Shown: positions 1-64,000 of the stretch, one piece after another
Position numbering within the stretch: the first letter of the stretch is position 1
How the letters are laid out: every line of letters begins with the position of its first letter
Origin: Candidatus Eiseniibacteriota bacterium
GTDB lineage: Bacteria > Eisenbacteria > RBG-16-71-46
Direction of reading: 5' to 3'
Assembly: GCA_963725865.1 (NCBI GenBank)
Contig: CAVSAC010000010.1
Span: 704,001 to 768,000 of the forward strand
Length of the DNA stretch: 64,000 bases
Program-made: the position numbers and the translations under genes
The notes under the pieces: generated by a model
Database searches by the model: none
What the model was told of the DNA's origin: nothing
Seen by the model: the letters and a program-made list of their open reading frames with translations, nothing else

Positions 1-323
1 AAGCGCGCGGCGCGGCGCTTGGAGTCCTGATAGTTGGAGTTGCCGCCGTCCACGATCAGATCACCCTTCGCCATCAGCGGCAGCAGCGTGTCGAGGGCGT
101 CGTCCACCGGCTGGCCGGCCGGGATCATGAGCCACACGGTGCGCGGCGCCTTCAGCGCCTGCACCGCCTCGGCGAGCGAATGCGCCGGCACCGCGCCGGC
201 GGACTTCGCCTCGTCGACCGGACCGCTGGAGCGGTTGAACGCCACCACGCGGTGGCCGCGGAGCAGCAGGCGGTACGCCATGTTGAGGCCCATGCGGCCG
301 AGGCCGACGATCGCCAGATCCAT
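1..323 (-). CDS. gnd: 6-phosphogluconate dehydrogenase (decarboxylating), N-terminal part; runs off the window
   Basis: Manual translation from ATG at 323: MDLAIVGLGRMGLNMA...PRTVWLMIPAG...LIVDGGNSNYQDSKRRA. Rossmann GxGxMG and DGGNS motifs; AGGAG upstream. Confidence 0.93.
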   Translation of the reverse strand, partial: MDLAIVGLGRMGLNMAYRLLLRGHRVVAFNRSSGPVDEAKSAGAVPAHSLAEAVQALKAPRTVWLMIPAGQPVDDALDTLLPLMAKGDLIVDGGNSNYQDSKRRAAR

Positions 324-467
324 TGGGAGGGGCTCCTTCCTCGAGTCGGGACGCGCCGGGGGAGGCGGGCGCAGGGCGGAATGTCGGCGCGGATGTAAGC
401 GCGGGATGGCCTGCGCGCGCAAGTGCGATGTGGCCGCCGCCGCGTCGTGCGCGGGGCGGCGACCGCG

Positions 468-1655
468 CTACTCGACGGGCAGCGGCTGGTGCGCCGCCGC
501 GACGTCGGCATGGGACCGGGGCAGGCGCGGCAGGCTGACGGCGCACGCGAGCCCCACCAGCAGCAGCGCGGTGAGCGTGGCCAGTGCCAGCGGCAGCCCG
601 CGATGGTCGGCAAGCGCCCCGATCGGCCCGATGAGCAGCGCCCCGACCCCCCACGCCGCGCCCATCAGCAGGCTCGAGATGGTGCTGGAGTGGCGCGGCG
701 AGAGCTCCTGGCCGAGCACCACGTTGACCGGCAGCGAGGCCTGCAGCACGAACGCTCCCACCACCAGGCACGCGAGCCCCGCCGCGTCCGGGAGGAGCAG
801 AAACGCGACGAACAGCGGGGTCGAGCCGACGAACGAGATCACCACCACGCGTCGGCCGCCGATGCGCTCCGCGAGCCAGCCGCCCAGGAATCCGCCGAGT
901 GCGCCCGCGGCGAGGTAGGCCGTCACCAGCAGGCCGCCCGTCTCGACGCTGTAGCCATGGCGATTCAGGTGGATGGGCAGGAACGTCATGAAACCGAACG
1001 ACACCGCCGAGCGGCACACCACCACCAGGTAGAGCAGCGTCAGCGGCCGCATGACCGGCCGCAGTTCGCGCAGCGCGGGGCGCTGGCCGCCGGCGTGCCG
1101 GGGCATCGCGATCCGCGTGGTCTGCAGCGACAGCAGCAGGCCGAGCACCAGCCCGGGCGCCATCGCGAGCCAGGCCCGATCGAGCCCTACCCAGCGGGTG
1201 ACGGTGACGGCGTAGAGCGGCCCGAGCGCGAAGCCGAGCGTGCCCCCGGTGATGAAGATGGACATCGCCACTGAGCGGCGGCCCTCGACGTGGGCCGCGA
1301 GCACGGCCGCCTGGGGATGGAACGCCGCCACCCCGAGCCCGCCGATCATCAACAGCCCGATCAGCGCGGGGTACGTCGGCGCACTGCCGACGGAGGCCAG
1401 GAACGCGGCCCCCACCAGCGGGCCGACGGCCACGAACCACGGGCGACGCAGATGGTCGGACAGCCATCCGAACAGCGGCTGGGAGAACGATGAGGCGAGG
1501 GAGCCGAGCGCGACCAGCGCGCCGACGCGCGTCAGGCTGAGGTCGAGCCGCTGCATGAGCAGCGGCAGCAACGGCGGGTAGAACGACGAGTACGCGTCGA
1601 TCGTGAAGTGCGCGAAAGCGAGCAGCGCGAGTCGTCCGCCCAGGAGGCGTCGCAT
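468..1655 (-). CDS. MFS transporter (Fsr/fosmidomycin-resistance-like)
   Basis: About 12 hydrophobic segments; HFTIDAY, QPLFGWLSD, GVAAFHP and GGWLAERIGGRR motifs. Confidence 0.88.
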   Translation of the reverse strand: MRRLLGGRLALLAFAHFTIDAYSSFYPPLLPLLMQRLDLSLTRVGALVALGSLASSFSQPLFGWLSDHLRRPWFVAVGPLVGAAFLASVGSAPTYPALIGLLMIGGLGVAAFHPQAAVLAAHVEGRRSVAMSIFITGGTLGFALGPLYAVTVTRWVGLDRAWLAMAPGLVLGLLLSLQTTRIAMPRHAGGQRPALRELRPVMRPLTLLYLVVVCRSAVSFGFMTFLPIHLNRHGYSVETGGLLVTAYLAAGALGGFLGGWLAERIGGRRVVVISFVGSTPLFVAFLLLPDAAGLACLVVGAFVLQASLPVNVVLGQELSPRHSSTISSLLMGAAWGVGALLIGPIGALADHRGLPLALATLTALLLVGLACAVSLPRLPRSHADVAAAHQPLPVE

Positions 1656-1698
1656 GAGGGGTGCGACACTAGCACAGCTCCGGCGGAGCGCGGTCCGG

Positions 1699-4683
1699 CT
1701 ACGCGGCGTTCAGGATGCGCTCCAGCCGGCGGACGTACTGCTCGGTGTGCTCCACTTCGACCGCCGCGCGGGCGAGCAGCGCCGGCATCTCGGAGAGGGC
1801 CTCCTCGCGGCCGGCGCGCTCGATGGTCTCGAAGACGTCCTGGCAGAGCGTGGCGCCGACCGTGGCCGCCATGCCCTTGAGGCCGTGCGCCTCGAACTCC
1901 ACGCGCCGCGCGTCGCGCAGCTTCACCGCGTCGGACAGACGCGCCATCTTGGGCTGCACGTCCGCGAGGAACGTGTGGAGCAGCGCGTCGCGCAGCGACG
2001 GGATGCCCATCGACGATTCCTCGAGGCGGGTGGCGTCGATCGGCGTCGTGGGATCGTGCGCGGCGTGGCCGAGGCCGTCCGACAGCGCGGCGTCCAGCTC
2101 GTCGTGCAGCGTCTGCACGTCGGCCTCGACCAGCGCCTGCGGCTCGGCGGACTTGTGCTCCACCAGGCGCAGCCCCGGCGCGGGTGCCGCGCCCGGCTGC
2201 TCGGGATCGACGAGCGCCGGGCGGGTCAGCCGCTCGACCATCTCGCACATCACGCCGAGGTCGATCGGCTTGGGCAGGAAGTCGTCGACGCCGGCACTCA
2301 GGACACGCTCGCGGTCGCCCGGCATCACCATGCCCGTCATCGCCACGATCGGCGTCCGCACGCCCCCGCGCTCGCGGGCGCGCATCGCGGACACCGCCTT
2401 GAACCCGTCCATGTCCGGCAGGTTCATGTCGAACAGGATGAGGTCGAAGCGCTGCCGCTCGCTGGCCGCGAGACCCTCGGCGGCGGTCGAGCAGACTTCG
2501 ACGCCGTAACCCATGCGGCGCAGCGCCATGTCGGCCACCAGCTGGTTCACCCGGCTGTCCTCGACCACCAGCACGCGCACGCGGCTGCGGCGCGCCTCGG
2601 CGATCGTGTGGCGCGTCACCAGCGGCGGTGCGCCCTCGCCCACCGCGGCGGGCCCGTGCGAGAGCACCGCGATCAGCGCGTCGTACAGCTCCGACCACTG
2701 CACCGGCTTCAGCAGGTAGGCAGAGAAGCCCATCGAGACCGCGCGCGCGGCGTCGCCGCGGTTGCCGACGCTCGTCAGCAGCAGCGTGCGGGTGCCGTCG
2801 AGGCGCTCGTCGCTGTGGATCTGCCAGCCGAGCTTCTCGCCGTCGCCGGTGGTGAGCTGACGCTCGATCAGCGCGAAGCGGTAGGGGTCGCCCTGGTCGG
2901 CGGCCTGGCGCAGCGCCGCGAGCGCCTGATCGGCGCTCTCGAGCGTCTCGGTGCGGCAGCCCCACATGGTGAGCATCTCGGCGAGCGACTCGCGGCTCGC
3001 GCGCGAGATGTCGACCACCAGCGCGCGCTGCCCGCGCAGCACCACGTGGTCGGGCAGCTGGGGCAGCTCGTGGAGCAGCTGCTTGCTGAACGGGACCGTG
3101 AACCAGAAGGTGCTGCCCTGCCCGGGGGTGCTCTCCACGCCCACCTCGCCCCCCATCAACGTGATGAGCTGGCGGGCGATCGAGAGCCCGAGTCCGGTGC
3201 CGCCGAAGCGTCGCGCGATGCTGGGATCGGCCTGCGAGAACGCCTGGAACAGCCGTCCCTGCGCCTCGGTCGGGATGCCGATGCCGGTGTCGACCATCGC
3301 GAAGCGGAGCGACACGCGCTCCTCGTCCTCCTCGACTCGCTCGATGCGGATCGTGACCGAGCCGGCCTCGGTGAACTTGATGGCATTGCTGCCGAGATTG
3401 AGCAGTACCTGGCGCAGTCGCCCGGGATCGCCGTGCAGCCGCGACGGCACCTCGTGGTGCACCTGGGTCTCCAGCTGCAGGGCCTTCTCGTTGGCGAGCG
3501 GCGCCAGCAGCGTGGCGACCTCCTCGATCGTCACCCGCAGATCGAAGTCGATGTGCTCGACTTCGAGCCGGCCGGCCTCGAGGCGCGAGAAGTCGAGTGT
3601 GTCGTTGATCAGCGTCAGCAGCGCCTCGCTCGAGGTGCGGATGACCTCGACCAGACTGCGCTGCTCGGGGTCCAACTCGGTCTCGAGGAGCAGGTGGGTC
3701 ATCACCATCACGCCGTTCATCGGCGTGCGGATCTCGTGGCTCATGGTGGCGAGATGCTCGGACTTGAGCTGCGCCTGCGCCCGCGCTTCGTCGAGCTGGA
3801 CCGCGAGCTCGGGCTGCGCCGCTGGCGCCGCCCCGTTGCCGTTGGTGAGCTGGAACTCCAGCTCCGCGACGCGCGCGTGCAGCGCGAGCAGCTCGGTGTC
3901 GTCACCGACGCGCGCCGCGGCACGCGCGGTCGCGAGCTCCGACGTCAGCTCGCGGACGCGGATCTCCAGCTCCTCCTCGCGCATCGAGGGCCCGCGCGGT
4001 CCGAACGCCGCGCGCGCGGCGGACAGCTGTTCCTCGAGATTCCGCACCTCGCCGCGCAGCACGTCGCGTTCCGACGAGGCGTGGGCCAGCTCGTTCAGCT
4101 GCTCGCGCAGCCGATCGGCCTCGAGGGCGTCGACCGAGGCCTGCTCGAGCGCGCGGCGCAGCGTCTCGGACTCGGCCGCGGCGGACTCGAGGGTGCGGAT
4201 GCGCTCGATCATCGCGGTATCGTCACCCGATAGCGCCAGCGCGGGCTCCGGCGTGCCCTCGGCGATGATCGCCGCACGGGCGCCCTCGGACTCCTGCGGG
4301 TGCCCCACGCCCACGAACGAGAAATCGCCGTCCATGCGCTCGAACCCGCGCACCACGACATGAACGCGCGCCAACCCGCCCGCGGCGGCGTGCACGGTGA
4401 CCATGCGGCTGGTGATCGGCGTGCGGCGATCGCGCTGCTTCAGGAAGTGGCGCACCACGTGCCCGCGCTCGGAGGGCAGGATCAGCCCGCTGACGTGCTG
4501 CCCGAGCAGCTCCGACACGCGCGAGCCGACCAGGTCGGCGAGCGCGGGGTTCAGCCACTGCAGGCGTCCGTCCGCGTCGCACGCGAACAGGTACTCGGGG
4601 GTCGCGTCCAGCATCTCGCGCAACCCGATCGGCGCGAATCCTGACAGTCCCGTGGGACGTGCGGGCATGGAGTGCTCACTCAT
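1699..4683 (-). CDS. Cytoplasmic hybrid sensor histidine kinase (PAS, coiled coil, HisKA, HATPase, REC, REC, Hpt)
   Basis: H-box MSHEIRTPMNGV, N-box NLGSNAIKFT, DTGIGI, GGTGLGLSI, receiver FDMNLPDMDG, Hpt AHGLKG; ATG at 4683 with GAGG upstream. Confidence 0.93.
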   Translation of the reverse strand: MSEHSMPARPTGLSGFAPIGLREMLDATPEYLFACDADGRLQWLNPALADLVGSRVSELLGQHVSGLILPSERGHVVRHFLKQRDRRTPITSRMVTVHAAAGGLARVHVVVRGFERMDGDFSFVGVGHPQESEGARAAIIAEGTPEPALALSGDDTAMIERIRTLESAAAESETLRRALEQASVDALEADRLREQLNELAHASSERDVLRGEVRNLEEQLSAARAAFGPRGPSMREEELEIRVRELTSELATARAAARVGDDTELLALHARVAELEFQLTNGNGAAPAAQPELAVQLDEARAQAQLKSEHLATMSHEIRTPMNGVMVMTHLLLETELDPEQRSLVEVIRTSSEALLTLINDTLDFSRLEAGRLEVEHIDFDLRVTIEEVATLLAPLANEKALQLETQVHHEVPSRLHGDPGRLRQVLLNLGSNAIKFTEAGSVTIRIERVEEDEERVSLRFAMVDTGIGIPTEAQGRLFQAFSQADPSIARRFGGTGLGLSIARQLITLMGGEVGVESTPGQGSTFWFTVPFSKQLLHELPQLPDHVVLRGQRALVVDISRASRESLAEMLTMWGCRTETLESADQALAALRQAADQGDPYRFALIERQLTTGDGEKLGWQIHSDERLDGTRTLLLTSVGNRGDAARAVSMGFSAYLLKPVQWSELYDALIAVLSHGPAAVGEGAPPLVTRHTIAEARRSRVRVLVVEDSRVNQLVADMALRRMGYGVEVCSTAAEGLAASERQRFDLILFDMNLPDMDGFKAVSAMRARERGGVRTPIVAMTGMVMPGDRERVLSAGVDDFLPKPIDLGVMCEMVERLTRPALVDPEQPGAAPAPGLRLVEHKSAEPQALVEADVQTLHDELDAALSDGLGHAAHDPTTPIDATRLEESSMGIPSLRDALLHTFLADVQPKMARLSDAVKLRDARRVEFEAHGLKGMAATVGATLCQDVFETIERAGREEALSEMPALLARAAVEVEHTEQYVRRLERILNAA

Positions 4684-4906
4684 GAAATGACCTCGTGAGG
4701 CGACGAGGGACGATGGCGCGCCCGGCATCCGGTCCGGGCGCTTCGAACTCGGTTTCGGCTGCCGCGACTCCGGACTTGAGCGCTCTCTGGGCCACCCGTT
4801 CGGGACTCAAGCGGCCGCCGCCCCGGCACTTGCCCGGCCGCGCCGGTGGCTCGACGCCCCCCGCGAGCGTGCCCCGCCGCGCCGCGCGCGAGCTGCCGAG
4901 CGGCGC

Positions 4907-5149
4907 TCAGGACGCCGCGGCTCGCGCCGCGCTTCGCGCGCCCGGCGCCGCCGGCGCCGGCCAGTCGCTCGCCGGTTCGGCCGTGAGCGGCATCGTCGGC
5001 CGCGGCCCGCCCGCTTCGCCGAGCAGCTCCCCTGCCACCTCGGTGTATCTGGGCGGAAGGTAGCCGGGCAGCGGCAGGGCTGGATGGAAGTGGGCCATCC
5101 CGCGGCGCAGGACGGCGGTCGGGAAGAACTTCAGACGATTCTGCGGCAT
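4907..5149 (-). CDS. Possible small hypothetical protein (80 aa)
   Basis: ORF fills an intergenic gap in the orientation of its neighbours; no motif recognised. Confidence 0.3.
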   Translation of the reverse strand: MPQNRLKFFPTAVLRRGMAHFHPALPLPGYLPPRYTEVAGELLGEAGGPRPTMPLTAEPASDWPAPAAPGARSAARAAAS

Positions 5150-5293
5150 GCGGATGACCCCGGCGGCGAGGGAAGTGGCGGAGCAGCCGGAATCCTCATG
5201 GGCAAACCGCGTGCCGGGCGGGTCCGGGCGGGCCCGCGAGGCCCGGTGGGTCCCGCGTGGGCGCCGGGCGGAGGTCGCCGGGCACCCCGTGCT

Positions 5294-5836
5294 TCAACGC
5301 GTTCGCGACTTGATGCGGTGGAACTCGCGCACGAACGCCTGGGCGTCGCGATCCGAGAACGCCTCCAGCACGTCCTCGTCGTGGACGTCGACATCCTCGA
5401 ACAGCCGGTCGCCATCCTCGTCGATCACCACCAGTCGACCGTCGCGGTAGAAGACGTCCCGGATCGCGCGGATCGGACACTCCGCGCTGTGGTCGAGCAG
5501 CGATCGGACGCCGGAGAGCACCGCGGTCTTGATGATCGAGCCCAGCGGACAGTCCTCGTCCTCGCGCTCCTCGCGCCGCAGCTCGCGTGTCACCCGGCGC
5601 AACTTGCGATCGGAGAGCTGCATGGCGACCACGTTTGAGGTGAGGACGATGGTGATGTCACCGTCCTCGCTGTCCATCGCGAAGCGCGCCTGGTCGGGCG
5701 CGTAGCGTGAGGACCAGCGGATCGGCGGGTCGCAGCTCAAACCGAAGGACTCGTGGTGGCGGTCGGCGCGCGCGGGCGTGGCGAGCGTCAGCGCCAGGAG
5801 CGCAGGTAGGGCGAGTGCGAAGGAGAGGCGTCTCAT
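5294..5836 (-). CDS. Exported hypothetical protein
   Basis: GGAG RBS then MRRLSFALALPALLALTLATPARA signal peptide; acidic globular remainder. Confidence 0.8.
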   Translation of the reverse strand: MRRLSFALALPALLALTLATPARADRHHESFGLSCDPPIRWSSRYAPDQARFAMDSEDGDITIVLTSNVVAMQLSDRKLRRVTRELRREEREDEDCPLGSIIKTAVLSGVRSLLDHSAECPIRAIRDVFYRDGRLVVIDEDGDRLFEDVDVHDEDVLEAFSDRDAQAFVREFHRIKSRTR

Positions 5837-6021
5837 GGCGAATCTCCGCGTGGGTTCCCGGGCGACGGGGCAAGGGACACCGCTGCTACGGCGCGCCGGG
5901 GCTCCGGGTTGCGGGAGGCGCAGCTGGCGCTGCGGGGGCCGACCCGGGGGCAAGCCGCGGAACCCGCGCGGGGGTCGGCGACCGGAGGGGCCCGGTCGAG
6001 ACGGTCCGCGGAGCCAATGGA

Positions 6022-6054
6022 AGGGCTCCGGTCCGACAGCGGGACCGGAGCCCT
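6022..6054 (-). terminator. Hairpin closing the small minus-strand transcript
   Basis: Perfect 13-bp inverted repeat AGGGCTCCGGTCC-N7-GGACCGGAGCCCT; only a weak U-tract. Confidence 0.65.
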
Positions 6055-6130
6055 GAGACATTCGGTATCGGCGGCGTTGGGTCACCCCGCGTCGGGGCTC
6101 ATCCGGTGCGCCACTGCGTCCCGAGGTCCC

Positions 6131-6175
6131 CTACGAGGACGCCACCTCCACCGAACGACGACTCTTACTGTCCAA
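6131..6175 (-). CDS. Candidate 14-aa sORF (MDSKSRRSVEVASS) inside a structured small RNA
   Basis: TTG start preceded by AAAGGAGGTGATCC (6177-6190), the perfect complement of the 16S 3' end; TAG stop at 6131-6133. Confidence 0.5.
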   Translation of the reverse strand: MDSKSRRSVEVASS

Positions 6176-6292
6176 TGGATCACCTCCTTTTCGGGGCCTC
6201 ACTGCCTTGGAGGGACCCATCCCTCCCGATCCCTCGGCCGCCCGAGCCTCCAGGACCGCGTGCGGAGAGCCGCACGAGTGAACTTGCTCGTC

Positions 6293-6321
6293 AGTTTGGG
6301 TGGGGTCCCGCCGGCTGTCAA
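6293..6321 (-). promoter_or_regulatory. Sigma70-type promoter
   Basis: TTGACA (6321-6316), 17-nt spacer, CAAACT (6298-6293). Confidence 0.6.
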
Positions 6322-6537
6322 CCCTCGAGGCACGAACTCGACCGAGTCCGAACACCCGAGCATTCATCCTCGCGTCCGGTCCGCCATCCCGGGCGCCCCG
6401 GCTGGCCCCAACACCGCGGCCACCCTCGAACGAGAGTGGCCGTGGCGATGAGACACGCCCCGTCGCGCGAGCGAAGTCCACGCGGAGCGCGCCGGTCGGC
6501 GTGCGGCGAATCGGCCGCGACGCCGATCGGCGAAACC

Positions 6538-8649
6538 TCACTTCAGTCGGATCAGCCGTTCGGTACGGATCCCCCACGGCGTGCTAAGCCGTACGAAGTA
6601 CAAGCCAGTCTCGGTGGTCCGGCCTTCGGCGTGGCGACCATCCCACGTCCAGGTGTGCGAGCCCGCGGTCGTCCATTCCTCGGCATGCCAGACGCGGCGA
6701 CCCGACAGGTCCAGGATCTCGATCCGCGCGGCGCCCGCCTGCGGCAGCGAGAAGCGCAGCTGCGCGGGTCCGCGGGTCGGATTCGGCATCGGGGCTGCAA
6801 GCGCCAGCCGCGCGGGGCCATCGATCCCCACCGCGAGCGACCCGCTGCCGATCGTGAACGTGCTGTCGCTGGTGGCGCTGGCGGTGTGGAGCGCCGCGTC
6901 GTAGGCGATCACCCGCACCAACGCGCTCTCGGTGGTCGCGCTCGGCAGCGTCCAGGCGAAGGTGCCGGTGTTTGCGAGCCCGCGGGCGACCAGCGTCCAC
7001 GGCCCGGGCGCCCCCGCCGCCGAGTACTCGATGCTCACCGAGTCCACGCCGAGGTTGTCGCTCGCAGTCCAGGTGACGTCGTGCGCGCTGCTCGGCCCCC
7101 ACGTCTCGCCACCGACCGGCGAGGTGAGTTGCACCGTCGGCGGGGTCACGTCGAGGAACGACGCCGCGAGGGTGTGGTAGTCGGCCACTCCGGTGAACGG
7201 ATAGCTGGTCACCGCGCCCACCGAGGCCCCGTCCACGACGACGTCGGTGATCAGGCAGCCGGCGAGCGGCGCGATGGCGAACGTGCGCCCCGCCCCCTGC
7301 GAGACGTTCACGACTCCCGCGGGCGTGACGGTGCCCCCGGGTCCGGCGCTGGCGGTGATGGTCCAGTAGTCGATGGCGAACGTGGCGAGGCTCGAGTCGA
7401 CGGCCACGTTGCCGGCAGCGTCGTGAGCGATCACGCGCACGCGCGCGGCCGGGCTGCCCGGCGCGGGCGCGGTCCAGAAGTACGTGCCGATGTTCCCGAT
7501 CCCGGTCGCGATCGGCGTCCACGTCGCGCCGCCGTCGCCGGTCCACGCGAGGTCGACGCTGCTCACCGCCACGTTGTCGCTCGCGGTCCACGTGATCGCG
7601 TGCGACGAGCCGACCTTCCAGGTCTCGCCGCCGTCCGGCGCGAACAGGTTCGCGAGCGGCGCGATGCCGTCGATCGCGCCCGAGTTCGTGAACGTGTCGG
7701 CGAAGCCGTTCCCGCGCACGGTGTCGACGCCGCCGGCCTCCCAAGTCGCGGAGATCGCGATCTGGCCGTTCGAGACCTTGTCCCAGGTCGGATTCGGGAT
7801 CGCGCCGGCGCCGGTCTCGCACCAATAGGTCTTGACGCCATGGTTGTGGAGGCGATTCACCGCGGCCGCGGTCGGATGACCGTACGAGTTGCCGTTGCCC
7901 TCCGAGAGGATGCTGAGTTTCGGCGTCGTCGCGTTGAGCCAATTGTCGTTGGTCGAGGTGGCGGATCCGTGATGGTGCACCTTGTACACCTCGATCGGCC
8001 CCATCTCGGGGCCCACGATGCTCTCGATGTCGCGGTAGCTGCCGGAATTGGCGCCCCCGAGATCACCCCCGAAGCTCTGGTCGTACTCGCCGTAGCTGAC
8101 CTTGAGCACCATGCTGAGCGTGTTCTCGTCGGTCGTGCTCACGCCCGCGCCGTTGAGGTCGACGCACTTGATGAACACCGGGTGTGCCGACAGCGAATCG
8201 AGCGTGATGACCTGGTTCTTCACCATCGTGCGCCGCTTGTTCCCGAGCGCCGCCACGTAATTGGTGTAGGTGGCCGTCGTGTACGAGCCGCCGCGGTCCC
8301 AGCCGTAGCCGATGGTGATGCCGCCGTTGACGATGTTCGTGAAGTTCCCGATGTGGTCGCTGTGGTAATGGCTCGCGAAGTGGTAGTCGACGTGCGTCAC
8401 GCCGAGCGCCAGGAGCTGGTTGAGCACCGTCACGCCGCTTGCGTTCGAGAGGCCGCCCTGACCTTCATCGATGAGCACCACCTGGCCGAGCGGGCTGATG
8501 ATCAGCGCGCCATCGCCCTGGCCGACATCGAGGTGGATGATCTGGAGTCGGCCATTCGCGGTGACGGCGCCGGCAGGGGCCACGCAGGCGAGGAGAAGGG
8601 CGAGCGTGGCAGCGATGCACGCCGTACCGCAGGGTCGTATCGGGGACAT
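6538..8649 (-). CDS. Secreted ComEC/Rec2-like metallo-beta-lactamase-fold hydrolase with Ig-like domains and FlgD/T9SS-like C-terminal domain
   Basis: Signal peptide; LDVGQGD, SHYHSDHIG (HxHxDH), KVHHHGS, GNGNSYGHP; two PxGGETW Ig-like units; tail PNPTRG...ILDLSGRRV...WDG...GLYFVRL. Confidence 0.88.
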   Translation of the reverse strand: MSPIRPCGTACIAATLALLLACVAPAGAVTANGRLQIIHLDVGQGDGALIISPLGQVVLIDEGQGGLSNASGVTVLNQLLALGVTHVDYHFASHYHSDHIGNFTNIVNGGITIGYGWDRGGSYTTATYTNYVAALGNKRRTMVKNQVITLDSLSAHPVFIKCVDLNGAGVSTTDENTLSMVLKVSYGEYDQSFGGDLGGANSGSYRDIESIVGPEMGPIEVYKVHHHGSATSTNDNWLNATTPKLSILSEGNGNSYGHPTAAAVNRLHNHGVKTYWCETGAGAIPNPTWDKVSNGQIAISATWEAGGVDTVRGNGFADTFTNSGAIDGIAPLANLFAPDGGETWKVGSSHAITWTASDNVAVSSVDLAWTGDGGATWTPIATGIGNIGTYFWTAPAPGSPAARVRVIAHDAAGNVAVDSSLATFAIDYWTITASAGPGGTVTPAGVVNVSQGAGRTFAIAPLAGCLITDVVVDGASVGAVTSYPFTGVADYHTLAASFLDVTPPTVQLTSPVGGETWGPSSAHDVTWTASDNLGVDSVSIEYSAAGAPGPWTLVARGLANTGTFAWTLPSATTESALVRVIAYDAALHTASATSDSTFTIGSGSLAVGIDGPARLALAAPMPNPTRGPAQLRFSLPQAGAARIEILDLSGRRVWHAEEWTTAGSHTWTWDGRHAEGRTTETGLYFVRLSTPWGIRTERLIRLK

Positions 8650-8929
8650 CAGGTCTCCGCGGCTCCGGAGACGCTTCGGGGGCGTTTTCGGGAGCATTCG
8701 GGGGTGGCGACCGCGCCGGCCATCCTCTTGATGGCCCGGCCCGGGTCCGTATGGTCGCACTGATTGTAGCAAGGAGACCCGCGCGAAGCCCAATCGAAAC
8801 GCGCCCGACCGTGCGCGGAGTGAAGCGTCATCGAACCGCCCGCGGTCCGCGGCCGCCTCATCCACCTGTGCCGCACCGCACTCGGGGCGCGGACCGCACG
8901 CGCCCTGGCCGGCACGACCGCGAGACGGT

Positions 8930-10177
8930 TCAGGCCCCTGGGTCGAGCGCGCGCCCGCGCGTCTCCGGCAGCGCCATCACCGCGAGCAGCACCAGCAGGT
9001 ACGCGAGCACCGCGAAGCCGCCGATCGCGGCGCCCAGCGGCAGCCGCGCGCTCAGCAGCCCCACCAGCGCCGGGAACAGCGCTCCCATGCCGCGGCCGAA
9101 GTTGTACGCGAGGCCCATCCCGGAGCCGCGCACCGGGCCCGGGAAGAGCTCCGCGAAGAACGCTCCCACCCCGCTGAAGTTGCCCGATACGAAGAAGCCG
9201 AGCGGGAAGCCAAGCACCAGCATCAGCGCATCGCCGATCGGCAGCAGCGTGTAGGCGACCGCCACCAGCGCGGCGCCGAGGGCGAAGATCACGAACCCGG
9301 GGCGACGACCGAGGCGGTCCGACACCCACGCCGACGTCAGGTAGCCGGCGAAGGAGCCGGCGATGATCACCACCAGGTAGCCGCTGGTGTCGAGCACCGA
9401 GAGCCCCCGCACGTTCCTGAGGAACGTGGGCAGCCAGATCGTGATCGCGTAGTAGCCACCCTGCATGCCGGTGGTCATCAGACACGCGAGCGCCGTCGTG
9501 CCGAGCAGGCCGGGCGCGAGGACGCGCAGGAACCCGCCGCGCCCACCGCGCGTCGGCCCGGGCCTCGCGCGAGGCGGCTCGGGGACGCGCCGGCGCACGT
9601 AGAGGATGAGCAACGCCGGCAGGATCCCGGACCAGAACAGCGCGCGCCACGCGAGCGCGGGTGGCAGCAACGTGAAGCTCAACGCGTAGAGCACCGCGGC
9701 GGCGCCCCAGCCGAGCGCCCAGCCGCTCTGCACGATGCCCACCGCTCGCCCGCGCCGGGGTGCCGCGATCATCTCGGCGACCAGCGCCGCGCCCACCGCC
9801 CACTCGCCGCCGAAGCCCACGCCCTGCAGGCTGCGCAGCACCAGCAGGTCGCGCGGTCCACGGCTGAAGCCCGCGAGGAACGTGAACAGCGCGAACCAGG
9901 CGATCGTGAGCTGCAGCATGCGCACGCGGCCGACGCGGTCCGAGAGCGCGCCCGCCAGCCAGCCGCCGACCGCCGAGCACACGAGCGTGGTGGTCGCGAT
10001 GATGCCGGCCTGGCCCCGCGTCATGCCCCACTGCACCATCAGGGCCGGGATCGCGAAGGTGTAGATCATGAAGTCGAACGCATCGACCGCCCAGCCGCCG
10101 AACGCGGCGAGCAGCGTGTGGCGTTCGGCGGCGGCGAGTCCTCGCCACTCCTCGAGCATCGGCACCTCGCGCATCAT
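8930..10177 (-). CDS. MFS transporter (organic acid/sugar symporter-like)
   Basis: DAFDF, GALSDRVGR, QGVGFGGEW and AELFP motifs; about 12 TM segments. Confidence 0.9.
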   Translation of the reverse strand: MMREVPMLEEWRGLAAAERHTLLAAFGGWAVDAFDFMIYTFAIPALMVQWGMTRGQAGIIATTTLVCSAVGGWLAGALSDRVGRVRMLQLTIAWFALFTFLAGFSRGPRDLLVLRSLQGVGFGGEWAVGAALVAEMIAAPRRGRAVGIVQSGWALGWGAAAVLYALSFTLLPPALAWRALFWSGILPALLILYVRRRVPEPPRARPGPTRGGRGGFLRVLAPGLLGTTALACLMTTGMQGGYYAITIWLPTFLRNVRGLSVLDTSGYLVVIIAGSFAGYLTSAWVSDRLGRRPGFVIFALGAALVAVAYTLLPIGDALMLVLGFPLGFFVSGNFSGVGAFFAELFPGPVRGSGMGLAYNFGRGMGALFPALVGLLSARLPLGAAIGGFAVLAYLLVLLAVMALPETRGRALDPGA

Positions 10178-10332
10178 GAGTGTCGCGACCTGCGCACGGC
10201 GCGACGACCGCGCGGACCGCGCGGACCGCGCGCAGTGTAGCGGCGAGGAACGCCGGGCGGGGGCGGAATCGCGGTGTGCGATACTTCGCCGCCCCCGGCG
10301 AGCCGCCCGCCCTCACCCACGGAGGTTGCTGC

Positions 10333-10893
10333 ATGAGTCCCACGACCAAGAGAGCCACCGCGAAGCGGAAGTCGGCCGCCGGCCTGCCTGCCGCCGCGCG
10401 GGCGAAGGCGCCCCCCCGGCCCGCGGCCGCCCGAGGATCCCGCAGCGCGCCCCCGTCGCAGTCCACCTCCCCGAGACCGAAGCCCGACTCCGCGGGCGCC
10501 CCGAGCCCCGAGGCGCTGATCGCCGCGATCGGCGATGCGCGCCGCCGCGCCGACGTGCTGGAGCTTCACCGGCTCATCCGCCGCCTCGCCCCGCGGCTCG
10601 CACCCAGCGTGGGCTCGAACATCATCGGGTACGGTCGCTTCCACTACCGCTACGCATCGGGGCACGAGGGCGACACCTGGGTGCTGGGGCTCTCGAGCCG
10701 CGCGGCGTACATCTCGCTCTACACCTGCGCGGTGGTGGAAGGAAGGTACGTCGCGGAGTCCTTCAAGGCGCGGCTGCCGGGCGCGAACGTCGGCAAAGGC
10801 TGCGTGCGGTTCAAGCGCCTCGCCGACCTCGACCGTCCGGCGCTCGAGGCGCTGATCCGCGAGGCCGCGGCGTGGAAGCCGCCCGGCGCCTGA
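10333..10893 (+). CDS. DUF1801-like protein
   Basis: GGAGG RBS; IIGYGRFHYRYASGHEGD...YISLY...GKGCVRFKRLADLD. Confidence 0.8.
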   Translation: MSPTTKRATAKRKSAAGLPAAARAKAPPRPAAARGSRSAPPSQSTSPRPKPDSAGAPSPEALIAAIGDARRRADVLELHRLIRRLAPRLAPSVGSNIIGYGRFHYRYASGHEGDTWVLGLSSRAAYISLYTCAVVEGRYVAESFKARLPGANVGKGCVRFKRLADLDRPALEALIREAAAWKPPGA

Positions 10894-10968
10894 ACGCGGC
10901 GGAGTGCGGCATCGGCCGGGTCGCCCGCGCGCGACCCGTGGATGCGAGCGACGGTCCCGGGTCGCCGC

Positions 10969-11373
10969 TCAGGGCACCACGACGAGCGTGCCCTTCATGC
11001 CATGCTTCGCATGCGAGCCGACGTGGCAGAAGAACTCGTACTCGCCCGGCTTCTCGGGCGTGAAGCGCGCGACCTTGCGGCCGCGCAGCATGCCGAGATT
11101 CGCGCTCACCAGGATCCCCGCGTCGGCGGCGTTGCACGTGAGGTTGTGGGGCACCATGAACGCAGCGTTCTTCACCGTGAGCTCGACCGGCACCCCGGCC
11201 TTGACCACGATGCGGTTGGGCTCGAACCAGTAGCTGTGCGCGACCACGCGCACGCGCTGGATGCCCTGGGCGTCCGGTTGGGCCGTGACCTCCTGCACCG
11301 GCCGCTTCAGCCCCGACGAGCAGCCGGCCAGTGCGAGCGCGACTGCGAGCACCACGATGCCGCGAACCTGCAT
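10969..11373 (-). CDS. Cupredoxin-domain lipoprotein
   Basis: Lipobox LAGC; type 1 copper ligands PHNL...FFCHVGSHAKHGMKG; GGAGG RBS. Confidence 0.88.
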   Translation of the reverse strand: MQVRGIVVLAVALALAGCSSGLKRPVQEVTAQPDAQGIQRVRVVAHSYWFEPNRIVVKAGVPVELTVKNAAFMVPHNLTCNAADAGILVSANLGMLRGRKVARFTPEKPGEYEFFCHVGSHAKHGMKGTLVVVP

Positions 11374-11559
11374 GACGAAACCTCCCTGCCCGGGCCGCGC
11401 CCGGATCCTCGAAGCATGCCACTCCACTCACCCGCTCGCGGTCCGGAGCCGGCGTGCGCGACGCCAGCCTAACCGCGAGCAGGCCCGCGTGCCACGGTTT
11501 CGTTGGGGCCGAGCGCCTCGAGCGCCCTTCGCGGGCCCCGCGCTGGATCCCGGACGGCT

Positions 11560-13731
11560 TCACGATGCCAGGATCGCCTCCAACCGGCAGACGATCGCCG
11601 CGAAGCGAGGATCCGAACGGACGGAATCGAGATTGCTGTCGTGTTGCACCCAGGCCAGGCGGTTCATGCCGGCGGTCACCGAGCGCTCGAGGAACTCGAT
11701 CGACTCCTCGCGACGACCGGCCATGGCGTAGATGCAGGCCAGATTGTAGAGCAGCATCGCGTCCTCGGGATCGAGCGCGAACGCACGCCGCGCCCACTCG
11801 AGTCCGCGCTCGTGCTCGCCGAGTGCCACCATCGCGTTCGCCCCCATGTAGAGCGCGCGCACGTCGTCCGGGTGCAGAGCGAGGCGCCGCTCGGCGACGC
11901 GCAGTCCGGCCCGCCGCGCCGCCCCGGCGCGCTCCGGCTGGCGGAGGTCCTCGTAGATCTGCCCCACCAGCAACGGGGCCTGGTAGTCCTCGGGTCGCAG
12001 CGCGAAGGCGCGCTCGTAGAGGCGCACCGCCTTCTCCAGGTCGCCCTGCATGAACGCGTCGCGGGCGTAGAAGTAGTGAGCCTCGAACAGCCGCGGATCG
12101 AGGCGGAGCGCCTCCTCGAACTCGCGCTCGGCCGCGTCGTGATCGCGCGTGAGCGAGAGCGCCAGCCCGAGCGAGACGTGCGCCTGCGCCAGCGCGGGCT
12201 CGAGCTCGACCGCGCGCTGCCCTGCCTCGAGCGCCGCCTGGCGCACCGACTCCATGCCCATCACGTGCATGAACAGGTAGGTGCAGCAGTCGGCCAGCCC
12301 GGCGTATGCGAGCGCGTAGTTGGGGTCGCGCTCGATGGCGTGCGCGAACATCTCGCGCGCGAATTCCACCCCGCGCCGGTTGTACTGGTAGAAGTACAGA
12401 CGCCCCTTCAGATGGTACTCGTAGGCCTGCACGTCGGCGGTGGCCTGCTTGCCGAGCGCCTCGCGCTGACTCGGACTCAGCGTGATGCGCAGCGCGGCGA
12501 CGATGCTGCGGGCGATCCCCTCCTGGATCGCGAAGATGTCGCGAAGCTCGCGGTCGTAGCGCTCGGACCACAGGCAGAAGCCGGTCTCGACGTCCGTCAG
12601 CTCCCCGGTGACGCGCACCCGATCGCCGACCTTGCGCACGCTGCCCTCGACCAGGTGGCGCACGCCGAGCCGGTGCCCGATCTCGCGGTGACCGAGCGGC
12701 GAGCCGCGGAACTGAAACGACGCGATGCGCGACGTGACGTGCAGGTCCTCGAGCCGTGCCAGCGCGAGGATGATCTCCTCGGCGATCCCCTCGCAGAAGT
12801 AGTCCTGGTCGTGAGCCTGGCTCAGGTCCCCGAACGGCAGCACCGCGATCGAGGCCTTCGCCGGACCGCCGCCATCGCGGGCCTCGCCCAGGCTCCCGAG
12901 CAGCTGGCGCACCTCCTGCGCCGACTGCAGGCGCAGCTCGCGATCCTTCTCGAGGCAGCGCGCCACGATCTCGTCGAATCGTCGCGGGAGCTCCGCCCTC
13001 AGCCGCGAGGGCGGGACCGGCACGTCGGTCACGATCGAGGCTGCCAGCGCGGTCACGCTCTCGCCCTCGAACGGGTGACGGCCGGTCGCCATCTGGTAGA
13101 GGATGACGCCGAGCGAGAACAGGTCGCTGCGGGGATCCACGTTCTGGCCGCGCAGCTGCTCGGGCGACATGTAGTGGAGCGTGCCGGCCATCGGCTCCAC
13201 GTCCACCGGCTGCGTGCTGGTCCAGGTCGACTCGGCCGAGTACGGCTCGTGCCGGCGGAGCTTCGCGAGCCCGAAGTCCAGGATCTTCACCCGTCCACCG
13301 GTGGTGATCATGACGTTCGCCGGCTTGAGGTCGCGGTGCACGACGCCCCCCTCGTGCGCCGCCGCGAGCGCATCGGCGATCGCGAGGGCGATCTCGATCA
13401 ACCGGTCCATCGCCATCCCACCGGCGGGGATGATGTCTCGCAGCGTGCGGCCGGGGATCAGCTCCATGGTGAAGAAGTGTGTCGGCCCGTCCTGCTCCAC
13501 CGAGTGGATCGTCACGATGTTGGGGTGATTGAGCGCGGCGATCGCGTGCGCCTCGCGCTCGAACATCGAGAGGCGCGACGGATCGCCCGCAACGTCGTCG
13601 GGGAGGACCTTGATGGCGACGTCACGACCGAGCCGCGTGTCGACAGCCTTCCACACCACGCCCATGCCGCCGGTGCCGATCTTCTCGATCAGGCGGTAGT
13701 GCGCGAGCGATGCGCCAGGCTCGATGGACAT
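11560..13731 (-). CDS. Hanks-type Ser/Thr kinase with TolB-like domain and TPR repeats
   Basis: GTGGMGVV, VAIK, HRDLKPAN, DFG, GTLHYMSPE; SIAVLPF...DQDYFCEGIAEEII; C-terminal TPRs. Confidence 0.92.
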   Translation of the reverse strand: MSIEPGASLAHYRLIEKIGTGGMGVVWKAVDTRLGRDVAIKVLPDDVAGDPSRLSMFEREAHAIAALNHPNIVTIHSVEQDGPTHFFTMELIPGRTLRDIIPAGGMAMDRLIEIALAIADALAAAHEGGVVHRDLKPANVMITTGGRVKILDFGLAKLRRHEPYSAESTWTSTQPVDVEPMAGTLHYMSPEQLRGQNVDPRSDLFSLGVILYQMATGRHPFEGESVTALAASIVTDVPVPPSRLRAELPRRFDEIVARCLEKDRELRLQSAQEVRQLLGSLGEARDGGGPAKASIAVLPFGDLSQAHDQDYFCEGIAEEIILALARLEDLHVTSRIASFQFRGSPLGHREIGHRLGVRHLVEGSVRKVGDRVRVTGELTDVETGFCLWSERYDRELRDIFAIQEGIARSIVAALRITLSPSQREALGKQATADVQAYEYHLKGRLYFYQYNRRGVEFAREMFAHAIERDPNYALAYAGLADCCTYLFMHVMGMESVRQAALEAGQRAVELEPALAQAHVSLGLALSLTRDHDAAEREFEEALRLDPRLFEAHYFYARDAFMQGDLEKAVRLYERAFALRPEDYQAPLLVGQIYEDLRQPERAGAARRAGLRVAERRLALHPDDVRALYMGANAMVALGEHERGLEWARRAFALDPEDAMLLYNLACIYAMAGRREESIEFLERSVTAGMNRLAWVQHDSNLDSVRSDPRFAAIVCRLEAILAS

Positions 13732-13869
13732 GGGACGGCCTTCCGCGTCCGCACCTCGGGGGGGCCTGCTTCGAGACGCGAGTCTACACCCGCCGCGCCT
13801 GACACCCGCTCGCGCATCCGCTAGACTGCCGGTGCGGAACCTGCCCCCGGCCTCGGTCTGGAGCGTGCA

Positions 13870-15492
13870 GTGTCGACGTCTGGCGATGCCCTCATCAGCC
13901 AATTGGTCGGTGCCTTGCGCGGCGTGCTGGCGCGCGTCGCCGAGCCGCAGGCGGTGTTGCGCACCCTGCTGCAGCAGGCGGTCACCCTCACCGGCGCCAC
14001 GCGCGGCGTGTTCGTGGAGGTGAGCCCCGGCGGCGAGCTGGCGTTCAACGTGCTCCACGCCTACCGCGCGGACATGCTGCACGACGGCGGCCACTACAGC
14101 CGCACGGTGTTCGCCACCTGCCTGCGCACCGGCGAGGACTTGGTGCTGGCGAACGCGGTCGACGAGGTGCCGGCGGCATCGCTCGAGACGGTCCGCATGT
14201 ACCGGATGGCCGCGGTGCTCTGCATGCCGATCCGGGCGGGCGACCGCATCGCCGCGCTGGTTCACCTCGAGCACGGCCAGGTCGGCTACTTCGACGAGTC
14301 CCACCGCCGCCTGCTGCGCCCGCTGCTCGACCTGGCCGCGCCCGTGCTGGAGGCGCTCGCCGCGGGGAACGCGGTGCTCCGCGAGCGCGACCAGCTCGCC
14401 GACGCCGAACAGCGGCTGCGGGAGGAGGCCGAGGAGAGCCGCACGTTGCTCACGCGCGCATGGTCCTTCGGCCAGTTCGTCGGTCGCAGCGCGCCGGTGC
14501 GCGAGCTCGAGGCCCTGGTGCGACAGGCCGCGTCGGCGCCCTCGCCGGTGCTGCTGCTGGGCGAGACCGGCACCGGCAAGAGCATCCTCGCGCGCATCCT
14601 GCACCACGCGAGCCCACGGGCCGCGCAGCCGTTCGTGACCGTGTTCTGCCCGTCGCTGGAGTGCTCCATGGTGGAGGCGGAGCTGTTCGGCCATCGCCGC
14701 GGCGCGTTCACCGGCGCCGTCGCCGACCGCGCGGGCAAGGTCCAGGTGGCCGAGCACGGCACGCTGTTCCTCGACGAGGTCGGGGACTTGCCGCTCGAGA
14801 TCCAGCCCAAGCTGCTGCGCCTGTTGCAGGAAAAGACGTACGAGCGGCTCGGCGACGCCGCGGAGCGACGCGCCGACGTGCGTGTGATCAGCGCCACCAG
14901 CCGCGACCTCGACGAGGAGGTGCGCGCGGGCCGCTTCCGCCGTGATCTGTTCGAGCGCCTCAACTACCTGCCGCTGCGGGTCCCGCCGCTGCGTGAGCGG
15001 CGCGAGGACATCCCCGCGATCCTGCGCCACTGCCTCGACCAGTCCGAGGCCGGGCGCTGGGTCGAGATCGAGGAGTCCGCGCAGCGCTATCTGGTCGAGC
15101 TGGAGTTCAGTTGGCCCGGCAACGTGCGCCACCTCGAACAGCTCGCGACGCGCATCAGCGTGGCGGAGTCGGACCGGCCACTGTCGGGCGCGGACCTGCG
15201 ACGCCTGCTCGATGCGCGCGAGCCGCGAGCGGCAGCGGGCGCGGCGGGCGCGCGCGCGGGCGACACGGCGGCGCACGAGAACGCGGCGCAGCCGGAGGGC
15301 ACGGGCGGGCAGGCGGCGGGACTCGGCCTCGAGGCGGGGCTGCCGAAGCTGCTCGAGGAGGCGGAGCGCACGTGGCTCGAGCAGGCGCTGCGGCGCCATC
15401 CGGACCTGACGCGCGCCGAGCTCGCGCTCAAGCTCAAGATCAGCGAGTCGGCGCTGTACAAGAAGCTGCGCCAGTACGGCCTCGGCAACTGA
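13870..15492 (+). CDS. GAF-domain sigma54-dependent enhancer-binding protein
   Basis: GETGTGKS, ELFGHRRGAFTGA, LFLDEVG, WPGNVRHL; C-terminal HTH. Confidence 0.93.
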   Translation: MSTSGDALISQLVGALRGVLARVAEPQAVLRTLLQQAVTLTGATRGVFVEVSPGGELAFNVLHAYRADMLHDGGHYSRTVFATCLRTGEDLVLANAVDEVPAASLETVRMYRMAAVLCMPIRAGDRIAALVHLEHGQVGYFDESHRRLLRPLLDLAAPVLEALAAGNAVLRERDQLADAEQRLREEAEESRTLLTRAWSFGQFVGRSAPVRELEALVRQAASAPSPVLLLGETGTGKSILARILHHASPRAAQPFVTVFCPSLECSMVEAELFGHRRGAFTGAVADRAGKVQVAEHGTLFLDEVGDLPLEIQPKLLRLLQEKTYERLGDAAERRADVRVISATSRDLDEEVRAGRFRRDLFERLNYLPLRVPPLRERREDIPAILRHCLDQSEAGRWVEIEESAQRYLVELEFSWPGNVRHLEQLATRISVAESDRPLSGADLRRLLDAREPRAAAGAAGARAGDTAAHENAAQPEGTGGQAAGLGLEAGLPKLLEEAERTWLEQALRRHPDLTRAELALKLKISESALYKKLRQYGLGN

Positions 15493-15563
15493 GACGCGGT
15501 CGCTCCTCGGAGGCGAAGCGACCGCGTTCCTCGGGTGACGATCCCGATCGGATGACCAACCCG

Positions 15564-16289
15564 TCAACGGGCGGGATGCCGCGCCACCACGACCGGCAGG
15601 TCGGGCGCGTCCGCGGCGGGCGCCGGAAGCAGCCAGGCCCAGCGCGCCAGCAGCCCCGAGAATGCGTAGCGCAGGTTGTGCCCGTCGGTGCGGGGTTCGA
15701 GCCGCGGATCCCGGTACCAGGTCAGGTCTCGGTTGTAGCCGCGCTCGCCGCTCGAGACGGTCTCGCCGTGTCCGGAGCACCCCGAGACGCTCCACAGTCG
15801 CTCGCCATTCGCGCCGACCATGACCGCGGTCAGCCCGACCACGGCACGCCCGCCATCGTCGATTTCCCAGCGGTCCACGCGCAGGCTCAGCACCGCGTCG
15901 ACGTCCAACATCCGCGCAAGGCCGCGCGCCATGCTCGGCTCGACGGAACCCGTGCGCCAGATCTGGGCGTGCACCGAGGCCTGGAGGCCGCATCGCTCAT
16001 CGACGATCGAACTCAGGCGCGCGCGCACCCGGTCGGCGGGGACCCAGCGCGGCCCGGCATCCCGGTACATCGCAAACCAGGCGCCATCCACCAGCGACTC
16101 GAGTTGCGCGTCCTCCACCGTCGTCACCGCGGGCAGGATCGCCACCGTCATGACCGGCTGGCTGTCGAGCCGGGCGCTGCGGAACACGTCGTCCGGGACG
16201 AGGACGCGCGCCGCAGCGACGCCGCCCGTCAACGCCAGGATGACGACCGCGTACATCGTCATCGCCATGATTCTGATCGTCGTCCGCAT
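15564..16289 (-). CDS. Exported hypothetical protein
   Basis: GAGGAGG RBS; N-terminal signal peptide; sigma54-like promoter upstream. Confidence 0.75.
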   Translation of the reverse strand: MRTTIRIMAMTMYAVVILALTGGVAAARVLVPDDVFRSARLDSQPVMTVAILPAVTTVEDAQLESLVDGAWFAMYRDAGPRWVPADRVRARLSSIVDERCGLQASVHAQIWRTGSVEPSMARGLARMLDVDAVLSLRVDRWEIDDGGRAVVGLTAVMVGANGERLWSVSGCSGHGETVSSGERGYNRDLTWYRDPRLEPRTDGHNLRYAFSGLLARWAWLLPAPAADAPDLPVVVARHPAR

Positions 16290-16338
16290 GGCATCCTCCT
16301 CGGCTCATCGCCTCGCCTGGGTTGCTGACCATGGCGAT

Positions 16339-16355
16339 TGCAGGGCGCGTGCCCA
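16339..16355 (-). promoter_or_regulatory. Sigma54 (-24/-12) promoter
   Basis: Minus strand TGGGCACGCGCCCTGCA, with GG-N10-GC spacing and a GGCACG box, about 50 nt upstream of the ATG. Confidence 0.6.
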
Positions 16356-16573
16356 GAGGGCGGAAGTCGCCGATGCCGGCGACCATGCGCGCGGGGTCGT
16401 TGCAGGCGAGGCGCTTGGGCGCGCGGGCGCGGAGCGGCCGGGCGCCGCCCGGCGCGACGCGCCCGGGCCGGACTGGCGCGGTGTCCACGCGGACTCCACG
16501 GGCGTGGAGCCCGGACTGTCCGGACGTGGAGCGTGGCCGGGCGAAGCGGCGCAGTCGGTGATCGGCTCCGCCC

Positions 16574-17995
16574 TCAGGACGCCGGCTCGGCCTCCGTCTC
16601 CAGCACTGCCTCGCCGAATTCGGCGCCCGACCGCGCCGCGGCGTCCGCGCCGGCCGGCGCGAACGCGAGCCGCCGGCGCAGCTCGCGGCGCAGCAACAGG
16701 GCGCTCACGACCATCTGGATCGTCACCGAGGTGACCGCCAGGTACCACACCCAGCGCAGCTCGAAGCCCGGCCGATGCGCGAGCGCCAGCGCGGGCGCGA
16801 CCGCGACCACCAGCCGCACCAGCGAGGCGAGCATCGACGGAATCGTGTTGCCGAGCGCCTGGAACATGCTCGAGGCCACGAACACGATCGCCGAGGCGAT
16901 GAAGTTCCAGGACACGATGCGCAGGTAGTCCTCGCCCACGGCGAGCACCTGGGGATCGCGCGAGAACACCCCGATCATCGCGCGTGGCGCGACGTGGCAC
17001 AGCAGCGCGAAGACGACCATCAGCGCGACCGAGATTCGGAGCCCGGTCCACATCGTCTCGCGCACGCGCGCGGCCTGGCGCGCACCGAAGTTCTGGCCCG
17101 CGACGGGCGCGACCGAGAAGCCGATCGCGATCACCGGCATGAAGCCCGCCTGGATGATGCGCATGCCGATCCCGAACCCCGCCTGGGCCGCGGAACCGAA
17201 CGGCCGCGCGACGGTGTAGATCACGAACAGATACACCGCCATCAGCGCGAACTCCGCGCCCGCGGGCAGCCCGATCCGCAGGATCGCGCCCCACAGGTCG
17301 AAGCGCGGCCGCCAGTCCGCGGGCATGAAGCGCAGGAACGACTCCCGGGGCAGGAAGTACAGCAGCATCCAGACGGTGCCCACCGCCACCGCGACCAGCG
17401 TCGCCACGGCCGCGCCCGCCACGCCCATGGGCCGGTGCGTGAGCCAGCCGAAGATGAGGATCGGCGCCAGGATCATGTTGAGGATCACGGTGGCCGACTG
17501 GACCACCATCCCGGGCTTGAAGTTCCCGGTGCCGCGCAGCGCCGCGCCCATCGAGACCACGCCGAACTGCAGCGCCAGCGCCGGCACGAACCAGCGCATG
17601 TACTCCCCGGCGAGGCGCGCGGTGGCGGCGTCGGCGCTGAGGCTCTGTGTGTAGAACCCGCGCGCCGCGGTGACGAGCGCGAAGAACGCGACCGCGACCA
17701 CCAGCGACAGCGCCTGCCCCTGGTTGAACACCAGTCGCGCGCGCGGGTGGTCGCTCGCGCCGACCGCGTGCGAGACCATGGTCGTGATGCCGACGCCCAG
17801 CATCTGCGAGACGGCGAGCGAGATGAACATGAGGTTGCCGGCCACGCCGACCGCCGCCACGGCCTCTTTGCCCAGATGTCCCACCCAGTAGAGGTCGACC
17901 AGGAAGTACAGCGTCTGGAACACCATCGTCACCAGCATGAGGCTGGCGGTCTCGAGCAGGTGCCGGGTGACCGAGCCGGTGGTGAGATCGCGCAT
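16574..17995 (-). CDS. MATE family efflux transporter
   Basis: MRDLTTGSV start; ALRGTG, ILRIGLPA and AGQNFGA motifs; about 12 TM segments. Confidence 0.93.
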   Translation of the reverse strand: MRDLTTGSVTRHLLETASLMLVTMVFQTLYFLVDLYWVGHLGKEAVAAVGVAGNLMFISLAVSQMLGVGITTMVSHAVGASDHPRARLVFNQGQALSLVVAVAFFALVTAARGFYTQSLSADAATARLAGEYMRWFVPALALQFGVVSMGAALRGTGNFKPGMVVQSATVILNMILAPILIFGWLTHRPMGVAGAAVATLVAVAVGTVWMLLYFLPRESFLRFMPADWRPRFDLWGAILRIGLPAGAEFALMAVYLFVIYTVARPFGSAAQAGFGIGMRIIQAGFMPVIAIGFSVAPVAGQNFGARQAARVRETMWTGLRISVALMVVFALLCHVAPRAMIGVFSRDPQVLAVGEDYLRIVSWNFIASAIVFVASSMFQALGNTIPSMLASLVRLVVAVAPALALAHRPGFELRWVWYLAVTSVTIQMVVSALLLRRELRRRLAFAPAGADAAARSGAEFGEAVLETEAEPAS

Positions 17996-18121
17996 GAGGG
18001 TCCTCGTGGGAAAGGAGCGGCGATCGGCGCGGCCCGAGCGCGAAGAGACTACGCGAAGCCGCGCCGCGCGTCGCGTGGGAATCGCGCGCGGTTCGCCAGG
18101 GCTGAAGCGCGGCCGCAGGGC

Positions 18122-18964
18122 TCAGCGCCCGCCGCGGCGCTCGCCTGCCGCAGGTGCCGCACGCGCCTCGAGGGCTTTCAGCGCCCGCAGCAGCGCGTCC
18201 CACGCATCGCCCTTCGGCACGACGAGCTCGAAATGGCCGGCGCCCGGGATCACCTCGAGACGCACGTCGTCGTGCCGGCGCAGCGAGTCCGCGCACGCGG
18301 TCACGTAGTCGGCCGGGATCACCGCGTCGTCGCGCCCCACCAGGTGCCATTGCGGAACGCCGAGCGGCGCCAGCTCGATCGGCGAGCCCTCGGCGTAGCG
18401 CGCGGGCACCGACTCGCGCGTACCCCCTACCACCTCGGAGCATGCGGCTCCGCACAGTCCCCGGCGCGCGCCCTCCGCCAGGTCGGGCACCCCCGCGAGT
18501 GACACCACGCCGTGGATCGGCAGCGGCGTGCGCGAGTACAGCTCGCTGTCCCGCGGCAGGCGGTGGCGTCCCGCCAGCCACAGCGCCAGGTGTCCGCCCG
18601 CCGAGTGGCCGATCGCGACCACGCGCGTGAGGTCGAGCGCGTACGGCACCGCGAGCGCACGCAGCTCGTCGGCGCCCGCAGCGACATCGGTGAACGTGGC
18701 GGGCCAGCCGCCCCCACCGTCGAGGCGGCGATACTCGAGGCTCCAGACGGCGTAGCCCTGGGCCGCCAGCGCCGCGCACAGTCCGCCGAGCGGGTGCAGG
18801 CCGTACGGTTCGCTCCAGCAGCCCCCGTGGATCACGATGACCACGGGTCGTGGCCCTGGCCGCTTCGGCAGGTAGAGGTCGCCGAACTGGCTCGAATCGG
18901 GCCCGTAGTGCACGCGGTGCTCGGCGGGCACCGGCGGCAGCCGCAGGTAGTCGTCGGTGGTCAT
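18122..18964 (-). CDS. Alpha/beta hydrolase (esterase/lipase)
   Basis: IHGGCW, GHSAGGHL nucleophile elbow, GAGHF. Confidence 0.9.
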   Translation of the reverse strand: MTTDDYLRLPPVPAEHRVHYGPDSSQFGDLYLPKRPGPRPVVIVIHGGCWSEPYGLHPLGGLCAALAAQGYAVWSLEYRRLDGGGGWPATFTDVAAGADELRALAVPYALDLTRVVAIGHSAGGHLALWLAGRHRLPRDSELYSRTPLPIHGVVSLAGVPDLAEGARRGLCGAACSEVVGGTRESVPARYAEGSPIELAPLGVPQWHLVGRDDAVIPADYVTACADSLRRHDDVRLEVIPGAGHFELVVPKGDAWDALLRALKALEARAAPAAGERRGGR

Positions 18965-19277
18965 CGTCACGAGGCGCTCCCGCGATCGGCCCTCACCACG
19001 AGCGACGGGTCGATCCGCGAGGCGTCGGACCCGCTGCCGCGGCCGGACGACCGGCGCGGTACCGTGACGGAGCGCGCCGGCGTGAGCGGACGAGAGCGAC
19101 GACCCATCGAGGACTCCTCTCGACGAGAATGCGGCGTGCGACCCGCGGCCGGGAGCGCGCACGGTAGCCGGAGCGATGGTGCATCGTCGAGGGTGCCGTG
19201 CGCTGGCCCGGGGCTGGGGCCTTCGGGGTTGCCGGGACGCTGGCCGAAACCCCGTTTCTCCCTCGGAGCCGACTCAC

Positions 19278-19313
19278 GAACAGGCTCAAACAGTAATAAA
19301 CAGCATTAAACGT
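19278..19313 (+). repeat. Four 10-bp-phased direct repeats; putative operator
   Basis: GAACAG 19278, AAACAG 19288, AAACAG 19298, AAACGT 19308, in an AT-rich patch. Confidence 0.75.
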
Positions 19314-19361
19314 TGACTCAGATCTCTGGCCGTCGCATGATCGACCCCGAAGGAGGGACGC

Positions 19362-20198
19362 GTGATGACTTCGGTTCCAGCTCACCCGGTCACGGCGCGA
19401 GGCGCCGATCCCAGCTTCGGGCTCTACGTTTCCATGCTCCTCAGCGACCGCGAGCGGTTCTTCGCCGAGGTCGCGGAGGGCGTCGGCCTGCCCGCGAAAC
19501 TCGCTCACGCCACGTGGACCCTGCTCGTGCTCTGCGCCCTCTACGGCGCGGCCGCGGGTGCCTACGCCGGTCCCGCGCAGGCCATCTCGGCGGCGGTCAA
19601 GCTGCCGCTGCTCTTCCTCGGCACCCTGGCGATCTGCTTTCCCGGGTTCTTCGTCGTGCAGGTGCTCGTCGGCTCTCGACTGCGGCTGCCGCAGGTGCTG
19701 GCGCTGGTGCTCGGCGCACTCGCGCTGAGCGCCATCGTGCTCGCGGCGGTCGTCCCCATCACGGCGTTCTTCCTGCTCACCGGCGCCAACTACTACTTCC
19801 TCACGCTGCTGCACGTCCTGATCGTGCTCGGCGCGGGGCTGGTCGGGATGGCCGTGCTCCACGAGGGACTCGCGTTCGCATGCGAGAAGCGCGGCGTGTA
19901 CCCGAAGAAGGCGATGACGATCATGAAAGTGTGGGCCGTCCTGTTCGCGTTCGTTGGCATCCAGATGGCCTGGAACCTACAACCGTTCGTCGGCGATCGC
20001 GGTCAGCCGTTCCAGTTATTCCGCCACAGCGAGGGCAACTTCTACACGGCGATCGTCTATTCGCTGGAGAAGCTGTCGCACGGCGAAGGCCAGGGCTCCG
20101 GCGGCGCGCCGCCCGCGACGACGCGATCGGAAGGACGCACCCTGTTCGATCGGCCGCCGATGTTCGCGCCCGACAGCGGCGGGGCGCCCCGGCGATGA
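19362..20198 (+). CDS. Multi-pass membrane protein of unknown function
   Basis: GAAGGAGG RBS; about 5 TM segments; AVKLPLLFLGTLAICFP and FVGIQMAWNLQPFVG motifs. Confidence 0.8.
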   Translation: MMTSVPAHPVTARGADPSFGLYVSMLLSDRERFFAEVAEGVGLPAKLAHATWTLLVLCALYGAAAGAYAGPAQAISAAVKLPLLFLGTLAICFPGFFVVQVLVGSRLRLPQVLALVLGALALSAIVLAAVVPITAFFLLTGANYYFLTLLHVLIVLGAGLVGMAVLHEGLAFACEKRGVYPKKAMTIMKVWAVLFAFVGIQMAWNLQPFVGDRGQPFQLFRHSEGNFYTAIVYSLEKLSHGEGQGSGGAPPATTRSEGRTLFDRPPMFAPDSGGAPRR

Positions 20199-20440
20199 GT
20201 GGCCCGCTCCCACCCGACCACGAGATCCTCACGCTCGAGGAGGTCGCGCACTACCTGCGCCTCAAGCCCCAGACCATCTACAAGTGGGCGCAGGAGCGGC
20301 GCATTCCCGCGGTCAAGCTGGGCAAGGAGTGGCGCTTCCGCCGCAGCATCCTCGACCGCTGGCTGGACGAGCAGATGCTGAGCGCGAACTCGGGCTTCAG
20401 TCACCTGCGCGATCGCGAGGGCGGCGAGCGGACGACGTGA
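20195..20440 (+). CDS. Small excisionase/BldC-like (HTH_17) DNA-binding protein
   Basis: ATGA overlap with upstream gene; ILTLEEVAHYLRLKPQTIYKWAQERRIPAVKLGKEWRF. Confidence 0.9.
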   Translation: MSGPLPPDHEILTLEEVAHYLRLKPQTIYKWAQERRIPAVKLGKEWRFRRSILDRWLDEQMLSANSGFSHLRDREGGERTT

Positions 20441-20591
20441 GCGTTCGATGCACGGCCTGAACGCACTCACCGATGCGTCCGGGATCCGGAGCACTTCACT
20501 CGCCGCCATCGACGGCGACACGCCTTGACGCTACATTCCGCGCACAGATCGCGATCAAGACATGCCGAGCCTTGTGCGAGGAGCTGGCGCC

Positions 20592-21140
20592 ATGTTCCGT
20601 CACCGCATCGACGAACACGCCGAGTTGAGACTGTTGACACCCGCTGACGCCCGGGAGCTGTACGAGGTCACGGACGCCCATCGCGCGCACCTGCGGCGCT
20701 GGCTACCCTGGCTCGACGGTACGAGGTCGGCGTCGGACACTGAGGCGTTCATCCAATCCACCTTGCGGCAGTTCGCTGACGGTCAGGGATTCAACGCGGC
20801 GATCCTCATCGACGGGGCCATCGGCGGCGTGGTCGGGCACCATCGCATCTCATAGGCGAACCGCAGCACGTCGCTCGGTTACTGGCTCGCGGCCGCCCAC
20901 GAGGGGCACGGTTTCATGACGCGGGCCTGCCGCGCACTCGTCGGGCACGCGTTCACGGAACTGAACCTGAATCGCGTCGAGATCCGCTGCGCGAGCGACA
21001 ACGCTCGCAGCTGCGCGATCCCGGAACGCCTCTCGTTTCGCCGCGAAGGACTGCTGCGCGAGGCGGAATGGCTCTACGATCGTTTCGTGGACCACGTCGT
21101 CTACGGGCTCATCCGCTCGGAATGGAACGAGCCTCGTTGA
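20592..21140 (+). pseudogene. RimJ/RimL-family GNAT acetyltransferase with one in-frame TAG at 20853-20855
   Basis: Both halves in the same frame: HRIS*ANRSTSLGYWL...GFMTRACRAL...LNRVEIRCASDNARS. The stop falls where Trp (TGG) is expected. Confidence 0.8.
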
Positions 21141-21194
21141 TGCGCCCTGCCGGCTCGAAGTCGCGAGCGAATCGGCCGAATTCCCCGCGGGGAT

Positions 21195-21269
21195 TGGAGG
21201 CGGCACCCGGATTCGAACCGGGGAATAAGGGTTTTGCAGACCCTCGCCTTACCACTTGGCTATGCCGCC
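21195..21269 (-). tRNA. tRNA-Cys (GCA)
   Basis: GGCGGCATAGCCAAGTGGTAAGGCGAGGGTCTGCAAAACCCTTATTCCCCGGTTCGAATCCGGGTGCCGCCTCCA: cloverleaf, TTCGAAT T-loop, encoded CCA. Confidence 0.97.
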
Positions 21270-21497
21270 ACCACTGAGTTGAAGGGCAAGGAGTTATAGC
21301 GCAGCTGCAGGCGAAAATCCAGCCGCGAAGGGCCGAGAAGACCCTTGCCTTGCATCCTCCAATGGCGGCCGGAATCAGCCTCTTCTCAAGTGGATGCCGA
21401 GCCAAGGCGGTCGAGCAACACACCGAACTGCTACATTTCGTCCCGCCCGGCAGCTTGGCGCCAGGCTCAGACGCCCTTACCCACGAGGCAGTTCCCC

Positions 21498-23951
21498 TTG
21501 CCCGAGAATCAGACGCGTCGAGAGATGATCGAGCGGTCCATCCTTGAGACTGAGCAGCGCGTGGCTCGGCTCGATGCCGAACTGCAGGACGCTCGTAGAA
21601 TTCTCGAGGCAAACAAGGATGAACTGGGACGCGTTCGCGAGGAAGAGGGCAGATCGCACCGCAATGCGCGGGTTGCCGATGCCCCGGTTCAATCGTCCGC
21701 CGCGAAGATCGCGCTGTTCCGCAGCCTGTTCCGGGGTCGCCTCGATGTGTTCCCCAGGCTGTGGAGGAATTCCCGGACGGGGAAGCGCGGCTACGCGCCC
21801 GCGTGCAACAAGGAGTGGGTTCGTGGCATCTGCGAGAAGCCGCGAATCAAGTGCGGAGAATGCCCGAACCAGGCGTTTCTGCCGTTCGGCGATCAGGTCA
21901 TCCTCGATCACCTTCGGGGCCGCCACGTGGTCGGCGTGTACCCACTGCTGACGGACGAGACGTGTTGGTTGCTGGCAATCGATCTCGACAAGGCCTCGTG
22001 GATGGAGGATGTCGCCGCCCTACGCGAAACGTGCCGGGATATCGGAGTCCACCCGGCAGTCGAGCGATCGCGCTCCGGAAACGGCGCGCATGTCTGGTTC
22101 TTCTTCAGCGCGCCCGTCCCGGCGAGCACTGCGCGGAGGATGGCCTGCTACATCGTCACGGAAACGATGGCGCGGCGTCACCAGCTGAGCATGGACTCTT
22201 ACGACCGGCTCTTCCCGAACCAGGACACGATGCCCCGAGGTGGTTTCGGGAACCTAATCGCGCTCCCGTTCCAGCATGAGCCGCGTCAAGCGGGCAACAC
22301 GGTCTTCCTCGATGACCAGGGGTTGCCCCATCCCGATCAATGGGCCTATCTGGCTTCCATACCGAGATTGGCTCCGCAGGATGTTGACCGCATCGTGACC
22401 GAGGCCCAGCGAAGGGGTCTCGTGGTTGGGGTGCGATCGGCCGACTCAGCGGCAGACGATTGGAACGCGGCGCCCTGGGATCGCTCGCCGAGCAGGCTGC
22501 CGCCGCGGCCTCAGATCACCCAACCCCTTCCCAAGAACATCTTGGCCGTGCTCGCACAGCGTCTGTTCGTGGAGAAGGCGGGTCTGCCCTCCCCTCTACT
22601 GAACCAGATCAAACGCCTGGCCGCGTTCCAGAATCCGGAGTTCTTCAAGCGCCAGAATCTCCGTCTGTCGACGGCCCTGACGCCGCGCGTGATCTCGTGT
22701 GCAGAGGAGCTTGGCGATCACGTGGCGCTGCCCCGGGGCTGTCTGGTAGATCTCGGCAATCTGCTCCGGGAGTACGGCATCGAGTTGACAATCGAGGACA
22801 AGCGGGAAGCCGGAACCGCGCTCGAGGCCACTTTCCAAGGGACATTGACGCCAGCGCAGAAGCAGGCCGCACAGGCCCTGTTCCGACACGACGCCGGAGT
22901 TCTGGTCGCCCCGCCGGGCACCGGTAAGACCGTCGTCGGGATCTACCTTGCGGCCCGGCGCGCCCGCAGCACGCTGATCCTCGTCCATCGTCGTCCGCTC
23001 CTCGAACAATGGATCGCTCAGCTCGCCATCTTCCTGGGCGTTTCACCCGCCGAAATCGGCTGGATCGGCGCCGGCAAGAACAAATCCAACGGCAGGCTTG
23101 ACGTGGCCATGCTCCAGAGTCTGGTGCGAGGGGATCGGGTCGAGGACCTCGTTGCCGGCTACGGCCACGTGATCGTGGACGAGTGCCATCACGTTCCGGC
23201 CGTCTCGTTCGAGCGGGTCATGCGCGAAGTGAAGGCACGGTTCGTCACCGGACTTACCGCGACTCCGCAGCGCCGCGACGGACACCATCCCATCCTCGAG
23301 ATGCAGATTGGACCGATCCGTCACATCGTCGACTCTCGCAATCGTGCCGCGAGATCCTTTTCGCGCGAGCTCTTGGTGCGCGAGACAGGCTTCAGTCTGC
23401 CTCCGACCCCGACATCGCCGACGATTCAGGACGTATACCGCTGGCTCGCCGCTGATTCCAGGCGCAACTCGCTCATCGTTGACGACATCATCGGTGCGAT
23501 CGAGGCTGGCCGCTCACCGATCGTTCTGACGGAGCGCAGGGATCACCTCGAGTTCTTCTCCCTGGAACTTTCCAAGGCGGTGAAGAACGTCATCGTCCTG
23601 CAGGGCGGAATGACCGAGAAGACCCGCCGCGAGGTGTCAGAACGACTGGAGGCCACCCCGCGTGATGAAGAGCGGGTGATCGTGGCCACGGGCCGGTTCG
23701 CCGGCGAGGGATTCGACGACCCGCGGCTGGATACGCTCTTCCTCGCCCTCCCGGTCTCGTGGAAGGGCACCCTGATTCAGTACGCAGGTCGCCTCCATCG
23801 CCACCTTCCGGAGAAGACCGAAGTGCGGATCTACGACTACGTCGACGCCGGCGTCCCGCTACTGGACGCAATGTTCCGGAAACGGCTCAGGGGGTATCGC
23901 GCCATGGGCTATTCTGTCGACCCGCGGGCGAAGGGCGCGGCAGAGCAATAG
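21498..23951 (+). CDS. Archaeo-eukaryotic primase-like (TOTE-type) domain fused to SF2 DEAD/DEAH helicase
   Basis: IALFRSLFRGR, Cys cluster C..KPRIKCGEC, LAIDLD, ERSRSGNGAHVWFFF, GNLIALP; helicase APPGTGKT, DECHH, TATP, QYAGRLHR. Start uncertain (TTG 21498 or ATG 21526). Confidence 0.85.
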   Translation: MPENQTRREMIERSILETEQRVARLDAELQDARRILEANKDELGRVREEEGRSHRNARVADAPVQSSAAKIALFRSLFRGRLDVFPRLWRNSRTGKRGYAPACNKEWVRGICEKPRIKCGECPNQAFLPFGDQVILDHLRGRHVVGVYPLLTDETCWLLAIDLDKASWMEDVAALRETCRDIGVHPAVERSRSGNGAHVWFFFSAPVPASTARRMACYIVTETMARRHQLSMDSYDRLFPNQDTMPRGGFGNLIALPFQHEPRQAGNTVFLDDQGLPHPDQWAYLASIPRLAPQDVDRIVTEAQRRGLVVGVRSADSAADDWNAAPWDRSPSRLPPRPQITQPLPKNILAVLAQRLFVEKAGLPSPLLNQIKRLAAFQNPEFFKRQNLRLSTALTPRVISCAEELGDHVALPRGCLVDLGNLLREYGIELTIEDKREAGTALEATFQGTLTPAQKQAAQALFRHDAGVLVAPPGTGKTVVGIYLAARRARSTLILVHRRPLLEQWIAQLAIFLGVSPAEIGWIGAGKNKSNGRLDVAMLQSLVRGDRVEDLVAGYGHVIVDECHHVPAVSFERVMREVKARFVTGLTATPQRRDGHHPILEMQIGPIRHIVDSRNRAARSFSRELLVRETGFSLPPTPTSPTIQDVYRWLAADSRRNSLIVDDIIGAIEAGRSPIVLTERRDHLEFFSLELSKAVKNVIVLQGGMTEKTRREVSERLEATPRDEERVIVATGRFAGEGFDDPRLDTLFLALPVSWKGTLIQYAGRLHRHLPEKTEVRIYDYVDAGVPLLDAMFRKRLRGYRAMGYSVDPRAKGAAEQ

Positions 23952-24007
23952 GTAACAGGTGAAAGGGCCCCTCGGGCCGACGTCCATCAAGAGCGGCTGC
24001 TGCCCAT

Positions 24008-24382
24008 CTACCTCCTGGCTCGGGCGCCAGCAGTAGCGGCCCGCGGGTGGTCGTCCACCACGCGAAGATGCCCCATGCGGCGCGAATGTGGCGGCCGCGG
24101 CACAATCACGATCTGGACATCCTGACCAAGCGCGTTCAGGAAACGAAAGAGCCGGTCGGAAGAGAAGCCGCGAAGCCGCCCGCGCACCAGATCCGAGATA
24201 CTCGGCTGGTCAATGCTGAGGATTTCGGCTGCCTTCGCTTGTGTCAGCCCTCGCTTCTCGATGATCACCGCGATCCGGGCAGCAATCTCGGACTTGACGA
24301 GCAACTCAGCGCTCTGCGCAAGGCCGATGTCCTCGAAGACATTCCCGCTGCTCTGCTCGACGGGGATCTCGGTCCTGACCAC
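24008..24382 (-). CDS. XRE-family HTH antitoxin (HigA-like)
   Basis: SSGNVFEDIGL...LTQAKAAEILSIDQPSISDLVRGRLRGFSSDRL; directly downstream of the toxin. Start could instead be 24415. Confidence 0.88.
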   Translation of the reverse strand: MVRTEIPVEQSSGNVFEDIGLAQSAELLVKSEIAARIAVIIEKRGLTQAKAAEILSIDQPSISDLVRGRLRGFSSDRLFRFLNALGQDVQIVIVPRPPHSRRMGHLRVVDDHPRAATAGARARR

Positions 24383-24386
24383 TCGC

Positions 24387-24797
24387 CTATTCGCCCGACT
24401 TGCTCCAGCTCGCATGATCCTGCTCGGCTCGTCTGAGCCGCTCCTTGATGAGATCCAGGTCCTTCTGGGGTGTCTTGATGCCTCGCTTCGACTTCTTCTG
24501 AAAGGCGTGAAGCACGTAGATCGCGTCGGCGAACTTCACGGTGTAAACGGCCCGGTAGGTGTCGCTGTCGAAGTCTTCGACGAGTTCGAGTACGCCCGCT
24601 CCACCGAAGCCCCTGAGCGGCTTCGCGTCCTCGTGCTTCCCTCCCAGTTGAGCGATGAAGAGCGCTTGACCGATGACGTCCTTGACCGGCTCGGGAAACT
24701 CCCTCAAGTCCTTCCTCGAAGATCCCACCCAGAAGAGCGGCCTGACTGGCTGCTTCCCGGCTATTATGGCTCTTTGACCATATCGGCGCAAGGGCAT
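24387..24797 (-). CDS. RelE/ParE-superfamily (HigB/Gp49-like) toxin
   Basis: WVGSSRKDL..FP, KPLRGFGGAGVLEL, TYRAVYTVKF..AIYVLHAFQKKS. Start codon uncertain. Confidence 0.88.
   Translation of the reverse strand: MPLRRYGQRAIIAGKQPVRPLFWVGSSRKDLREFPEPVKDVIGQALFIAQLGGKHEDAKPLRGFGGAGVLELVEDFDSDTYRAVYTVKFADAIYVLHAFQKKSKRGIKTPQKDLDLIKERLRRAEQDHASWSKSGE
24763..24791 (-). promoter_or_regulatory. Toxin-antitoxin promoter with overlapping palindromic operator
   Basis: Minus strand TTGCGC-N17-CATAAT, overlapped by TATGG-N8-CCATA (24765-24782). Confidence 0.55.
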
Positions 24798-25118
24798 CCT
24801 TCCTTTAGGCAGATGCGGGCGGGCGCGAACGCTTGACCCATGCCAAGCATAGGCACATTGGCACGCCGACAGCATCTCTCGGCCAGCCTTTTCGAACGCG
24901 CATTGTGCGCGCCCGGGCGACTGCGGCAAGGGCTCAAACGACCTCGCCCTCGCCTGCTACAACTTGCTACGGTCTCAACTTCCTCAAGAGTCCTCTCGTG
25001 TCCTCTCCTGTCCCCTCAAAGGACATCGCCCCAGCGGGGCTAACCCGTTAGGGCGATTGGCTATCGGTTTGGGGCGATATCGCTTGCGTGCTCGGCGTTG
25101 AGAAATATGGCGCGAGAA

Positions 25119-25155
25119 TTTGCAGACCCTCGCCTTACCACTTGGCTATGCCGCC
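25119..25155 (-). repeat. 5' fragment of tRNA-Cys (att site)
   Basis: Exact copy of tRNA nt 1-37, ending at the last base of the anticodon loop. Confidence 0.92.
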
Positions 25156-25314
25156 TCGCGGGGTGATGCGCGGGCGAGGAAGATAGCAGCGCGGGCGCAA
25201 GCGCAGCAACCCGCTCCCATCGACTCGCTGCGGGCCGACTCTCGGCTAGACTGCGCGCGAACGCCGTCGCGCCGCGGGGCGGCCAGAACTGCGATCGCCT
25301 CCGAGGATGGCCCC

Positions 25315-26139
25315 GTGACCGACCTGAATCCCCATCGCAAGCAGATGGCCGACGAGTCCATGGTGCGCACGCTCGCCGCGCAGGCGCGCGCGATCTGGCC
25401 GCAGGAGGTGCCGCTTCTGCGCCACTACGGACTCGGCGACGACATCCGAATCCTCGACGCAGGTTGTGGCACCGGCGAGGTGGCCTCGCGGCTCGCCGAG
25501 CTGTTCCCGCGATCGCGGGTGCTGGGCGTCGACGTTCTCGACCACCACCTCGCGCTCGCACGCGAGCGCTACGCCTCGCTCGCGCCCCGACTCGCGTTCG
25601 AACACCAGAGCATCTTCGAGCTGGCGGCAGCCGACGCGACGTACGACCTCACGGTGTGCCGCCACGTGGTCCATTCGGTGCCCCACGCGGAGCGCGTGTT
25701 CGCCGAGCTGCAGCGCGTGACGCGGCCCGGCGGCTGGCTGCACGTGATCGCGGAGGACTACGGCATGCTCCACTTCCCCGCCGGCGACCGGGACCCGCGC
25801 GAGTTCTGGCACGAGGTGCCGGCCGGCTTCGGGGAGCAGACCGGCACGGACCTGTTCGTGGGGCGCCATGCCTACGGGCACTTCGTGGCGCTCGGGCTCA
25901 CCGACATCACGGTGGACTACGTGATCGTGGACACGGTGCGGGTGCCGCGCGAGACGTTCGCGAGCATCCTCGAGGCGTGGCGCGACGGCTACGTCGCGCC
26001 GATCGCCGAGACCACCCGCTTCACGCACGCGGAGGCCGCGGCCTACTTCGAGCGGATGATCGCAGACGTCCGCGATCCGCGGCGTTACGCGGTGTGGATG
26101 GTGCCGGTGATCGCGGGACGCGTGCCGCAGGCCGGCTGA
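25315..26139 (+). CDS. Class I SAM-dependent methyltransferase
   Basis: ILDAGCGTG, VLGVD, YDLTVCRHV, RVTRPGGWL; GAGG RBS before GTG. Confidence 0.88.
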   Translation: MTDLNPHRKQMADESMVRTLAAQARAIWPQEVPLLRHYGLGDDIRILDAGCGTGEVASRLAELFPRSRVLGVDVLDHHLALARERYASLAPRLAFEHQSIFELAAADATYDLTVCRHVVHSVPHAERVFAELQRVTRPGGWLHVIAEDYGMLHFPAGDRDPREFWHEVPAGFGEQTGTDLFVGRHAYGHFVALGLTDITVDYVIVDTVRVPRETFASILEAWRDGYVAPIAETTRFTHAEAAAYFERMIADVRDPRRYAVWMVPVIAGRVPQAG

Positions 26140-26284
26140 GGCGCCCGCGCGCCCGCGCCGCGCCGGCCGCGGCACTCCCCGGCCGCACGGGCATGATCGG
26201 CCGGTTCGCCCGCGGCGCGCCGTCGACCGAGATCTGCGCGAAGTAGACCCCGCCGTGCTCCGGGGGCGCACCCGATGGCCGCCG

Positions 26285-29200
26285 CTACTGCGCCAACACC
26301 AGCCGCCGCGTCTCCCGTCGATCGGGCGTGTCCAGGCGCAGGAAGTAGAGCCCCGCGGGCGCGTGCCGGCCGGAGTCGTCGGCGCCACGCCACTCGAACG
26401 GGTATTCACCCGCCTCGAGCACACCGTTCTGCAGCATGGCCACCCGGCGACCGGCGATATCGCTCACTGTCAGTCGCACCGATTGGACGTGGGAGACCGC
26501 CAGCGTGAACCGCACCGTGCCGGTCGCGGGATTCGGGAACGGCGCGCGGCTGAACCCGGTCACCCGATGGACGATGGGCGGCGCCGGATCGAGCGGCGGC
26601 ACGTCCAGCACCCGGCCTTGCGTCACCTCGAGCACCCACACGTCGCCGAGCCGGCCGGCGGCGCCGAGGCCGCCGAAGACCACCATGCGCGCACCCGCCT
26701 GGACGGCGGTGTGACGCGAACGAGCCGCCGGCGGACCGCTGGTGGCGACGGGACGGCCCAGCTCGGCGAGCCGGCCAGGCCGTTCGCGCCCGCCACGGTG
26801 GCGATCGCCGCGCTCGGCGTGCCGGCGATCTCACCGCCGTAGACGATCAGATCGTTCGTCGTCGCGCGATACGCGGCGCTCGAGGCGCGCGTCGCGAGTG
26901 GAGTGCCGCTGGTGGTCGGCTGCGACCACACGGGCGTGCCGACGAGTCCGTTCGCGTGCGAGAGCGTCCACAGGTCACCGGTCGGATCCGCGCACGGTGC
27001 CGCTCCGCCCATCAGGATCATCACGTTGTTCGTGGCGTCGTACGCGGCGCGCTGACCCATCCTGGCGGACGGCGGCGTGCCACTGGGGGCCAGCGCGGAC
27101 CACGCCGCGGTCGCGACGTTGTCGGCGTTCAGCATCACCCACGCGTCGTTCGCCGCACTGCCGCAGGTTCCCGGCGCGGCGCTGCCGCCGAACACGGTCA
27201 TCCGGTGAGTGGCCGGGTCGTACACCGCGCTGGCGCCGCTGCGAGCGCCCGGACCGGCGCCGGGCGACAGCACGCTCCACGCGGGCGTGCCCCCGAGACC
27301 GTTGGCGTTCGACAGCACCCACGCGTCGCCCAGCGCGTTGGCGGGCGCGGCGCCGTCATCGCCGCCGAAGACGATCATGCGGTTGCTCGCCGGGTCGTAG
27401 ACCGCGGTGTGGTTCTGACGGGCGGCGGGCGACGTCCCGGTCGGACTGAGCTGCGTCCACGCCGGCGAGCCGCCCTGACCATCGGCGTGGGTCAGCACCC
27501 AGACGTCCGCCAGCATCCCGGCGTTGCCGCGGCCGCCGAACACGATCATGCGGTCGTTGGTCTCGTCGAGCACCGCGGTGTGACCGTCGCGGTCCATCGC
27601 AACGGGCATCGACGGCAGCAGGTGCACCCACGTCATCGACACCGCGACCAGCGACACGCCGGTCGCGCTGTAGCGCGGCTCGAGCGAGATGCCGTTCCCG
27701 AGGTCGAGGCCGGTGAAGTGGAGCAGGCCCGAGACCGAGCCGCCGGTGACCACCTGGAAGCTCTGGCCGACCGCCGGAACGAAACCGTTCGATCAGCGCC
27801 ACCGCCACCGTGCCGTCGAGCGTGACCGCGCCGGTCACCGCGAGCTGGTCGTAGCCCGTGCCCGGCAGTCCGCCGCCGATCTCGATCGCGACCGAGCTGG
27901 TCGGGCTCATCGGGCAGGGCCCGGTCACGTGGAAGACGCCCGGCGAGGCGCCGGGAGCGATCGCGCCCTGGTCGCTGAACGTCACCGCGACGGGATGACG
28001 AGCGTCCCGGCGCCCGCGAGCGTTCCGGTCGGTGCAGTTCGTGAACGCGCCGGCGCTGGGCGTGAGCGAGCGGGTCGCGGCGATCGTGATGGTGCCGGAG
28101 TTGGTGAAGCTCGGCGTGGTGCCCGACTGCGTCACGGCCAGATCGCCGCCGGTGACGTTGATCGAGCCGCTGTTGGTGTGCTGTGCCGAGGCCTTCGCGA
28201 GCGTGGACGCCAGTCCGATGTCCAGCGTGCCCTGGTTGTCGAGCACCAGCCCCAGCGTGCGCGTTCCGCCGCCCGCTCCCGCCAGCGTCGCGATCGAGCG
28301 ACCCGGCGCGTTCGTCAGCGTGCCGGCCGTGACGTTCAGCGTCGCCCCCCAGCTGATCGTCGTGTTGGTCAGCTCGATGGTCCCGTTGTTCGTGAACCCG
28401 TTCGCCACCGTCAGCGTGGCGGTGCCGTTCGAACCATTCCCCGATATCCGCAGCGTGGAGCCCGCGGCGATGGTCAGCGCTCCGTTCTGGTTGCTGGTGC
28501 CGAGCCACACCAGCGTGCCGTTGTTGGTCAGCGACGCGTTCACCGTGCACGCCGAGAGCGAAGGAATGGCGCCGACGCTCACGGTCAGCGCGCCGGGGCC
28601 ATTGATCGTGCAATTCGTGGCGCTGAACCCCAGCGTCGAGAGGGTGAGCGGGACGCCCAGATTCACCGTCGCGTTGCTGGTGGTCCACGCCCCGCCGCCG
28701 GTGATCGTTCCGGCATTCAGGTTGAAGGTCCCATTCGTGACGATGAGCGTGCGCGAGGCCGGCACCGTGACGCTCCCGGTGGTGGTGAAGCTCGGCAGGG
28801 TTCCGCTCTGCGTGATCGTCAGGTCGCCGCCGCTCAGCGTGATCGAGCCGCTGTGGCTGTGCTGCGCCGAGGGCTTCGCGAGCGTGGTCGCCACCCCGAT
28901 GTCCAGCGTGCCCTGGTTGTCGAGCGTCAGCCCCAGCGTGCGCGCCCCCCCGCCCGCTCCCGCCAGCGTCGCGATCGAGCGCCCCGGCGCGTTCGTCAGC
29001 GTGCCGGCCGTGACGTTCAGCGTCGCCCCCCAGCTGAGCGTCGTGTTGGTCAGCTCGATGGTCCCGTTGTTGGTGAAGCCGTTCGCCACCGTCAGCGTGG
29101 CGGTGCCGTTCGAACCATTCCCCGATATCCGCAGCGTGGAGCCCGCGCCGGTGGTCAGCGCGCCGTTCTGGTTGCTGGTGCCGAGCCACACCAGCGTGCC

Positions 29201-30949
29201 GTTGTTGGTCAGCGGCGCATTCACGGTGGTGGCCGCGAACGTCTGCGACTGACCGGCGTCCACCGTCAGCAGCCCGGGGCCGTTGAGGGTCGAGGCCGAG
29301 GGCGTGAACAGGAGCGACGTCAGCGTGAACGGCACCGCGAAGTTCACGGTCACGTTGCTGGTGGTCCACGCCCCGCCGCCGGTGATCGTCCCGGCATTCA
29401 GGTTGAAGGTCCCATTCGTGACGGTGAGCGTGCGCGAGGCCGGCACCGTGATGCTCCCGGTGGTGGTGAAGCTCGGCGTGGTTCCGCTCTGGGTGATCGC
29501 CAGGTCGCCGCCCGTGAGGTTGATCGAGCCGCTGCTGGTGTGCACCGCCGAGGGCTTCGCGAGCGTGGTCGCCACCCCGATGTCCAGCGTGCCCTGGTTG
29601 TCGAGCGTCAGCCCCAGCGTGCGCGCCCCCCCGCCCGCTCCCGCCAGCGTCGCGATCGAGCGCCCCGGCGCGTTCGTCAGCGTGCCGGCCGTGACGTTCA
29701 GCGCCACCCCCCAGCTGAGCGTCGTGTTGGTCAGCTCGATGGTCCCGTTGTTGGTGAAGCCGTTCGCCACCGTCAGCGTGGCGGTGCCGTTCGAACCATT
29801 CCCCGATATCCGCAGCGTGGAGCCCGCGCCGGTGGTCAGCGCGCCGTTCTGGTTGCTGGTGCCGAGCCACACCAGCGTGCCGTTGTTGGTCAGCGGCGCA
29901 TTCACCGTGGTGGCCGCGAACGCCTGCGACTGACCGGCGTCCACCGTCAGCAGCCCGGGGCCGTTGAGGGTCGAGGCCGAGGGCGTGAACAGGAGCGACG
30001 TCAGCGTGAACGGCACCGCGAAGTTCACGGTCACGTTGCTGGTGGTCCACGCCCCGCCGCCGGTGATCGTCCCGGCATTCAGGTTGAAGGTCCCATTCGT
30101 GACGGTGAGCGTGCGCGAGGCCGGCACCGTGATGCTCCCGGTGGTGGTGAAGCTCGGCGTGGTTCCGCTCTGGGTGATCGCCAGGTCGCCGCCCGTGAGG
30201 TTGATCGAGCCGCTGCTGGTGTGCACCGCCGAGGGCTTCGCGAGCGTGGTCGCCACCCCGATGTCCAGCGTGCCCTGGTTGTCGAGCGTCAGCCCCAGCG
30301 TGCGCGCCCCCCCGCCCGCTCCCGCCAGCGTCGCGATCGAGCGCCCCGGCGCGTTCGTCAGCGTGCCGGCCGTGACGTTCAGCGCCACCCCCCAGCTGGC
30401 CACCGTGTTGGTCAGCTCGATGGTCCCGTTGTTCGTGAACCCGTTCGCCACCGTCAGTGTGGCGGTGCCGTTCGTACCGTTTCCGGACACCCGGATCAGC
30501 GACGTGGCGGCGGTCGTCAGTGGGTTCGAGACGGTGGAGCTCCCCAGCGCCGTGAGGCTGCCCGCCATCGCCAGCGAGCCGGCTCCGGCAAGAGTGGCGC
30601 CCGCCAGGCGCAGCGCGCCATTCGCGCCGACCGAGGAGGCCGCGGCGAGCGTGAGCGTGTGATTCCCGAAATCGAGCGTCTGGGTCCCCGATGCCCCGCC
30701 GAGTGCCAGCGAGTTGACCGACGGGTTCACATCGAGCGTCACCGTGTACGTGCCGGCGAGCGCGATCACTGCGTCGTCGGCGGCACCCGGCACCTGCGCG
30801 GGGGACCAGTTGGCCGCGGTGTTCCAGTTGCCGCCGGCGGCGTTGTTCCAGGTGATCGTGGCCGCGCCGGCGACGGACGCCACGCCGAACGACAACACGA
30901 TGAGGGCGGCCAGGGCGAAGGGCGAGAACGAGGGCGGGAAGACGCGCAT
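26285..30949 (-). CDS. Large secreted adhesin-like protein (G/T/N-rich repeats, Kelch-like propeller, FlgD/T9SS-like tail); frameshifted as assembled
   Basis: Signal peptide then ATITWNNAAGGNWNTAANW; 227-aa repeats; GYDQLAVTG; Kelch-like HTAVYD..NRMIVFGG; tail FPNP...GLYFLRL. Frame changes near 28030, 27990, 27790 and 26745. Confidence 0.75.
28100..30500 (-). repeat. Intragenic tandem repeat, 681-bp unit, about 3.5 copies
   Basis: Anchor CGATCGAGCG recurs at 28291, 28972, 29653 and 30334; the central copies are nearly identical at DNA level. Confidence 0.92.
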
Positions 30950-31074
30950 GAGAGGTGCTCCGTGGCAGGGGTCCGCCGCGGCGAACTCGGGCGAGCTCGG
31001 GCCGCTATGGAGGGATAGACGCTCGAACGGCCCAGAAATCACACGCGGCTCGCGGTCGGGGATCGGCCCGGCGC

Positions 31075-32691
31075 TCAGAACCGGCTCAACACCCGCAACT
31101 CGGCCCCCTCGAACGCCTGCACCTCGTAGCACGTCCCGGCCGTGCAGGCGAGGCCGCCGCGGCGACGGCCGAAGAACAGAATCGCCTCGTGGCCGGGGCC
31201 GAGTCGCGCGTCGAGCACCGCCCCCACCAGGTGGATCGGCCGGTTTCCGGGTACCGCCCGCGAGAGCTCGAGGGGGTCGGTGGTGCGCGTCCACGTCACC
31301 GCGGCGCTGCCGAAGTCGGCGCGCGCCACGGTGCCGGCCAGGTAGAGATCCTCGAACGCCTCGGGAGCGCCCGCGGTCTCGCGTCGCGCGGTCTGGCGCT
31401 GCATGTCCAGCGTGCCCGACCACGCCCGCAGCACGCGCACCGTCGCGGCGATCCCGACGGTGCGGCGATCGGAGATCGAGATCAACTCGTCCCAGCTGCG
31501 GTCGTAGAACGCGGTCGCCTCCCAGCGCTCGGCCCGCCGCGGCGCCGCGCGCCACTCCACGAATCGCTCCTCGAAGCGCCGGGCGCCGGCGCCGTCCGAG
31601 CGGCTCCAGTTGGTGGTGACCGCGGCCCAGTCGGACGGCGTGTAGGACCCCTCGAACTGGAACCCCTGCTCGCGGTCGGCGACCAGCACGTGAGTGCTGC
31701 GATTGAGCAGGACCTGCGCGTGCTCGCGCACCAGCGACGGGGGATCGTTCACGCCCAGCCGGAACCGGGAGTAGTCCTTCCACTCGACCGCAAACGTGAC
31801 CGGACCGGTGATCAGGTTGGCGCTCGTATAGAGGGCGTGCGGTGTGCGCTCCCGCGTGCTGAAGCTCCACCAGTCCCCGAACGAGCGATCGGCCTGCGCG
31901 TACTCGGCGTAGAGCGGCAGCGCCACCGACCGGATGCCCACCAGGCGCATCGCATCCAGGTCCACGAATCCGGTGCCCAGCTCCTGCTGGCCGAGCCCCG
32001 CCTTCATACGCAGGTAGGCCGCGCCCACGCGCGCGCCGCGCGCCACCATGGTCGCGAGCTGCGCGCCGTTTACCTGTCCCGCGTGGCGCACGAACCCCAG
32101 CTCCTCGCCCGCGAGCGAGGACTCGCCGCCGTTGGGCGCCCCGCTCAGGAGCGTCGCGCTCACGGGTCCAAGCGTGGCCTCGGCGAGCACGCCGTCGACG
32201 TCGCGCGAGGGTCCGAAGCGCGAACGCGGGAAGCGCTGGTCGAGCACCACGCCGTTCAGCTCGAAGGCGCGCTGGATGAGGCCGCGGCCGAGGATGCTGT
32301 AGAAGTTCCCGACCCGCACGCGGTAGCGATCGTCGTTCCAGTCGAGGAAGCGCTCGGTGAGGCCCTCGTAGGGGTACTGGTCCTCGCTGTTGCGATCGGT
32401 CTCGTAGCGCAGACCGGCGATCCCCCCGGGAAACGCGTACATCAGGTTCACCTGGTCGTACGCGTCCAGCCGGTTCGCAGGCCCCCGGCCGGCGTAGGAC
32501 TTTGGATAGTTCCCGGACTGGCCCTCGAACAGGTTGGTGCCGGAGAGCTGGGCGCGGGCGAGCGCGGGCGCCAGCGACAGCAGGCACACGGCGCCGATGA
32601 AGGCCCGCGCGCCGACCCGCGCGGCGCCGGTCGCGAGCGCGGCGCGGCGCCCGATGCGCACCCCGCGCCGGCCCCGCTCAGCGCGTGCCAT
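31075..32691 (-). CDS. Outer-membrane beta-barrel protein, DUF6029-like, with C-terminal CxxxxC
   Basis: Signal peptide; RVGNFYSILGRGLI, EWKDY and NDPPSL motifs; amphipathic strands; ends GRRRGGLACTAGTCYEV...LSRF with terminal Phe. Confidence 0.75.
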   Translation of the reverse strand: MARAERGRRGVRIGRRAALATGAARVGARAFIGAVCLLSLAPALARAQLSGTNLFEGQSGNYPKSYAGRGPANRLDAYDQVNLMYAFPGGIAGLRYETDRNSEDQYPYEGLTERFLDWNDDRYRVRVGNFYSILGRGLIQRAFELNGVVLDQRFPRSRFGPSRDVDGVLAEATLGPVSATLLSGAPNGGESSLAGEELGFVRHAGQVNGAQLATMVARGARVGAAYLRMKAGLGQQELGTGFVDLDAMRLVGIRSVALPLYAEYAQADRSFGDWWSFSTRERTPHALYTSANLITGPVTFAVEWKDYSRFRLGVNDPPSLVREHAQVLLNRSTHVLVADREQGFQFEGSYTPSDWAAVTTNWSRSDGAGARRFEERFVEWRAAPRRAERWEATAFYDRSWDELISISDRRTVGIAATVRVLRAWSGTLDMQRQTARRETAGAPEAFEDLYLAGTVARADFGSAAVTWTRTTDPLELSRAVPGNRPIHLVGAVLDARLGPGHEAILFFGRRRGGLACTAGTCYEVQAFEGAELRVLSRF

Positions 32692-33262
32692 GCGCCCCCG
32701 CCGTGTCGACGGCCGCGCGACCGTCGGGCCGCGCGCTCGAGTCGGCGCCGCTTCCCGTCGCGAGCAGCGTCACGATCCGCTGCTCCAGCTCCTCGCCCTC
32801 GCCGGGGCGGTACCCCAGGCGCACCGATGCGATGCTGCCGTCGCGGTCGATCAGCACGGTGGTGGGCATCGCCACCACCTGATAGAGGTGGCGCAACCGC
32901 TCGTCCTGATCGATGACGATCGGATAGGTGAGGCCGAGACGTGCCGCGAGCGGACGCACCCTGGTGTAGTTGCGCGGTCCGTCGACTGAGATCCCGATCA
33001 CCGTGAACCCGCGCGGGCCGTACGCCCTGTGCCAGCGCTCGAGCTCGGGCGCCGCATCCAGACAGGGCTTGCACCAGGTGGCCCAGAAGTCGAGCAGGAC
33101 GGGGCCGCGGCGCAGCAGATCGTCGAGCTCCAGCGTCCGTCCGAGGACGTCGTTCACCTTGAAGCGCGGCGCCGGGGCAGACCGAGCGGGGAACGCCGCC
33201 CGGGCGACGCCGGCGCCGACGCACGCAGCGATCGTCAGCGCGAGGATCGCGCGGGTCAGCAT
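32678..33262 (-). CDS. TlpA-family periplasmic thiol-disulfide oxidoreductase
   Basis: Signal peptide; LLDFWATWCKPC; cis-Pro motif AMPTTVLIDRDG; overlaps the start of the downstream gene. Confidence 0.92.
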   Translation of the reverse strand: MLTRAILALTIAACVGAGVARAAFPARSAPAPRFKVNDVLGRTLELDDLLRRGPVLLDFWATWCKPCLDAAPELERWHRAYGPRGFTVIGISVDGPRNYTRVRPLAARLGLTYPIVIDQDERLRHLYQVVAMPTTVLIDRDGSIASVRLGYRPGEGEELEQRIVTLLATGSGADSSARPDGRAAVDTAGAHGTR

Positions 33263-33282
33263 CGTGCCGGCGCGACCGGCCG

Positions 33283-34137
33283 TCACCGCAGGATCACCAC
33301 GCGCAGGGAGCACCGCACCCCACCCACGTCGGAGCGGAGCAGATAGAGCCCGGGTCGCACCCGCGCGCCCTGCTCGTCGCGGCCGTCCCACGTGAGGCGC
33401 TTGGTCCCCGGCGGGATCTCGCCCTGCCACGGCGTGGCGATCCGCCGCCCGGCCAGGTCGTGCGCCGTCACCGTCGCGGGCCGAGCCGTGCGCTCCGGAT
33501 TCGACAGCTCGAGCGTGGTCTCGCCATGGAACGGGTTGGGGGCCGCGCGCAGCGAGTAACCGCTGGCTCCGGGTCCGGAGCCGACATCGAGGGGCGACGT
33601 CACCAGCGAGTCGATGCAGCCGCGTAGCTCGCCCACGTGATAGCGATTCCCGTAAGGCCACAGCAGGTAGGCGCTGTATCGCACGATCCCCTGCTTGCTG
33701 ATCACCGCGTAGCTGTCGCGGTCGCCGTAGGGGATGAACAGGTTCTCGTTCCCGGAGCCAAGGGCGCCGTTCAGAAGCAGCGGGAACGGAACGCCGGTCG
33801 CGGTCCTGAACGAGGTGAGGCTGGGAGCGTTTCCATTGAACAGGTCCGGCCCGAGCGCCTGCACCTGCCCGGGATAGTTCGTCTCGTAGTACTGCCAGAT
33901 CTCGCTGACGACCGACGGACCGTCGGCGATGCACTCGGGTCACGAGTACCCGAGCAGGAACAGGAAGACGACCTTGCCACGGTACTGCGAAAGCGTCTGC
34001 GAATTGCCCTCGAGGTCGACCTTGTGGAAGTCGGGCGCCACGTCCCCGGGATGCAGGACCGCGCGGGCCGGCAGCGGCGAAACGAGACATGCGAGCAGCA
34101 GGAGCGCCGCCCACGGCGGGACGGTTCGTCGGACCAT
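33283..34137 (-). CDS. Secreted thioredoxin-fold (redoxin) selenoprotein, UxxC, with FlgD/T9SS-like tail
   Basis: ORFs 33940-34137 and 33283-33864 are in one frame joined by TGA 33942-33940: GDVAPDF...YRGKVVFLFLLGYS-U-PEC. GAGG RBS, signal peptide, SECIS-like hairpin. Confidence 0.85.
33912..33926 (-). promoter_or_regulatory. Putative bacterial SECIS hairpin
   Basis: CCGAC-GGTCC-GTCGG begins after a 13-nt spacer 3' of the UGA; GU in the apical loop. Confidence 0.65.
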
Positions 34138-34282
34138 GGCAACCTCACGCGGAGACGCGGCCGGCCGGGCTTCTGGCCGGCAGCATACCTCCGTGAGTCG
34201 CGCCCGAGTCAGCGATGATCGCGGGCGGCCCGCGGTGCTGAACTCCGTGCCGGGATCCGCTCGCGGATCGCGGGTCCCCCGC

Positions 34283-34316
34283 GGCGGGGAGTCCGACCTC
34301 GCTCGGACTCCCCGCC
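34283..34316 (-). terminator. Strong hairpin just after the beta-propeller gene
   Basis: Perfect 14-bp inverted repeat GGCGGGGAGTCCGA-N6-TCGGACTCCCCGCC; no U-tract. Confidence 0.55.
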
Positions 34317-34327
34317 TCGCTCCCGGC

Positions 34328-36769
34328 TCAGCGCACGACCATGAGCTTGCGCGTCGCGACCGCGGCCCCGCTGGTCAGGTGGGCGAAGTAGAGCCCCGCC
34401 TTGAGCGACGCGGTCGGCAGCGTGACCGCGTGCGGGCCGGCGGTCATCGGCGCGCGGTCGAGCAGCGTCGTGACGCGGCGACCGGCGGCATCGAACACCG
34501 CCAGCGTCACCGGACCGGTGGCCGGCAACGCGAACTGCAGCTCGGTGCGGCCGCGTGCCGGGTTCGGGTAGTTGCTCAGCTGCAACCGGTGGGCGATCGA
34601 GCCCAGCGGCGCGTCCACGGTGCCCGGCACCGAGAGGAACGCCGCCATGCCCTGGGTCCACAGCCCGTGCGAGGTGCTGAAGTTGCCGCCGACGTACAAC
34701 GTGGAGGCGGTCCGCTCCATGCAGTAGACGGCGCTGTTCTGGTTGGGATCCCAGGTGAAGTCCGCGGCGCCCGAGCCGTCGATCGACGCCAGGTAATTGC
34801 GGGTCTGGCCGCCGACGAACGTGAACGCGCCGCCCGCGTAGACGGTGGAGCCGCTCACCTTCAGCACGTACACGGTGCTGTTCGCGTTCGGATCCCACGC
34901 CGTGGCGAGGCCGGTGGTGGCATCGAGCGCCGCGATGCGGTTGCGCGTCTGACCGCCGACGGAGGTGAACACACCGCCGGCGTAGACGGTGTTCCCGTCG
35001 CCCGACAAGTCGACGCTGTACACGACGTTATTCGCGTTCGGATTCCAGGTCGACGCCAGTCCGCTGCTGACGTCGAGCGCCGCGAGCCCGCTGCGCACCT
35101 GTCCGCCGATGTTGTTGAACGAACCACCCGCGTAGAGCGTCGATCCGCGCTTCGCGAGCGTGAGCACCTCGTTGTTCGAGTTCGGGTTCCAAGTGGTCGC
35201 GGCGCTGTTCGCGAGGTTCAACTCGGCGATCCGGTTGCGGGCCTGTCCGCCAATGTTCGTGAAGAGCCCGCCCACGTAGAGCGTGCTGCCGTTCAGCAGC
35301 ATCGTGTCGATCAGGTTGTTCGCGTTCGGATTCCACGGCGAGGCGAGCCCGGTGGTGGCGTCGAGCGCCGCGATTCGGTTGCGCACCTGCCCGCCGATGT
35401 TCGTGAACGGTCCACCCGCGTACACGGTGTTCCCATCGACCACGATGTCGTTGACCTGGTTGTTCGAGTTGGGATCCCACTCGGTGACGGCGCCGGTCAC
35501 GGCGTTCAACGCGGCGATGCGATTGCGCACCCGCGCGCAGATGATCGTGAACGCGCCGCCCGCGTAGAGCGTGGTGCCCTCGCGCGCGAGCGCGTAGGTG
35601 AAGTCGTTCGCGAGCGGGTTCCACGTGGTCGCAGCGCCGGTCGTCACGTCCAGCCCGGCGCAGTACGCGCGCGCCTGCGCCCCGATGTTCGTGAAGCCGC
35701 CGCCGGCGTAGAGCGTGGTGCCGTCCAGCACCAGCGCGTAGACCGCGCCGTTGGAATTCGGGTTCCAGGTCGACGCCAGTCCGGTCGCGGGATCCAGCGA
35801 AGCGATGCGATTGCGCACCTGGCCGCCGATGCTCGTGAACAGCCCGCCCACGAACACGGTGCCGCTGTTGAGCACGATCGCGCGGACCTGGTTGTTGGCG
35901 TTGGGATCCCACGCCGTCGCTGCGCCGGTCGCCAGGTCGATCTCGGCGATCCGGTTGCGCGTCTGCCCGCCGATGTTCGTGAACGCGCCGCCCACGTACA
36001 GCGTGCCGCCGTTGAGCGCCAGGGCGTACACGTCGAGGTTCGAGTTCGGATTCCACGCGGTGGCGGCACCGGTGCCGACGTCGACCGCCGCGATGCGCGG
36101 GCGGTTCTGGCCGCCGATCGTGGTGAAGACCCCTCCGACGTAAAGCGTCCCGCCGTCCAGAGCCAGTGCGTCCACGTTGCTGTTCGCGTTCGGGTTCCAC
36201 GCGGTGGCGAGCCCGGTGGCAGCGTCGATCGCCGCGATGTGATTGCGCGTCTGCCCGCCGACGAACGTGAATGCACCGCCGACGTAGACCGTGCTCCCGC
36301 TGACCGCGAGGGCGTAGACCGCGGAGTTCGCGTTGGGCTTCCAGGGCGCGATGGTGCCGTCGGCGAGCACGTGGACGAGATTCGTGCAGGCGACGCTGCC
36401 GATCGTGGTGAAGGTCCCCCCCAGGAACCAGCCGCCGAACCCATCGGGCGCGACCGCGTACAGCGTGCCGTTGACGCGCGGGAACGGCGACCGCGGCAGG
36501 AAGGTGGCCAGGTCGATCGCCGCGCCTCCGCCGGTGGTCGGGTATACCTGGGTGAACGTCCCCCCGATGTAGATGGTGTTGCCGACCCGCGTGAACGCGG
36601 TCACGGCGTTGTTCGCCATCCAGAGGGTGGAGTCCACCTGCTGCGCGCGCGCGCCATCCGGCCGTGCGCCGAGCCACGCGAGCGCGACGAGGCCGGCGGC
36701 GAGCGCGAGGAGCGGGGCGCGACGGGCGCGGCCACGACGGTGCGATGCGGTCGGAGAGAGTGCTGCCAT
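34328..36769 (-). CDS. Secreted beta-propeller repeat protein with T9SS-like tail
   Basis: Signal peptide; about 12 repeats of about 52 aa (WNPNAN..V.ALA..G.TLY.GG.FT.IGGQ.RNRIAALD..TG); tail NYPNP...GLYFAHL. Confidence 0.88.
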   Translation of the reverse strand: MAALSPTASHRRGRARRAPLLALAAGLVALAWLGARPDGARAQQVDSTLWMANNAVTAFTRVGNTIYIGGTFTQVYPTTGGGAAIDLATFLPRSPFPRVNGTLYAVAPDGFGGWFLGGTFTTIGSVACTNLVHVLADGTIAPWKPNANSAVYALAVSGSTVYVGGAFTFVGGQTRNHIAAIDAATGLATAWNPNANSNVDALALDGGTLYVGGVFTTIGGQNRPRIAAVDVGTGAATAWNPNSNLDVYALALNGGTLYVGGAFTNIGGQTRNRIAEIDLATGAATAWDPNANNQVRAIVLNSGTVFVGGLFTSIGGQVRNRIASLDPATGLASTWNPNSNGAVYALVLDGTTLYAGGGFTNIGAQARAYCAGLDVTTGAATTWNPLANDFTYALAREGTTLYAGGAFTIICARVRNRIAALNAVTGAVTEWDPNSNNQVNDIVVDGNTVYAGGPFTNIGGQVRNRIAALDATTGLASPWNPNANNLIDTMLLNGSTLYVGGLFTNIGGQARNRIAELNLANSAATTWNPNSNNEVLTLAKRGSTLYAGGSFNNIGGQVRSGLAALDVSSGLASTWNPNANNVVYSVDLSGDGNTVYAGGVFTSVGGQTRNRIAALDATTGLATAWDPNANSTVYVLKVSGSTVYAGGAFTFVGGQTRNYLASIDGSGAADFTWDPNQNSAVYCMERTASTLYVGGNFSTSHGLWTQGMAAFLSVPGTVDAPLGSIAHRLQLSNYPNPARGRTELQFALPATGPVTLAVFDAAGRRVTTLLDRAPMTAGPHAVTLPTASLKAGLYFAHLTSGAAVATRKLMVVR

Positions 36770-37062
36770 CGGAGCCTCCGCTCGAGGTCGGTGTGGGGTG
36801 TGCGGCCCGCGCGGCTTCCCGCCCGCGGCGCCACCCGGCCCGGAACGGGGCGGGAGCGCCGGAAATGGAAGCGACTCATCCCCCATTGCGCAGGAGCGAG
36901 CCCGCAGCCGTCATCGAAGCTCGAACGGGCGTCCGCGCGGGGCTGCGCGATCGGGGCGCGATTCCCTCGCAAGTCCGTGTCGGTCGTGGCCGATAACGTG
37001 GATGGACCTCCGGCAACGCCTGCGGGAAGTCCACCCAATAGCCCCGGACGAGCGCATACGCC

Positions 37063-39310
37063 GTGCACCCCGACCACCCCTTCTCCGCGACCCACTCCCA
37101 GCGGCTCATGCTCACGACCGAGGCGCGTCGTGATGCGCTCGCGCGCGTGTGCGCACGGCTGGGCACCCGCGAGCCGTTCCTGCTGATCACGGGCGAGGCG
37201 GGCACCGGGAAGACCGCGCTGATGCTCGACGCGATCGCGCAGTGGCGCACCAGCGCGCGCGTGGCGACGATCACGGAGCCCGGCTCGACGCCGGTCGAGC
37301 TGCTCGAGGCGATCGCGCGGAGCTTCGGCGTCGAGCCGCCGGAGAACCCGGGCCGGCCTCAGCTGCTCGAGGCGCTCGAGCGGGTGTTCGCCGAGTGCGC
37401 GACCGCGCGGCAGGTCCCGATCGTGGTGATCGAGGACGCCCACGAGCTCGCGCCCGAGCTGCTCGAGGAGTTGCGTCTGCTCGCGAACGCCGCGACCGCG
37501 GCGCATCACGCATTCGAGGTGGCGCTGGTGGGCCTGCCGCCCCTCGAGGCGCGCCTCGCCACCCCGGCGCTCGAGCCGTTGCTCCAGCGCGTCTCGGTGC
37601 GGTGCCAGCTGCAGCCACTGTCGCACAAGGAAACGCGCCGCTACCTGCACCACCGCATGAGCGCGGTGGGCAGCGATGGGCCGCGGACCTTCCCGCGTGA
37701 GACTTGCCGCGAGATCCATCACCGCGCCCGTGGCATTCCGCGCGCCATCAACACGCTCGCCACCGAGGCGATGCGGCGCGCGCGCGAGGACGGGACGGAA
37801 AGCATCACGCCGGCGCACGTTCGCGCCGCCGCGGCGGCCCTGTGGGTCGACGCAGCCGCGATGGCCGCGAATCCCGTCGCCGGGACCTCGGTCGCCGCGA
37901 CGACGCCCGAGCCGGTTGCTGGAGCCCGCGAGTCCGGCCTCCGGCGTGCCCGTCGAAGAATCCCGGTCAGGCGGCGCCCCGGGCGCCCCCGAGTCCCCGG
38001 CTCCGCCGGCGCGCGCGGATGCGACGCCCGACTCCGCTCCGGCCACCGCTGTCGCGCCGCCGCCGGAGCCGGTGGCGTTCCCGTTGCTGCCGATCGCCCC
38101 CCCGCCGGAATTCGATCGCAGCGAGAACCCGCGCGTGCGCGAGTGGGTGCATCGCTTCCTCGGCAACCAGGGTCCGCCCCTCGTCGGCGTCGGGCTGTTG
38201 CCGGACCCCGACGAGGAAGGGGCATCGCCCTCCGCGCCGCGCCCGCGCCGGCTCGTGGTATCGCCGCCGCGCGAGTTGCCTCCATCCAAGGTCACGCCGC
38301 CCTCCAGCGGAACGGTCGCACGCGACGAGGCACACGCGGGCGCTGCGACCCCGGCTTCCGAGCCAACGGGGCACGGAACTCGATCCGCACCCGCACCGGC
38401 CGCGGAGGCTTCCGCGACCATCCCGCACGCCGCCGAGTCCGCTGCGTCCATCGAGACTCCGCCGCCCACGCGGTCGCGCGCGCCCCGCGCGCCGCGCGCC
38501 CCGCGCCACCACGCGCGCCGGAGCGGACGGCTCGCCGCGCGTCTTGGTCGGCTGCCGGCCTCGGCACTCTCGATCGCGCTCGTGCTGCTGGCCGCGCTCG
38601 CGACCGTCATCCTGTACCCGCGCGGGCAGCACAGCGGACCGCGTGCGGGTCGCCCCGCGGCGGTTCAGCCGGGCGCCTCCCCGCGCGTCGCGGAACGGCC
38701 GACCGCGGCCATCCGATCGAGCGCTCCCCAACCGCGTCCGGTGCGTGCGGCGCCCGCGGGCGAGGTCGACCTGGACGGCGAGGCGATCGCGCCGATCGTG
38801 CCCCCGCTCGCGAGCGATCCGCCCCGAGACGACGCGCTGGCACGTCCGCTACCCGTGACGGTCGCGGCGCGGTCGCCCGCGGGCGAACCCGCGCGGCACG
38901 ACGCCCCCCGGCGTCCGCTACCCGTGACGGTCGCGGCGCCGCGGCCCGCGGGCGAAGCCGCACGGCGCGGCGCCCCCGCGCGCCCGCTGCCCGTGACGGT
39001 CGCGGCGCCGCCACCCAGCGCGGAACTGGATCGCAGCGAGTCCGGCGCCGCGGGGCGCCTGACGCTCGACGTGGGGACCTATCTCGACGCCACCTACGCG
39101 CTCGCCCAGCGCGAGCGACTGCGGGCCACCACCGGACTCGAGGCGTGGATCGTCACGGACTCCGAGGGTGGAACCGAGAGTCATCACGTCATCCTCGGCG
39201 TCTACCGCTCGCCCGAGCGCGCCGAAGCCGCCGCCAATCTGCTGCTCGGCCGCGGGCTGGTCTCGCAAGCGAGCGTCGTGCCGCTGCCCGCCCGCCGCGT
39301 GCGGCACTAG
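37063..39310 (+). CDS. ExeA/GspA-like AAA ATPase, Pro-rich linker, TM and SPOR-like domain; frameshift near 37915
   Basis: GEAGTGKT, VVIEDAH, LLQRV, YLHHR, GIPRAIN in the first frame; the second frame carries the TM segment and SPOR-like LDVGTY...VILGVY. Confidence 0.78.
38843..39008 (+). repeat. Three 69-bp intragenic repeats (RPLPVTVAA)
   Basis: Starts at 38843, 38912 and 38981. Confidence 0.8.
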
Positions 39311-39532
39311 CCGTCCCGGGCGGGGCGTCCGCAGCGCGTCCCGCGCTGGCAGCGCTCCTCGCGTCGTTCGGCCGCATCAAACGGAGCGACCACCGCGCGC
39401 GACCGGTGCGAGCCCCGGGCCGGCGGCCGCATCCAACCGCGAACGATTCGCTTCGGCGCCTCCCCGTCGAGTGGGCAACCCTCCACGCGACCGTCCGAGC
39501 GGCAGGAAGTCCCGACGGCCCAAGGGGTGTCC

Positions 39533-40627
39533 ATGTCCGATCCGCAGCCACCACAACTCGTCGCGCTCGCCACCGCGGTGCCGCCCCACGTCGTCCGCCA
39601 GGACGACGTGTGCGGGCTCGCCGCCCAGTTGTTCTCGAGTGCGATCGCCGCGGACCCGCGCCTCGTCCAGGTGTTCGCTCACACGCAGATCGAGCAGCGC
39701 TCGACGTGCATGCCGCTCGAGTGGTACGCGTCGCCGCACTCGTTCGCGGAGCGCAACGACCTCTACCTGCAGCACGCGCTGGCGCTCGCGTGCGACGCGA
39801 CGCAGCGCGTGCTCGAGCGCGCGCGGCTCGCGCCCACGGATGTCGACCACGTGGTGTTCGTCTCGTCCACCGGGCTCGCGACTCCGAGCATGGACGCGCG
39901 GCTCGCGAATCGACTCAGGTTCCGCAGCGACGTGCGCCGCACGCCGATCTGGGGCCTCGGCTGCGCGGGCGGCGCGGCGGGGCTGGCGCGCGCGCGCGAT
40001 CTGGCGCTCGCGGATCCCCACGCGCGCGTGCTGCTGGTCGCGCTTGAGCTGTGCAGCCTCACGTTCCAGCACGGCGATCTCTCCAAGCGCAACCTGGTCG
40101 CGACCTCGCTGTTCGCCGACGGTGCGGCGGCCGCGCTGGTGGTCGGCGCGGAGGTGGACCGCGCGGGTTCCAACGGTCACCGCCCGCTCGAGCTGCGGGC
40201 CTCCCAGAGCACGCTGTGGAACGACACCGAGGACGTCATGGGCTGGACGGTCGACGGCGACGGCCTGCACGTGGTGTTCTCGCGCGACATCCCCACCATC
40301 GTGCGCGAGAACGTGCGGCCGAGCCTGATCTCGTTCCTCGAGCGCCAGGAGCTGACGCTCGAGTCCCTGCACCACCTGGTCGCACACCCGGGCGGCACCA
40401 AGGTGCTGATCGCGTACGGCGAATCGCTGGGGCTGCCGCCGGAGGCGTTCCGTCACGCGCGCGAGGTGCTGCGCGTGCACGGCAACATGTCCTCGCCGTC
40501 CTGCCTGTTCGTGCTCGAGCGCGTGCTCGACGCCGGCGAGATCGGCGCCGGACAGAACGCGCTGGTCGCCGCGCTGGGACCGGGCTTCGCGGCCGAGTAC
40601 GTGCTGATGCGCGGAGCCACCGCTTGA
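39533..40627 (+). CDS. Type III polyketide synthase (BpsA/SrsA-like)
   Basis: Catalytic triad motifs WGLGCAGG, AHPGG and GNMSS; LFADGA; ALGPGF. Confidence 0.93.
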   Translation: MSDPQPPQLVALATAVPPHVVRQDDVCGLAAQLFSSAIAADPRLVQVFAHTQIEQRSTCMPLEWYASPHSFAERNDLYLQHALALACDATQRVLERARLAPTDVDHVVFVSSTGLATPSMDARLANRLRFRSDVRRTPIWGLGCAGGAAGLARARDLALADPHARVLLVALELCSLTFQHGDLSKRNLVATSLFADGAAAALVVGAEVDRAGSNGHRPLELRASQSTLWNDTEDVMGWTVDGDGLHVVFSRDIPTIVRENVRPSLISFLERQELTLESLHHLVAHPGGTKVLIAYGESLGLPPEAFRHAREVLRVHGNMSSPSCLFVLERVLDAGEIGAGQNALVAALGPGFAAEYVLMRGATA

Positions 40628-41172
40628 GCGTCACGCCCCTGTCGCCGGGGCTGGTCGTCGGACTGGCCGTGTTCCTGGTGCTGCTCGGCGTGCAGCGCGT
40701 CGGCGAGCTGGTGCTGTCGGCCCGCAACGTCGCGCGCCTGAAGGCGCTCGGCGCGCGCGAATACGGCGCCGGGCACTTCCCCCTGATCGTGCTGGTGCAC
40801 GTGCTGTTCCCGCTCGGCCTGATCGCCGAGGTGGTGGGGCTGGGCGCGCGGCCGTGGCCGCTCTGGCCGCTGTGGCTGGTGCCGCTGCTGGCGGCCCAGG
40901 TGCTGCGCTACTCCGCGGTGCTGGCGCTCGACTTCCACTGGACCGTGAGCGTGTGGGTGGTGCCGGGATTGCCCCCGCTGCGCAGCGGTCCCTACCGGCG
41001 GATGCGTCACCCCAATTACCTGGCGGTGGTCATCGAGCTGTTGGTCACGCCCCTCATGTTCGGAGCATGGCGGACCGCCGTGGTGGTCTCGGCGCTGGAT
41101 CTGCTCGCACTCGCGATCCGCATCCGGGTCGAGGAGCGCGCGCTGCGCGAGGCGAGCGGCGGCGCGCGCTAG
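40624..41172 (+). CDS. Isoprenylcysteine carboxyl methyltransferase family (BpsB/SrsB-like)
   Basis: TTGA overlap with the PKS stop; GPYRRMRHPNY and RIRVEERAL. Confidence 0.9.
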   Translation: MSVTPLSPGLVVGLAVFLVLLGVQRVGELVLSARNVARLKALGAREYGAGHFPLIVLVHVLFPLGLIAEVVGLGARPWPLWPLWLVPLLAAQVLRYSAVLALDFHWTVSVWVVPGLPPLRSGPYRRMRHPNYLAVVIELLVTPLMFGAWRTAVVVSALDLLALAIRIRVEERALREASGGAR

Positions 41173-41425
41173 CAGGCGTCCGCGTCACCATCGTACGCGT
41201 CGCCCCGCGGAGGCGGGCGGCTGGCCCTTGGCGTAGCCGGCCGGCCATCGCGCGGCGCCCAAGCCGCTGCCCCGGGCGCGGATGACGGCATTCCGTCGCC
41301 GCGCGAAGCCGCTCCGATCCGCCACCGCCCGGCGCGCGATGTTCGGTTTCGCCGCCGCCGGCATGTCCTGCTTCGAGAGCGCCCGAGAGCCGCTGGGCGC
41401 GCCCCCACCGCTCGAAGGAGGCTCC

Positions 41426-42031
41426 ATGATCCGGATCGTCGCCGTCCCTGCGAGGCTCGCCCGGCCACTGTCGTGCGCAGTCGTCGCCCTGCTCGTCCCG
41501 CTGCTCGCGACTGCGGCGCCCTACCAGCGCCGCTGGTCGACCATCGACGGAGGCGGCCTGATCGTCGGGCGCGACTCCCTCAGTGTCTATCGGATCGGCG
41601 CGAGCGTCGGCCAGCCCGACGCCAGCCCGATGACCGGCATGACCGGCGGCGGCTACCGCATCGTCGGCGGGTTCTGGTGCCACGCCGCGAACGTCGGCTA
41701 CCTCGACGCGCCCGGGGTGCCGGAGCCGCAGGTGCTCGCGTTCCGCGCCCTCACTCCGAGCCCCAATCCCAGCCGCGGCACCACCACCCTCGCGTTCGAC
41801 CTGCCCGAGCCGCGCGCGGTCGTGGTGCGGGTGTGCGACGTCCAGGGCCGGCTCGTGCGCGAGCTCGACCGCGCGCAGCGCGCCGCCGGGCACCAACGCC
41901 TGGCGTGGGACGGGCGCGATGGGAGCGGCACGCGGCTGCCGCGCGGTCTGTACTTCGTCCACATCGACGCCGGTCGCGATCGCGCCGTCGTCAAGCTCGT
42001 GCTGCTCGATCCGGAAGGAGGTGCCCGATGA
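41426..42031 (+). CDS. Small secreted protein (TIDGGG...GQPDA...GGFW domain) with FlgD-like tail
   Basis: AAGGAGG RBS; signal peptide; tail PNPSRG...DVQGRLVREL...WDGRD...GLYFVHI. Confidence 0.82.
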   Translation: MIRIVAVPARLARPLSCAVVALLVPLLATAAPYQRRWSTIDGGGLIVGRDSLSVYRIGASVGQPDASPMTGMTGGGYRIVGGFWCHAANVGYLDAPGVPEPQVLAFRALTPSPNPSRGTTTLAFDLPEPRAVVVRVCDVQGRLVRELDRAQRAAGHQRLAWDGRDGSGTRLPRGLYFVHIDAGRDRAVVKLVLLDPEGGAR

Positions 42032-43467
42032 AGCGCGCTCTGCTCGTCCTCGTCCTCGGTCTCGCGGGGCTCGCGCTGCGGGCGCCGCTCGCGTCCGCCG
42101 CCGCGTTGTCCACCGCGTTCACCTATCAGGGGAGCCTCGACCACGCGGGGGTGCCCACCAGCGTGACCTGCGCGTTCTCGTTCAAGCTGTTCGACGCGCT
42201 CAATGGCGGCAATCAGATCGGCGGCACGCTCACGCCCGCGGTCACGCTGATGGAGAACGGGCAGTTCAGCGTGCCGCTCGACTTCGGCGTCGGCGTGTTC
42301 GACGGCAACCAGCGCTGGCTCGAGATCGCGGTGCAGTGTCCCGGCGATCCCTCGTTCTCGACGCTGGCGCCACGCCAGTCGATCACCGCCACGCCCTACG
42401 CGCTGTACGCGCTCACCGGGCCGGGCGCGGGCGGCGGCTTCGTGCTGCCGTTCGCGGGCGCGGTCACGAGCCCGAGCCAGGACGCGCTGCGGATCCAGAA
42501 CAACGCCGCCAGTACCACGGTCTCCGCGATCCATGGCATCTCGGCGGCCACCACCACCGGCGGCACCGGTGCGGTTTTCGGCGAGGCCACCGGGACCTCG
42601 GGAGCGACGCTCGGCGTCTACGGGCTTGCGACCGCGAGCCCGACCGGCACCGGCGTGGTGGGAAAGGCGGGCGCGACCGGCGCCTACTTCGAGTCCTTCA
42701 GCACGACGATCGGTCCCGACTACGCGGGCGTCTACGGCGTCGCCAACGCGCACCCTGGCGTCAAAGGCATCTCGACGCTCGATGCCGGCGTGCTCGGCAG
42801 CGGGTACATCGGCGTATGGGGTCACGGATCGAACAGCTCCGGCGTGTACGGCGAGAGCGCGCCCGGCTTTCCCGGGGTGCACGGCGTCGGCACCACCGGG
42901 GACGGCACCTGGGGGATCTCGTCCAGCGGGCACGGCGTCTTCGGCCAGACCAGCTCGGCGGCGAAGGCGGGGGGCTACTTCACCAACACCGCGGGCGGCC
43001 CGGCGCTGATCGCCAACGGTACCGCGCAGGTGAAGACGCTCCAGATCCTCGGCGCCGACCTCGCCGAGAGCTTCCCGGTCCGCGCGGAAGGCGTCGAGCC
43101 GGGCACCGTGCTGGCGCTGACCGGCGATGAGCAGGGCACGCTCGCGGTGTGCGACGCGCCCTACAGTCCGCGCGTGGCGGGCGTGGCGAGCGGTGCCAAC
43201 GGCCTGCCGGCCGGCGTGGTGCTCGAGGGTCGGGAGTTCGAACGCGCCGGCAAGGTGGCGGTGGCGATGTCGGGGCGCGTGTGGGTGAAATGCGACGCCA
43301 CGAGCGGCGCCATCGGCGTCGGCGACCTGCTCACCTCCGCGCCGCGCGCGGGTCACGCGATGCGCGCTGCGGATCCCGCGCGTGCCACCGGCGCGATCCT
43401 CGGCAAGGCGATGACCTCGCTCGCGCACGGCACCGGCCTGGTGCTGGTGCTGGTGAGCCTCCAGTGA
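42028..43467 (+). CDS. Secreted fibre-like protein with GVxG repeats and tailspike chaperone-like C-terminus
   Basis: ATGA coupling; AFTYQG...LDFG...RWLEI...PRQ...PYALYA; GV(Y/W/F)G repeats; GADLAESF...GRVWVK...GDLLT...GHAM...LGKA. Confidence 0.75.
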   Translation: MKRALLVLVLGLAGLALRAPLASAAALSTAFTYQGSLDHAGVPTSVTCAFSFKLFDALNGGNQIGGTLTPAVTLMENGQFSVPLDFGVGVFDGNQRWLEIAVQCPGDPSFSTLAPRQSITATPYALYALTGPGAGGGFVLPFAGAVTSPSQDALRIQNNAASTTVSAIHGISAATTTGGTGAVFGEATGTSGATLGVYGLATASPTGTGVVGKAGATGAYFESFSTTIGPDYAGVYGVANAHPGVKGISTLDAGVLGSGYIGVWGHGSNSSGVYGESAPGFPGVHGVGTTGDGTWGISSSGHGVFGQTSSAAKAGGYFTNTAGGPALIANGTAQVKTLQILGADLAESFPVRAEGVEPGTVLALTGDEQGTLAVCDAPYSPRVAGVASGANGLPAGVVLEGREFERAGKVAVAMSGRVWVKCDATSGAIGVGDLLTSAPRAGHAMRAADPARATGAILGKAMTSLAHGTGLVLVLVSLQ

Positions 43468-45332
43468 GCGCGCGCGCGCAGTCCGTCGCGCGGACAAGCG
43501 CGGCGGCGTTCGCGCTGATGCTGTCGGCGCAGGTCGCCGGCGCCGTCGGGGTGGCATCCCCGGCGGCCGCGCGTCCGTCGCCCGCGCCCGCGCGCACCGC
43601 GGCGGTCGCCGCGCTCACGTCCGCGCTGGTCGCCTCGTCCGGCGGCGCGGCGGCGGCGGAGCTGCGCACCTCGTGGTCGCCGTCGGGAGCGCTCACGTAC
43701 CTGGGCGCCCCGGGCGGCACGGCGTTCGCGGCTCCGGAGCGGCACCCCGGCCAGCCGGAGGTCGCCGCGCGCGCGTTCGTGCTCGCGCATCGCGACCTGT
43801 TCGGGCTCGGCGGGGCCGGCGCCGACCTGCGCGCCGGGCGCGTGAAGGACCGCGGCGCGCGCCGGTTCACGCGTCTCGACCAGACTCATTTCGACGCGAA
43901 GGTGTTCGGCGCCGAGGCGGTGGTGCAGCAGGATCCCCAGGACGACGTCCAAGCGGTGATCGCCACGCTCGCGGTCGAGGACGGCGATCTGCCGACCGAC
44001 GCCGCGGCCGCCCGGCCGGGGCTCGATGCCACCGCGGCGGCCACGCGCGCCCGCACCCGCGCGGCGGAGCGCGGGGCCTCGCCGTCGGTGAGCATCGGCG
44101 CGCCGGAGCTGGTGTGGTTCGTGCCGCGGCTGATCGGCGATCCGGGGCCCACGCGTCTGGCCTGGGAGGTCGAGGTGCACGACCCCGACTCGCCCGCGCT
44201 GCACGCGCGCTGGTTCCTCGACGCGGCGAACGGCGAGCTGGTGCGCGAGCTGTCGCTGGCGGAGGACGCCCGGGTGCGCCGCATCTACGACATGGCCAGC
44301 GACACCAGCCAGCACACGCCGCCGGTGGCGCGCGGCGAGGGCGGACCCGCGACCGGGATCGCGCAGGTCGACCTGGCGTACCAGTACCTGGGCCTCACCT
44401 ACGACTTCTACGCCGCGCAGAACGGCCGCGACGGCATGAACGGCGCCGGACTTTCGATGGACGCGTGGGTGCGGGTGTGCACCCGGGTGCCGAATTACCA
44501 GTGCCCGTGGCAGAACGCGAGCTGGAACGGCTCCCTCCTGCAGTTCGGCGACGGCTGGGTGGCCGACGACATCGTGGCGCACGAGTTCACCCACGGCGTC
44601 ACGCAGTACGAGTCGAACCTGGTGTACGCGAACGAATCGGGGGCGATCAACGAGGCGCTGTCCGACATCTTCGGCGAGTTCGTCGATCTCGACGACGGCG
44701 TCGGCAACGACGCGGCGGGCGTCCGCTGGCAGGTCGGGGAGGACGGCATCGCCGGCACGCTGCGCTCGATGAGCAACCCGCCGCAGTTCGGCGATCCCGA
44801 CCGGCGCAACAGCTTCTTCTACTACACCGGGACCGACGACGACGGCGGCGTGCACACCAACAGCGGCGTCGCGAACAAGCTGTGCTTCCTGCTCACCGAC
44901 GGCCAGGCGTTCAATGGCCAGGTGGTGAGCGGCATGGGCTGGGCCGCCGTCGAGCAGTTGTTCTACGAGGCGCAGACCAACCTGCTCACCTCGACCGCCG
45001 GCTGGCTGGCGCTCGGCACCGCGCTCGAGCAGTCGGCCATCAACCTCGGCTGGAGCACCGCCGACCAGAACAACCTCTACCACGCCATCCTCGCGGTCGA
45101 GATCGCAGGCAACGCCGACATCGTGTGGGTGGACCTCACCAGCGGCTGCGCCCCGACCGGGCACTCGGTCTGCGGCGCGATCACCGGCCCCTACCACACC
45201 ATCGGGCAGGCGATGACCCTCACCCGCGTGGGCTCGACGGTGATCGTGCGCCCGGGCACCTATCACGCGACGGCGCTCTCGAAGGCCATGACCATCACCG
45301 CCGAGAGCGGCGGGGTGACCGTGGTCCCGTGA
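43464..45332 (+). CDS. M4 (thermolysin-family) metallopeptidase
   Basis: Propeptide; NASW, AHEFTHGV, GAINEALSD and GGVHTNSG. Confidence 0.92.
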   Translation: MSARAQSVARTSAAAFALMLSAQVAGAVGVASPAAARPSPAPARTAAVAALTSALVASSGGAAAAELRTSWSPSGALTYLGAPGGTAFAAPERHPGQPEVAARAFVLAHRDLFGLGGAGADLRAGRVKDRGARRFTRLDQTHFDAKVFGAEAVVQQDPQDDVQAVIATLAVEDGDLPTDAAAARPGLDATAAATRARTRAAERGASPSVSIGAPELVWFVPRLIGDPGPTRLAWEVEVHDPDSPALHARWFLDAANGELVRELSLAEDARVRRIYDMASDTSQHTPPVARGEGGPATGIAQVDLAYQYLGLTYDFYAAQNGRDGMNGAGLSMDAWVRVCTRVPNYQCPWQNASWNGSLLQFGDGWVADDIVAHEFTHGVTQYESNLVYANESGAINEALSDIFGEFVDLDDGVGNDAAGVRWQVGEDGIAGTLRSMSNPPQFGDPDRRNSFFYYTGTDDDGGVHTNSGVANKLCFLLTDGQAFNGQVVSGMGWAAVEQLFYEAQTNLLTSTAGWLALGTALEQSAINLGWSTADQNNLYHAILAVEIAGNADIVWVDLTSGCAPTGHSVCGAITGPYHTIGQAMTLTRVGSTVIVRPGTYHATALSKAMTITAESGGVTVVP

Positions 45333-45472
45333 CGTGTCCTGTCGTGGCATGGAGGCCTGCGCTATCCTCGTCGGCGCCTACGCGCCCGGAACGGTGGACG
45401 GGGAGGCACGCGATCCCGCGCGTGCCTCCCACCCATCCCCACCCGGGTGCTTCGCCTCGGGGACCTCGCGGG

Positions 45473-46072
45473 ATGATCGATCCGCCGGCCGGCAGCGAAC
45501 CTCTCGACTCGACCGCCACTCTGCTCACGCTCGCGCGCGGCGGCGACGGCGACGCGCGCGAACGCCTGTTCGAGCGCTTCCTGCCGGTGCTGCGCCGCTG
45601 GGCGCACCGGCGGCTGCCGCCGCGCGCGCGCGGCCTCGCCGACACCGACGATCTCGTGCAGGTCACGCTCACGCGCGCGCTCGCCCGCCTGCCCGACCTC
45701 GAGCCGCGCCAGGAGGGCAGCTTCCTCGCGTACCTGCGCCGCATCCTGCTCAACGCCGTGCGCGAGGAGATCCGACGCTCCGCGCGGCGCGGCGAGCACG
45801 GCGAGCTGGGCGAGGAGCTGGCGGACCCGCGCGCCTCGGTGGTCGACGAGGTGCTCGGCCGCGAGAAGATGCGCCGCTACGAGGCGGCGCTCGCCCGGCT
45901 CGGCGACGAGCAGCAGCAGGCGGTGATCCTGCGGCTGGAGTTCGGCTACGCACACGCCCAGATCGCCGAGGCGCTCGGCAAGCGCAGCGCCGACGCGGCG
46001 CGCATGACGGTGGTGCGCGCGCTGATGCAGATGGCACGCGCCATGGAGGAGCACGATGAGTCCGATGCCTGA
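45473..46072 (+). CDS. ECF sigma factor
   Basis: ARERLFERF..LRRWA, DTDDLVQ, FLAYLRRILLN; region 4 ILRLEFG...IAEALG. Confidence 0.88.
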   Translation: MIDPPAGSEPLDSTATLLTLARGGDGDARERLFERFLPVLRRWAHRRLPPRARGLADTDDLVQVTLTRALARLPDLEPRQEGSFLAYLRRILLNAVREEIRRSARRGEHGELGEELADPRASVVDEVLGREKMRRYEAALARLGDEQQQAVILRLEFGYAHAQIAEALGKRSADAARMTVVRALMQMARAMEEHDESDA

Positions 46073-47876
46073 GCCTCCGCGCCCCGACGACCTGGAGCTG
46101 ATGCGGCTGGCCGAGTCGATCGCCGACGACACGCCGCGCCCGGTGAGCGCCGACGGCGCGAGCAGCCCGCTGCTGCGTCACCTCGAGGTGATCGCCGAGG
46201 CGGCCGCGGCGTTCCGCGGCGCCGGTCCCGAGCCGGCGGCCGGCGGGACACCCGCGCTGTTCGCGTGGGGACCGCTCGAGGTGCGGCGCGCGCTCGGCGA
46301 GGGCAGCTTCGGCACCGTGTACGCGGCCTGGGACCCGCGGCTGCAGCGCGAGGTGGCGCTCAAGCTGCGCCACGACGACGCCGGCAGCGCACGCCGCTGG
46401 CTCGACGAAGCTCGCGCGCTGGCGCGGGTGCGCCATCCCAACGTGCTGACGGTGCACGGCGCCGACGAGCACGACGGGCGCGTCGGGATGTGGACCGATC
46501 TCGTGGTGGGGCGCGACCTCGAGGCGATCCTGCAGCGGCACGGCCCGTTCTCGGCGCGCGAGGCGTCCGCGGTCGGACTCGAGCTGTGCGCGGCGCTCGC
46601 GGCGGTTCACGCGCGCGGCCTGGTGCACGGCGACGTGAAGACCCGCAATGTGATGCGCGACGAGGGTGACGACTCGCCCGGCCGCATCGTGCTGATGGAC
46701 TTCGGCTCGGCGCACGACGCCGCGCTCGCGATGACGGCGGGGCGCGACGCGTCCATCGGCACTCCGCTCGCGATGGCGCCCGAAGTGCTGCGCGGCGAGC
46801 CCGCCACGCCGGCCGCGGATCTCTATTCGCTCGGGGTGCTGCTGTTCCGGCTCGCGACCGGGCGCTATCCGATCGAGGCCGCGACGCTCGACGAGCTGCG
46901 GCAGAAGCACGCGCAGCGCGCCCGCGCCTCGCTGCGCTCGCTGCGCCCCGAGCTGCCGCGCGGCTTCGTGCGGGCGGTCGAGCAGGCGCTGGCGCCCGCG
47001 CCCCGCGAGCGGTTCGCCGATGCCGCCGCGTTCGAGCGGGCGCTGCAGGCACCGGACGCGGCGCGTGCCGCGACCGCAGCTCGGCGCCCGCTGACGCTCG
47101 CGGTCGCCGCCCTCGCGGCGCTCGCCGTCGTCGCGCTGCTGGTGGTGGCTCCGTGGCGTCCGCGCCCGCGCGGGGGTGCGGGCGCAGGAGCCGCCGCGCC
47201 TGCGGGCACGACCGCGTCCACGGCGATCCCCTCCGCTCCCACCCGCGGCTCCACCGCGTCCGCCGGCGCCGCGCTCACGGTGGCCCCGCCCGCCGGATCC
47301 CAGGTCGGACTGCAGGCCGAGGCCACGCTGTATCGCACCCGCGCCGGCGAGGTCGTGGGACTCGCCTCGGGTGGCGAGATCGAGCCGGGCGACCGCCTCC
47401 ACCTGCTGGTCGCGAGCCCCGAGGCGGTGCACGCCTACGTGCTCGACGAGGACGGCGCCGGCCACGTGGTGGTGCTGTTCCCGTGCGCGGGCGCCGAGGA
47501 GCGCAACCCGCTCGCTCCGGGGGCGTCCCATCGACTGCCGGGCGCCGGAGCGCGACGCGAGCTCAATTGGCTGGTGACGAGCGCCGAGGGCCGTGAGACC
47601 TTTCTGATCGTGATCGCGCGCCGACCGCTCGAGGACCTCGAGCACACGGTCGCGGCGCTGCCGCAGGCGGGATCCGCCGGTGGACTCCAGTACGCCGCGC
47701 TCGACGAGGACCAGCTGCGCCGCCTGCGCGGGGTCACGCGCATCACCCACGACCCGGCGCCGAACACCCCGGCGGATCCGGGCCGGCTCGCCTCGCTCGC
47801 GCGCGCCCTCGGCGCGCGCGCCGACGCGACCGACCTGTGGATCCGACTCGTCCAGGTCGAGAACCCGAAGGACTAG
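46056..47876 (+). CDS. Membrane Ser/Thr kinase with extracytoplasmic DUF4384-like domain
   Basis: GEGSFGTV, VALK, HGDVKTRN, DFG, APE; TM segment; GDRLHLLV...HAYVLDED..G.VVVLFP. Confidence 0.88.
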   Translation: MSPMPEPPRPDDLELMRLAESIADDTPRPVSADGASSPLLRHLEVIAEAAAAFRGAGPEPAAGGTPALFAWGPLEVRRALGEGSFGTVYAAWDPRLQREVALKLRHDDAGSARRWLDEARALARVRHPNVLTVHGADEHDGRVGMWTDLVVGRDLEAILQRHGPFSAREASAVGLELCAALAAVHARGLVHGDVKTRNVMRDEGDDSPGRIVLMDFGSAHDAALAMTAGRDASIGTPLAMAPEVLRGEPATPAADLYSLGVLLFRLATGRYPIEAATLDELRQKHAQRARASLRSLRPELPRGFVRAVEQALAPAPRERFADAAAFERALQAPDAARAATAARRPLTLAVAALAALAVVALLVVAPWRPRPRGGAGAGAAAPAGTTASTAIPSAPTRGSTASAGAALTVAPPAGSQVGLQAEATLYRTRAGEVVGLASGGEIEPGDRLHLLVASPEAVHAYVLDEDGAGHVVVLFPCAGAEERNPLAPGASHRLPGAGARRELNWLVTSAEGRETFLIVIARRPLEDLEHTVAALPQAGSAGGLQYAALDEDQLRRLRGVTRITHDPAPNTPADPGRLASLARALGARADATDLWIRLVQVENPKD

Positions 47877-47890
47877 AGAGCGCGCCTTCC

Positions 47891-50800
47891 GTGACCCCTC
47901 GGATGCTCGGCCGACTCGTGTTCCTCGCGACGCTGCCACTGGCGGCGGCGTTGGTGGCGCTGCCGGCTGCGGCGCGCGCGCCGGATGCGCGTGCGTGGCT
48001 GGCGCTCGCGCGTATCCAATGGGACGCCGCGCGCTATCGCGACGCCGACAGCCTGACCTGGCTCGCGGTCGCCGACCTGCGGGCCCGTCCGCCGCGCTCC
48101 GAGCGCGAGCGCCTCGCGCTGACCGACGCGATCGTGCGCTGCGCGCGGCCCGCGACCGCCGCCGGCTGCGACACCGTGATGGCGTGGGCGCGCTGGGTGG
48201 CCGACCGGCACGACGCCGAGCGCACCGGGAGCGCGCGCGAGCAGGCGTGGCTGCTGGCCGGGCGTGCCTGTCAGCGCGCCAGCCACGGGGACTCGGCGGC
48301 GGCGTGCTTCGAGCGCGCGGCCGCCGCCTTGCGCGCGCGGCCGGATCACACCGCGGACGACGAGGCGCGCCTGCTCGCGCGCATCGCGAGTTACCACCTG
48401 GCGAACGGGCGCACCCGCGACATGGCCCGCTACGCGACGGCGGCGATCGAGGCATGGGACCGCGCCCCCGGCGCGGATTCGCTCACGCTCGCCTTCGCGC
48501 TGGTGTCGCGCGCCCGCATGCGCGCCGAGCGGGGCGCGGCGGACTCGGCCGGCGCCGACCTGGAGGTCGCGCAGCGGGTGCTGCTGACGCGGCTGGGACC
48601 GGATCACGGCGAGCTCGTCTCCCTGTGGCAGACCATCGCGTCGGTGCGCGCCGTGTACGACGACCCCCGGGGCTGCACCGCGGCGATGGCCGAGGCCCTG
48701 CGCATCAACGCGCTCACGCGCCCGCCCGGCGATCAGGAGTTCGGCTTCCTCTACACCCAGGCGAGCGCGTTGTGGAGCGCCTCCGGGGACTACGTGGAGG
48801 CGTGCCGCTACGGCCGGCTCGCGGTGAGCGCCTCCGAGACGCGCTTCGGGCGCGAGAGCGTGCCGGCCGCGCGCAGCCGGCTGGCGCTCGCCAACAGCCT
48901 GCGCCAGCTCGGCGACCGGGCCTCGGCGCTCGCCGAGGCGCGCGAGGCGCTCGCGATCGAAACTCGCATCCTGCCGGAGCTGAACGGAGAGCGCGCCTAC
49001 GCGCTCAGCGTGCTCGGCGCGGTCGAGCTGGATCTCGAGCAGTACGCCGAGGGCTACCAGCACTACCGCGACTCCGCGCGGATCCGCGAGGCGCTGCTGG
49101 GCCCGGAGCATCCGTCCACGCTGCACTCGCTCACCGAGCAGGGCGAGGGCGCGCTCGGGCTCGGCCGCGTCGCGGAGGCGCAGGCGCTGCTCGATCGCGT
49201 GGCCCGCGCCGAGGAGGCACAGGGCCACAGCACCACGCTGCTCGACACCTGGTGCCTGCTCGCCGAGACCCAGCTGCTCGGCGGGCGCGACTCGCTCGCG
49301 CTCGCCACCATGGACCGGGTGGTGAGCGTGGCCGACACGATGTACGGCGCCACCAGCGCGCCCGCGCGGCACCACCGCTGGAACCGGCTGCCGTTCCTGC
49401 GCCATCGGGGCCACGTCGCGCAGGCCCTCGACGAGGCCCTGGCGCTGTCGGTGCTCGAGCGCGAACAGCTCGGCTGGACCAGCATGGCGGTGCCCGAGCG
49501 CGAGGCGCTGGCGGCGGCCGAAGTGCACTCCGACGCGCTCGCCGCCGCGATCGAGCTGGCGTGCTCGCCCGGGCTGCCGGCGGACGCGGCGCGACGCGCC
49601 TGGGATGAGCTCGCGCGCTCGCGCGCGCTGGTGTTCCGCATCCAGGCCGAGCGCCGCGAGCGCCGCGGCGCGAGCGACGCCGGCGCCCGGGCCGCGTTCG
49701 CGCAGGTCGACTCCACCCGCGCCGCGCTCGCGCGCGAGGTGATGGAGCCGATCGAGGGAACGGCGGTGAAGCGGGCGGAGCGCCTCGATTCGCTGCGCCG
49801 CGCGGCGGAGGAGTCGGAGCGCGCGCTGGCGGCCCGACTGCCGGCGCACGCCGACGACGCGCGCGCTCCGGGGATCGCCGCGCTCCTCGCGACGCTGGCG
49901 CCCGACGAGCGACTCGTCGCGTTCGCGCGCTTCAAGCGACTGGAGGCCGACTCCCCGTCCGCCGTGCCGGGCGGCGAGCGCCCGCTGGCGTACGCGGCAT
50001 TCGTGGGGGATCGCGGCGGTCGCGTGGTGGCGGTGCCGCTCGGCGACGCCGCGCCGCTCGAGGCGCGGGTGGCGCGCTGGTTCGCGCTGGTCACCCGCGC
50101 CGCCCATGACTCGACCGGAGAGGCGGCGCTGGAGCGGCGCACCGCAGAGGCGGGCGAGGCGGTGCGCCGCGGCTTCTGGGATCCGCTGGCGCCTCGCCTG
50201 GCCGCCGCGCGACGCGTGGACGTGGTCCCCGAGGGCGCGGTCACCAGCGTGGACTTCGCGGCGCTGCCGGCGCGGCGGGCCACGACGCTCGCCGAGGCCG
50301 GGCCGCTGATCGTGCCGCTCGCCACCGAGCGCGACGTGCTCCCGCAGCCCCACGCGGGGCGCGGCATGCTGGTGCTCGGCGCGCCGGATTTCGACCGCGG
50401 CGGCGCGGCGGCCGAGCCGCTGGCCGCGACCGTGGAGCGCTCCGCGATCCCGGATTCGCTGCGCCTGCACTTCGGCGCGCTGCCCGAGAGCGGCGAGGAG
50501 GCGCGCGAGGCGCTGGCGGCGTTCGACGGTGCCGGAGCGGAGGGGGCGCCCCGGGAGCTGCGGCTCGGCGCGGACGCGAGCGAGGCGGCGCTGCGCCGCG
50601 AGGCGCCCGGCTGCGGACTGCTCCATGTCGCGACCCATGGATTCCTGATCGATGGCGAGCGGCTCGTCGCGCCGGCGACGGGCGAACGCGGCGTGAGCGC
50701 GATCGTCGAGTCGCCGTCCGCCCGCCGCGCGCTGGTCGGAGGCGTGGACTGGTCGGTGGCGGGCCTCGCGCTCGCGGGGGCGAACGTCGCCGGGCCGCGA

Positions 50801-51178
50801 TCGCCCGCGGCCGACGACGGCTACCTCACCGGCGCCGAGATCGTCACGCTCGACCTGCGCCCGGTGCGCTGCGCGGTGCTCTCGGCGTGCCGCACCGGCG
50901 CGGCCCGCGCCGACCGGTTCGAGAGCCTGCAGGGCCTGGAGCGCGCGTTCCGCGGCGCCGGCGTGGGCCAGGTGGTGATGAGCCTGTGGCCGGTCGACGA
51001 CGCCGACGCGCGCGCGTGGATGCGCGCGTTCTATCGCGAGCACCTCGGTCGCGGCCGCTCGGTGGCCGAGGCGGTGCGCGCCGCCGATCTCGAACGCCTG
51101 CGCGCGCTGCGGAGCCCGGGGCGCACGCCGCGCCCGGCGCGCTGGGCTCCGTTCTTCGTGCGCGGCGAGCGCGACTGA
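47891..51178 (+). CDS. Exported TPR-CHAT (caspase-like) protease
   Basis: Signal-like N-terminus; TPRs (LGPEHPST); dyad LHVATHGF and LSACRTG; SLWPVDD. Confidence 0.88.
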   Translation: MTPRMLGRLVFLATLPLAAALVALPAAARAPDARAWLALARIQWDAARYRDADSLTWLAVADLRARPPRSERERLALTDAIVRCARPATAAGCDTVMAWARWVADRHDAERTGSAREQAWLLAGRACQRASHGDSAAACFERAAAALRARPDHTADDEARLLARIASYHLANGRTRDMARYATAAIEAWDRAPGADSLTLAFALVSRARMRAERGAADSAGADLEVAQRVLLTRLGPDHGELVSLWQTIASVRAVYDDPRGCTAAMAEALRINALTRPPGDQEFGFLYTQASALWSASGDYVEACRYGRLAVSASETRFGRESVPAARSRLALANSLRQLGDRASALAEAREALAIETRILPELNGERAYALSVLGAVELDLEQYAEGYQHYRDSARIREALLGPEHPSTLHSLTEQGEGALGLGRVAEAQALLDRVARAEEAQGHSTTLLDTWCLLAETQLLGGRDSLALATMDRVVSVADTMYGATSAPARHHRWNRLPFLRHRGHVAQALDEALALSVLEREQLGWTSMAVPEREALAAAEVHSDALAAAIELACSPGLPADAARRAWDELARSRALVFRIQAERRERRGASDAGARAAFAQVDSTRAALAREVMEPIEGTAVKRAERLDSLRRAAEESERALAARLPAHADDARAPGIAALLATLAPDERLVAFARFKRLEADSPSAVPGGERPLAYAAFVGDRGGRVVAVPLGDAAPLEARVARWFALVTRAAHDSTGEAALERRTAEAGEAVRRGFWDPLAPRLAAARRVDVVPEGAVTSVDFAALPARRATTLAEAGPLIVPLATERDVLPQPHAGRGMLVLGAPDFDRGGAAAEPLAATVERSAIPDSLRLHFGALPESGEEAREALAAFDGAGAEGAPRELRLGADASEAALRREAPGCGLLHVATHGFLIDGERLVAPATGERGVSAIVESPSARRALVGGVDWSVAGLALAGANVAGPRSPAADDGYLTGAEIVTLDLRPVRCAVLSACRTGAARADRFESLQGLERAFRGAGVGQVVMSLWPVDDADARAWMRAFYREHLGRGRSVAEAVRAADLERLRALRSPGRTPRPARWAPFFVRGERD

Positions 51179-51264
51179 GTCGTGCGCGCCGCGATCCGCG
51201 CCGTGTCGGCGCCCGTTCGCCCGGGCCATCGCCCGTTCGCCACTCCCGACTCCGAGGATCCGCC

Positions 51265-52170
51265 ATGGAAGCCCGCGCGCTCGCCCGTGCCACCCGCAAG
51301 CTGAGCCGTCGCTATCGCGTCACCGACGGCAAGGGATTCCGACTTTCCGCGTTCGATCCCGCCGACACCGGGGAGCTCGGCGACCAGGACAAGCCGCAGG
51401 TCCGCGAGCAGCTCGCGCGCGGCATCGAGGCGCTCGCGGGCTTGCAGGACATGCTCTACGCGCAGGACCGCTGGTCGTTGCTGCTGATCTTCCAGGCGAT
51501 GGACGCCGCCGGCAAGGACGGCACCATCAAGCACGTCATGTCCGGCATCAATCCCCAGGGCTGCCAGGTCGCGTCATTCAAGGCGCCCTCGCCGCAGGAG
51601 CTGGACCACGACTACCTGTGGCGCTGCCAGCGCGAGCTGCCGGAGCGCGGCCGCATCGGCATCTTCAACCGCTCGTACTACGAGGAGGTGCTGGTGGTGC
51701 GGGTGCACCCCGAGTACCTCACCGGCGAGCGACTGCCGCCCGCGCAGGTGGACGACCGCATCTGGGAGCGCCGCTTCGCCGACATCCGCGCGTTCGAGCG
51801 CCACCTCACCCGCAACGGCACGGTGATCCGCAAGTTCTTCCTGAACGTCTCGCGCAAGGAGCAGAAGCGCCGCTTCCTGGCACGGCTCGAGGACCCGACC
51901 AAGCAATGGAAGTTCTCGGCCGCCGACGTGCGGGAGCGCGCGCACTGGAAGGCGTACATGCACGCGTACGAGGAGATGATCCGGGCCACCGCCACCGAGG
52001 ACGCGCCGTGGTACGTGGTGCCGGCGGACCACAAGTGGTTCACGCACGCGGTGGTCGCCTCGACGGTGGTCGACACGCTGGACCGGCTCGATGTCGCCTA
52101 TCCCACGCTCGACAAGGCGCAGCGGGCGGCGCTCGCCGTCGCGCGCAAGGAGCTGCTCGCCGAGCGCTAG
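51265..52170 (+). CDS. ppk2: Polyphosphate kinase 2 family protein
   Basis: FQAMDAAGKDG, FKAPS..ELDHDYLWR, FNRSYYEEVL and WYVVPADHKW. Confidence 0.93.
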   Translation: MEARALARATRKLSRRYRVTDGKGFRLSAFDPADTGELGDQDKPQVREQLARGIEALAGLQDMLYAQDRWSLLLIFQAMDAAGKDGTIKHVMSGINPQGCQVASFKAPSPQELDHDYLWRCQRELPERGRIGIFNRSYYEEVLVVRVHPEYLTGERLPPAQVDDRIWERRFADIRAFERHLTRNGTVIRKFFLNVSRKEQKRRFLARLEDPTKQWKFSAADVRERAHWKAYMHAYEEMIRATATEDAPWYVVPADHKWFTHAVVASTVVDTLDRLDVAYPTLDKAQRAALAVARKELLAER

Positions 52171-52179
52171 CGCTCGGCG

Positions 52180-54645
52180 TCAGCGGACGTGCACGATGCG
52201 CCGCGTGAACACCACCCCGCCTGCGCGCAGCCGGGCCAGGTACACGCCTGCAGGAAGGTGCGTGGCGGTGAACGCGACCTCGTGGACGCCCGGAGCTCGG
52301 ACCTGATCCGGCACGGGCGTGGCCACCACGCGACCCGCCAGGTCGAACACCTCGAGCCGCACCCGTCCCGGGGCCGCGAGCGAGAATGGGATCGTGGTGT
52401 CGTCGCCGAAGGGATTCGGCCGGTTCGGTAGCAGCGCCGCCGCGCGCGACGGGCCGTGAGCGATCGGGGCGGCGGCGGTGGCGGCCGTGAACGCGACGAT
52501 CCCGCAGTGCGGCTGTCCGCCCGCAACGGTGAAATTGCCGCCCGCGTAGACGACGCCGTCCTTCACGACGAACGTGCGCACGTGGTTGTTGGCGCCGGGA
52601 TTCCACTCGTCGGAGTCCCCGGTGACCGCGTCGAGCGACGCGAGACGGTCCCGGTTCTGGCCGCCGATGCGAGTGAATCCGCCTCCCACGTAGACCGATC
52701 CCCCCTCGACGTGGATGCCATCGGCGTCGGCGGGGTCGTAGATGGAGTCGTTGCGCGGGTCGGGATCCCAGGCCCTGACGAGTCCCTGTTCGGAGTCGAC
52801 GGCGGCCAGACCGTTGCGTGGCTCCCCGCCGATGCTCGTGAAGTGCCCGCCGAGGTAGACGCCGCGATCGGTGACGTCGAGCGCCGCGAGCGGTCCGTCG
52901 GCGACGGGATCCCATGCGCTGAGGGAGCCATCCGAGAGGTTCCAGGCCGCGCCGAATCCGCGAACCTCGCCGCCGGCGGAACGGAAGTTCCCTCCCGCGT
53001 AGAGCCGACTCGAGAACCGCTTCAGGCAGTACACCCCGGCGGAGAGCTGGGGATCCCACGCGTCAGCCTGACCCGTGACGGTGTCCACGCGGGCGAGGTA
53101 CGCGGGCGCACCGCCGCCGATCGACCCGAAGTAGCCGCCGAGGTAGACGCGGTCCCCGTGGAGCGCCAGGTCGTAGACCGTCCCGTCGGTGCCGGGGTCC
53201 CAGCCGGTGAGCCGCCCACTGACCGCATCCAGCGCGGCGGCGTGCGCGCGCGTGACGCCCGAGACGTGGCGAAAGAACCCTCCGACGTAGACCACGCCGT
53301 GATCGATCGCGAGCGTGGCCACCAGATCGTCCGCCCTCGGATCCCAGCCGGTCGCGGCACCCGTCGTCAGGTCGAACGACGCGAGGCAGCTGCGCGACTC
53401 CGAGCCGACGCTCGTGAAGCCGCCGCCGGCGTAGATCGTGCTCCCGCCGACGGCGAGCGCGTTCGCCGCGAGATTCGGGCGCGGATCCCAGTCCGACGCC
53501 GCTGCCGTGAGCGAGTCCAGCGCCGCGAGGAATCGTCTCGATTGGCCGCCGATCTGGTGGAACGCGCCGGCGACGTAGACCGTCGATCCCTGCGCCTCGA
53601 TCGCGTACACGAGATCGTCGGCACCCGGATCCCACGCGCTTGCCGTCCCCGTCGTCGCATCCAGCGCGGCGATGAATCGATGCTCCCGACCCGCCAGCTC
53701 GAGGAACCGGCCCGCCACGTAGACCCGGGAATCCACCACACGCAGGCTGAAGATCGACGGAGTGTCGCCGTAGGGCGCCACGTCGGGCCGGGGATCCCAG
53801 GCGAGTGCCACCGCGTGCTCGGCGTCCAGCGCCGCGAGATTGCTCCGGGCCTGGCCAGCGATGTGGAGGAACTCCCCACCCACGTAGATCGCCGAGTCCC
53901 CGACCGCGAGCGCGCTCACGGGTCCGTCGGGGTTCGGGTTCCACTCCGTGGCCTCCGCGGTCACCCGGTCGAGCGCGGCGAGGTGGCGTCGCGCCTGGCC
54001 GCCGAGACTCAGGAATCTCCCTCCCACGAGCAGGGTCGAGCCCCGCAGGGCGAGCGCCTGCACGCCGGGCCCCCAGGGGTCGCCGGATGCGGCATGCGCG
54101 TCCCAGCTCCCGAGCTCCGCGCTGGTGGCGTCCAGCGCCGCGAGCGCGGCCCGCGGCTGCCCGGCGACGCGGGTGAAGAGCCCGCCCGCGAACACCGTCG
54201 CGCCGTCGCGAACGAGCGCGAAGACCGGCAGGTCGGCGTCGGCCTGCCACGCCGACACCGAGCGATCCGCGAGGATGTGGGCGAGATTCTGCCGCGCGAG
54301 ACCGCCCACGGCGGTGAACGCTCCGCCGATGAACCAGCCTCCGGACCCGTCGGTCGCGATGGCGTACACGTACCCGGTGACCTTCGGGAATCCGCCTTCG
54401 GGCTTCCCAGTCGAGGCGTCGATCGGCACCCCGCCACCCGTGGCCGGACCGACCTCCGTGAAGCCGCCTCCGACGTAGAGCGTGTCACCCGAGATTGCGG
54501 CGGCATAGACGCCGCCGTTCGTGGTCCACAGATCCTCGCGGATCGTGGGGGATCCGGCGGCGGCCGGGCGTGCGGGACCGAGGAGCGCGAGCGCCACGGC
54601 CAGGAACGGGCACCACGGGAACGAGTCGCGCAGCGAGCCAGGCAT
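52180..54645 (-). CDS. Secreted beta-propeller repeat protein with T9SS-like tail (paralog of 34328-36769)
   Basis: Same WDP...V.ALA....YVGG.F..IGGQ.R..LAALD repeat; tail PNRPNPF...GVYLARL. Confidence 0.88.
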   Translation of the reverse strand: MPGSLRDSFPWCPFLAVALALLGPARPAAAGSPTIREDLWTTNGGVYAAAISGDTLYVGGGFTEVGPATGGGVPIDASTGKPEGGFPKVTGYVYAIATDGSGGWFIGGAFTAVGGLARQNLAHILADRSVSAWQADADLPVFALVRDGATVFAGGLFTRVAGQPRAALAALDATSAELGSWDAHAASGDPWGPGVQALALRGSTLLVGGRFLSLGGQARRHLAALDRVTAEATEWNPNPDGPVSALAVGDSAIYVGGEFLHIAGQARSNLAALDAEHAVALAWDPRPDVAPYGDTPSIFSLRVVDSRVYVAGRFLELAGREHRFIAALDATTGTASAWDPGADDLVYAIEAQGSTVYVAGAFHQIGGQSRRFLAALDSLTAAASDWDPRPNLAANALAVGGSTIYAGGGFTSVGSESRSCLASFDLTTGAATGWDPRADDLVATLAIDHGVVYVGGFFRHVSGVTRAHAAALDAVSGRLTGWDPGTDGTVYDLALHGDRVYLGGYFGSIGGGAPAYLARVDTVTGQADAWDPQLSAGVYCLKRFSSRLYAGGNFRSAGGEVRGFGAAWNLSDGSLSAWDPVADGPLAALDVTDRGVYLGGHFTSIGGEPRNGLAAVDSEQGLVRAWDPDPRNDSIYDPADADGIHVEGGSVYVGGGFTRIGGQNRDRLASLDAVTGDSDEWNPGANNHVRTFVVKDGVVYAGGNFTVAGGQPHCGIVAFTAATAAAPIAHGPSRAAALLPNRPNPFGDDTTIPFSLAAPGRVRLEVFDLAGRVVATPVPDQVRAPGVHEVAFTATHLPAGVYLARLRAGGVVFTRRIVHVR

Positions 54646-54810
54646 CGCTCAGCCCTCCGAACTCACCGTCACGGCGTCAGCGCTCCGCACAGGTCATCGG
54701 GCCGGCGCGCGTAGCGGCGGCTTCCTCGAGGGATCCCTGCCCGGGAGTGTAGGCCCGTCCGGTGCACGAGGCCAGCCTCCTCGCCAGCATCCCGCGGCTG
54801 GCGAGTGGTA

Positions 54811-55075
54811 TCAGCGCAGCCAGACGAACCGGCGCGCGACCGTGCCTGCCGGCGAGCCGCGGCGCGCGAAGTAGACCCCCGCGCCGACCGGACGGCCGGC
54901 CGCGTCGGTGCCGTGCTCACCCACGCCGAAGGCACCTCGCGCCAACGTGCGCACCCGGCGCCCGTCCGCGTCGAAGCGCTCCAGAGCGATCGTGCCGGCG
55001 CGCGACTGCGAACAGACCAACTCGACCGCGCCGCGCGCCGGGGTGGGCGCGACCGGCCTGAGCGGCGAAGCCCTT
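54811..55075 (-). pseudogene. Orphan degenerate FlgD/T9SS-like C-terminal domain fragment
   Basis: PVAPTPARGAVEL...FDADGRRVRTL...DAAGRPVGAGVYFAR...RRFVWLR; no start or cargo; internal WDG segment missing. Confidence 0.6.
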
Positions 55076-55093
55076 TCGTCGCGCCGCGCCCGG

Positions 55094-56818
55094 CTACCTC
55101 CCTCCCGCCGCGCTCGCGCCCAGCGTCTTCTTGCGCGCGGCCTCGAACTCGTCGCCCGGGTACCACGCCGGCAGCTTCGAGCCGTTGGCGACCTCCAGCC
55201 CGACGAGATAGGCGAGCCGGGAGTCCTCGACCATCCCGCTGAAGTCCCAGTCCGGGCGCAGCTCGTCACTCGGCTGGTGGTAATGGTGCCGGCGGTAGTC
55301 CGCCTCGCGTTCCTTGCCCCAGCCGTCGGGGCGGCCGATGAAGGTCTGGCCGGACTTGAAGTAGAGCCCGGGCACCCCCACCCGCGCGAAGCTCAGTTGG
55401 TCGGAGCGGTAGTAGTAGCCCTTGTCGGGCTCCGGCTCGTCCACCACCACGCGCTGCTGGTTGCGCGCGGCGACCACCAGGCGGTCCTCGAGGTCGGACT
55501 TGCCCTTGCCGATCACGGCGACGTCCGAGGTGCGGCCGAAGATGTTCCCGCCGTCGATGTTCAGGTCCGCCGCGATGCGCGCAAGCGGGATCGTGGGATG
55601 CGCGGCGTAGTATTGCGAGCCGAGCAGCCCTTGCTCCTCGCCGGCGACGAACAGCGCGACGATGCTGCGCTGCGGGCGCGGCGTGGTCGCCGCGAACGCC
55701 TCGGCGATCGCCAGCACCTGCGCGCAGCCCGAGGCGTTGTCGAGCGCGCCGTTGTGGATGCGATCCCCTGTCGAATCGGGCGCGCCGACGCCGAGGTGAT
55801 CGTGGTGCGCGGAGAAGATCATCGCCTGATCGCGCAGCAGCGGATCGCTGCCGGGCAGCACGCCGACCACGTTCGCGGTCGGCGTCTTCTCCACCGCGAC
55901 GTCGAACGCCAGCGACGTCCGCACGCCCAGCGACATCGGGCGAAACGTCGGCCGCCGCGCGGCCATCCGCAACACGTCGAGATCCTTGCCGCCCAGCCGG
56001 CACATGCGGCGGGCCGCGTCCTCGGTCATCCACGCGCGGAACTTCAGCCGCGGCTCGCCGCCGGCGGGCAGCTCGAACTGCGTGCCGGACCAGGAGCGCT
56101 GCACCACGCTCCACGGATAACCCGCGGACTCCTCGGTGTGCACGACGATGGCGGCCACCGCGCCGTGCCGCGCGGCGGATTCGTACTTGTAGTCCCAGCG
56201 GCCGTAGTAGAGGCGCTTCACGCCCGCGAACAGTTTCGGATCCCAGTCGGGGTCGTTGTTCAGCATGAGCACGACCTTGCCGGTCACGTCCACGCCCTTG
56301 AAGTCGTCCCACTGGTACTCGGGCGCCTGGATGCCGTAGCCCACGAACACCACTTCGGCGTCGCCGAACGCGACCCGGGGTTCCTGCACGCCGCTGCCGC
56401 CGATGAAGTCGTCGCTCCAGCGGAACGCCGTGGTGCCGCCGTAGCCCGCGAAGCTCCACGCGTCGAGGTGCTGCACCGTCAGCCCGACGAACTCGATCGG
56501 CTGCTCGTAGCTCCCGTTCGCGCCGCCGGGCTGGTAGCCGAGCGCCTGCAGCCGGCGGATCAGGTAGCCGCGCGCCATGCGGTCCCCCGGAGAGCCGGGG
56601 CTGCGGCCTTCGGTCGAGTCCGCCGAGAGCGCGGCGATGTCGCCGCGCAGGCCGTCGGCGGTGATGCGCGCCTCCGCCGCCGCGACGCTCGCCGCCGGTG
56701 CGGCGGTCGCCGCGGCGGCAGCGGGCCGCGAAAGGGCCGGGCCGACAGCGAGGGTGACGACGGCGACGGCGATGATGGAAGCGATGGGCAGCGGGGCCGG
56801 GCGCAGCGCGGATGGCAT
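55094..56818 (-). CDS. M28 family aminopeptidase with PA domain
   Basis: EGR, FVGYGI, SAHHDHLG, NGALDNASG, GEEQGLLGS, RSDQ and YHQPSD; AGGAGG RBS. Confidence 0.92.
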   Translation of the reverse strand: MPSALRPAPLPIASIIAVAVVTLAVGPALSRPAAAAATAAPAASVAAAEARITADGLRGDIAALSADSTEGRSPGSPGDRMARGYLIRRLQALGYQPGGANGSYEQPIEFVGLTVQHLDAWSFAGYGGTTAFRWSDDFIGGSGVQEPRVAFGDAEVVFVGYGIQAPEYQWDDFKGVDVTGKVVLMLNNDPDWDPKLFAGVKRLYYGRWDYKYESAARHGAVAAIVVHTEESAGYPWSVVQRSWSGTQFELPAGGEPRLKFRAWMTEDAARRMCRLGGKDLDVLRMAARRPTFRPMSLGVRTSLAFDVAVEKTPTANVVGVLPGSDPLLRDQAMIFSAHHDHLGVGAPDSTGDRIHNGALDNASGCAQVLAIAEAFAATTPRPQRSIVALFVAGEEQGLLGSQYYAAHPTIPLARIAADLNIDGGNIFGRTSDVAVIGKGKSDLEDRLVVAARNQQRVVVDEPEPDKGYYYRSDQLSFARVGVPGLYFKSGQTFIGRPDGWGKEREADYRRHHYHQPSDELRPDWDFSGMVEDSRLAYLVGLEVANGSKLPAWYPGDEFEAARKKTLGASAAGGR

Positions 56819-56906
56819 GAGACCTCCTGAGGTCGCGAGCGGATGCCATCCACGCCGAGCCATCGTGCTCTGCGGGCCCGGGCGCTTTGCGGGCCCGGTG
56901 GGGCAT

Positions 56907-56935
56907 CGCGGGGGACTCTACATCAGTCCCCCGCG
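56907..56935 (-). terminator. Hairpin ending the barrel-lipoprotein operon
   Basis: Perfect 11-bp inverted repeat CGCGGGGGACT-N7-AGTCCCCCGCG just after the stop. Confidence 0.6.
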
Positions 56936-56941
56936 CTCTCT

Positions 56942-57502
56942 CTACGGCCCGCCCGCCGCTCCGATCATGACGGCGAACGCCCCCTGGGTCACCGTGACGT
57001 TGTAAGTCCCGGTGCTCCCGAACACGTACAGCGCGAACACGCCGTCGTCGCCGAGCTCATCTTCGAGTGCGGACTTGCCACCGGAGGTGAACAACCCGGC
57101 CGAATTGTCCCAGCTGAGCGTCTTGGTCTCGTTGGCCGCGAGCGCGACCGACCAGACCCTGACCCCGCCCGCGCCGGTGACCGCGGCCAGGTTCGGCAGC
57201 AGGGCGGCACTCGCCGGCGCCGCGAGCAGGTACACGTCCGCGCTGACCGGGGTCGCGAGGTTGTTCTTGAACGTCCCGAGGACCGCCACGTCCTCGATGG
57301 TCTTGAAGTCGCTCCTGTGGTCGCGGTAGGTGCCGTTCTCCGCGGGCAGGTTGACGTACTTGCCGGCCGATGCGGCGCCGTTGACCGCCGACAGGTTGCC
57401 CAGGTTGACGGTGACCAGCTTGACGACCTGCAGGCAGCCGCCCGTCCACAGGGCGGCGGCCGCCAGGCTCGCCAGGATCGTGAACGTCCGATGGGGTCGC
57501 AT
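56942..57502 (-). CDS. Hypothetical lipoprotein
   Basis: GAGGAGGAG RBS; MRPHRTFTILASLAAAALWTGGC lipoprotein-like signal. Confidence 0.8.
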   Translation of the reverse strand: MRPHRTFTILASLAAAALWTGGCLQVVKLVTVNLGNLSAVNGAASAGKYVNLPAENGTYRDHRSDFKTIEDVAVLGTFKNNLATPVSADVYLLAAPASAALLPNLAAVTGAGGVRVWSVALAANETKTLSWDNSAGLFTSGGKSALEDELGDDGVFALYVFGSTGTYNVTVTQGAFAVMIGAAGGP

Positions 57503-57513
57503 GGAGCTCCTCC

Positions 57514-58059
57514 TCACTTCGCCGCGAAGGTGGTGAGCGAATAGGACACGCCCGCGGTGACGTTCGCGAACAGGCGTCCCGAGCCGCCCTCGGTGAGCGA
57601 CTGGGCCGCGCCGCGCAGATGCACCATGAACTTGGGCGCCGGCGCGAATCCGAATCCGAGCCCCCCGCCGAAGCCGGTCATGGTCTGGTCCGCCGAACCG
57701 TCCCGTGTCAGCTTGTTCGTCCCGATCGTGGCGAAGGGATAGAACTGGAACCGCGAGCCCAGCGTGAGCAGCGCGCTCATGCCGAAGCTGCTGATGCCGA
57801 ATCCGCTCCGGGTATAATCGAGCCCGGCGATGGTCGTTTGGACGTCCCCGTCGCTGGTCGCGGCGAAGTAGGGCTCGAGAGTGACGAGGCGGTGGATCGC
57901 GACGGGCACCCGCACGCCGAACGTGGAACCCTGGCCGTTGTCGTCCTGGACGATGGGAATGTCGACGCCGCCGAACGCGCCGATGCCGACGGTTCCGGCG
58001 GTGGCCGGGCCGGCCGCGACTCCCAGTGCGAGCACAGCGGTGGTGAGCAGCCGCTTCAT
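57514..58059 (-). CDS. Small outer-membrane beta-barrel protein (OmpA-like, about 8 strands)
   Basis: Signal peptide; alternating strands FYPFATIG, GFGGGLGFGF and VTAGVSYS. Confidence 0.82.
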   Translation of the reverse strand: MKRLLTTAVLALGVAAGPATAGTVGIGAFGGVDIPIVQDDNGQGSTFGVRVPVAIHRLVTLEPYFAATSDGDVQTTIAGLDYTRSGFGISSFGMSALLTLGSRFQFYPFATIGTNKLTRDGSADQTMTGFGGGLGFGFAPAPKFMVHLRGAAQSLTEGGSGRLFANVTAGVSYSLTTFAAK

Positions 58060-58130
58060 GACGCGATCCCTCCGGTGATGGAACGGCCTCCCCCGGGTAC
58101 GAGCTGAGAAGGGGGCCTGGATGACACGTC

Positions 58131-58161
58131 CACAGAGGCAGGCTCGGCTGGGAAATCACAC
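58131..58161 (-). promoter_or_regulatory. Putative ECF promoter, copy A
   Basis: GTGTGATT-N14-GCCTCtGTG; identical layout to copy B. Confidence 0.7.
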
Positions 58162-58197
58162 GGCATCGGTCGGCGGCAGGTCCGCCCGGGGCGCATC

Positions 58198-61182
58198 GTG
58201 AGGCGCTCGCGGCCTCCGGGGGTCGGCGGCGAGCGCGCGCGCGGTGCCGCGGGGCGCCCGCCCGTCCGCTCGCGCCACGCCGCCGCCCGTGCCGCCTGCA
58301 GCCGCGGTGCGATCGCGCTGCTGCTGCTGGCGACCTTCGCGGCGCTGAGCCGGACGCCCGCCCGTGCGCTCACGCCGCTCGACCCGCGCGCGGCGACGGT
58401 GTTGCGCGACGTGGACTCGCTGGTGAGAGCGTGGCGGCTGGACACCGCGCTGGTGCTGCTCGATCCGCAGCTCACCCGGGCCCGCGCGCGCGGCGATCGC
58501 GAGCTCGTGATGCAGGTGCAGCTGCGGCGCGCCGCCTGCCTGGGCCTCACCGACCGCGCCGCACAGTCGGAGGCGGCCGCGCGGCCGGCGATCGCGCTGG
58601 CGGAGGCGCTCGGCGACTCCGCCGTGCTGCGCGACGCGGTGCGGTGGCTGGCGTTCTCGTGGCTCACGCGCGGACAACTCGACGAATCGCTGCGCGAGTA
58701 CCGCCGCCTGCTCGCGCTCTCGGTGCCCGCGGGGGACGCGCGCAACGAGGGCTACGCGCGCACTGCGCTGGCGTATCGCGACCTCATGGAGGGCCGCCTG
58801 CTCGCCGCCCGCGAAGGCTACCGGCGCGCTGTCGCCTGCATGGAGCGCGCGCGGGATCCGCGCGCGATGCTGACGCCGCTCGTCGGTCGGGCGCGCACCG
58901 AGTGCGGGCTCGGGGAATACGAGCTCGGCCGCCGCACATACCAGTCCATCGTGGCCCTGGCGCGGCGGCTCGATGCCCGGCGTCACGAGGCCGACGCGCT
59001 CAACAATCTCGGCACCCTCGAATACGACGTCGGCGACCCGGCCGCGGCGGTGCGACTGTGGAATCGGGCCGTCGCGATATACCGCGACCTCGGCGCCGCC
59101 GAGCCGATGCAGAGCTCCGCCAGCAACGCGGCCCTCGGCGAGGCCGACCTGGGGCACTACGACGAGGCCGCGCGACAGCTGGAGGCGCTGCTGGCGTTCG
59201 CCGTCGAGCGCGACTTCAGGCGGGACCAGATCCAGGCGTTGCTCCACCTCGCCGGCGTCCGCGACGCGCAGGGGCGGCACGAGGAGAGCATCCGGCTATT
59301 GCGGCGGTGCCTCGCGATCATGGGCGACCGGGAGCCGGGGTATCGGGTCGAGGCGATGCTGGGGATCGCCGACGCGCTGGCGGGCGAGGGCCGTCCGTCG
59401 GAGGCGCTCGCGGTGCTGGAGCGCGAAGCGCACCCGCTGGTCCCGCGGCTGAGCGCGGACCTGCGCGTGCGGCTGGAGCTGCGCGTCGCGCACCTGCTGC
59501 GCGCGACCGGGCGGACGGCCCGCGCGTACGCGGCGTTCGAGCACGCCGCCGAGTCCGCGACGGCGCTCGGGCTGGGCCCGCTCGAGCTCGACGCGCTCAC
59601 CGGGGCCGGCCGCTGCGACGCGGAGTCCGGCCACCCCGATCGTGCGCGCGCCACGCTGGCACGGGCGCTGGTGCTGTGGGAGAGCCAGCGTCGCGTGCCG
59701 AGCGATCCGGAATGGCGCGAACATCGCGGCGAGCTGGCCGAGGAGTTGTGCTTCGCGTTCGCGCGCGCGCTGCTCGACCCGGCGCGCGGGGTACCGCGGG
59801 CGCAGGCGGTGGCCGACGCCTACGACGTGATGCAGCGCTTCAAGGCGCGCACGCTGCTCGAACGCATGACCGGACCGGCGGGCTCGCTGCCGCGCGCCCG
59901 CGAGCCGGTCACGCTGAGCGAGCTGCAGCGGCAGGTGCTCGGCGAAGGCGACCTGCTGCTCGACGCGTTCGTCGGCCGCCAGCAGGGCTGGCTGTTCGCG
60001 ATCACGCCCCGCGAGGTGCGGCTGACCTGGCTGCCGGGCGGCGACTCGCTCGCGGCGCAGATCCAGCTCTACCGCGAGCTGGTGGCGACCCCGCCCCCGG
60101 CGGTGCGCGACCCCGGGCTCGAGGCGGTGCGTCATCGCGCCGCCCGACGCCTCGGGCAGGAGCTGCTCGGCGGGGTGGCCGACCTGGTGACGCGCTGCCG
60201 CCGCGTGATCCTGGCGCCCGATGGACCGCTGAACGCGATTCCGCTCGGCGAGCTGCCGCTGGCCGCGGACGGCGACGACGCGCCCCTGCTCACGCGCCGC
60301 GCGGTGGTGCGCATCCCGTCAGCGACGCTGCTCGCCGAGCTGCGGCGCCGGCCGCCCGCCGTCGCCGAGCGCGGGCTGCTCGCGCTCGGCGGCGCGATCG
60401 ACGCGAGCGGCCGTCCGCTGCCCGGCACCGCGGACGAAGTGCGCGAGCTCCGGCGCGACTTCCGCGGCGTGGACGCTCGCATCGCGGGCGACCCCGCCGC
60501 GGTGCCGCTGCGCGCGGCCGAGCTGTCGCGCTACCAGGTGCTGCACGTGGCGGCACACACCTGGGTCGACGACCAGCGCCCATGGAACTCGGGCCTGCTG
60601 CTCGGGAGCCGCTGGGCCGCGCCGCTGATCGCCGCTGCGGGCGCGCCCGCGGGCGCCCCGGCGGCCGGATCGGCCGCTGGCGCCGACCGCGAGGCGGCGG
60701 GCGCGCCGTGGCTGCGGGCCGCCGCGATCGCTTCGATGCGGCTGCCGGCGCGGCTGGCGCTGCTGTCGGGGTGCGAATCGGGAGGCGGGCGCATCGCCTG
60801 GGGCGAGGGCGTGCAGGGGCTCGGCGCGGCGTTCCAGAGCGCGGGCGTGCCGGCGGTGGTGGTGACGCTGTGGCCGGTCGACGATCGCATCTCGGCCGCG
60901 CTGGTGCGGACCTTCTACTCGCGACTCGCCGACGGCGAGACCGCGGCCGACGCGCTGCGCCATGCTCAGCTCGATCTCGCCCGGCGGCCCGCGACGGCGC
61001 ATCCATTCTTCTGGGCCGGCTACGTCTTGATCGGCGACGGCGAGGTGCGGGTGCCGCTCCACCGCCGATTCCCGGTGCCGCTCGTCCTCGCGTTCGCGGC
61101 AGCCGCGCTGGGACTGATTGTCGTATGGTCGTGGTCGACTCGGTCCGTCCGGCGTGCCGCGCGCCCGGGACCGCCGGTGTGA
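58198..61182 (+). CDS. Exported, C-terminally anchored TPR-CHAT protease
   Basis: Signal-like segment; TPRs (ADALNNLG); ILAPDGPL; dyad LHVAAH and LSGCESG; TLWPVDD; HPFFWAGY; C-terminal TM. Start uncertain. Confidence 0.88.
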   Translation: MRRSRPPGVGGERARGAAGRPPVRSRHAAARAACSRGAIALLLLATFAALSRTPARALTPLDPRAATVLRDVDSLVRAWRLDTALVLLDPQLTRARARGDRELVMQVQLRRAACLGLTDRAAQSEAAARPAIALAEALGDSAVLRDAVRWLAFSWLTRGQLDESLREYRRLLALSVPAGDARNEGYARTALAYRDLMEGRLLAAREGYRRAVACMERARDPRAMLTPLVGRARTECGLGEYELGRRTYQSIVALARRLDARRHEADALNNLGTLEYDVGDPAAAVRLWNRAVAIYRDLGAAEPMQSSASNAALGEADLGHYDEAARQLEALLAFAVERDFRRDQIQALLHLAGVRDAQGRHEESIRLLRRCLAIMGDREPGYRVEAMLGIADALAGEGRPSEALAVLEREAHPLVPRLSADLRVRLELRVAHLLRATGRTARAYAAFEHAAESATALGLGPLELDALTGAGRCDAESGHPDRARATLARALVLWESQRRVPSDPEWREHRGELAEELCFAFARALLDPARGVPRAQAVADAYDVMQRFKARTLLERMTGPAGSLPRAREPVTLSELQRQVLGEGDLLLDAFVGRQQGWLFAITPREVRLTWLPGGDSLAAQIQLYRELVATPPPAVRDPGLEAVRHRAARRLGQELLGGVADLVTRCRRVILAPDGPLNAIPLGELPLAADGDDAPLLTRRAVVRIPSATLLAELRRRPPAVAERGLLALGGAIDASGRPLPGTADEVRELRRDFRGVDARIAGDPAAVPLRAAELSRYQVLHVAAHTWVDDQRPWNSGLLLGSRWAAPLIAAAGAPAGAPAAGSAAGADREAAGAPWLRAAAIASMRLPARLALLSGCESGGGRIAWGEGVQGLGAAFQSAGVPAVVVTLWPVDDRISAALVRTFYSRLADGETAADALRHAQLDLARRPATAHPFFWAGYVLIGDGEVRVPLHRRFPVPLVLAFAAAALGLIVVWSWSTRSVRRAARPGPPV

Positions 61183-61207
61183 TTCCCGCCTGCTGGGAGC
61201 CTCCGTG
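61177..61207 (+). promoter_or_regulatory. Putative ECF promoter, copy B (autoregulatory)
   Basis: GTGTGATT-N14-GCCTCcGTG, 3 nt before the sigma ATG. Confidence 0.7.
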
Positions 61208-61210
61208 CAC

Positions 61211-61801
61211 ATGGAATCGGACGACTCGACGATCCCCGACGAGCAGCTGGCCCGGCGGGCCCGGCAGGACCCGCACGGACCGGCCGGTCGGCGGGCCGCC
61301 TCGCAGCTGCTGGAGCGCTACGGGGGACGGGTGTACGGATGGTGCCGGCGCTACGTCCGCGACCACGAGCGGGCGCTGGATCTCTCGCAGGACGTGCTGA
61401 TGCTCGCGTACCGGGGGCTGGCGGGATTCGAGGGTCGCGCGCCGTTCTCGGCGTGGCTGTTCGTCATCGCGCGACGCCAGTGCATTCGCGCGCTGGCTCC
61501 GCGGGTGCTGATGCGCGACGAGGGCGCCGTGGTGGACCGCCTGCTGGATCCCGGCGCGGGCCCCGACGATCAGCTCGAGGAGTCGCAGCGGCGCGAGGGC
61601 CTGCTGCGGCTGATCCACGAGACGCTGACCCCGCGCGAGCAGGACGCGCTGTGGCTGCGTTACGTGGAGAACGCGTCGGTCGAGGACATCACGCGCACGC
61701 TCGAGGTGTCCTCGGTCTCGGGCGCGCGCGGACTACTCCAGACCGCGCGGCGCAAGCTGCGCGCCGCGGTGGCGGCCCGCGGCGAACGGGGTGCGACGTG
61801 A
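61211..61801 (+). CDS. ECF sigma factor
   Basis: LLERY..RVYGWC, ALDLSQDV, FEGRAPFSAWLFVIARR; region 4. Confidence 0.9.
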   Translation: MESDDSTIPDEQLARRARQDPHGPAGRRAASQLLERYGGRVYGWCRRYVRDHERALDLSQDVLMLAYRGLAGFEGRAPFSAWLFVIARRQCIRALAPRVLMRDEGAVVDRLLDPGAGPDDQLEESQRREGLLRLIHETLTPREQDALWLRYVENASVEDITRTLEVSSVSGARGLLQTARRKLRAAVAARGERGAT

Positions 61802-62502
61802 GCGAGCGCCACCTGAGCCTGATCGAGATCGCGAGCGCCGCGAGCTGGGCGCCGGACGATCCGCGCCGCCTCCATCTCGAGGCCTGCGCGCGCTGCCGGA
61901 TCGTGCACCGGCGCCACCAGCAGTTCGTGACGCCACCCACCCACGTGCCGGAAGCCGAGCTGCGCGACGCCGAGGCGCGGCTGCGGGCGTTCGTGGCCGG
62001 AGCGGTCGAAGACGCCGGCGCCGGCGCGCCCGCGCGGCCCCTCCCATCGCCGCTGCCGCTGCCGCGACCGGAGCGCCGCGCGTCCGCGTGGCGCGTGCCC
62101 GTCGCATTCGCGGCGGCCGCGGCGGTGCTGGTGGTGGCGGGCGCGTTGCTGTGGCCGGAGCTCGCGATCCGCGACGAGCGCGCGAGCGGCCGGCTGCGCG
62201 GAGGAACGCGCGGGCCGGCGACCGTCGCGCCGGTGCGCCGGGCGCCGCGCACGCTCGCCGACGGCGGCGTCGCGCTGGGCTGGAGCCGCGTCCCCGGCGC
62301 GGACGGCTACACCGTGCGACTCTTCACGCCCGAGCTGCGCGCGCTCGAGTCGCGCGAGGCGGCGCGCGAGACGGTGCTGGTGCTGGCTGCCGGCTCGATC
62401 GCGGGGGCGGGGCCCGGCGACACGCTGCTGTGGCGCGTCGAGGCGCGGCGCGGCGCGCAGCGCATCGCGCAGTCCGACCTCGGCACGCTGCGCGCGCCGT
62501 GA
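61798..62502 (+). CDS. Zinc-binding (HxxxCxxC) membrane anti-sigma factor
   Basis: GTGA overlap; HLEACARC; TM FAAAAAVLVVAGALLW; extracytoplasmic Ig/FnIII-like domain. Confidence 0.85.
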   Translation: MSERHLSLIEIASAASWAPDDPRRLHLEACARCRIVHRRHQQFVTPPTHVPEAELRDAEARLRAFVAGAVEDAGAGAPARPLPSPLPLPRPERRASAWRVPVAFAAAAAVLVVAGALLWPELAIRDERASGRLRGGTRGPATVAPVRRAPRTLADGGVALGWSRVPGADGYTVRLFTPELRALESREAARETVLVLAAGSIAGAGPGDTLLWRVEARRGAQRIAQSDLGTLRAP

Positions 62503-62592
62503 GGACGCGCGGTGCGCGGACGTCCACGCCGCGCGCCGGCTCGCACTTCCGGGATTGAATCGCCGCGCCGCGTTCTCTACGCTGCGGTTGGC

Positions 62593-63822
62593 ATGCTCAA
62601 CTGGATCTGGGCGGCGTTCTTCCTGATCGCCTTCGTCGTCGCGCTGGTGCAGGCACTGGCGTTCGGACGCCCCGACGTGCTTCGCGACGTCGTGGGCGCG
62701 CTGTTCGATTCCTCCAAGACCGGCTTCGAGATCGCGATCGGCCTGACCGGCGTGATGAGCCTGTGGCTCGGGCTCATGAAGATCGGCGAGAAGGCCGGTG
62801 TGATCGAGACCATCGCGCGCCTGGTGCGCCCGGTGTTCCGCCGCCTGTTCCCCGGCATCCCCGACGGCCATCCGGCGGCCGGCGCGATGGTGATGAACCT
62901 CTCCGCCAACGCGCTCGGACTCGACAACGCCGCCACGCCGCTCGGGCTCAAGGCCATGAAGGAGCTCGAGACGCTCAATCGCGAGCCCGGGCGCGCCACC
63001 GACGAGATGATCCTGTTCATGGTGATCAACGCCTCGTCGGTGACGATCCTGCCGATGACCATCTTCACGTTCCGCGCCCAGCTCGGCGCGCACGACCCCA
63101 CCGACGTGTTCGTGCCGATCCTGATCGCGACCTACGGCAGCCAGATGACCGGACTGCTCACGACCGCCGCGGTGCAGCGGATCCGGCTGTGGGACCCGGT
63201 CGTGATCGGATGGCTCGCGCTGCTCACGGCGACCGTCGGCGGCATGGTCGCGTACTTCATGCGGCTCTCGCACGACCAGGTGGCGGTGCAGTCGGGGCTG
63301 CTCGCGAACGGCCTGCTGCTCGCGGTGATCACGTTGTTCCTGGCCGCCGGCGCGCGCCGCAGGCTGCCGCTCTACGAGACCTTCATCGAGGGCGCCAAGG
63401 AGGGCTTCCAGGTCGCGGTCAGCATCATCCCGTTCCTGATCGCCATCCTGGTGGCGGTCGGCGCGCTGCGCGCGAGCGGCGCGCTCGACGCCGCGCTGGG
63501 CGCGATCCGCGCCGGCGTGGGCTCGCTGGGGCTGGACGCGCGGTGGGTGGACGCGATGCCGGTGGCGCTCATCAAGCCGCTGTCCGGCGGCGGCGCGCGC
63601 GGCCTGATGGTGGAGACCATGAAGACGCTCGGGCCCGACTCCTTCCCGGGGCGCCTCGCGTGCATCATCCAGGGCAGCACCGAGACCACGTTCTACGTGC
63701 TCGCGGTCTACTTCGGCTCGGTCGGCATCAAGCGCATCCGCCACGCGCTGCCCTGCGCGCTCGCCGCCGAGGCGGCCGGGGTGATCGGCGCGATCTTCGT
63801 CGCCTACCTGTTCTTCGGCTGA
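62593..63822 (+). CDS. SpmA/SpmB fusion (nucleoside recognition Gate domain) membrane protein
   Basis: ANALGLDNAATPLGLKAM, FIEGAKEGF, KPLSGGGARG and STETTFYVLAVYFG. Confidence 0.9.
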   Translation: MLNWIWAAFFLIAFVVALVQALAFGRPDVLRDVVGALFDSSKTGFEIAIGLTGVMSLWLGLMKIGEKAGVIETIARLVRPVFRRLFPGIPDGHPAAGAMVMNLSANALGLDNAATPLGLKAMKELETLNREPGRATDEMILFMVINASSVTILPMTIFTFRAQLGAHDPTDVFVPILIATYGSQMTGLLTTAAVQRIRLWDPVVIGWLALLTATVGGMVAYFMRLSHDQVAVQSGLLANGLLLAVITLFLAAGARRRLPLYETFIEGAKEGFQVAVSIIPFLIAILVAVGALRASGALDAALGAIRAGVGSLGLDARWVDAMPVALIKPLSGGGARGLMVETMKTLGPDSFPGRLACIIQGSTETTFYVLAVYFGSVGIKRIRHALPCALAAEAAGVIGAIFVAYLFFG

Positions 63823-63911
63823 GCGTCCGCGGCGCAACCGCTCGCCGGCCCGCGCATCCAATGGGCGCGGCCGCGAAACCCCACCCGGACGGACCCCCAG
63901 GAGATTCGGTG

Positions 63912-64000
63912 ATGGCAGGACGGAAGGTCGGTGTGCTCGGCTCGGGAGCGGTCGGCGAGACGCTCGCGAACGGCTTCCTGAAGTACGGCGACGAGGTGAT
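63912..64000 (+). CDS. NAD(P)-binding oxidoreductase (F420-dependent NADP reductase-like), N-terminus only
   Basis: AGGAG RBS; MAGRKVGVLGSGAVGETLANGF. Confidence 0.7.
   Translation, partial: MAGRKVGVLGSGAVGETLANGFLKYGDEV

Follow-up and report, generated by a model that had tools for sequence, protein, structure and literature searches.

Three adjacent minus-strand genes in the window, the stretch of 64,000 nucleotides from a Candidatus Eiseniibacteriota genome that was analysed, encode a selenoprotein predicted to be sorted to the cell surface, a TlpA-like thiol-disulfide reductase and an outer-membrane barrel of the DUF6029 family, and the trio is kept together across several phyla of the FCB group. 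The cassette may constitute a single envelope redox module, a thiol analogue of the porin-cytochrome complexes that would keep a redoxin at the cell surface supplied with reducing equivalents, although this reading is tentative and is given somewhat less than an even chance. It draws on the conservation of the gene pair encoding TlpA and the barrel, on an almost invariant pair of cysteines near the end of the barrel and on a predicted complex in which TlpA occupies the barrel lumen.

Organization and Conservation of the Cassette

The cassette spans positions 31075-34137 of the window, and all of the features described for it in the initial annotation are present where they had been placed (Table 1). 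The tight linkage of the three genes is evident in the sequence, with a spacing of 20 nt between the selenoprotein and TlpA genes and an overlap of 14 nt between the TlpA and barrel genes, as are the motifs that had been read from their products, namely a UxxC followed by a sorting tail, the WCKPC of the TlpA and a barrel C-terminus of the form RRGGLACTAGTC...F. Signal peptides were called by eye from hydrophobic N-termini ending in ARA followed by V, A or Q, and in the AF2 models the N-terminal region is helical at residues 8-19 (redoxin) and 25-40 (barrel).

Table 1. Features of the cassette, with positions in the window
Feature	Position	Strand	Remarks
Selenoprotein gene	33283..34137	-	284 codons, stop codon 33283-33285; signal peptide (by eye), ResA/TlpA-like domain, T9SS-type sorting domain
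Thioredoxin-fold (ResA-like) domain, residues 30-178	33604..34050	-	AF2 secondary structure; Foldseek
In-frame TGA read as selenocysteine, codon 66	33940..33942	-	gives GYS-U-P-E-C; U66-P-E-C69
SECIS-like hairpin	33910..33928	-	8-bp stem, GUC apical loop, start 12 nt after UGA
C-terminal beta-sandwich sorting domain (probable), residues 195-284	33286..33555	-	PNPF and G-x-Y motifs; FlgD_ig
TlpA/ResA-like thiol-disulfide reductase gene, periplasmic	32678..33262	-	194 aa; Pfam AhpC-TSA 82.8 bits
TlpA active-site codons, C64-K-P-C67	33062..33073	-	from sequence; residues 61-65 in predicted barrel interface
DUF6029 outer-membrane beta-barrel gene	31075..32691	-	538 aa; ~24 strands; PF19494 46 bits
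Long conserved barrel loop, residues 131-163 (YSILGRGLIQRAFE...)	32203..32301	-	predicted to fold into lumen
Barrel loop, residues 309-339	31675..31767	-	most conserved motif of the family, NDPPSLVREH..LLNR.TH
C516-T-A-G-T-C521 codons	31129..31146	-	last extracellular loop; cysteines on opposite hairpin arms, 513-517 and 520-524

A TlpA homologue lies within the fetched DNA at 64 of 65 barrel loci, directly upstream and on the same strand at 53 of them, and a second redoxin is also present at 56 of the 65. This first set is skewed towards the cysteine motif since it was retrieved partly by the pattern ACTAGTCY. In an unbiased set of 30 loci, which was retrieved with PF19494 alone and from another phylum, TlpA adjoins the barrel at 26, and at three of the four loci without TlpA the DNA upstream of the barrel match is 800 nt or less (54, 12 and 800 nt). 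Co-occurrence of barrel homologues with thioredoxin-fold genes, on which the initial annotation had staked its proposal, is thus found in both sets. The link between TlpA and barrel outlasts rearrangement, as co-directional, divergent and redoxin-downstream gene orders are all seen, and Calditrichota loci without the ResA-like redoxin have an Omp28-family CxxC lipoprotein and a T9SS-tailed Omp28 protein instead. The arrangement is seen again in dozens of genomes belonging to several phyla and is thus not a product of chance. The module is carried by 64 of the 172 genomes of the window's own phylum, a patchy distribution that marks it as accessory.

A Pfam scan of 79 flanking ORFs at 10 loci found no conserved genes beyond the trio. 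One of the flanking ORFs, in locus L060, matched glycosyltransferase families. One cassette locus is from a MAG labelled Gemmatimonas phototrophica, which is a cultured species. A description of the cassette was not found in the literature.

The Selenoprotein

The conclusion that the first gene encodes a genuine selenoprotein is well supported by several features of the nucleotide sequence. The position aligned with the in-frame TGA is TGA in 46 homologues and a Cys codon (TGC or TGT) in 18, and coding similarity continues after the UGA. For the SECIS-like hairpin, 93.2% of the cells are paired in 37 homologous Sec genes and changes on both sides occur in five of eight pairs, a level of covariation reached by none of 500 shuffles in a test that is tilted in favour of the hairpin because the structure was derived from those same coding sequences. 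The genome also encodes the Sec machinery, with matches to selA, selB, selD and tRNA-Sec at 542, 341, 358 and 69 bits, respectively, that are all above the cut-offs. The alignment of TGA with Cys codons, the compensatory changes in the hairpin and the Sec genes together bear out the earlier identification of a selenoprotein with a UxxC motif.

From its sequence, the protein is a thiol-disulfide oxidoreductase of the ResA/TlpA type whose active site is U-x-x-C. Residues 30-155 match the Pfam families AhpC-TSA (34.5 bits) and Redoxin (28.7 bits), and the top Foldseek matches of the AF2 model (pLDDT 92.6) are 2ls5 and ResA, with target-normalised TM scores of 0.82-0.86 for ResA chains versus 0.66-0.76 for Prx chains. 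The peroxidatic Cys motif of peroxiredoxins is P-x-x-x-T/S-x-x-C. Assignment of the protein as a peroxiredoxin (AhpC/BCP) was rejected, as the sequence L-L-G-Y-S-U-P-E-C lacks a Thr or Ser three residues before U and ResA chains give the better fit. The Pfam family and the UxxC motif are shared with the Prx-like thiol:disulfide oxidoreductase selenoproteins (PF00578, UxxC), a class listed in a 2026 review of prokaryotic selenoproteomes (PMC13188914). In the available portion of that review the words "secreted" and "periplasm" do not occur, while "outer membrane" appears once, for an MtrB/PioB-type barrel selenoprotein, and "TlpA" once, for a UGC-containing TlpA-family selenoprotein. None of the NCBIfam selenoprotein models matches the window selenoprotein.

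Residues 203-266 match FlgD_ig (31.8 bits versus a cut-off of 27), and the protein also matches the C-terminal domain of PorU. TIGR04183 (Por_Secre_tail) has no match in the window selenoprotein at E <= 0.001 and is matched by 37 of 44 homologues. T9SS genes are present in the genome, as indicated by matches to PorU (442 bits, cut-off 420) and SprA (212.6 bits, cut-off 200; 399 bits after neighbouring same-frame matches are summed). The probable T9SS sorting tail points to export of the selenoprotein to the cell surface.

The TlpA-Like Reductase

The second gene product carries the motif FWATWCKPC and matches AhpC-TSA with 82.8 bits and Redoxin with 61.8 bits. It has the traits of TlpA/ResA/CcmG-type proteins, including the thioredoxin fold, a W-C-x-x-C motif, a cis-Pro loop (P133) and an export signal recognized by eye, and it falls below the NCBIfam cut-offs for ResA (95.1 versus 170 bits), TlpA (51 versus 230 bits) and DsbE (36.2 versus 123 bits). 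The protein belongs to a separate subfamily that is distinguished by DGPRN and GYRPGDE motifs. Residues W60, W63, C64, P66, C67, D94, D118 and P133 are invariant in the alignment of 54 barrel-linked TlpA homologues, and the best solved match to a profile of these proteins is 2m72_A (E 2.1e-36, positions 22-165), an uncharacterised thioredoxin-like protein. The genome encodes one CcdA/DsbD membrane protein (DsbD_TM).

In a putative TlpA-barrel-Omp28 trio of Bacteroidota the outer partner is a Cys lipoprotein, whereas here it is a Sec-containing, probable T9SS cargo. No assigned function for the Bacteroidota trio was found in the literature; PG2175, PG2174 and Omp28 are included in vesicle proteome lists in the available parts of two reports (PMC13744359, PMC4335976).

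The DUF6029 Barrel and Its Cysteine Pair

A profile search confirmed the assignment of the barrel to DUF6029, which had been raised as a question in the initial annotation, since PF19494 matches with 46 bits against a cut-off of 27, over residues 81-144 only. PF19494 is found in all listed barrel homologues except P0108, which is a 364-residue fragment. The AF2 model (pLDDT 86.3, pTM 0.81) has about 24 strands, and the structures that it matches best are two usher pores of 24 strands, FimD (Z 18.9, rmsd 4.7 over 360 residues) and PapC (Z 17.8). The FimD/PapC ushers and the TonB-dependent transporters are 22-24-strand barrels with a lumen filled by a folded domain of ~100-150 residues, and the sequence identity of the window barrel to such plugged large barrels is only 10-12%. 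In the ushers and TonB-dependent transporters the plug is part of the same chain and lacks a redox role, whereas the predicted plug here is a separate thioredoxin-fold protein.

The only paper found to mention DUF6029 (PMC9603273) reports, in the part available, an HHpred similarity of the family to Wzi-barrel-only homologues near OPX genes, and Wzi (2ynk), representing a type of barrel with 18 strands, does align to the window barrel with a Z of 13.7. DUF6029 as a Wzi-like porin that secretes capsule or exopolysaccharide is nevertheless very improbable, as the Wzi alignment spans residues 48-418 only and is outranked by those of the ushers and of many porins, no match named OPX or Wzx/Wzy occurs among the 79 flanking ORFs of the 10 loci, and the conserved partners of the barrel are thiol oxidoreductases.

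Two loops of the barrel are strongly conserved. In loop 131-163, residues G135, G137, L138, R141, L145, V148 and R163 are invariant, and the stretch 131-147 forms part of the interface predicted with TlpA. The invariant columns of loop 309-339 are P317, P318, L320, E323, L328, N330, R331, T333 and H334; this loop has low pLDDT when the barrel is folded alone, and it contributes residues 316-319 and 323-325 to the predicted interface.

The barrel ends in GGLACTAGTCYEVQAFEGAELRVLSRF. The C-x4-C within it is invariant in all 35 aligned homologues, and none of the 27 complete barrels in the set retrieved with the Pfam model alone lacks it, which bears out the proposal that the barrel cysteines are conserved. 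The wider motif G-x-R-R-x-G-x-x-C-x-x-G-x-C...F, a description made in this analysis and outside the Pfam definition, is found in the window barrel as well as in the same 35 and 27 sequences. A C-x4-C within the last 40 residues is found in 128 of 150 library representatives; of the 22 without it, 21 are missing the C-terminal end of the barrel (fragments or frame-shifted ends). In one complete homologue, P0242, both cysteines are replaced, by Tyr and Phe, and the pair is therefore dispensable for the barrel fold. C516 and C521 face each other across a tight beta-hairpin in the AF2 model, a geometry that an ordinary structural disulfide would share, and the hairpin cysteines may be just that.

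A Predicted Complex between TlpA and the Barrel

Modelling of the complex, which had been suggested in the initial annotation, placed TlpA inside the barrel with both its active site and the cysteine hairpin in the predicted interface. The ipSAE was 0.88, 0.91 and 0.91 in three runs versus 0.01 for the best of three controls. Among complexes with solved structures 116 of 157 attain that mark, and among mismatched pairs 2 of 215; these calibration counts are only roughly valid here because the prediction was run on alignments made in this analysis. The runs share at least 91% of their contacts, and the pLDDT of the partner is at least 80. When the contact list is combined with the AF2 barrel model, the contacts fall on 15 of the 24 strands (always on their periplasmic halves), on 9 of the 11 periplasmic turns and on loop residues 131-147, 316-325 and 516-519; on the TlpA side they include residues 61-65 (A-T-W-C-K). 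The lumenal position and the periplasm-facing end of the barrel were deduced from the contact list and the usual rules for outer-membrane proteins, and binding of TlpA to the barrel is predicted from one complex prediction. Interface positions of the barrel are more conserved than the remainder (0.69 versus 0.61, p = 0.012), while those of TlpA are no more conserved than the remainder of that protein (0.57 versus 0.54, p = 0.34).

A pore with a removable occupant could also account for such a complex. The barrel would then be a redox-gated channel for a solute or polymer, with TlpA serving as a plug or setting the disulfide of a gating hairpin and the secreted redoxin acting on the transported substrate outside the cell. 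The barrel is as large as an usher pore and has a predicted plug-like occupant, its long conserved loops are predicted to fold into the lumen, and a cross-strand disulfide could serve as a switch. This account is rather unlikely, however, as genes for transporters, substrate-binding proteins or polymer synthesis are not conserved next to the cassette at the 10 loci, and in every case a further CxxC/UxxC protein is the third partner, which speaks for a relay more than for a solute pathway.

Alternatively, the barrel could be a client of the reductase or an anchor for the redoxin. TlpA, and perhaps the redoxin, would form, isomerise or keep reduced the barrel cysteines during assembly, and the predicted complex would be an assembly intermediate; or the barrel would be dedicated, much like PorP/SprF, to anchoring the T9SS-tailed redoxin at the surface or to aiding its export. 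The strict pairing of TlpA with a barrel that holds an invariant cysteine pair, the location of the hairpin within the predicted interface and the joint loss of both cysteines in P0242, as expected for a disulfide, are consistent with a client. A costly three-gene module would in that case yield just a barrel without a function of its own, and the ~150 contacts predicted on all sides of the lumen suggest a stable fit rather than the transient contact of a chaperone. The best matches listed from Foldseek and VIA are ushers, porins and TonB-dependent transporters, with no PorP/SprF-like barrel among the matches listed, although such a list could miss one. Neither form of the idea is judged probable.

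A Possible Route for Reducing Equivalents across the Outer Membrane

In the envelope redox module that is tentatively favoured here, the ~150-residue TlpA domain would dock like a plug in that half of the lumen which lies towards the periplasm, its CxxC face being predicted to point upward and to be met by three in-folded extracellular loops that include the invariant C-x4-C hairpin. TlpA would be charged by the inner-membrane CcdA/DsbD protein and, once in the barrel, would supply the surface redoxin with reducing equivalents from across the outer membrane, either by way of the disulfide in the hairpin or by touching the redoxin directly through the pore. The redoxin might in turn reduce a substrate outside the cell or at its surface, for example a disulfide, a sulfenic acid or a peroxide. 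The initial annotation had envisaged a relay from TlpA through the barrel cysteines to an extracellular Sec enzyme, and this idea stands in part, through the conserved cysteines, the co-occurrence with thioredoxins and the predicted position of TlpA inside the barrel. A point against it is that a TlpA seated in the outer membrane would have to be recharged by an inner-membrane protein. The accompanying description of the system as an outer-membrane analogue of DsbD is a loose likeness, and the MtrCAB-type porin-cytochrome complexes offer a better analogy.

MtrC-MtrA-MtrB of Shewanella are encoded in the order extracellular redox protein, periplasmic redox protein and barrel, and the periplasmic partner is sheathed in the barrel so that electrons can cross. 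The gene order of the cassette is that of this complex (PDB 6r2q), and MtrB aligns with the model of the window barrel, which has ~24 strands, at a Z of 13.1 over 379 residues, without a sequence relationship. The cassette differs from the porin-cytochrome complexes in that it lacks haems, its would-be redox centres being CxxC, UxxC and C-x4-C. Membership in the MtrAB complexes was rejected and the likeness is one of analogy only, since a CxxCH motif is absent from all three proteins and there is no Pfam or NCBIfam match to MtrB. The Caulobacter ScsB-TlpA-PprX pathway offers a second comparison, as TlpA there takes electrons from a DsbD-family protein and reduces a cell-envelope peroxiredoxin, according to the part available of the report (PMC3322552). 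The known pathways of this type end in the periplasm and lack an outer-membrane protein, whereas the acceptor in the cassette has an apparent T9SS sorting tail and the barrel is an obligatory genomic partner.

A more far-reaching proposal, which must be regarded as doubtful, is that DUF6029 barrels and TlpA form a "porin-thioredoxin" complex in many FCB-group bacteria, among them perhaps Porphyromonas gingivalis. TlpA would sit in the pore, the hairpin disulfide would be the relay, and the terminal reductases would be interchangeable surface CxxC/UxxC proteins (T9SS-tailed ResA-like selenoproteins or Omp28-family proteins). Such a complex would be the first known carrier of thiol/disulfide and selenol reducing equivalents across the bacterial outer membrane.

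Implications

No thiol-reducing pathway of a Gram-negative bacterium is known to reach beyond the periplasm, and the upkeep of reduced Cys and Sec enzymes that are secreted or at the cell surface therefore calls for an explanation. If the proposal is true, a barrel that houses a thioredoxin-fold protein would provide a mechanism, as the thiol counterpart of extracellular electron transfer by porin-cytochromes. With three genes only, the module lends itself to a direct test of the hypothesis. Three uncharacterised groups would also gain a function if the proposal is true, namely DUF6029, a family of 932 representative clusters, the TlpA subfamily described above and the exported selenoproteins as a family.

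Gene organization

An initial annotation of the window, which has a G+C content of about 72%, proposed that three linked genes encode a redox relay spanning the cell envelope. The arrangement it described, with a short gap followed by an overlap, matches the sequence exactly (see table). The redoxin has a hydrophobic N-terminal signal, the annotated UxxC in the form GYS-U-P-E-C, and Pfam matches to AhpC-TSA/Redoxin at residues 30-155 and to FlgD_ig at residues 203-266, the latter corresponding to the proposed sorting tail. The TlpA has the WCKPC motif that had been noted for it and matches AhpC-TSA (Pfam, 82.8 bits), while falling under the NCBIfam cut-offs of ResA, TlpA and DsbE. The barrel, which was said to end in a cysteine pair, terminates in RRGGLACTAGTCYEVQAFEGAELRVLSRF, and its suspected identity as DUF6029 was borne out by a Pfam match of 46 bits against a cut-off of 27. 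Promoter and terminator scans of positions 30800-34500 of the window found none.

Coordinates of the three-gene unit, the RNA hairpin and the adjoining genes in the window
Feature	Positions	Strand	Remarks
Three genes	34137 to 31075	minus	
Gene 1, redoxin	34137-33283	minus	TGA in frame at codon 66; 284 residues when read through
Gene 2, TlpA/ResA-like	33262-32678	minus	194 residues, FWATWCKPC; 20 nt after gene 1
Gene 3, DUF6029 barrel	32691-31075	minus	538 residues; 14-nt overlap with gene 2
Hairpin 3' of the TGA	33928-33910		CGCCGACG-GUC-CGUCGGUC
Gene directly upstream of the trio	34328-36886	minus	852 aa
Gene directly downstream of the barrel	27356-30990	minus	large secreted protein

The gene directly upstream of the trio encodes repeated 'WNPNANS..VYALA..G.LYVGG.FT.IGGQ.RN.IA' units, which look like those of a beta-propeller, and a tail resembling that of the redoxin, so the trio lies among other likely T9SS cargo genes. 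In the downstream gene a 681-nt (227-aa) unit with many T, G and N residues (TLTVANGFTNNGTIELTN...) occurs four times in tandem, with 83-87% identity between copies, and the gene product looks like a beta-helix adhesin. Tandem Repeats Finder reported no repeats at 27000-31100 because the repeat period exceeds its limit. The G+C content drops to 0.64-0.66 at 20000-26000 compared with 0.70-0.77 in the rest of the window, and this region may be an acquired island.

Selenocysteine in the redoxin

Comparison with related loci indicates that the redoxin is a genuine selenoprotein. When 65 related loci were searched by tblastn with the redoxin domain, the residue facing U66 was a stop codon in 46 cases, each of them TGA, and cysteine (TGC or TGT) in 18; one further row was a cross-match to a TlpA gene. 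Similarity to the redoxin carries on past the TGA. The genome encodes the machinery for selenocysteine insertion, with matches to selA (542 bits), selB (341 bits), selD (358 bits) and tRNA-Sec (69 bits). The tRNA-Sec gene lies about 140 nt from selD, which itself carries an in-frame TGA (G000:C10:237537-238692, minus strand, G000 being the genome of the window). Two more TlpA-like matches with one in-frame TGA each, at G000:C12:1384176-1384628 (minus) and G000:C10:1151332-1151868 (plus), may be further thioredoxin-fold selenoproteins.

A hairpin follows the TGA. Across the 37 of 49 selenocysteine genes that share its register, the other 12 with the hairpin one codon earlier being excluded, 93.2% of the cells are paired and in five of the eight pairs both partners have changed (C-G has become G-C in 16 and 11 sequences, for instance), values to be read with the caveats that the structure was derived from the very sequences tested and that the region is coding. 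None of 500 shuffles equaled the observed covariation, and shifting the partner by 1-3 columns lowered pairing to 23-56%. Given all 49 genes together, RNAalifold predicted no pairs, because the hairpin of the Gemmatimonadota and Latescibacterota genes is shifted by one codon toward the TGA. Folded alone, the 71-nt stretch that surrounds the TGA of the window gave no signal (z = 0.18), and the selenocysteine genes as a group had lower folding z-scores than the cysteine genes (median -0.62 versus 0.06; Mann-Whitney p = 0.018).

The AF2 model of the redoxin (pLDDT 92.6) consists of a thioredoxin fold at residues 30-178 and a seven-strand beta-sandwich at 195-282. Foldseek places 2ls5 (from Bacteroides thetaiotaomicron, a putative disulfide isomerase) and ResA at the top, with peroxiredoxins ranking below, and HBP35 (5y1a) was absent both from phmmer matches at E <= 0.01 and from the Foldseek matches listed. 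NF045500, the Omp28-related selenoprotein family, was considered for the redoxin and rejected, as it has no match to the redoxin family of the window. A 'Prx-like thiol:disulfide oxidoreductase, PF00578, UxxC' is listed among predicted selenoproteins in an excerpt of PMC13188914, and the enzyme alone is therefore a new member of a class already described. Two or three tailed-redoxin paralogues occur in tandem upstream of TlpA in six Eisenbacteria loci (L046, L047, L050, L055, L035 and L032), and L035 and L055 mix selenocysteine and cysteine versions.

Export of the redoxin

The tail identifies the redoxin as a probable cargo of the T9SS. The T9SS sorting domain TIGR04183 is matched by 37 of 44 aligned redoxin homologues, and since the tail of the window's protein reaches only the FlgD_ig model, its assignment rests partly on these relatives. 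Within the tail P200, P202, G230 and G263 never vary and N201 and Y265 rarely do, forming PNP and G-x-Y motifs. Besides PorU (442 bits) and SprA, some 50 further proteins with a tail like the PorU CTD are encoded in the genome. The match to SprA, a component of the T9SS translocon, contains one in-frame TGA (G000:C10:1012947-1014479, minus strand), which may encode a selenocysteine, result from a sequencing error or mark a disrupted gene.

Conservation of the three-gene unit

The barrel family comprises 932 representative clusters at E <= 0.001. Sixty-five loci were collected with the barrel alignment, carrying labels that include Eisenbacteria, Latescibacterota, Gemmatimonadota, Marinimicrobia, Krumholzibacteriia, Calditrichota and KSB1; this set is biased toward the cysteine motif because ACTAGTCY was one of the two search patterns. 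The initial annotation made its proposal depend on co-occurrence with thioredoxin-fold genes, and such genes were found almost throughout. A TlpA homologue is present in 64 of the 65 loci, the single exception having no DNA upstream of the barrel. In 53 loci it is the immediate upstream neighbour of the barrel gene and shares its strand; in the other 11 it is divergent, lies downstream or is separated by more than 400 nt. Tailed redoxins, in one to three copies, occur in 56 loci. A set free of the motif bias was drawn from a PF19494 search of 167 genomes of another phylum (that of locus L058), of which 39 matched, and 30 loci were taken with 1.5-kb flanks. TlpA abuts the barrel in 26 of these; three of the remaining four have only 54, 12 and 800 nt of upstream DNA, and L109 has 1.6 kb without TlpA. 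The unpublished genome G163 (loci L110 and L119) supplies one row to each of the alignments A2 (the 54 barrel-linked TlpAs), A3, A4 and A5 and is counted in the linkage, z-score and residue-pairing tallies; none of the conclusions rests solely on it or on G235, the other unpublished genome. Judged by these comparisons the trio is a conserved unit.

The Calditrichota loci have no ResA-like redoxin. Directly upstream of TlpA they encode a PEGA and Omp28-family protein that contains the motif CVPC and starts with a signal of the lipoprotein type; NF045500 gives a sub-threshold match (41.8 bits against 200) to one such Omp28 lipoprotein. One gene beyond, a T9SS-tailed protein with an Omp28 domain (93.5 bits) is encoded. 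The third partner is thus interchangeable, yet always an exported CxxC or UxxC protein.

Outside the trio the flanks vary among loci. MsrA is encoded no further than about 3 kb away in two loci; near one locus there are genes for both glutathione peroxidase and rubrerythrin, and near another there is one for a di-haem peroxidase. A role of the barrel as a polysaccharide porin, hinted at in an excerpt of PMC9603273, is highly improbable: a Pfam scan of 79 flanking ORFs gave no match named OPX (polysaccharide export) or Wzx/Wzy, and glycosyltransferase families were matched by one flanking ORF, in L060. Wzi is among the structural matches to the barrel, as a partial one (Z 13.7).

The barrel and its cysteine pair

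In the AF2 model of the barrel (pLDDT 86.3, pTM 0.81), 24 long strands are connected by short turns at one end and by longer loops at the opposite end. Among solved structures it is closest to two usher pores of 24 strands, FimD (Z 18.9, with 360 residues aligned at an rmsd of 4.7) and PapC (Z 17.8), and lower-ranking matches include porins, TonB-dependent transporters and MtrB (Z 13.1). C516 and C521 face each other on a hairpin (513-517/520-524) between strand 23 and the last strand. In outer membrane proteins both termini and the short turns are usually periplasmic and the last residue is aromatic; by these rules the cysteine hairpin would be the last extracellular loop.

Conservation of the two cysteines, on which the proposed relay was made to depend, holds with one exception. 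A C-x2-G-x-C ... F ending terminates all 27 complete barrels of the unbiased set, and C-x4-C lies within the last 40 residues of 128 of 150 library representatives. Of the other 22, 21 lack the C-terminal end of the barrel (fragments or frame-shifted ends), and P0242 is a complete barrel in which Tyr and Phe replace both cysteines. No relatives of P0242 were found in a metagenome scan, and its closest match in 167 genomes of the nearest phylum was no better than 34% identical. It is possible that the barrel is a redox-gated channel, a reading we consider rather improbable.

Predicted TlpA-barrel complex

The best solved match to the profile of the barrel-linked TlpAs is 2m72_A (E 2.1e-36). LTIAAC in the window's TlpA is not kept among homologues and was rejected as a lipobox. 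Eisenbacteria TlpAs end in a low-complexity tail (positions 32681-32770 in the window), often A/P-D-S-T/A ... R/P as in ...PADSTR and ...GDSAR, which is missing in other phyla. Fusions of TlpA to the barrel suggested by a script in L070, L071 and L100 were not accepted, since the translation of L071 has a stop between the genes and the barrel frame of L100 begins after the TlpA gene; P0256 is likewise not a fusion.

Modeling of the barrel with its partners had been recommended in the initial annotation, and for TlpA it yielded a confidently predicted complex. Barrel residues 45-538 (35-row alignment) folded with TlpA residues 24-194 (54-row alignment) gave ipSAE values of 0.88, 0.91 and 0.91 with about 150 contacts, compared with 0.00, 0.01 and 0.00 for three controls; of 157 solved complexes, 116 reach the ipSAE mark, as do 2 of 215 mismatched pairs, counts that are only rough here because custom alignments were used. 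At least 91% of contacts agree between runs, and partner pLDDT is at least 80. To our knowledge, no solved complex has a thioredoxin-fold protein enclosed by a barrel, and a memorized pass therefore seems unlikely.

Combining the contact list with the strand map of the barrel AF2 model places the TlpA contacts on 15 of 24 strands, always in the half toward the short turns, and on 9 of 11 short turns. They run around the whole circumference, which implies that TlpA occupies the lumen, having entered via the periplasmic mouth. The long loops touched are 131-147, 316-325 (the NDPPSLVREH motif, poorly ordered in the barrel-only model) and 516-519, the C-T-A-G of the cysteine hairpin. Among the TlpA positions in contact are A61-T-W-C64-K65, V93-DGPRN (a motif of the subfamily), residues 128-131 beside the cis-Pro, and 146-158 (the GYRPGE motif). 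TlpA is therefore predicted to dock in the lumen with its active-site face toward in-folded loops. With about 150 residues inside a barrel of 24 strands, the TlpA domain is similar in size to the plug of a 22-strand TonB-dependent transporter.

Interface positions of the barrel are somewhat more conserved than the rest (0.69 versus 0.61, p = 0.012), and those of TlpA are no more conserved than the rest (0.57 versus 0.54, p = 0.34). Among TlpA-barrel pairs of loci L017-L116, the residue that follows the first cysteine of TlpA varies in step with the sequence of the hairpin: C-K/R/H/E/Q-P-C accompanies C-T/S/N-x-G-x-C in 56 pairs, C-L/V/I-P-C accompanies C-I/V/A-G-G-V/I-C in 13, and 8 are mixed. 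Both positions lie in the predicted interface, and the pattern may reflect merely one or two deep splits in the tree. The barrel could also be a client or anchor, which is improbable in our judgment.

Relation to known systems and proposed function

The order of the trio (outer protein, periplasmic protein, barrel) corresponds to mtrC-mtrA-mtrB of the Mtr system, in which the periplasmic partner is sheathed in the barrel, as TlpA is predicted to be. DUF6029 is mentioned in an excerpt of PMC9603273, in another context, and nowhere else among the matches listed. By title and abstract, the matches listed include nothing related that joins selenoproteins to the T9SS and describe no module of TlpA with an outer membrane barrel, and for PG2173-PG2175 the excerpts of PMC13744359 and PMC4335976 hold vesicle proteome entries only. 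For the periplasmic steps of the chain, ScsB-TlpA-PprX of Caulobacter is a precedent (PMC3322552).

Sequence comparison thus delineates a conserved three-gene unit in which a periplasmic CxxC reductase is combined with a large barrel bearing a conserved cysteine pair and with an exported UxxC or CxxC enzyme. The genome has a single CcdA/DsbD-type protein, which would charge TlpA; from TlpA, reducing equivalents would then cross the barrel and reach the surface enzyme, by way of the hairpin disulfide or by direct contact. Passage specifically through C516 and C521 is doubtful. The broader reading, a redox module feeding a surface enzyme through the barrel, is proposed tentatively, at slightly less than even confidence. 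The barrel family is single-copy in the window's genome and occurs in 64 of 172 genomes of its phylum, a tally that counts the unpublished genome G235, and in 43 of 121 high-quality ones; the module is therefore an accessory one.

Follow-up and report, generated by a model that had tools for sequence, protein, structure and literature searches.

Prokaryotic selenoproteins comprise more than 110 known families, mostly thiol oxidoreductases, according to the accessible sections of a 2026 review (PMC13188914). These sections list Prx-like thiol:disulfide oxidoreductase selenoproteins of Pfam family PF00578, with a UxxC or UxxU motif, as a high-confidence prediction (Table 1), and treat UxxC redoxin selenoproteins as a long-known kind. 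The protein analysed here shares with this group the AhpC-TSA Pfam family, a UxxC motif that begins with Sec, a SECIS element right after the UGA and a population of Sec forms that outnumbers or matches the Cys homologs. Compared by description with the same sections, it differs in its signal peptide, its T9SS type A domain, its operon with TlpA-like and DUF6029 genes and its detection in only one class of one phylum. A further described family, the TlpA-like-fold selenoproteins of NF041054, also displays an active-site Sec, although in a UGC motif rather than in U-x-x-C, and no match between our protein and NF041054 was found at E ≤0.01.

In terms of fold, the known counterparts are extracytoplasmic thiol-disulfide oxidoreductases of the ResA/TlpA/CcmG type, such as Bacillus subtilis ResA (PDB codes 1su9 and 2h19). 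The thioredoxin fold with an extra N-terminal hairpin and a central insert is common to both, the best Foldseek matches being 2ls5 and ResA chains (TM of 0.83-0.86 per target length), as are a CxxC-type motif at the N-terminus of helix 1 and an extracytoplasmic location, here implied by the signal peptide. In contrast, the present protein has Sec in place of the first Cys, the context G-Y-x-U instead of W-C, no conserved cis-Pro (with an alignment uncertainty of one residue), an additional sorting domain and an NCBIfam ResA score far below the cut-off. That sorting domain resembles the type A C-terminal domains of T9SS cargo (TIGR04183/PF18962; PorU, PDB code 6za2, and PG93, PDB code 5m11), with which it shares a β-sandwich of ~90 residues following a flexible linker.

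The gene lies on the (-) strand at 34137-33283 of the window, the whole stretch of 64,000 nucleotides that was analysed. It comprises 284 codons, from an ATG at 34137-34135 to a terminal TGA at 33285-33283, and homologs align with it end to end; a Shine-Dalgarno-like tetramer, GAGG, is found at 34146-34143, ahead of the ATG. The only in-frame break is the TGA at 33942-33940. The preliminary description had placed this codon at the first position of a thioredoxin-type CxxC (GYS-U-PEC), in a frame open on either side and encoding 284 residues, and coordinates, motif and frame all agree with the present analysis: the codon specifies residue U66, which opens the U-P-E-C motif and lies at the N-terminus of helix 67-87, and the partner (resolving) Cys, C69, is encoded at 33933-33931. 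We consider, with a probability of about 0.9, that 34137-33283 is one gene for a selenoprotein of 284 residues, in which SECIS-directed Sec at codon 66 is combined with a signal peptide, a ResA/TlpA-like domain and a T9SS type A tail. Computation shows the Sec/Cys pairing, a conserved SECIS, the machinery for Sec insertion, the fold of the protein, its probable sorting domain and the synteny.

The ResA/TlpA-like thioredoxin-fold (redoxin) domain comprises residues 27-182 (34059-33592, (-) strand), as indicated by Pfam, AlphaFold2, Foldseek and sequence matches to PDB entries 2ls5, 3kcm and ResA. Pfam assigns residues 30-154 to AhpC-TSA (34.5 bits, cut-off 26) and reports Redoxin at 28.7 bits (cut-off 26.6), while no NCBIfam model reaches its cut-off with this protein (26.8 bits for ResA against 170). 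The AlphaFold2 model of the domain (pLDDT of 90.7) locates U66 between a strand at 56-62 and the helix at 67-87, such that (C/U)xxC is predicted to sit at the N-terminus of helix 1 on a thioredoxin-like fold. U66 is aligned to the first Cys of WCGVC and WCGPC (PDB codes 2ls5 and 4k9z). The place of the cis-Pro is occupied by G-D-R-D-S-Y, a segment that lacks Pro; the corresponding residue is D141 by hhalign and R140 by hmmsearch, the alignment being uncertain by one residue, and some homologs carry a Pro two residues before it. Thus, with no Pro at a position that is itself uncertain by one residue, the chemistry may differ from that of ResA. The substrate and biochemical function proposed for the redoxin are that the U66 selenolate would attack a substrate disulfide or peroxide and that C69 would resolve the adduct as a selenenylsulfide.

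The same selenoprotein could carry out a different chemistry, acting at the surface or in the periplasm as a thiol (selenol) peroxidase with U66 peroxidatic and C69 resolving, rather than as a protein disulfide reductase/isomerase. This is rather unlikely on balance, and yet several observations speak for it: AhpC/TSA is the best Pfam family, Cys homologs are labelled "peroxiredoxin" by JGI, the PrxU model is touched by three of the 29 family members, the cis-Pro typical of disulfide oxidoreductases is not conserved, and Sec resists over-oxidation. AhpE, BCP and PrxQ are also good structural matches (TM of 0.68-0.76), although ResA chains fit better (0.83-0.86). The peroxiredoxin active-site motif is PxxxTxxC, with Thr three residues before the peroxidatic Cys, as given in the accessible text of the review (PMC13188914). 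That motif is absent here, where U66 is preceded by F-L-F-L-L-G-Y-S with Gly at -3 and no Pro at -7; the motif present is of the CxxC type, as in ResA/TlpA, and NCBIfam peroxiredoxin scores fall far below their cut-offs (18.5 bits against 260). Membership of the peroxiredoxins proper (AhpC/BCP/PrxQ) was rejected on the motif, the family consensus being LFLLGYxC.

The disulfide oxidoreductase reading, like the peroxidase one, presupposes that UGA at codon 66 is translated as Sec, for which there is comparative evidence. A total of 21 full-length homologs were identified in 18 of 41 related genomes. TGA and Cys, the pairing anticipated by the preliminary description, alternate exactly at the U66 column, which is TGA in 13 and Cys (TGC/TGT) in eight, within the context G[YW]x(U/C)xxC. 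All 13 full-length database homologs inspected have Cys at this column. The C69 column is nearly invariant in the family alignment, with N in one database homolog. A scan of 206 genomes of the phylum revealed the gene in 52; of 66 matches, 47 contain exactly one TGA and 19 none, and the family was seen in one class of this one phylum only. Over the 21 sequences, parsimony requires at least six changes between Sec and Cys within the clade. Natural Sec and Cys versions of the redoxin sometimes stand in tandem in one genome, and a very recent switch separates the Sec form of genome G028 from the Cys form of G031, in which the hairpin is still retained.

The machinery for Sec insertion, whose presence bears directly on this reading, is complete in the genome. 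It includes a tRNA-Sec (69.3 bits, cut-off 47; called tRNA-SeC with anticodon tca by ARAGORN), selA (460 bits), selB, recognised by its SelB wing domain (70 bits), and selD (358 bits), the three proteins scoring above curated cut-offs. The selD product is a selenoprotein itself, its gene containing its own in-frame UGA in CAG-U-ASK, followed by a hairpin. Two relatives that carry Sec forms yielded no SelA match, namely G010 (94% complete) and G023 (84% complete). Loss of the machinery was rejected as the cause of the Cys forms, since 37 of the 41 relatives encode SelA, among them all seven Cys-only genomes.

The SECIS hairpin extends over 33927-33911 ((-) strand) and comprises a 7-bp stem, in which G33927-G33921 pair with C33917-U33911, and an apical loop GUC formed by G33920, U33919 and C33918, with 19 nt from the UGA to the loop. 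The GU-loop hairpin previously reported at 33926-33912, starting 13 nt after the UGA, is real and corresponds to the 6-bp core of this stem. The bSECIS model, as set out in the legend to Fig. 2 of the review, one of its accessible parts (PMC13188914), specifies a loop of 3-9 nt, a stem of 4-16 bp, G in the first two loop positions, a spacing of 16-37 nt and a minimum free energy of at most -7.5 kcal/mol; the present hairpin, with GUC, 7 bp, 19 nt and -10.0 kcal/mol, lies within every one of these limits. The bacterial SECIS geometry claimed for it therefore holds against the model as published there, and the hairpin is conserved only in Sec forms. Single-sequence folding of the 66 nt after the UGA was no better than that of shuffles (z = 0.72; 153 of 200 fold at least as well), so that it is the comparative data that carry the hairpin above chance. 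It forms in 13/13 Sec forms (-7.6 to -13.6 kcal/mol), a type of count that overstates independence because the related genomes are kin. Of the pair cells in Sec forms, 92.3% are paired, a level matched by 0 of 500 shuffles, and compensatory changes are observed, GC and CG alternating 7:4 at pair 15/33 and one CG-to-GC change occurring at 18/30. The eight Cys forms, with 60.9% paired, are at shuffle level (445 of 500 shuffles reach this value). The loop codon is GGT in 13/13 Sec forms versus two of six Gly codons in Cys forms, and GGT is rare elsewhere in these genes (8.3% of 567 Gly codons).

If instead the TGA were a true stop, the gene would be split or decaying, and a peptide of 65 residues, a downstream fragment or neither would be made. 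Gene callers do treat the codon in this way, the database entry being the 193-residue fragment P0002, and the failure of the single-sequence hairpin to surpass shuffles points in the same direction. This explanation is nevertheless very improbable. Both the 13 TGA-bearing genes among the 21 homologs and the 47 among the 66 phylum-wide matches have the codon exactly where the others have the active-site Cys, without exception, and conservation at the protein level continues on both sides of it; upstream, G31 and F37 never vary, and P35, K39, L42, L49 and V56 are conserved at 90% or more. No further stops or frameshifts are found in any of the 21 genes, conservation of the hairpin at synonymous sites is confined to the TGA forms, and the genome retains the full Sec machinery.

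Read-through of the UGA without Sec, by a near-cognate tRNA (Trp or Cys) or through reassignment of TGA, is less credible still. Nothing specific speaks for it beyond a frame that is open on both sides. The terminal stop is TGA in 19 of the 21 homologous genes, the present one included, indicating that TGA is still a stop there, that it has not been reassigned and that the codon is read by context. Furthermore, the column pairs with Cys only, never with Trp or Gly, and tRNA-Sec, SelA, SelB, SelD and a SECIS-type hairpin are all present. Contigs from two public runs, belonging to one study that is possibly the source of the assembly, span 33872-34130 and 33877-34027 with zero mismatching letters and read TGA, not TGC or TGT, at 33942-33940; their identity over the codon indicates that the TGA is no assembly slip. 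No RNA run was listed as containing the stretch, and the runs compared, which cover small shares of it (0.11-0.12), are of DNA or of unspecified type. An error for TGC or TGT can be set aside almost entirely. One apparent frameshift, if not more, does affect the assembly at another place, the SprA homolog; however, these contigs match at the codon, and 12 more homologs, drawn from 10 other genomes, share the TGA, as do 46 additional matches across the phylum.

None of the three refuting observations named in the preliminary description, namely a genome lacking Sec machinery, reads with TGC or TGT and homologs devoid of Cys/Sec at the column, was made. Recoding as Sec is thus retained as the preferred reading, and it would proceed as follows. 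Selenium would be inserted at U66 by translation of the UGA at codon 66 as selenocysteine, the hairpin after it acting as a bacterial SECIS that would recruit SelB with Sec-tRNA(Sec). No such hairpin accompanies the gene's final UGA, at which translation would stop.

The two ends of the protein point to export. A putative signal peptide comprising residues 1-26 (34137-34060, (-) strand) was recognised by eye from MVRR, a hydrophobic core and ARA before V27; the model displays low pLDDT and a lone helix (residues 8-17) in this region, and homologs have similar N-termini. Following a flexible linker at residues 183-190 (pLDDT <50), the C-terminal β-sandwich (residues ~193-284; 33561-33286, (-) strand) is assigned as a T9SS type A sorting domain, known in Pfam under the name FlgD_ig (PF13860; residues 203-266, 31.8 bits, cut-off 27). 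The tail has 147 matches within its own genome. TIGR04183 is matched by 28 of 29 family members (best E of 1.2e-7), these being relatives only, as the tail of the window protein itself gives no TIGR04183 match at E ≤0.01. The window protein does match the C-terminal domain of PorU (E of 6.3e-5), and the family profile matches two sorting domains of known structure, from PorU (6za2) and PG93 (5m11). Membership of the FlgD hook-capping proteins was rejected: only the Ig-like domain matches, NCBIfam FlgD scores 23 bits against 230, and the neighbours are redox and outer-membrane genes.

The T9SS has been characterised in Bacteroidota. The present organism is apparently outside that phylum, judging by the source labels of homologs and by general knowledge, and its putative T9SS is represented by the three components searched for, PorU, a PorV-like protein and SprA. 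PorU scores 442 bits (cut-off 420); 106 bits (cut-off 250) were obtained for the adjoining PorV-like gene. The SprA homolog has pieces above the cut-off that are split between two frames near G000:C10:1014480-1014490, owing to an indel in the assembly or to a translocon that is actually broken. By the export route suggested by these features, the protein would cross the inner membrane via the Sec-type signal peptide and fold in the periplasm, where the tail would hand it to the T9SS for display at the cell surface or release.

The gene heads a compact group of three on the (-) strand. Only 20 nt downstream is a TlpA/ResA-like gene (33262-32678), whose product contains WCKPC and, possibly, a lipobox (IAAC); it scores 82.8 bits with Pfam AhpC-TSA, 95.1 bits with NCBIfam ResA (below the cut-off of 170) and 47.7 bits with NF041054. 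This gene overlaps by 14 nt with a DUF6029 gene (32691-31075; PF19494, 46 bits), whose product of 538 residues ends in F and is predicted to form an outer-membrane β-barrel; the accessible text of PMC9603273 likens DUF6029 to Wzi-type barrels. The arrangement is conserved, a TlpA-like homolog adjoining the redoxin gene in 18/18 loci and a search of 19 loci recovering DUF6029 in 17. Between 19 and 48 kb of the window, 24 large ORFs around the operon included no CcdA/DsbD gene, and one DsbD_TM gene is found elsewhere in the genome. We propose that the TlpA-like CxxC protein is the redox partner of the selenoprotein, which it would re-reduce with electrons drawn through a CcdA/DsbD-type membrane protein encoded elsewhere; the DUF6029 barrel may be part of the same module. 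A periplasmic TlpA-like protein could not, however, regenerate an enzyme that has truly left the cell.

The preliminary description had also expected the gene to be annotated as two fragments. It is indeed cut at the Sec codon, but the protein database holds just one called fragment, the C-terminal 193 residues (P0002). The same applies more widely: of the 56 nearest relatives in the database, 43 are fragments of 166-215 residues, and the 13 Cys forms are the only complete ones. Names on the fragments include "hypothetical", "FlgD immunoglobulin-like domain containing protein" and "flagellar hook capping protein FlgD".

The combination of a signal peptide with a FlgD/T9SS-like tail had been described as unusual for a selenoprotein. 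This holds for the secretion tag, the tail apparently being a T9SS sorting domain, whereas UxxC redoxin selenoproteins as such have long been known according to the sections of PMC13188914 cited above; what appears new is the secretion tag and the operon. No selenoprotein that is cargo of a secretion system (T9SS) was found in full-text literature searches or in the accessible sections of PMC13188914. Searches of the full-text literature likewise returned no paper on selenoproteins in Eisenbacteria, and nothing on secreted selenocysteine proteins with a C-terminal sorting domain or on metagenomic SECIS-bearing thiol disulfide oxidoreductase selenoproteins. We tentatively suggest, well short of asserting it, that this is the first family of T9SS-cargo selenoproteins, by which an uncultured high-GC class (relatives labelled Candidatus Eisenbacteria) would carry a Sec redox centre, without the canonical cis-Pro, on or outside its surface. 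A fixed three-gene module would then form a possible trans-envelope electron relay to an extracellular selenol, with repeated flips between Sec and Cys.

Annotation of the family, which 52 of the 206 phylum genomes scanned carry, would be repaired by a dedicated model with a Sec flag. The paired natural Sec and Cys versions, together with the recent G028/G031 switch, are well suited to asking what advantage Sec confers relative to Cys. A selenol at the surface or outside the cell, if true, widens the range of places in which selenium chemistry operates.

The redoxin gene lies on the minus strand (34137..33283), opening with an ATG at 34137-34135, ahead of which stands GAGG at 34146-34143, and ending with a terminal TGA at 33285-33283; its sole internal stop is an in-frame TGA at 33942-33940. 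Read through, it encodes 284 residues (...LFLLGYS-U-PEC-IADGPSV...), in which U66 and C69 delimit the active-site motif. The preliminary description had placed this TGA in GYS-U-PEC within a frame open on both sides, and the sequence bears this out. Annotation as two fragments had also been claimed, which holds for the ORF listing under table 11, where the gene falls into 34137..33940 (65 aa) and 33864..33283 (193 aa), but not for the protein database, which for this window contains only the 193-aa piece (entry P0002). We consider this to be a genuine, mis-annotated selenoprotein gene, with a probability of recoding of about 0.9.

Homologs were collected by a six-frame search of 40 relatives and the window's own genome, the matches being re-located by tblastn and then translated. 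In these 41 genomes, 21 full-length homologs were identified in 18 genomes, 13 with one internal TGA (Sec forms) and 8 with none (Cys forms), counts that, like those for the hairpin below, come from related genomes and are not independent events. All 13 TGAs share one column, G[YW]x-U-xxC, at which the remaining eight homologs display TGC or TGT (GY[SN]-C-[PG][FV]-C), so that the Cys/TGA pairing proposed earlier as a check was recovered; no further stops or frameshifts were observed in any of the 21. The terminal codon is TGA in 19 of the 21 genes, where TGA thus still acts as a stop, and the internal TGA must therefore be read in context. A phylum-wide search with the redoxin domain alone located the gene in 52 of 206 genomes, all in one class, and among the 66 matches listed 47 contain one TGA and 19 none. 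The totals of 13, 47 and 66 include one Sec form (G026, locus L030) from a genome flagged as unpublished. A database of 5.8 billion proteins contains 56 close relatives, comprising 13 full-length proteins (278-317 aa) and 43 fragments (166-215 aa), with source labels that include Candidatus Eisenbacteria (2), Candidatus Limnocylindria (1) and Planctomycetes (1). Cys occupies the column in all 13 full-length proteins, one of which, entry P0033, lacks the second Cys of CxxC. The six fragments examined start just after the CxxC position or farther downstream (e.g. M-A/T/D/N-DGPS...), and the 43 fragments, judged by their protein sequences rather than their DNA, are probably truncated Sec forms.

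A hairpin with a GU loop had been reported 3' of the TGA, and it is present at 33927-33911 of the minus strand, where folding pairs G33927-G33921 with C33917-U33911 in a 7-bp stem closed by the loop GUC (G33920-U-C33918). Shuffled versions of the 66 nt 3' of the TGA fold on average at -22.3 kcal/mol and the native stretch at -20.2 kcal/mol (z = 0.72); by itself, the hairpin does not stand out in such G+C-rich DNA, and its significance must come from elsewhere. According to the model summarised in PMC13188914 (Fig. 2 legend), a 2026 review of prokaryotic selenoproteomes, a bacterial SECIS has a 4-16 bp stem capped by 3-9 nt of apical loop. A G occupies the first or second loop position, as a rule with G or U after it, the loop lies 16-37 nt from the UGA, and the minimum free energy is -7.5 kcal/mol or lower. 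With its GUC loop (GGUCC when the closing G-C is opened), 7-bp stem, 19-nt spacing and -10.0 kcal/mol, the window element agrees with this summary in all four respects. The 13 Sec forms align without gaps from the UGA onward and all contain the hairpin (-7.6 to -13.6 kcal/mol), with standard pairs in 92.3% of the cells of an 8-pair helix; pair 15/33 alternates between GC (7) and CG (4), and pair 18/30 displays one CG to GC change, in G026. None of 500 column shuffles matched this pairing or covariation, and sliding the partner by 1-3 columns reduced pairing to 21-59%. Imposed on the eight Cys forms, the same helix is 60.9% paired, a value equalled by 445 of 500 shuffles. The hairpin overlaps the D-G-P-S-V codons, which are also conserved in the protein, so codon choice provides a sharper test. 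GGT, the rarest Gly codon of the 21 genes (8.3% of 567 elsewhere), is used at the loop codon by 13 of 13 Sec forms versus 2 of 6 Gly codons in Cys forms, and CCG at the loop region by 13 of 13 versus 4 of 8. The Cys forms of G032 and G024 retain the D-G-P-S-V peptide with other codons and have lost the hairpin.

The window's own genome (5.23 Mb, 19 contigs, 98.9% complete) contains all four components proposed for checking, selA, selB, selD and tRNA-Sec. The tRNA-Sec matches Rfam RF01852 (69.3 bits, cut-off 47) and is called tRNA-SeC, anticodon tca, by ARAGORN; SelA scores 460 bits, SelD 358 bits and the SelB winged-helix domain 70 bits within a 713-aa frame. The selD gene (contig C10, 237537-238692; loci L001 and L011), ~140 nt from the tRNA-Sec gene, itself encodes a selenoprotein with its own in-frame TGA (CAG-U-ASK) and, after it, a hairpin whose loop is GGC; UGA is thus already read as Sec in at least one of the organism's genes. 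SelB and Sec-tRNA(Sec) would bind the redoxin hairpin and insert Sec at codon 66. SelA is present in 37 of 41 related genomes, with no match in G010 (94% complete), G023 (84%), G037 (53%) and G040 (86%). Its absence from G010 and G023, both of which have redoxin Sec forms, counts mildly against recoding unless those assemblies are incomplete.

The 21 sequences were placed in a maximum-likelihood tree after masking of the Sec/Cys residue (X). Being unrooted, the tree gives no direction; by parsimony it requires at least six Sec/Cys changes, at least two of them forced by well-supported branches, and the label is clustered no more than in shuffles (185 of 500 as low). G031 (L039), a Cys form (TGT), is the only one of the eight to keep a perfect hairpin, with no difference from the one in G028 (L038), its Sec sister of the same genus. 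This pairing (support 100/99, branch lengths ~0.05) looks like a very recent switch, and the intact hairpin in the Cys form suggests the direction Sec to Cys. Tandem paralogs occur at single loci as Sec+Sec in G016 (C84) and G017 (C1), as three Sec copies in G162 (C12), and as Sec+Cys in G006 (C201), G111 (C224) and G118 (C79).

Pfam assigns the protein to AhpC-TSA (residues 30-154, 34.5 bits) and Redoxin (28.7 bits), both slightly over cut-off. The AlphaFold2 model (mean pLDDT 90.7, 29-sequence alignment) comprises a thioredoxin-type domain (30-180), a disordered linker (183-190) and a seven-stranded β-sandwich (195-282), U66 following strand 56-62 and preceding helix 67-87. A Foldseek search of the PDB revealed as top match 2ls5, a Bacteroides 'putative protein disulfide isomerase', followed by Bacillus ResA chains (TM 0.83-0.86 per target), and in sequence alignments U66 aligns with the first Cys of WCGVC (2ls5) and WCGPC (4k9z). 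The cis-proline position of ResA/TlpA corresponds, in profile alignments accurate to one residue, to D141 or R140 of G-D-R-D-S-Y; D141 is conserved in at least 90% of the family, and the loop probably differs from that of ResA. U66 would be the attacking nucleophile and C69 the resolving residue. Our first choice of function, at roughly even odds, is that the redoxin reduces or isomerises disulfides in proteins of the envelope or surface. Peroxide removal, the main functional rival, is less likely: the peroxiredoxins AhpE, BCP and PrxQ appear lower among the structural matches (TM 0.68-0.76), and the signature PxxxTxxC is absent from the sequence.

Read by eye, the N-terminus (MVRR, a hydrophobic stretch, then ARA followed by V) resembles a signal peptide. 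At the C-terminus Pfam finds FlgD_ig (203-266), and the family profile also matches the Ig-like domain of FlgD; a flagellar reading was set aside, a T9SS type A sorting signal being the better one. The tail of the redoxin encoded in the window gives no TIGR04183 (Por_Secre_tail) match at E 0.01 or lower; it does match the C-terminal domain of PorU, the T9SS sortase (E 6.3e-5). Of 29 aligned family members, 28 match TIGR04183 (best E 1.2e-7), and the family profile matches two C-terminal domains of solved structure, that of PorU (6za2) and that of PG93, a Porphyromonas cargo (5m11). The tail is best read as a putative T9SS type A sorting signal, and export would probably follow the T9SS route, the Sec translocon exporting the preprotein, which would fold and then pass to T9SS. 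The same FlgD_ig/T9SS-like tail gives 147 matches across the 5.2-Mb genome, implying that proteins sorted to the surface or secreted are very numerous here. PorU is present (442 bits, cut-off 420), directly beside a PorV-like protein (106 bits, under the cut-off of 250). The SprA homolog (C10, 1010913-1015257, minus strand; locus L052, 1414-5758) is split over two overlapping frames that switch near 1014480-1014490, and the match includes one TGA; the split reflects either an indel in the assembly or a broken gene, and bears on whether T9SS works.

Downstream on the minus strand, a 194-aa TlpA/ResA-like protein (33262..32678; WCKPC; AhpC-TSA, 82.8 bits) begins 20 nt after the redoxin gene and is overlapped by 14 nt by the gene for a 538-aa DUF6029 protein ending in Phe (32691..31075; PF19494, 46 bits). 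Wherever a TlpA-like homolog is present (18 loci), it adjoins the redoxin gene, and DUF6029 is found at 17 of 19 loci searched, the other two ending too early to judge; the three genes form a fixed module. On the basis of HHpred, PMC9603273 compares DUF6029 with outer-membrane barrels of the Wzi type, which have 18 strands. Recycling of the redoxin would fall to the TlpA-like protein next to it, supplied in turn by a DsbD/CcdA-type protein; the redoxin neighbourhood contains no CcdA/DsbD gene, and one DsbD_TM gene lies elsewhere in the genome. A periplasmic donor cannot reach a protein outside the cell, a topological difficulty for any recycling scheme, so either the redoxin does its work ahead of export or is not exported at all, or else the barrel of DUF6029 belongs to some further arrangement.

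Immediately upstream (34328-36886, minus) lies an 852-aa DUF5122 β-propeller repeat protein, not conserved beside redoxin homologs in other genomes, with a redoxin-type tail that is a bona fide Por_Secre_tail (direct TIGR04183 match). Just downstream of DUF6029 (~27356-30850, minus) is a very large secreted protein without meaningful Pfam match, containing at least three near-identical repeats of ~190 aa (…GNGTNGTATLTVANGFTNNGTIELTN…). Elsewhere in the window, 21345-23951 (plus) encodes an 868-aa protein in which ResIII/DEAD helicase domains are fused to an archaeo-eukaryotic primase domain of the TOTE conflict-system type (318.8 bits), apparently a gene for defence or conflict. At 39527-41172 (plus), a type III polyketide synthase with chalcone/stilbene synthase domains precedes a methyltransferase of the ICMT family, and the two may form an alkylresorcinol-type lipid cluster. 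A thermolysin-like M4 metallopeptidase (Peptidase_M4, M4_C) occupies 43149-45332 (plus).

More than 110 prokaryotic selenoprotein families, mostly thiol oxidoreductases, are described in the consulted part of PMC13188914, among them a 'Prx-like thiol:disulfide oxidoreductase' (PF00578, UxxC/UxxU) that, compared by description, shares Pfam family and motif with the redoxin; the redoxin would work in a similar way to the listed families. The text of that review mentions no secretion, T9SS, sorting or export, and full-text searches found no literature on selenoproteins in Eisenbacteria or on secreted selenocysteine with a C-terminal sorting domain, and nothing relevant on selenoproteins with type IX secretion. 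Judging from the part of the deep-Sep paper at hand, the present family could in principle be one of the nine new families reported there. Computation supports signals for UGA decoding (Sec/Cys pair, conserved SECIS, machinery), a ResA-like UxxC fold and a T9SS-type tail. The redoxin is probably a variant of the known UxxC redoxin selenoproteins that carries a secretion tag; it is widespread within a single uncultured class and introduces no new principle. Its main interest lies in the correction of the annotation, in a family that is possibly the first T9SS selenoprotein cargo, and in the natural set that this family provides for comparing Sec with Cys.
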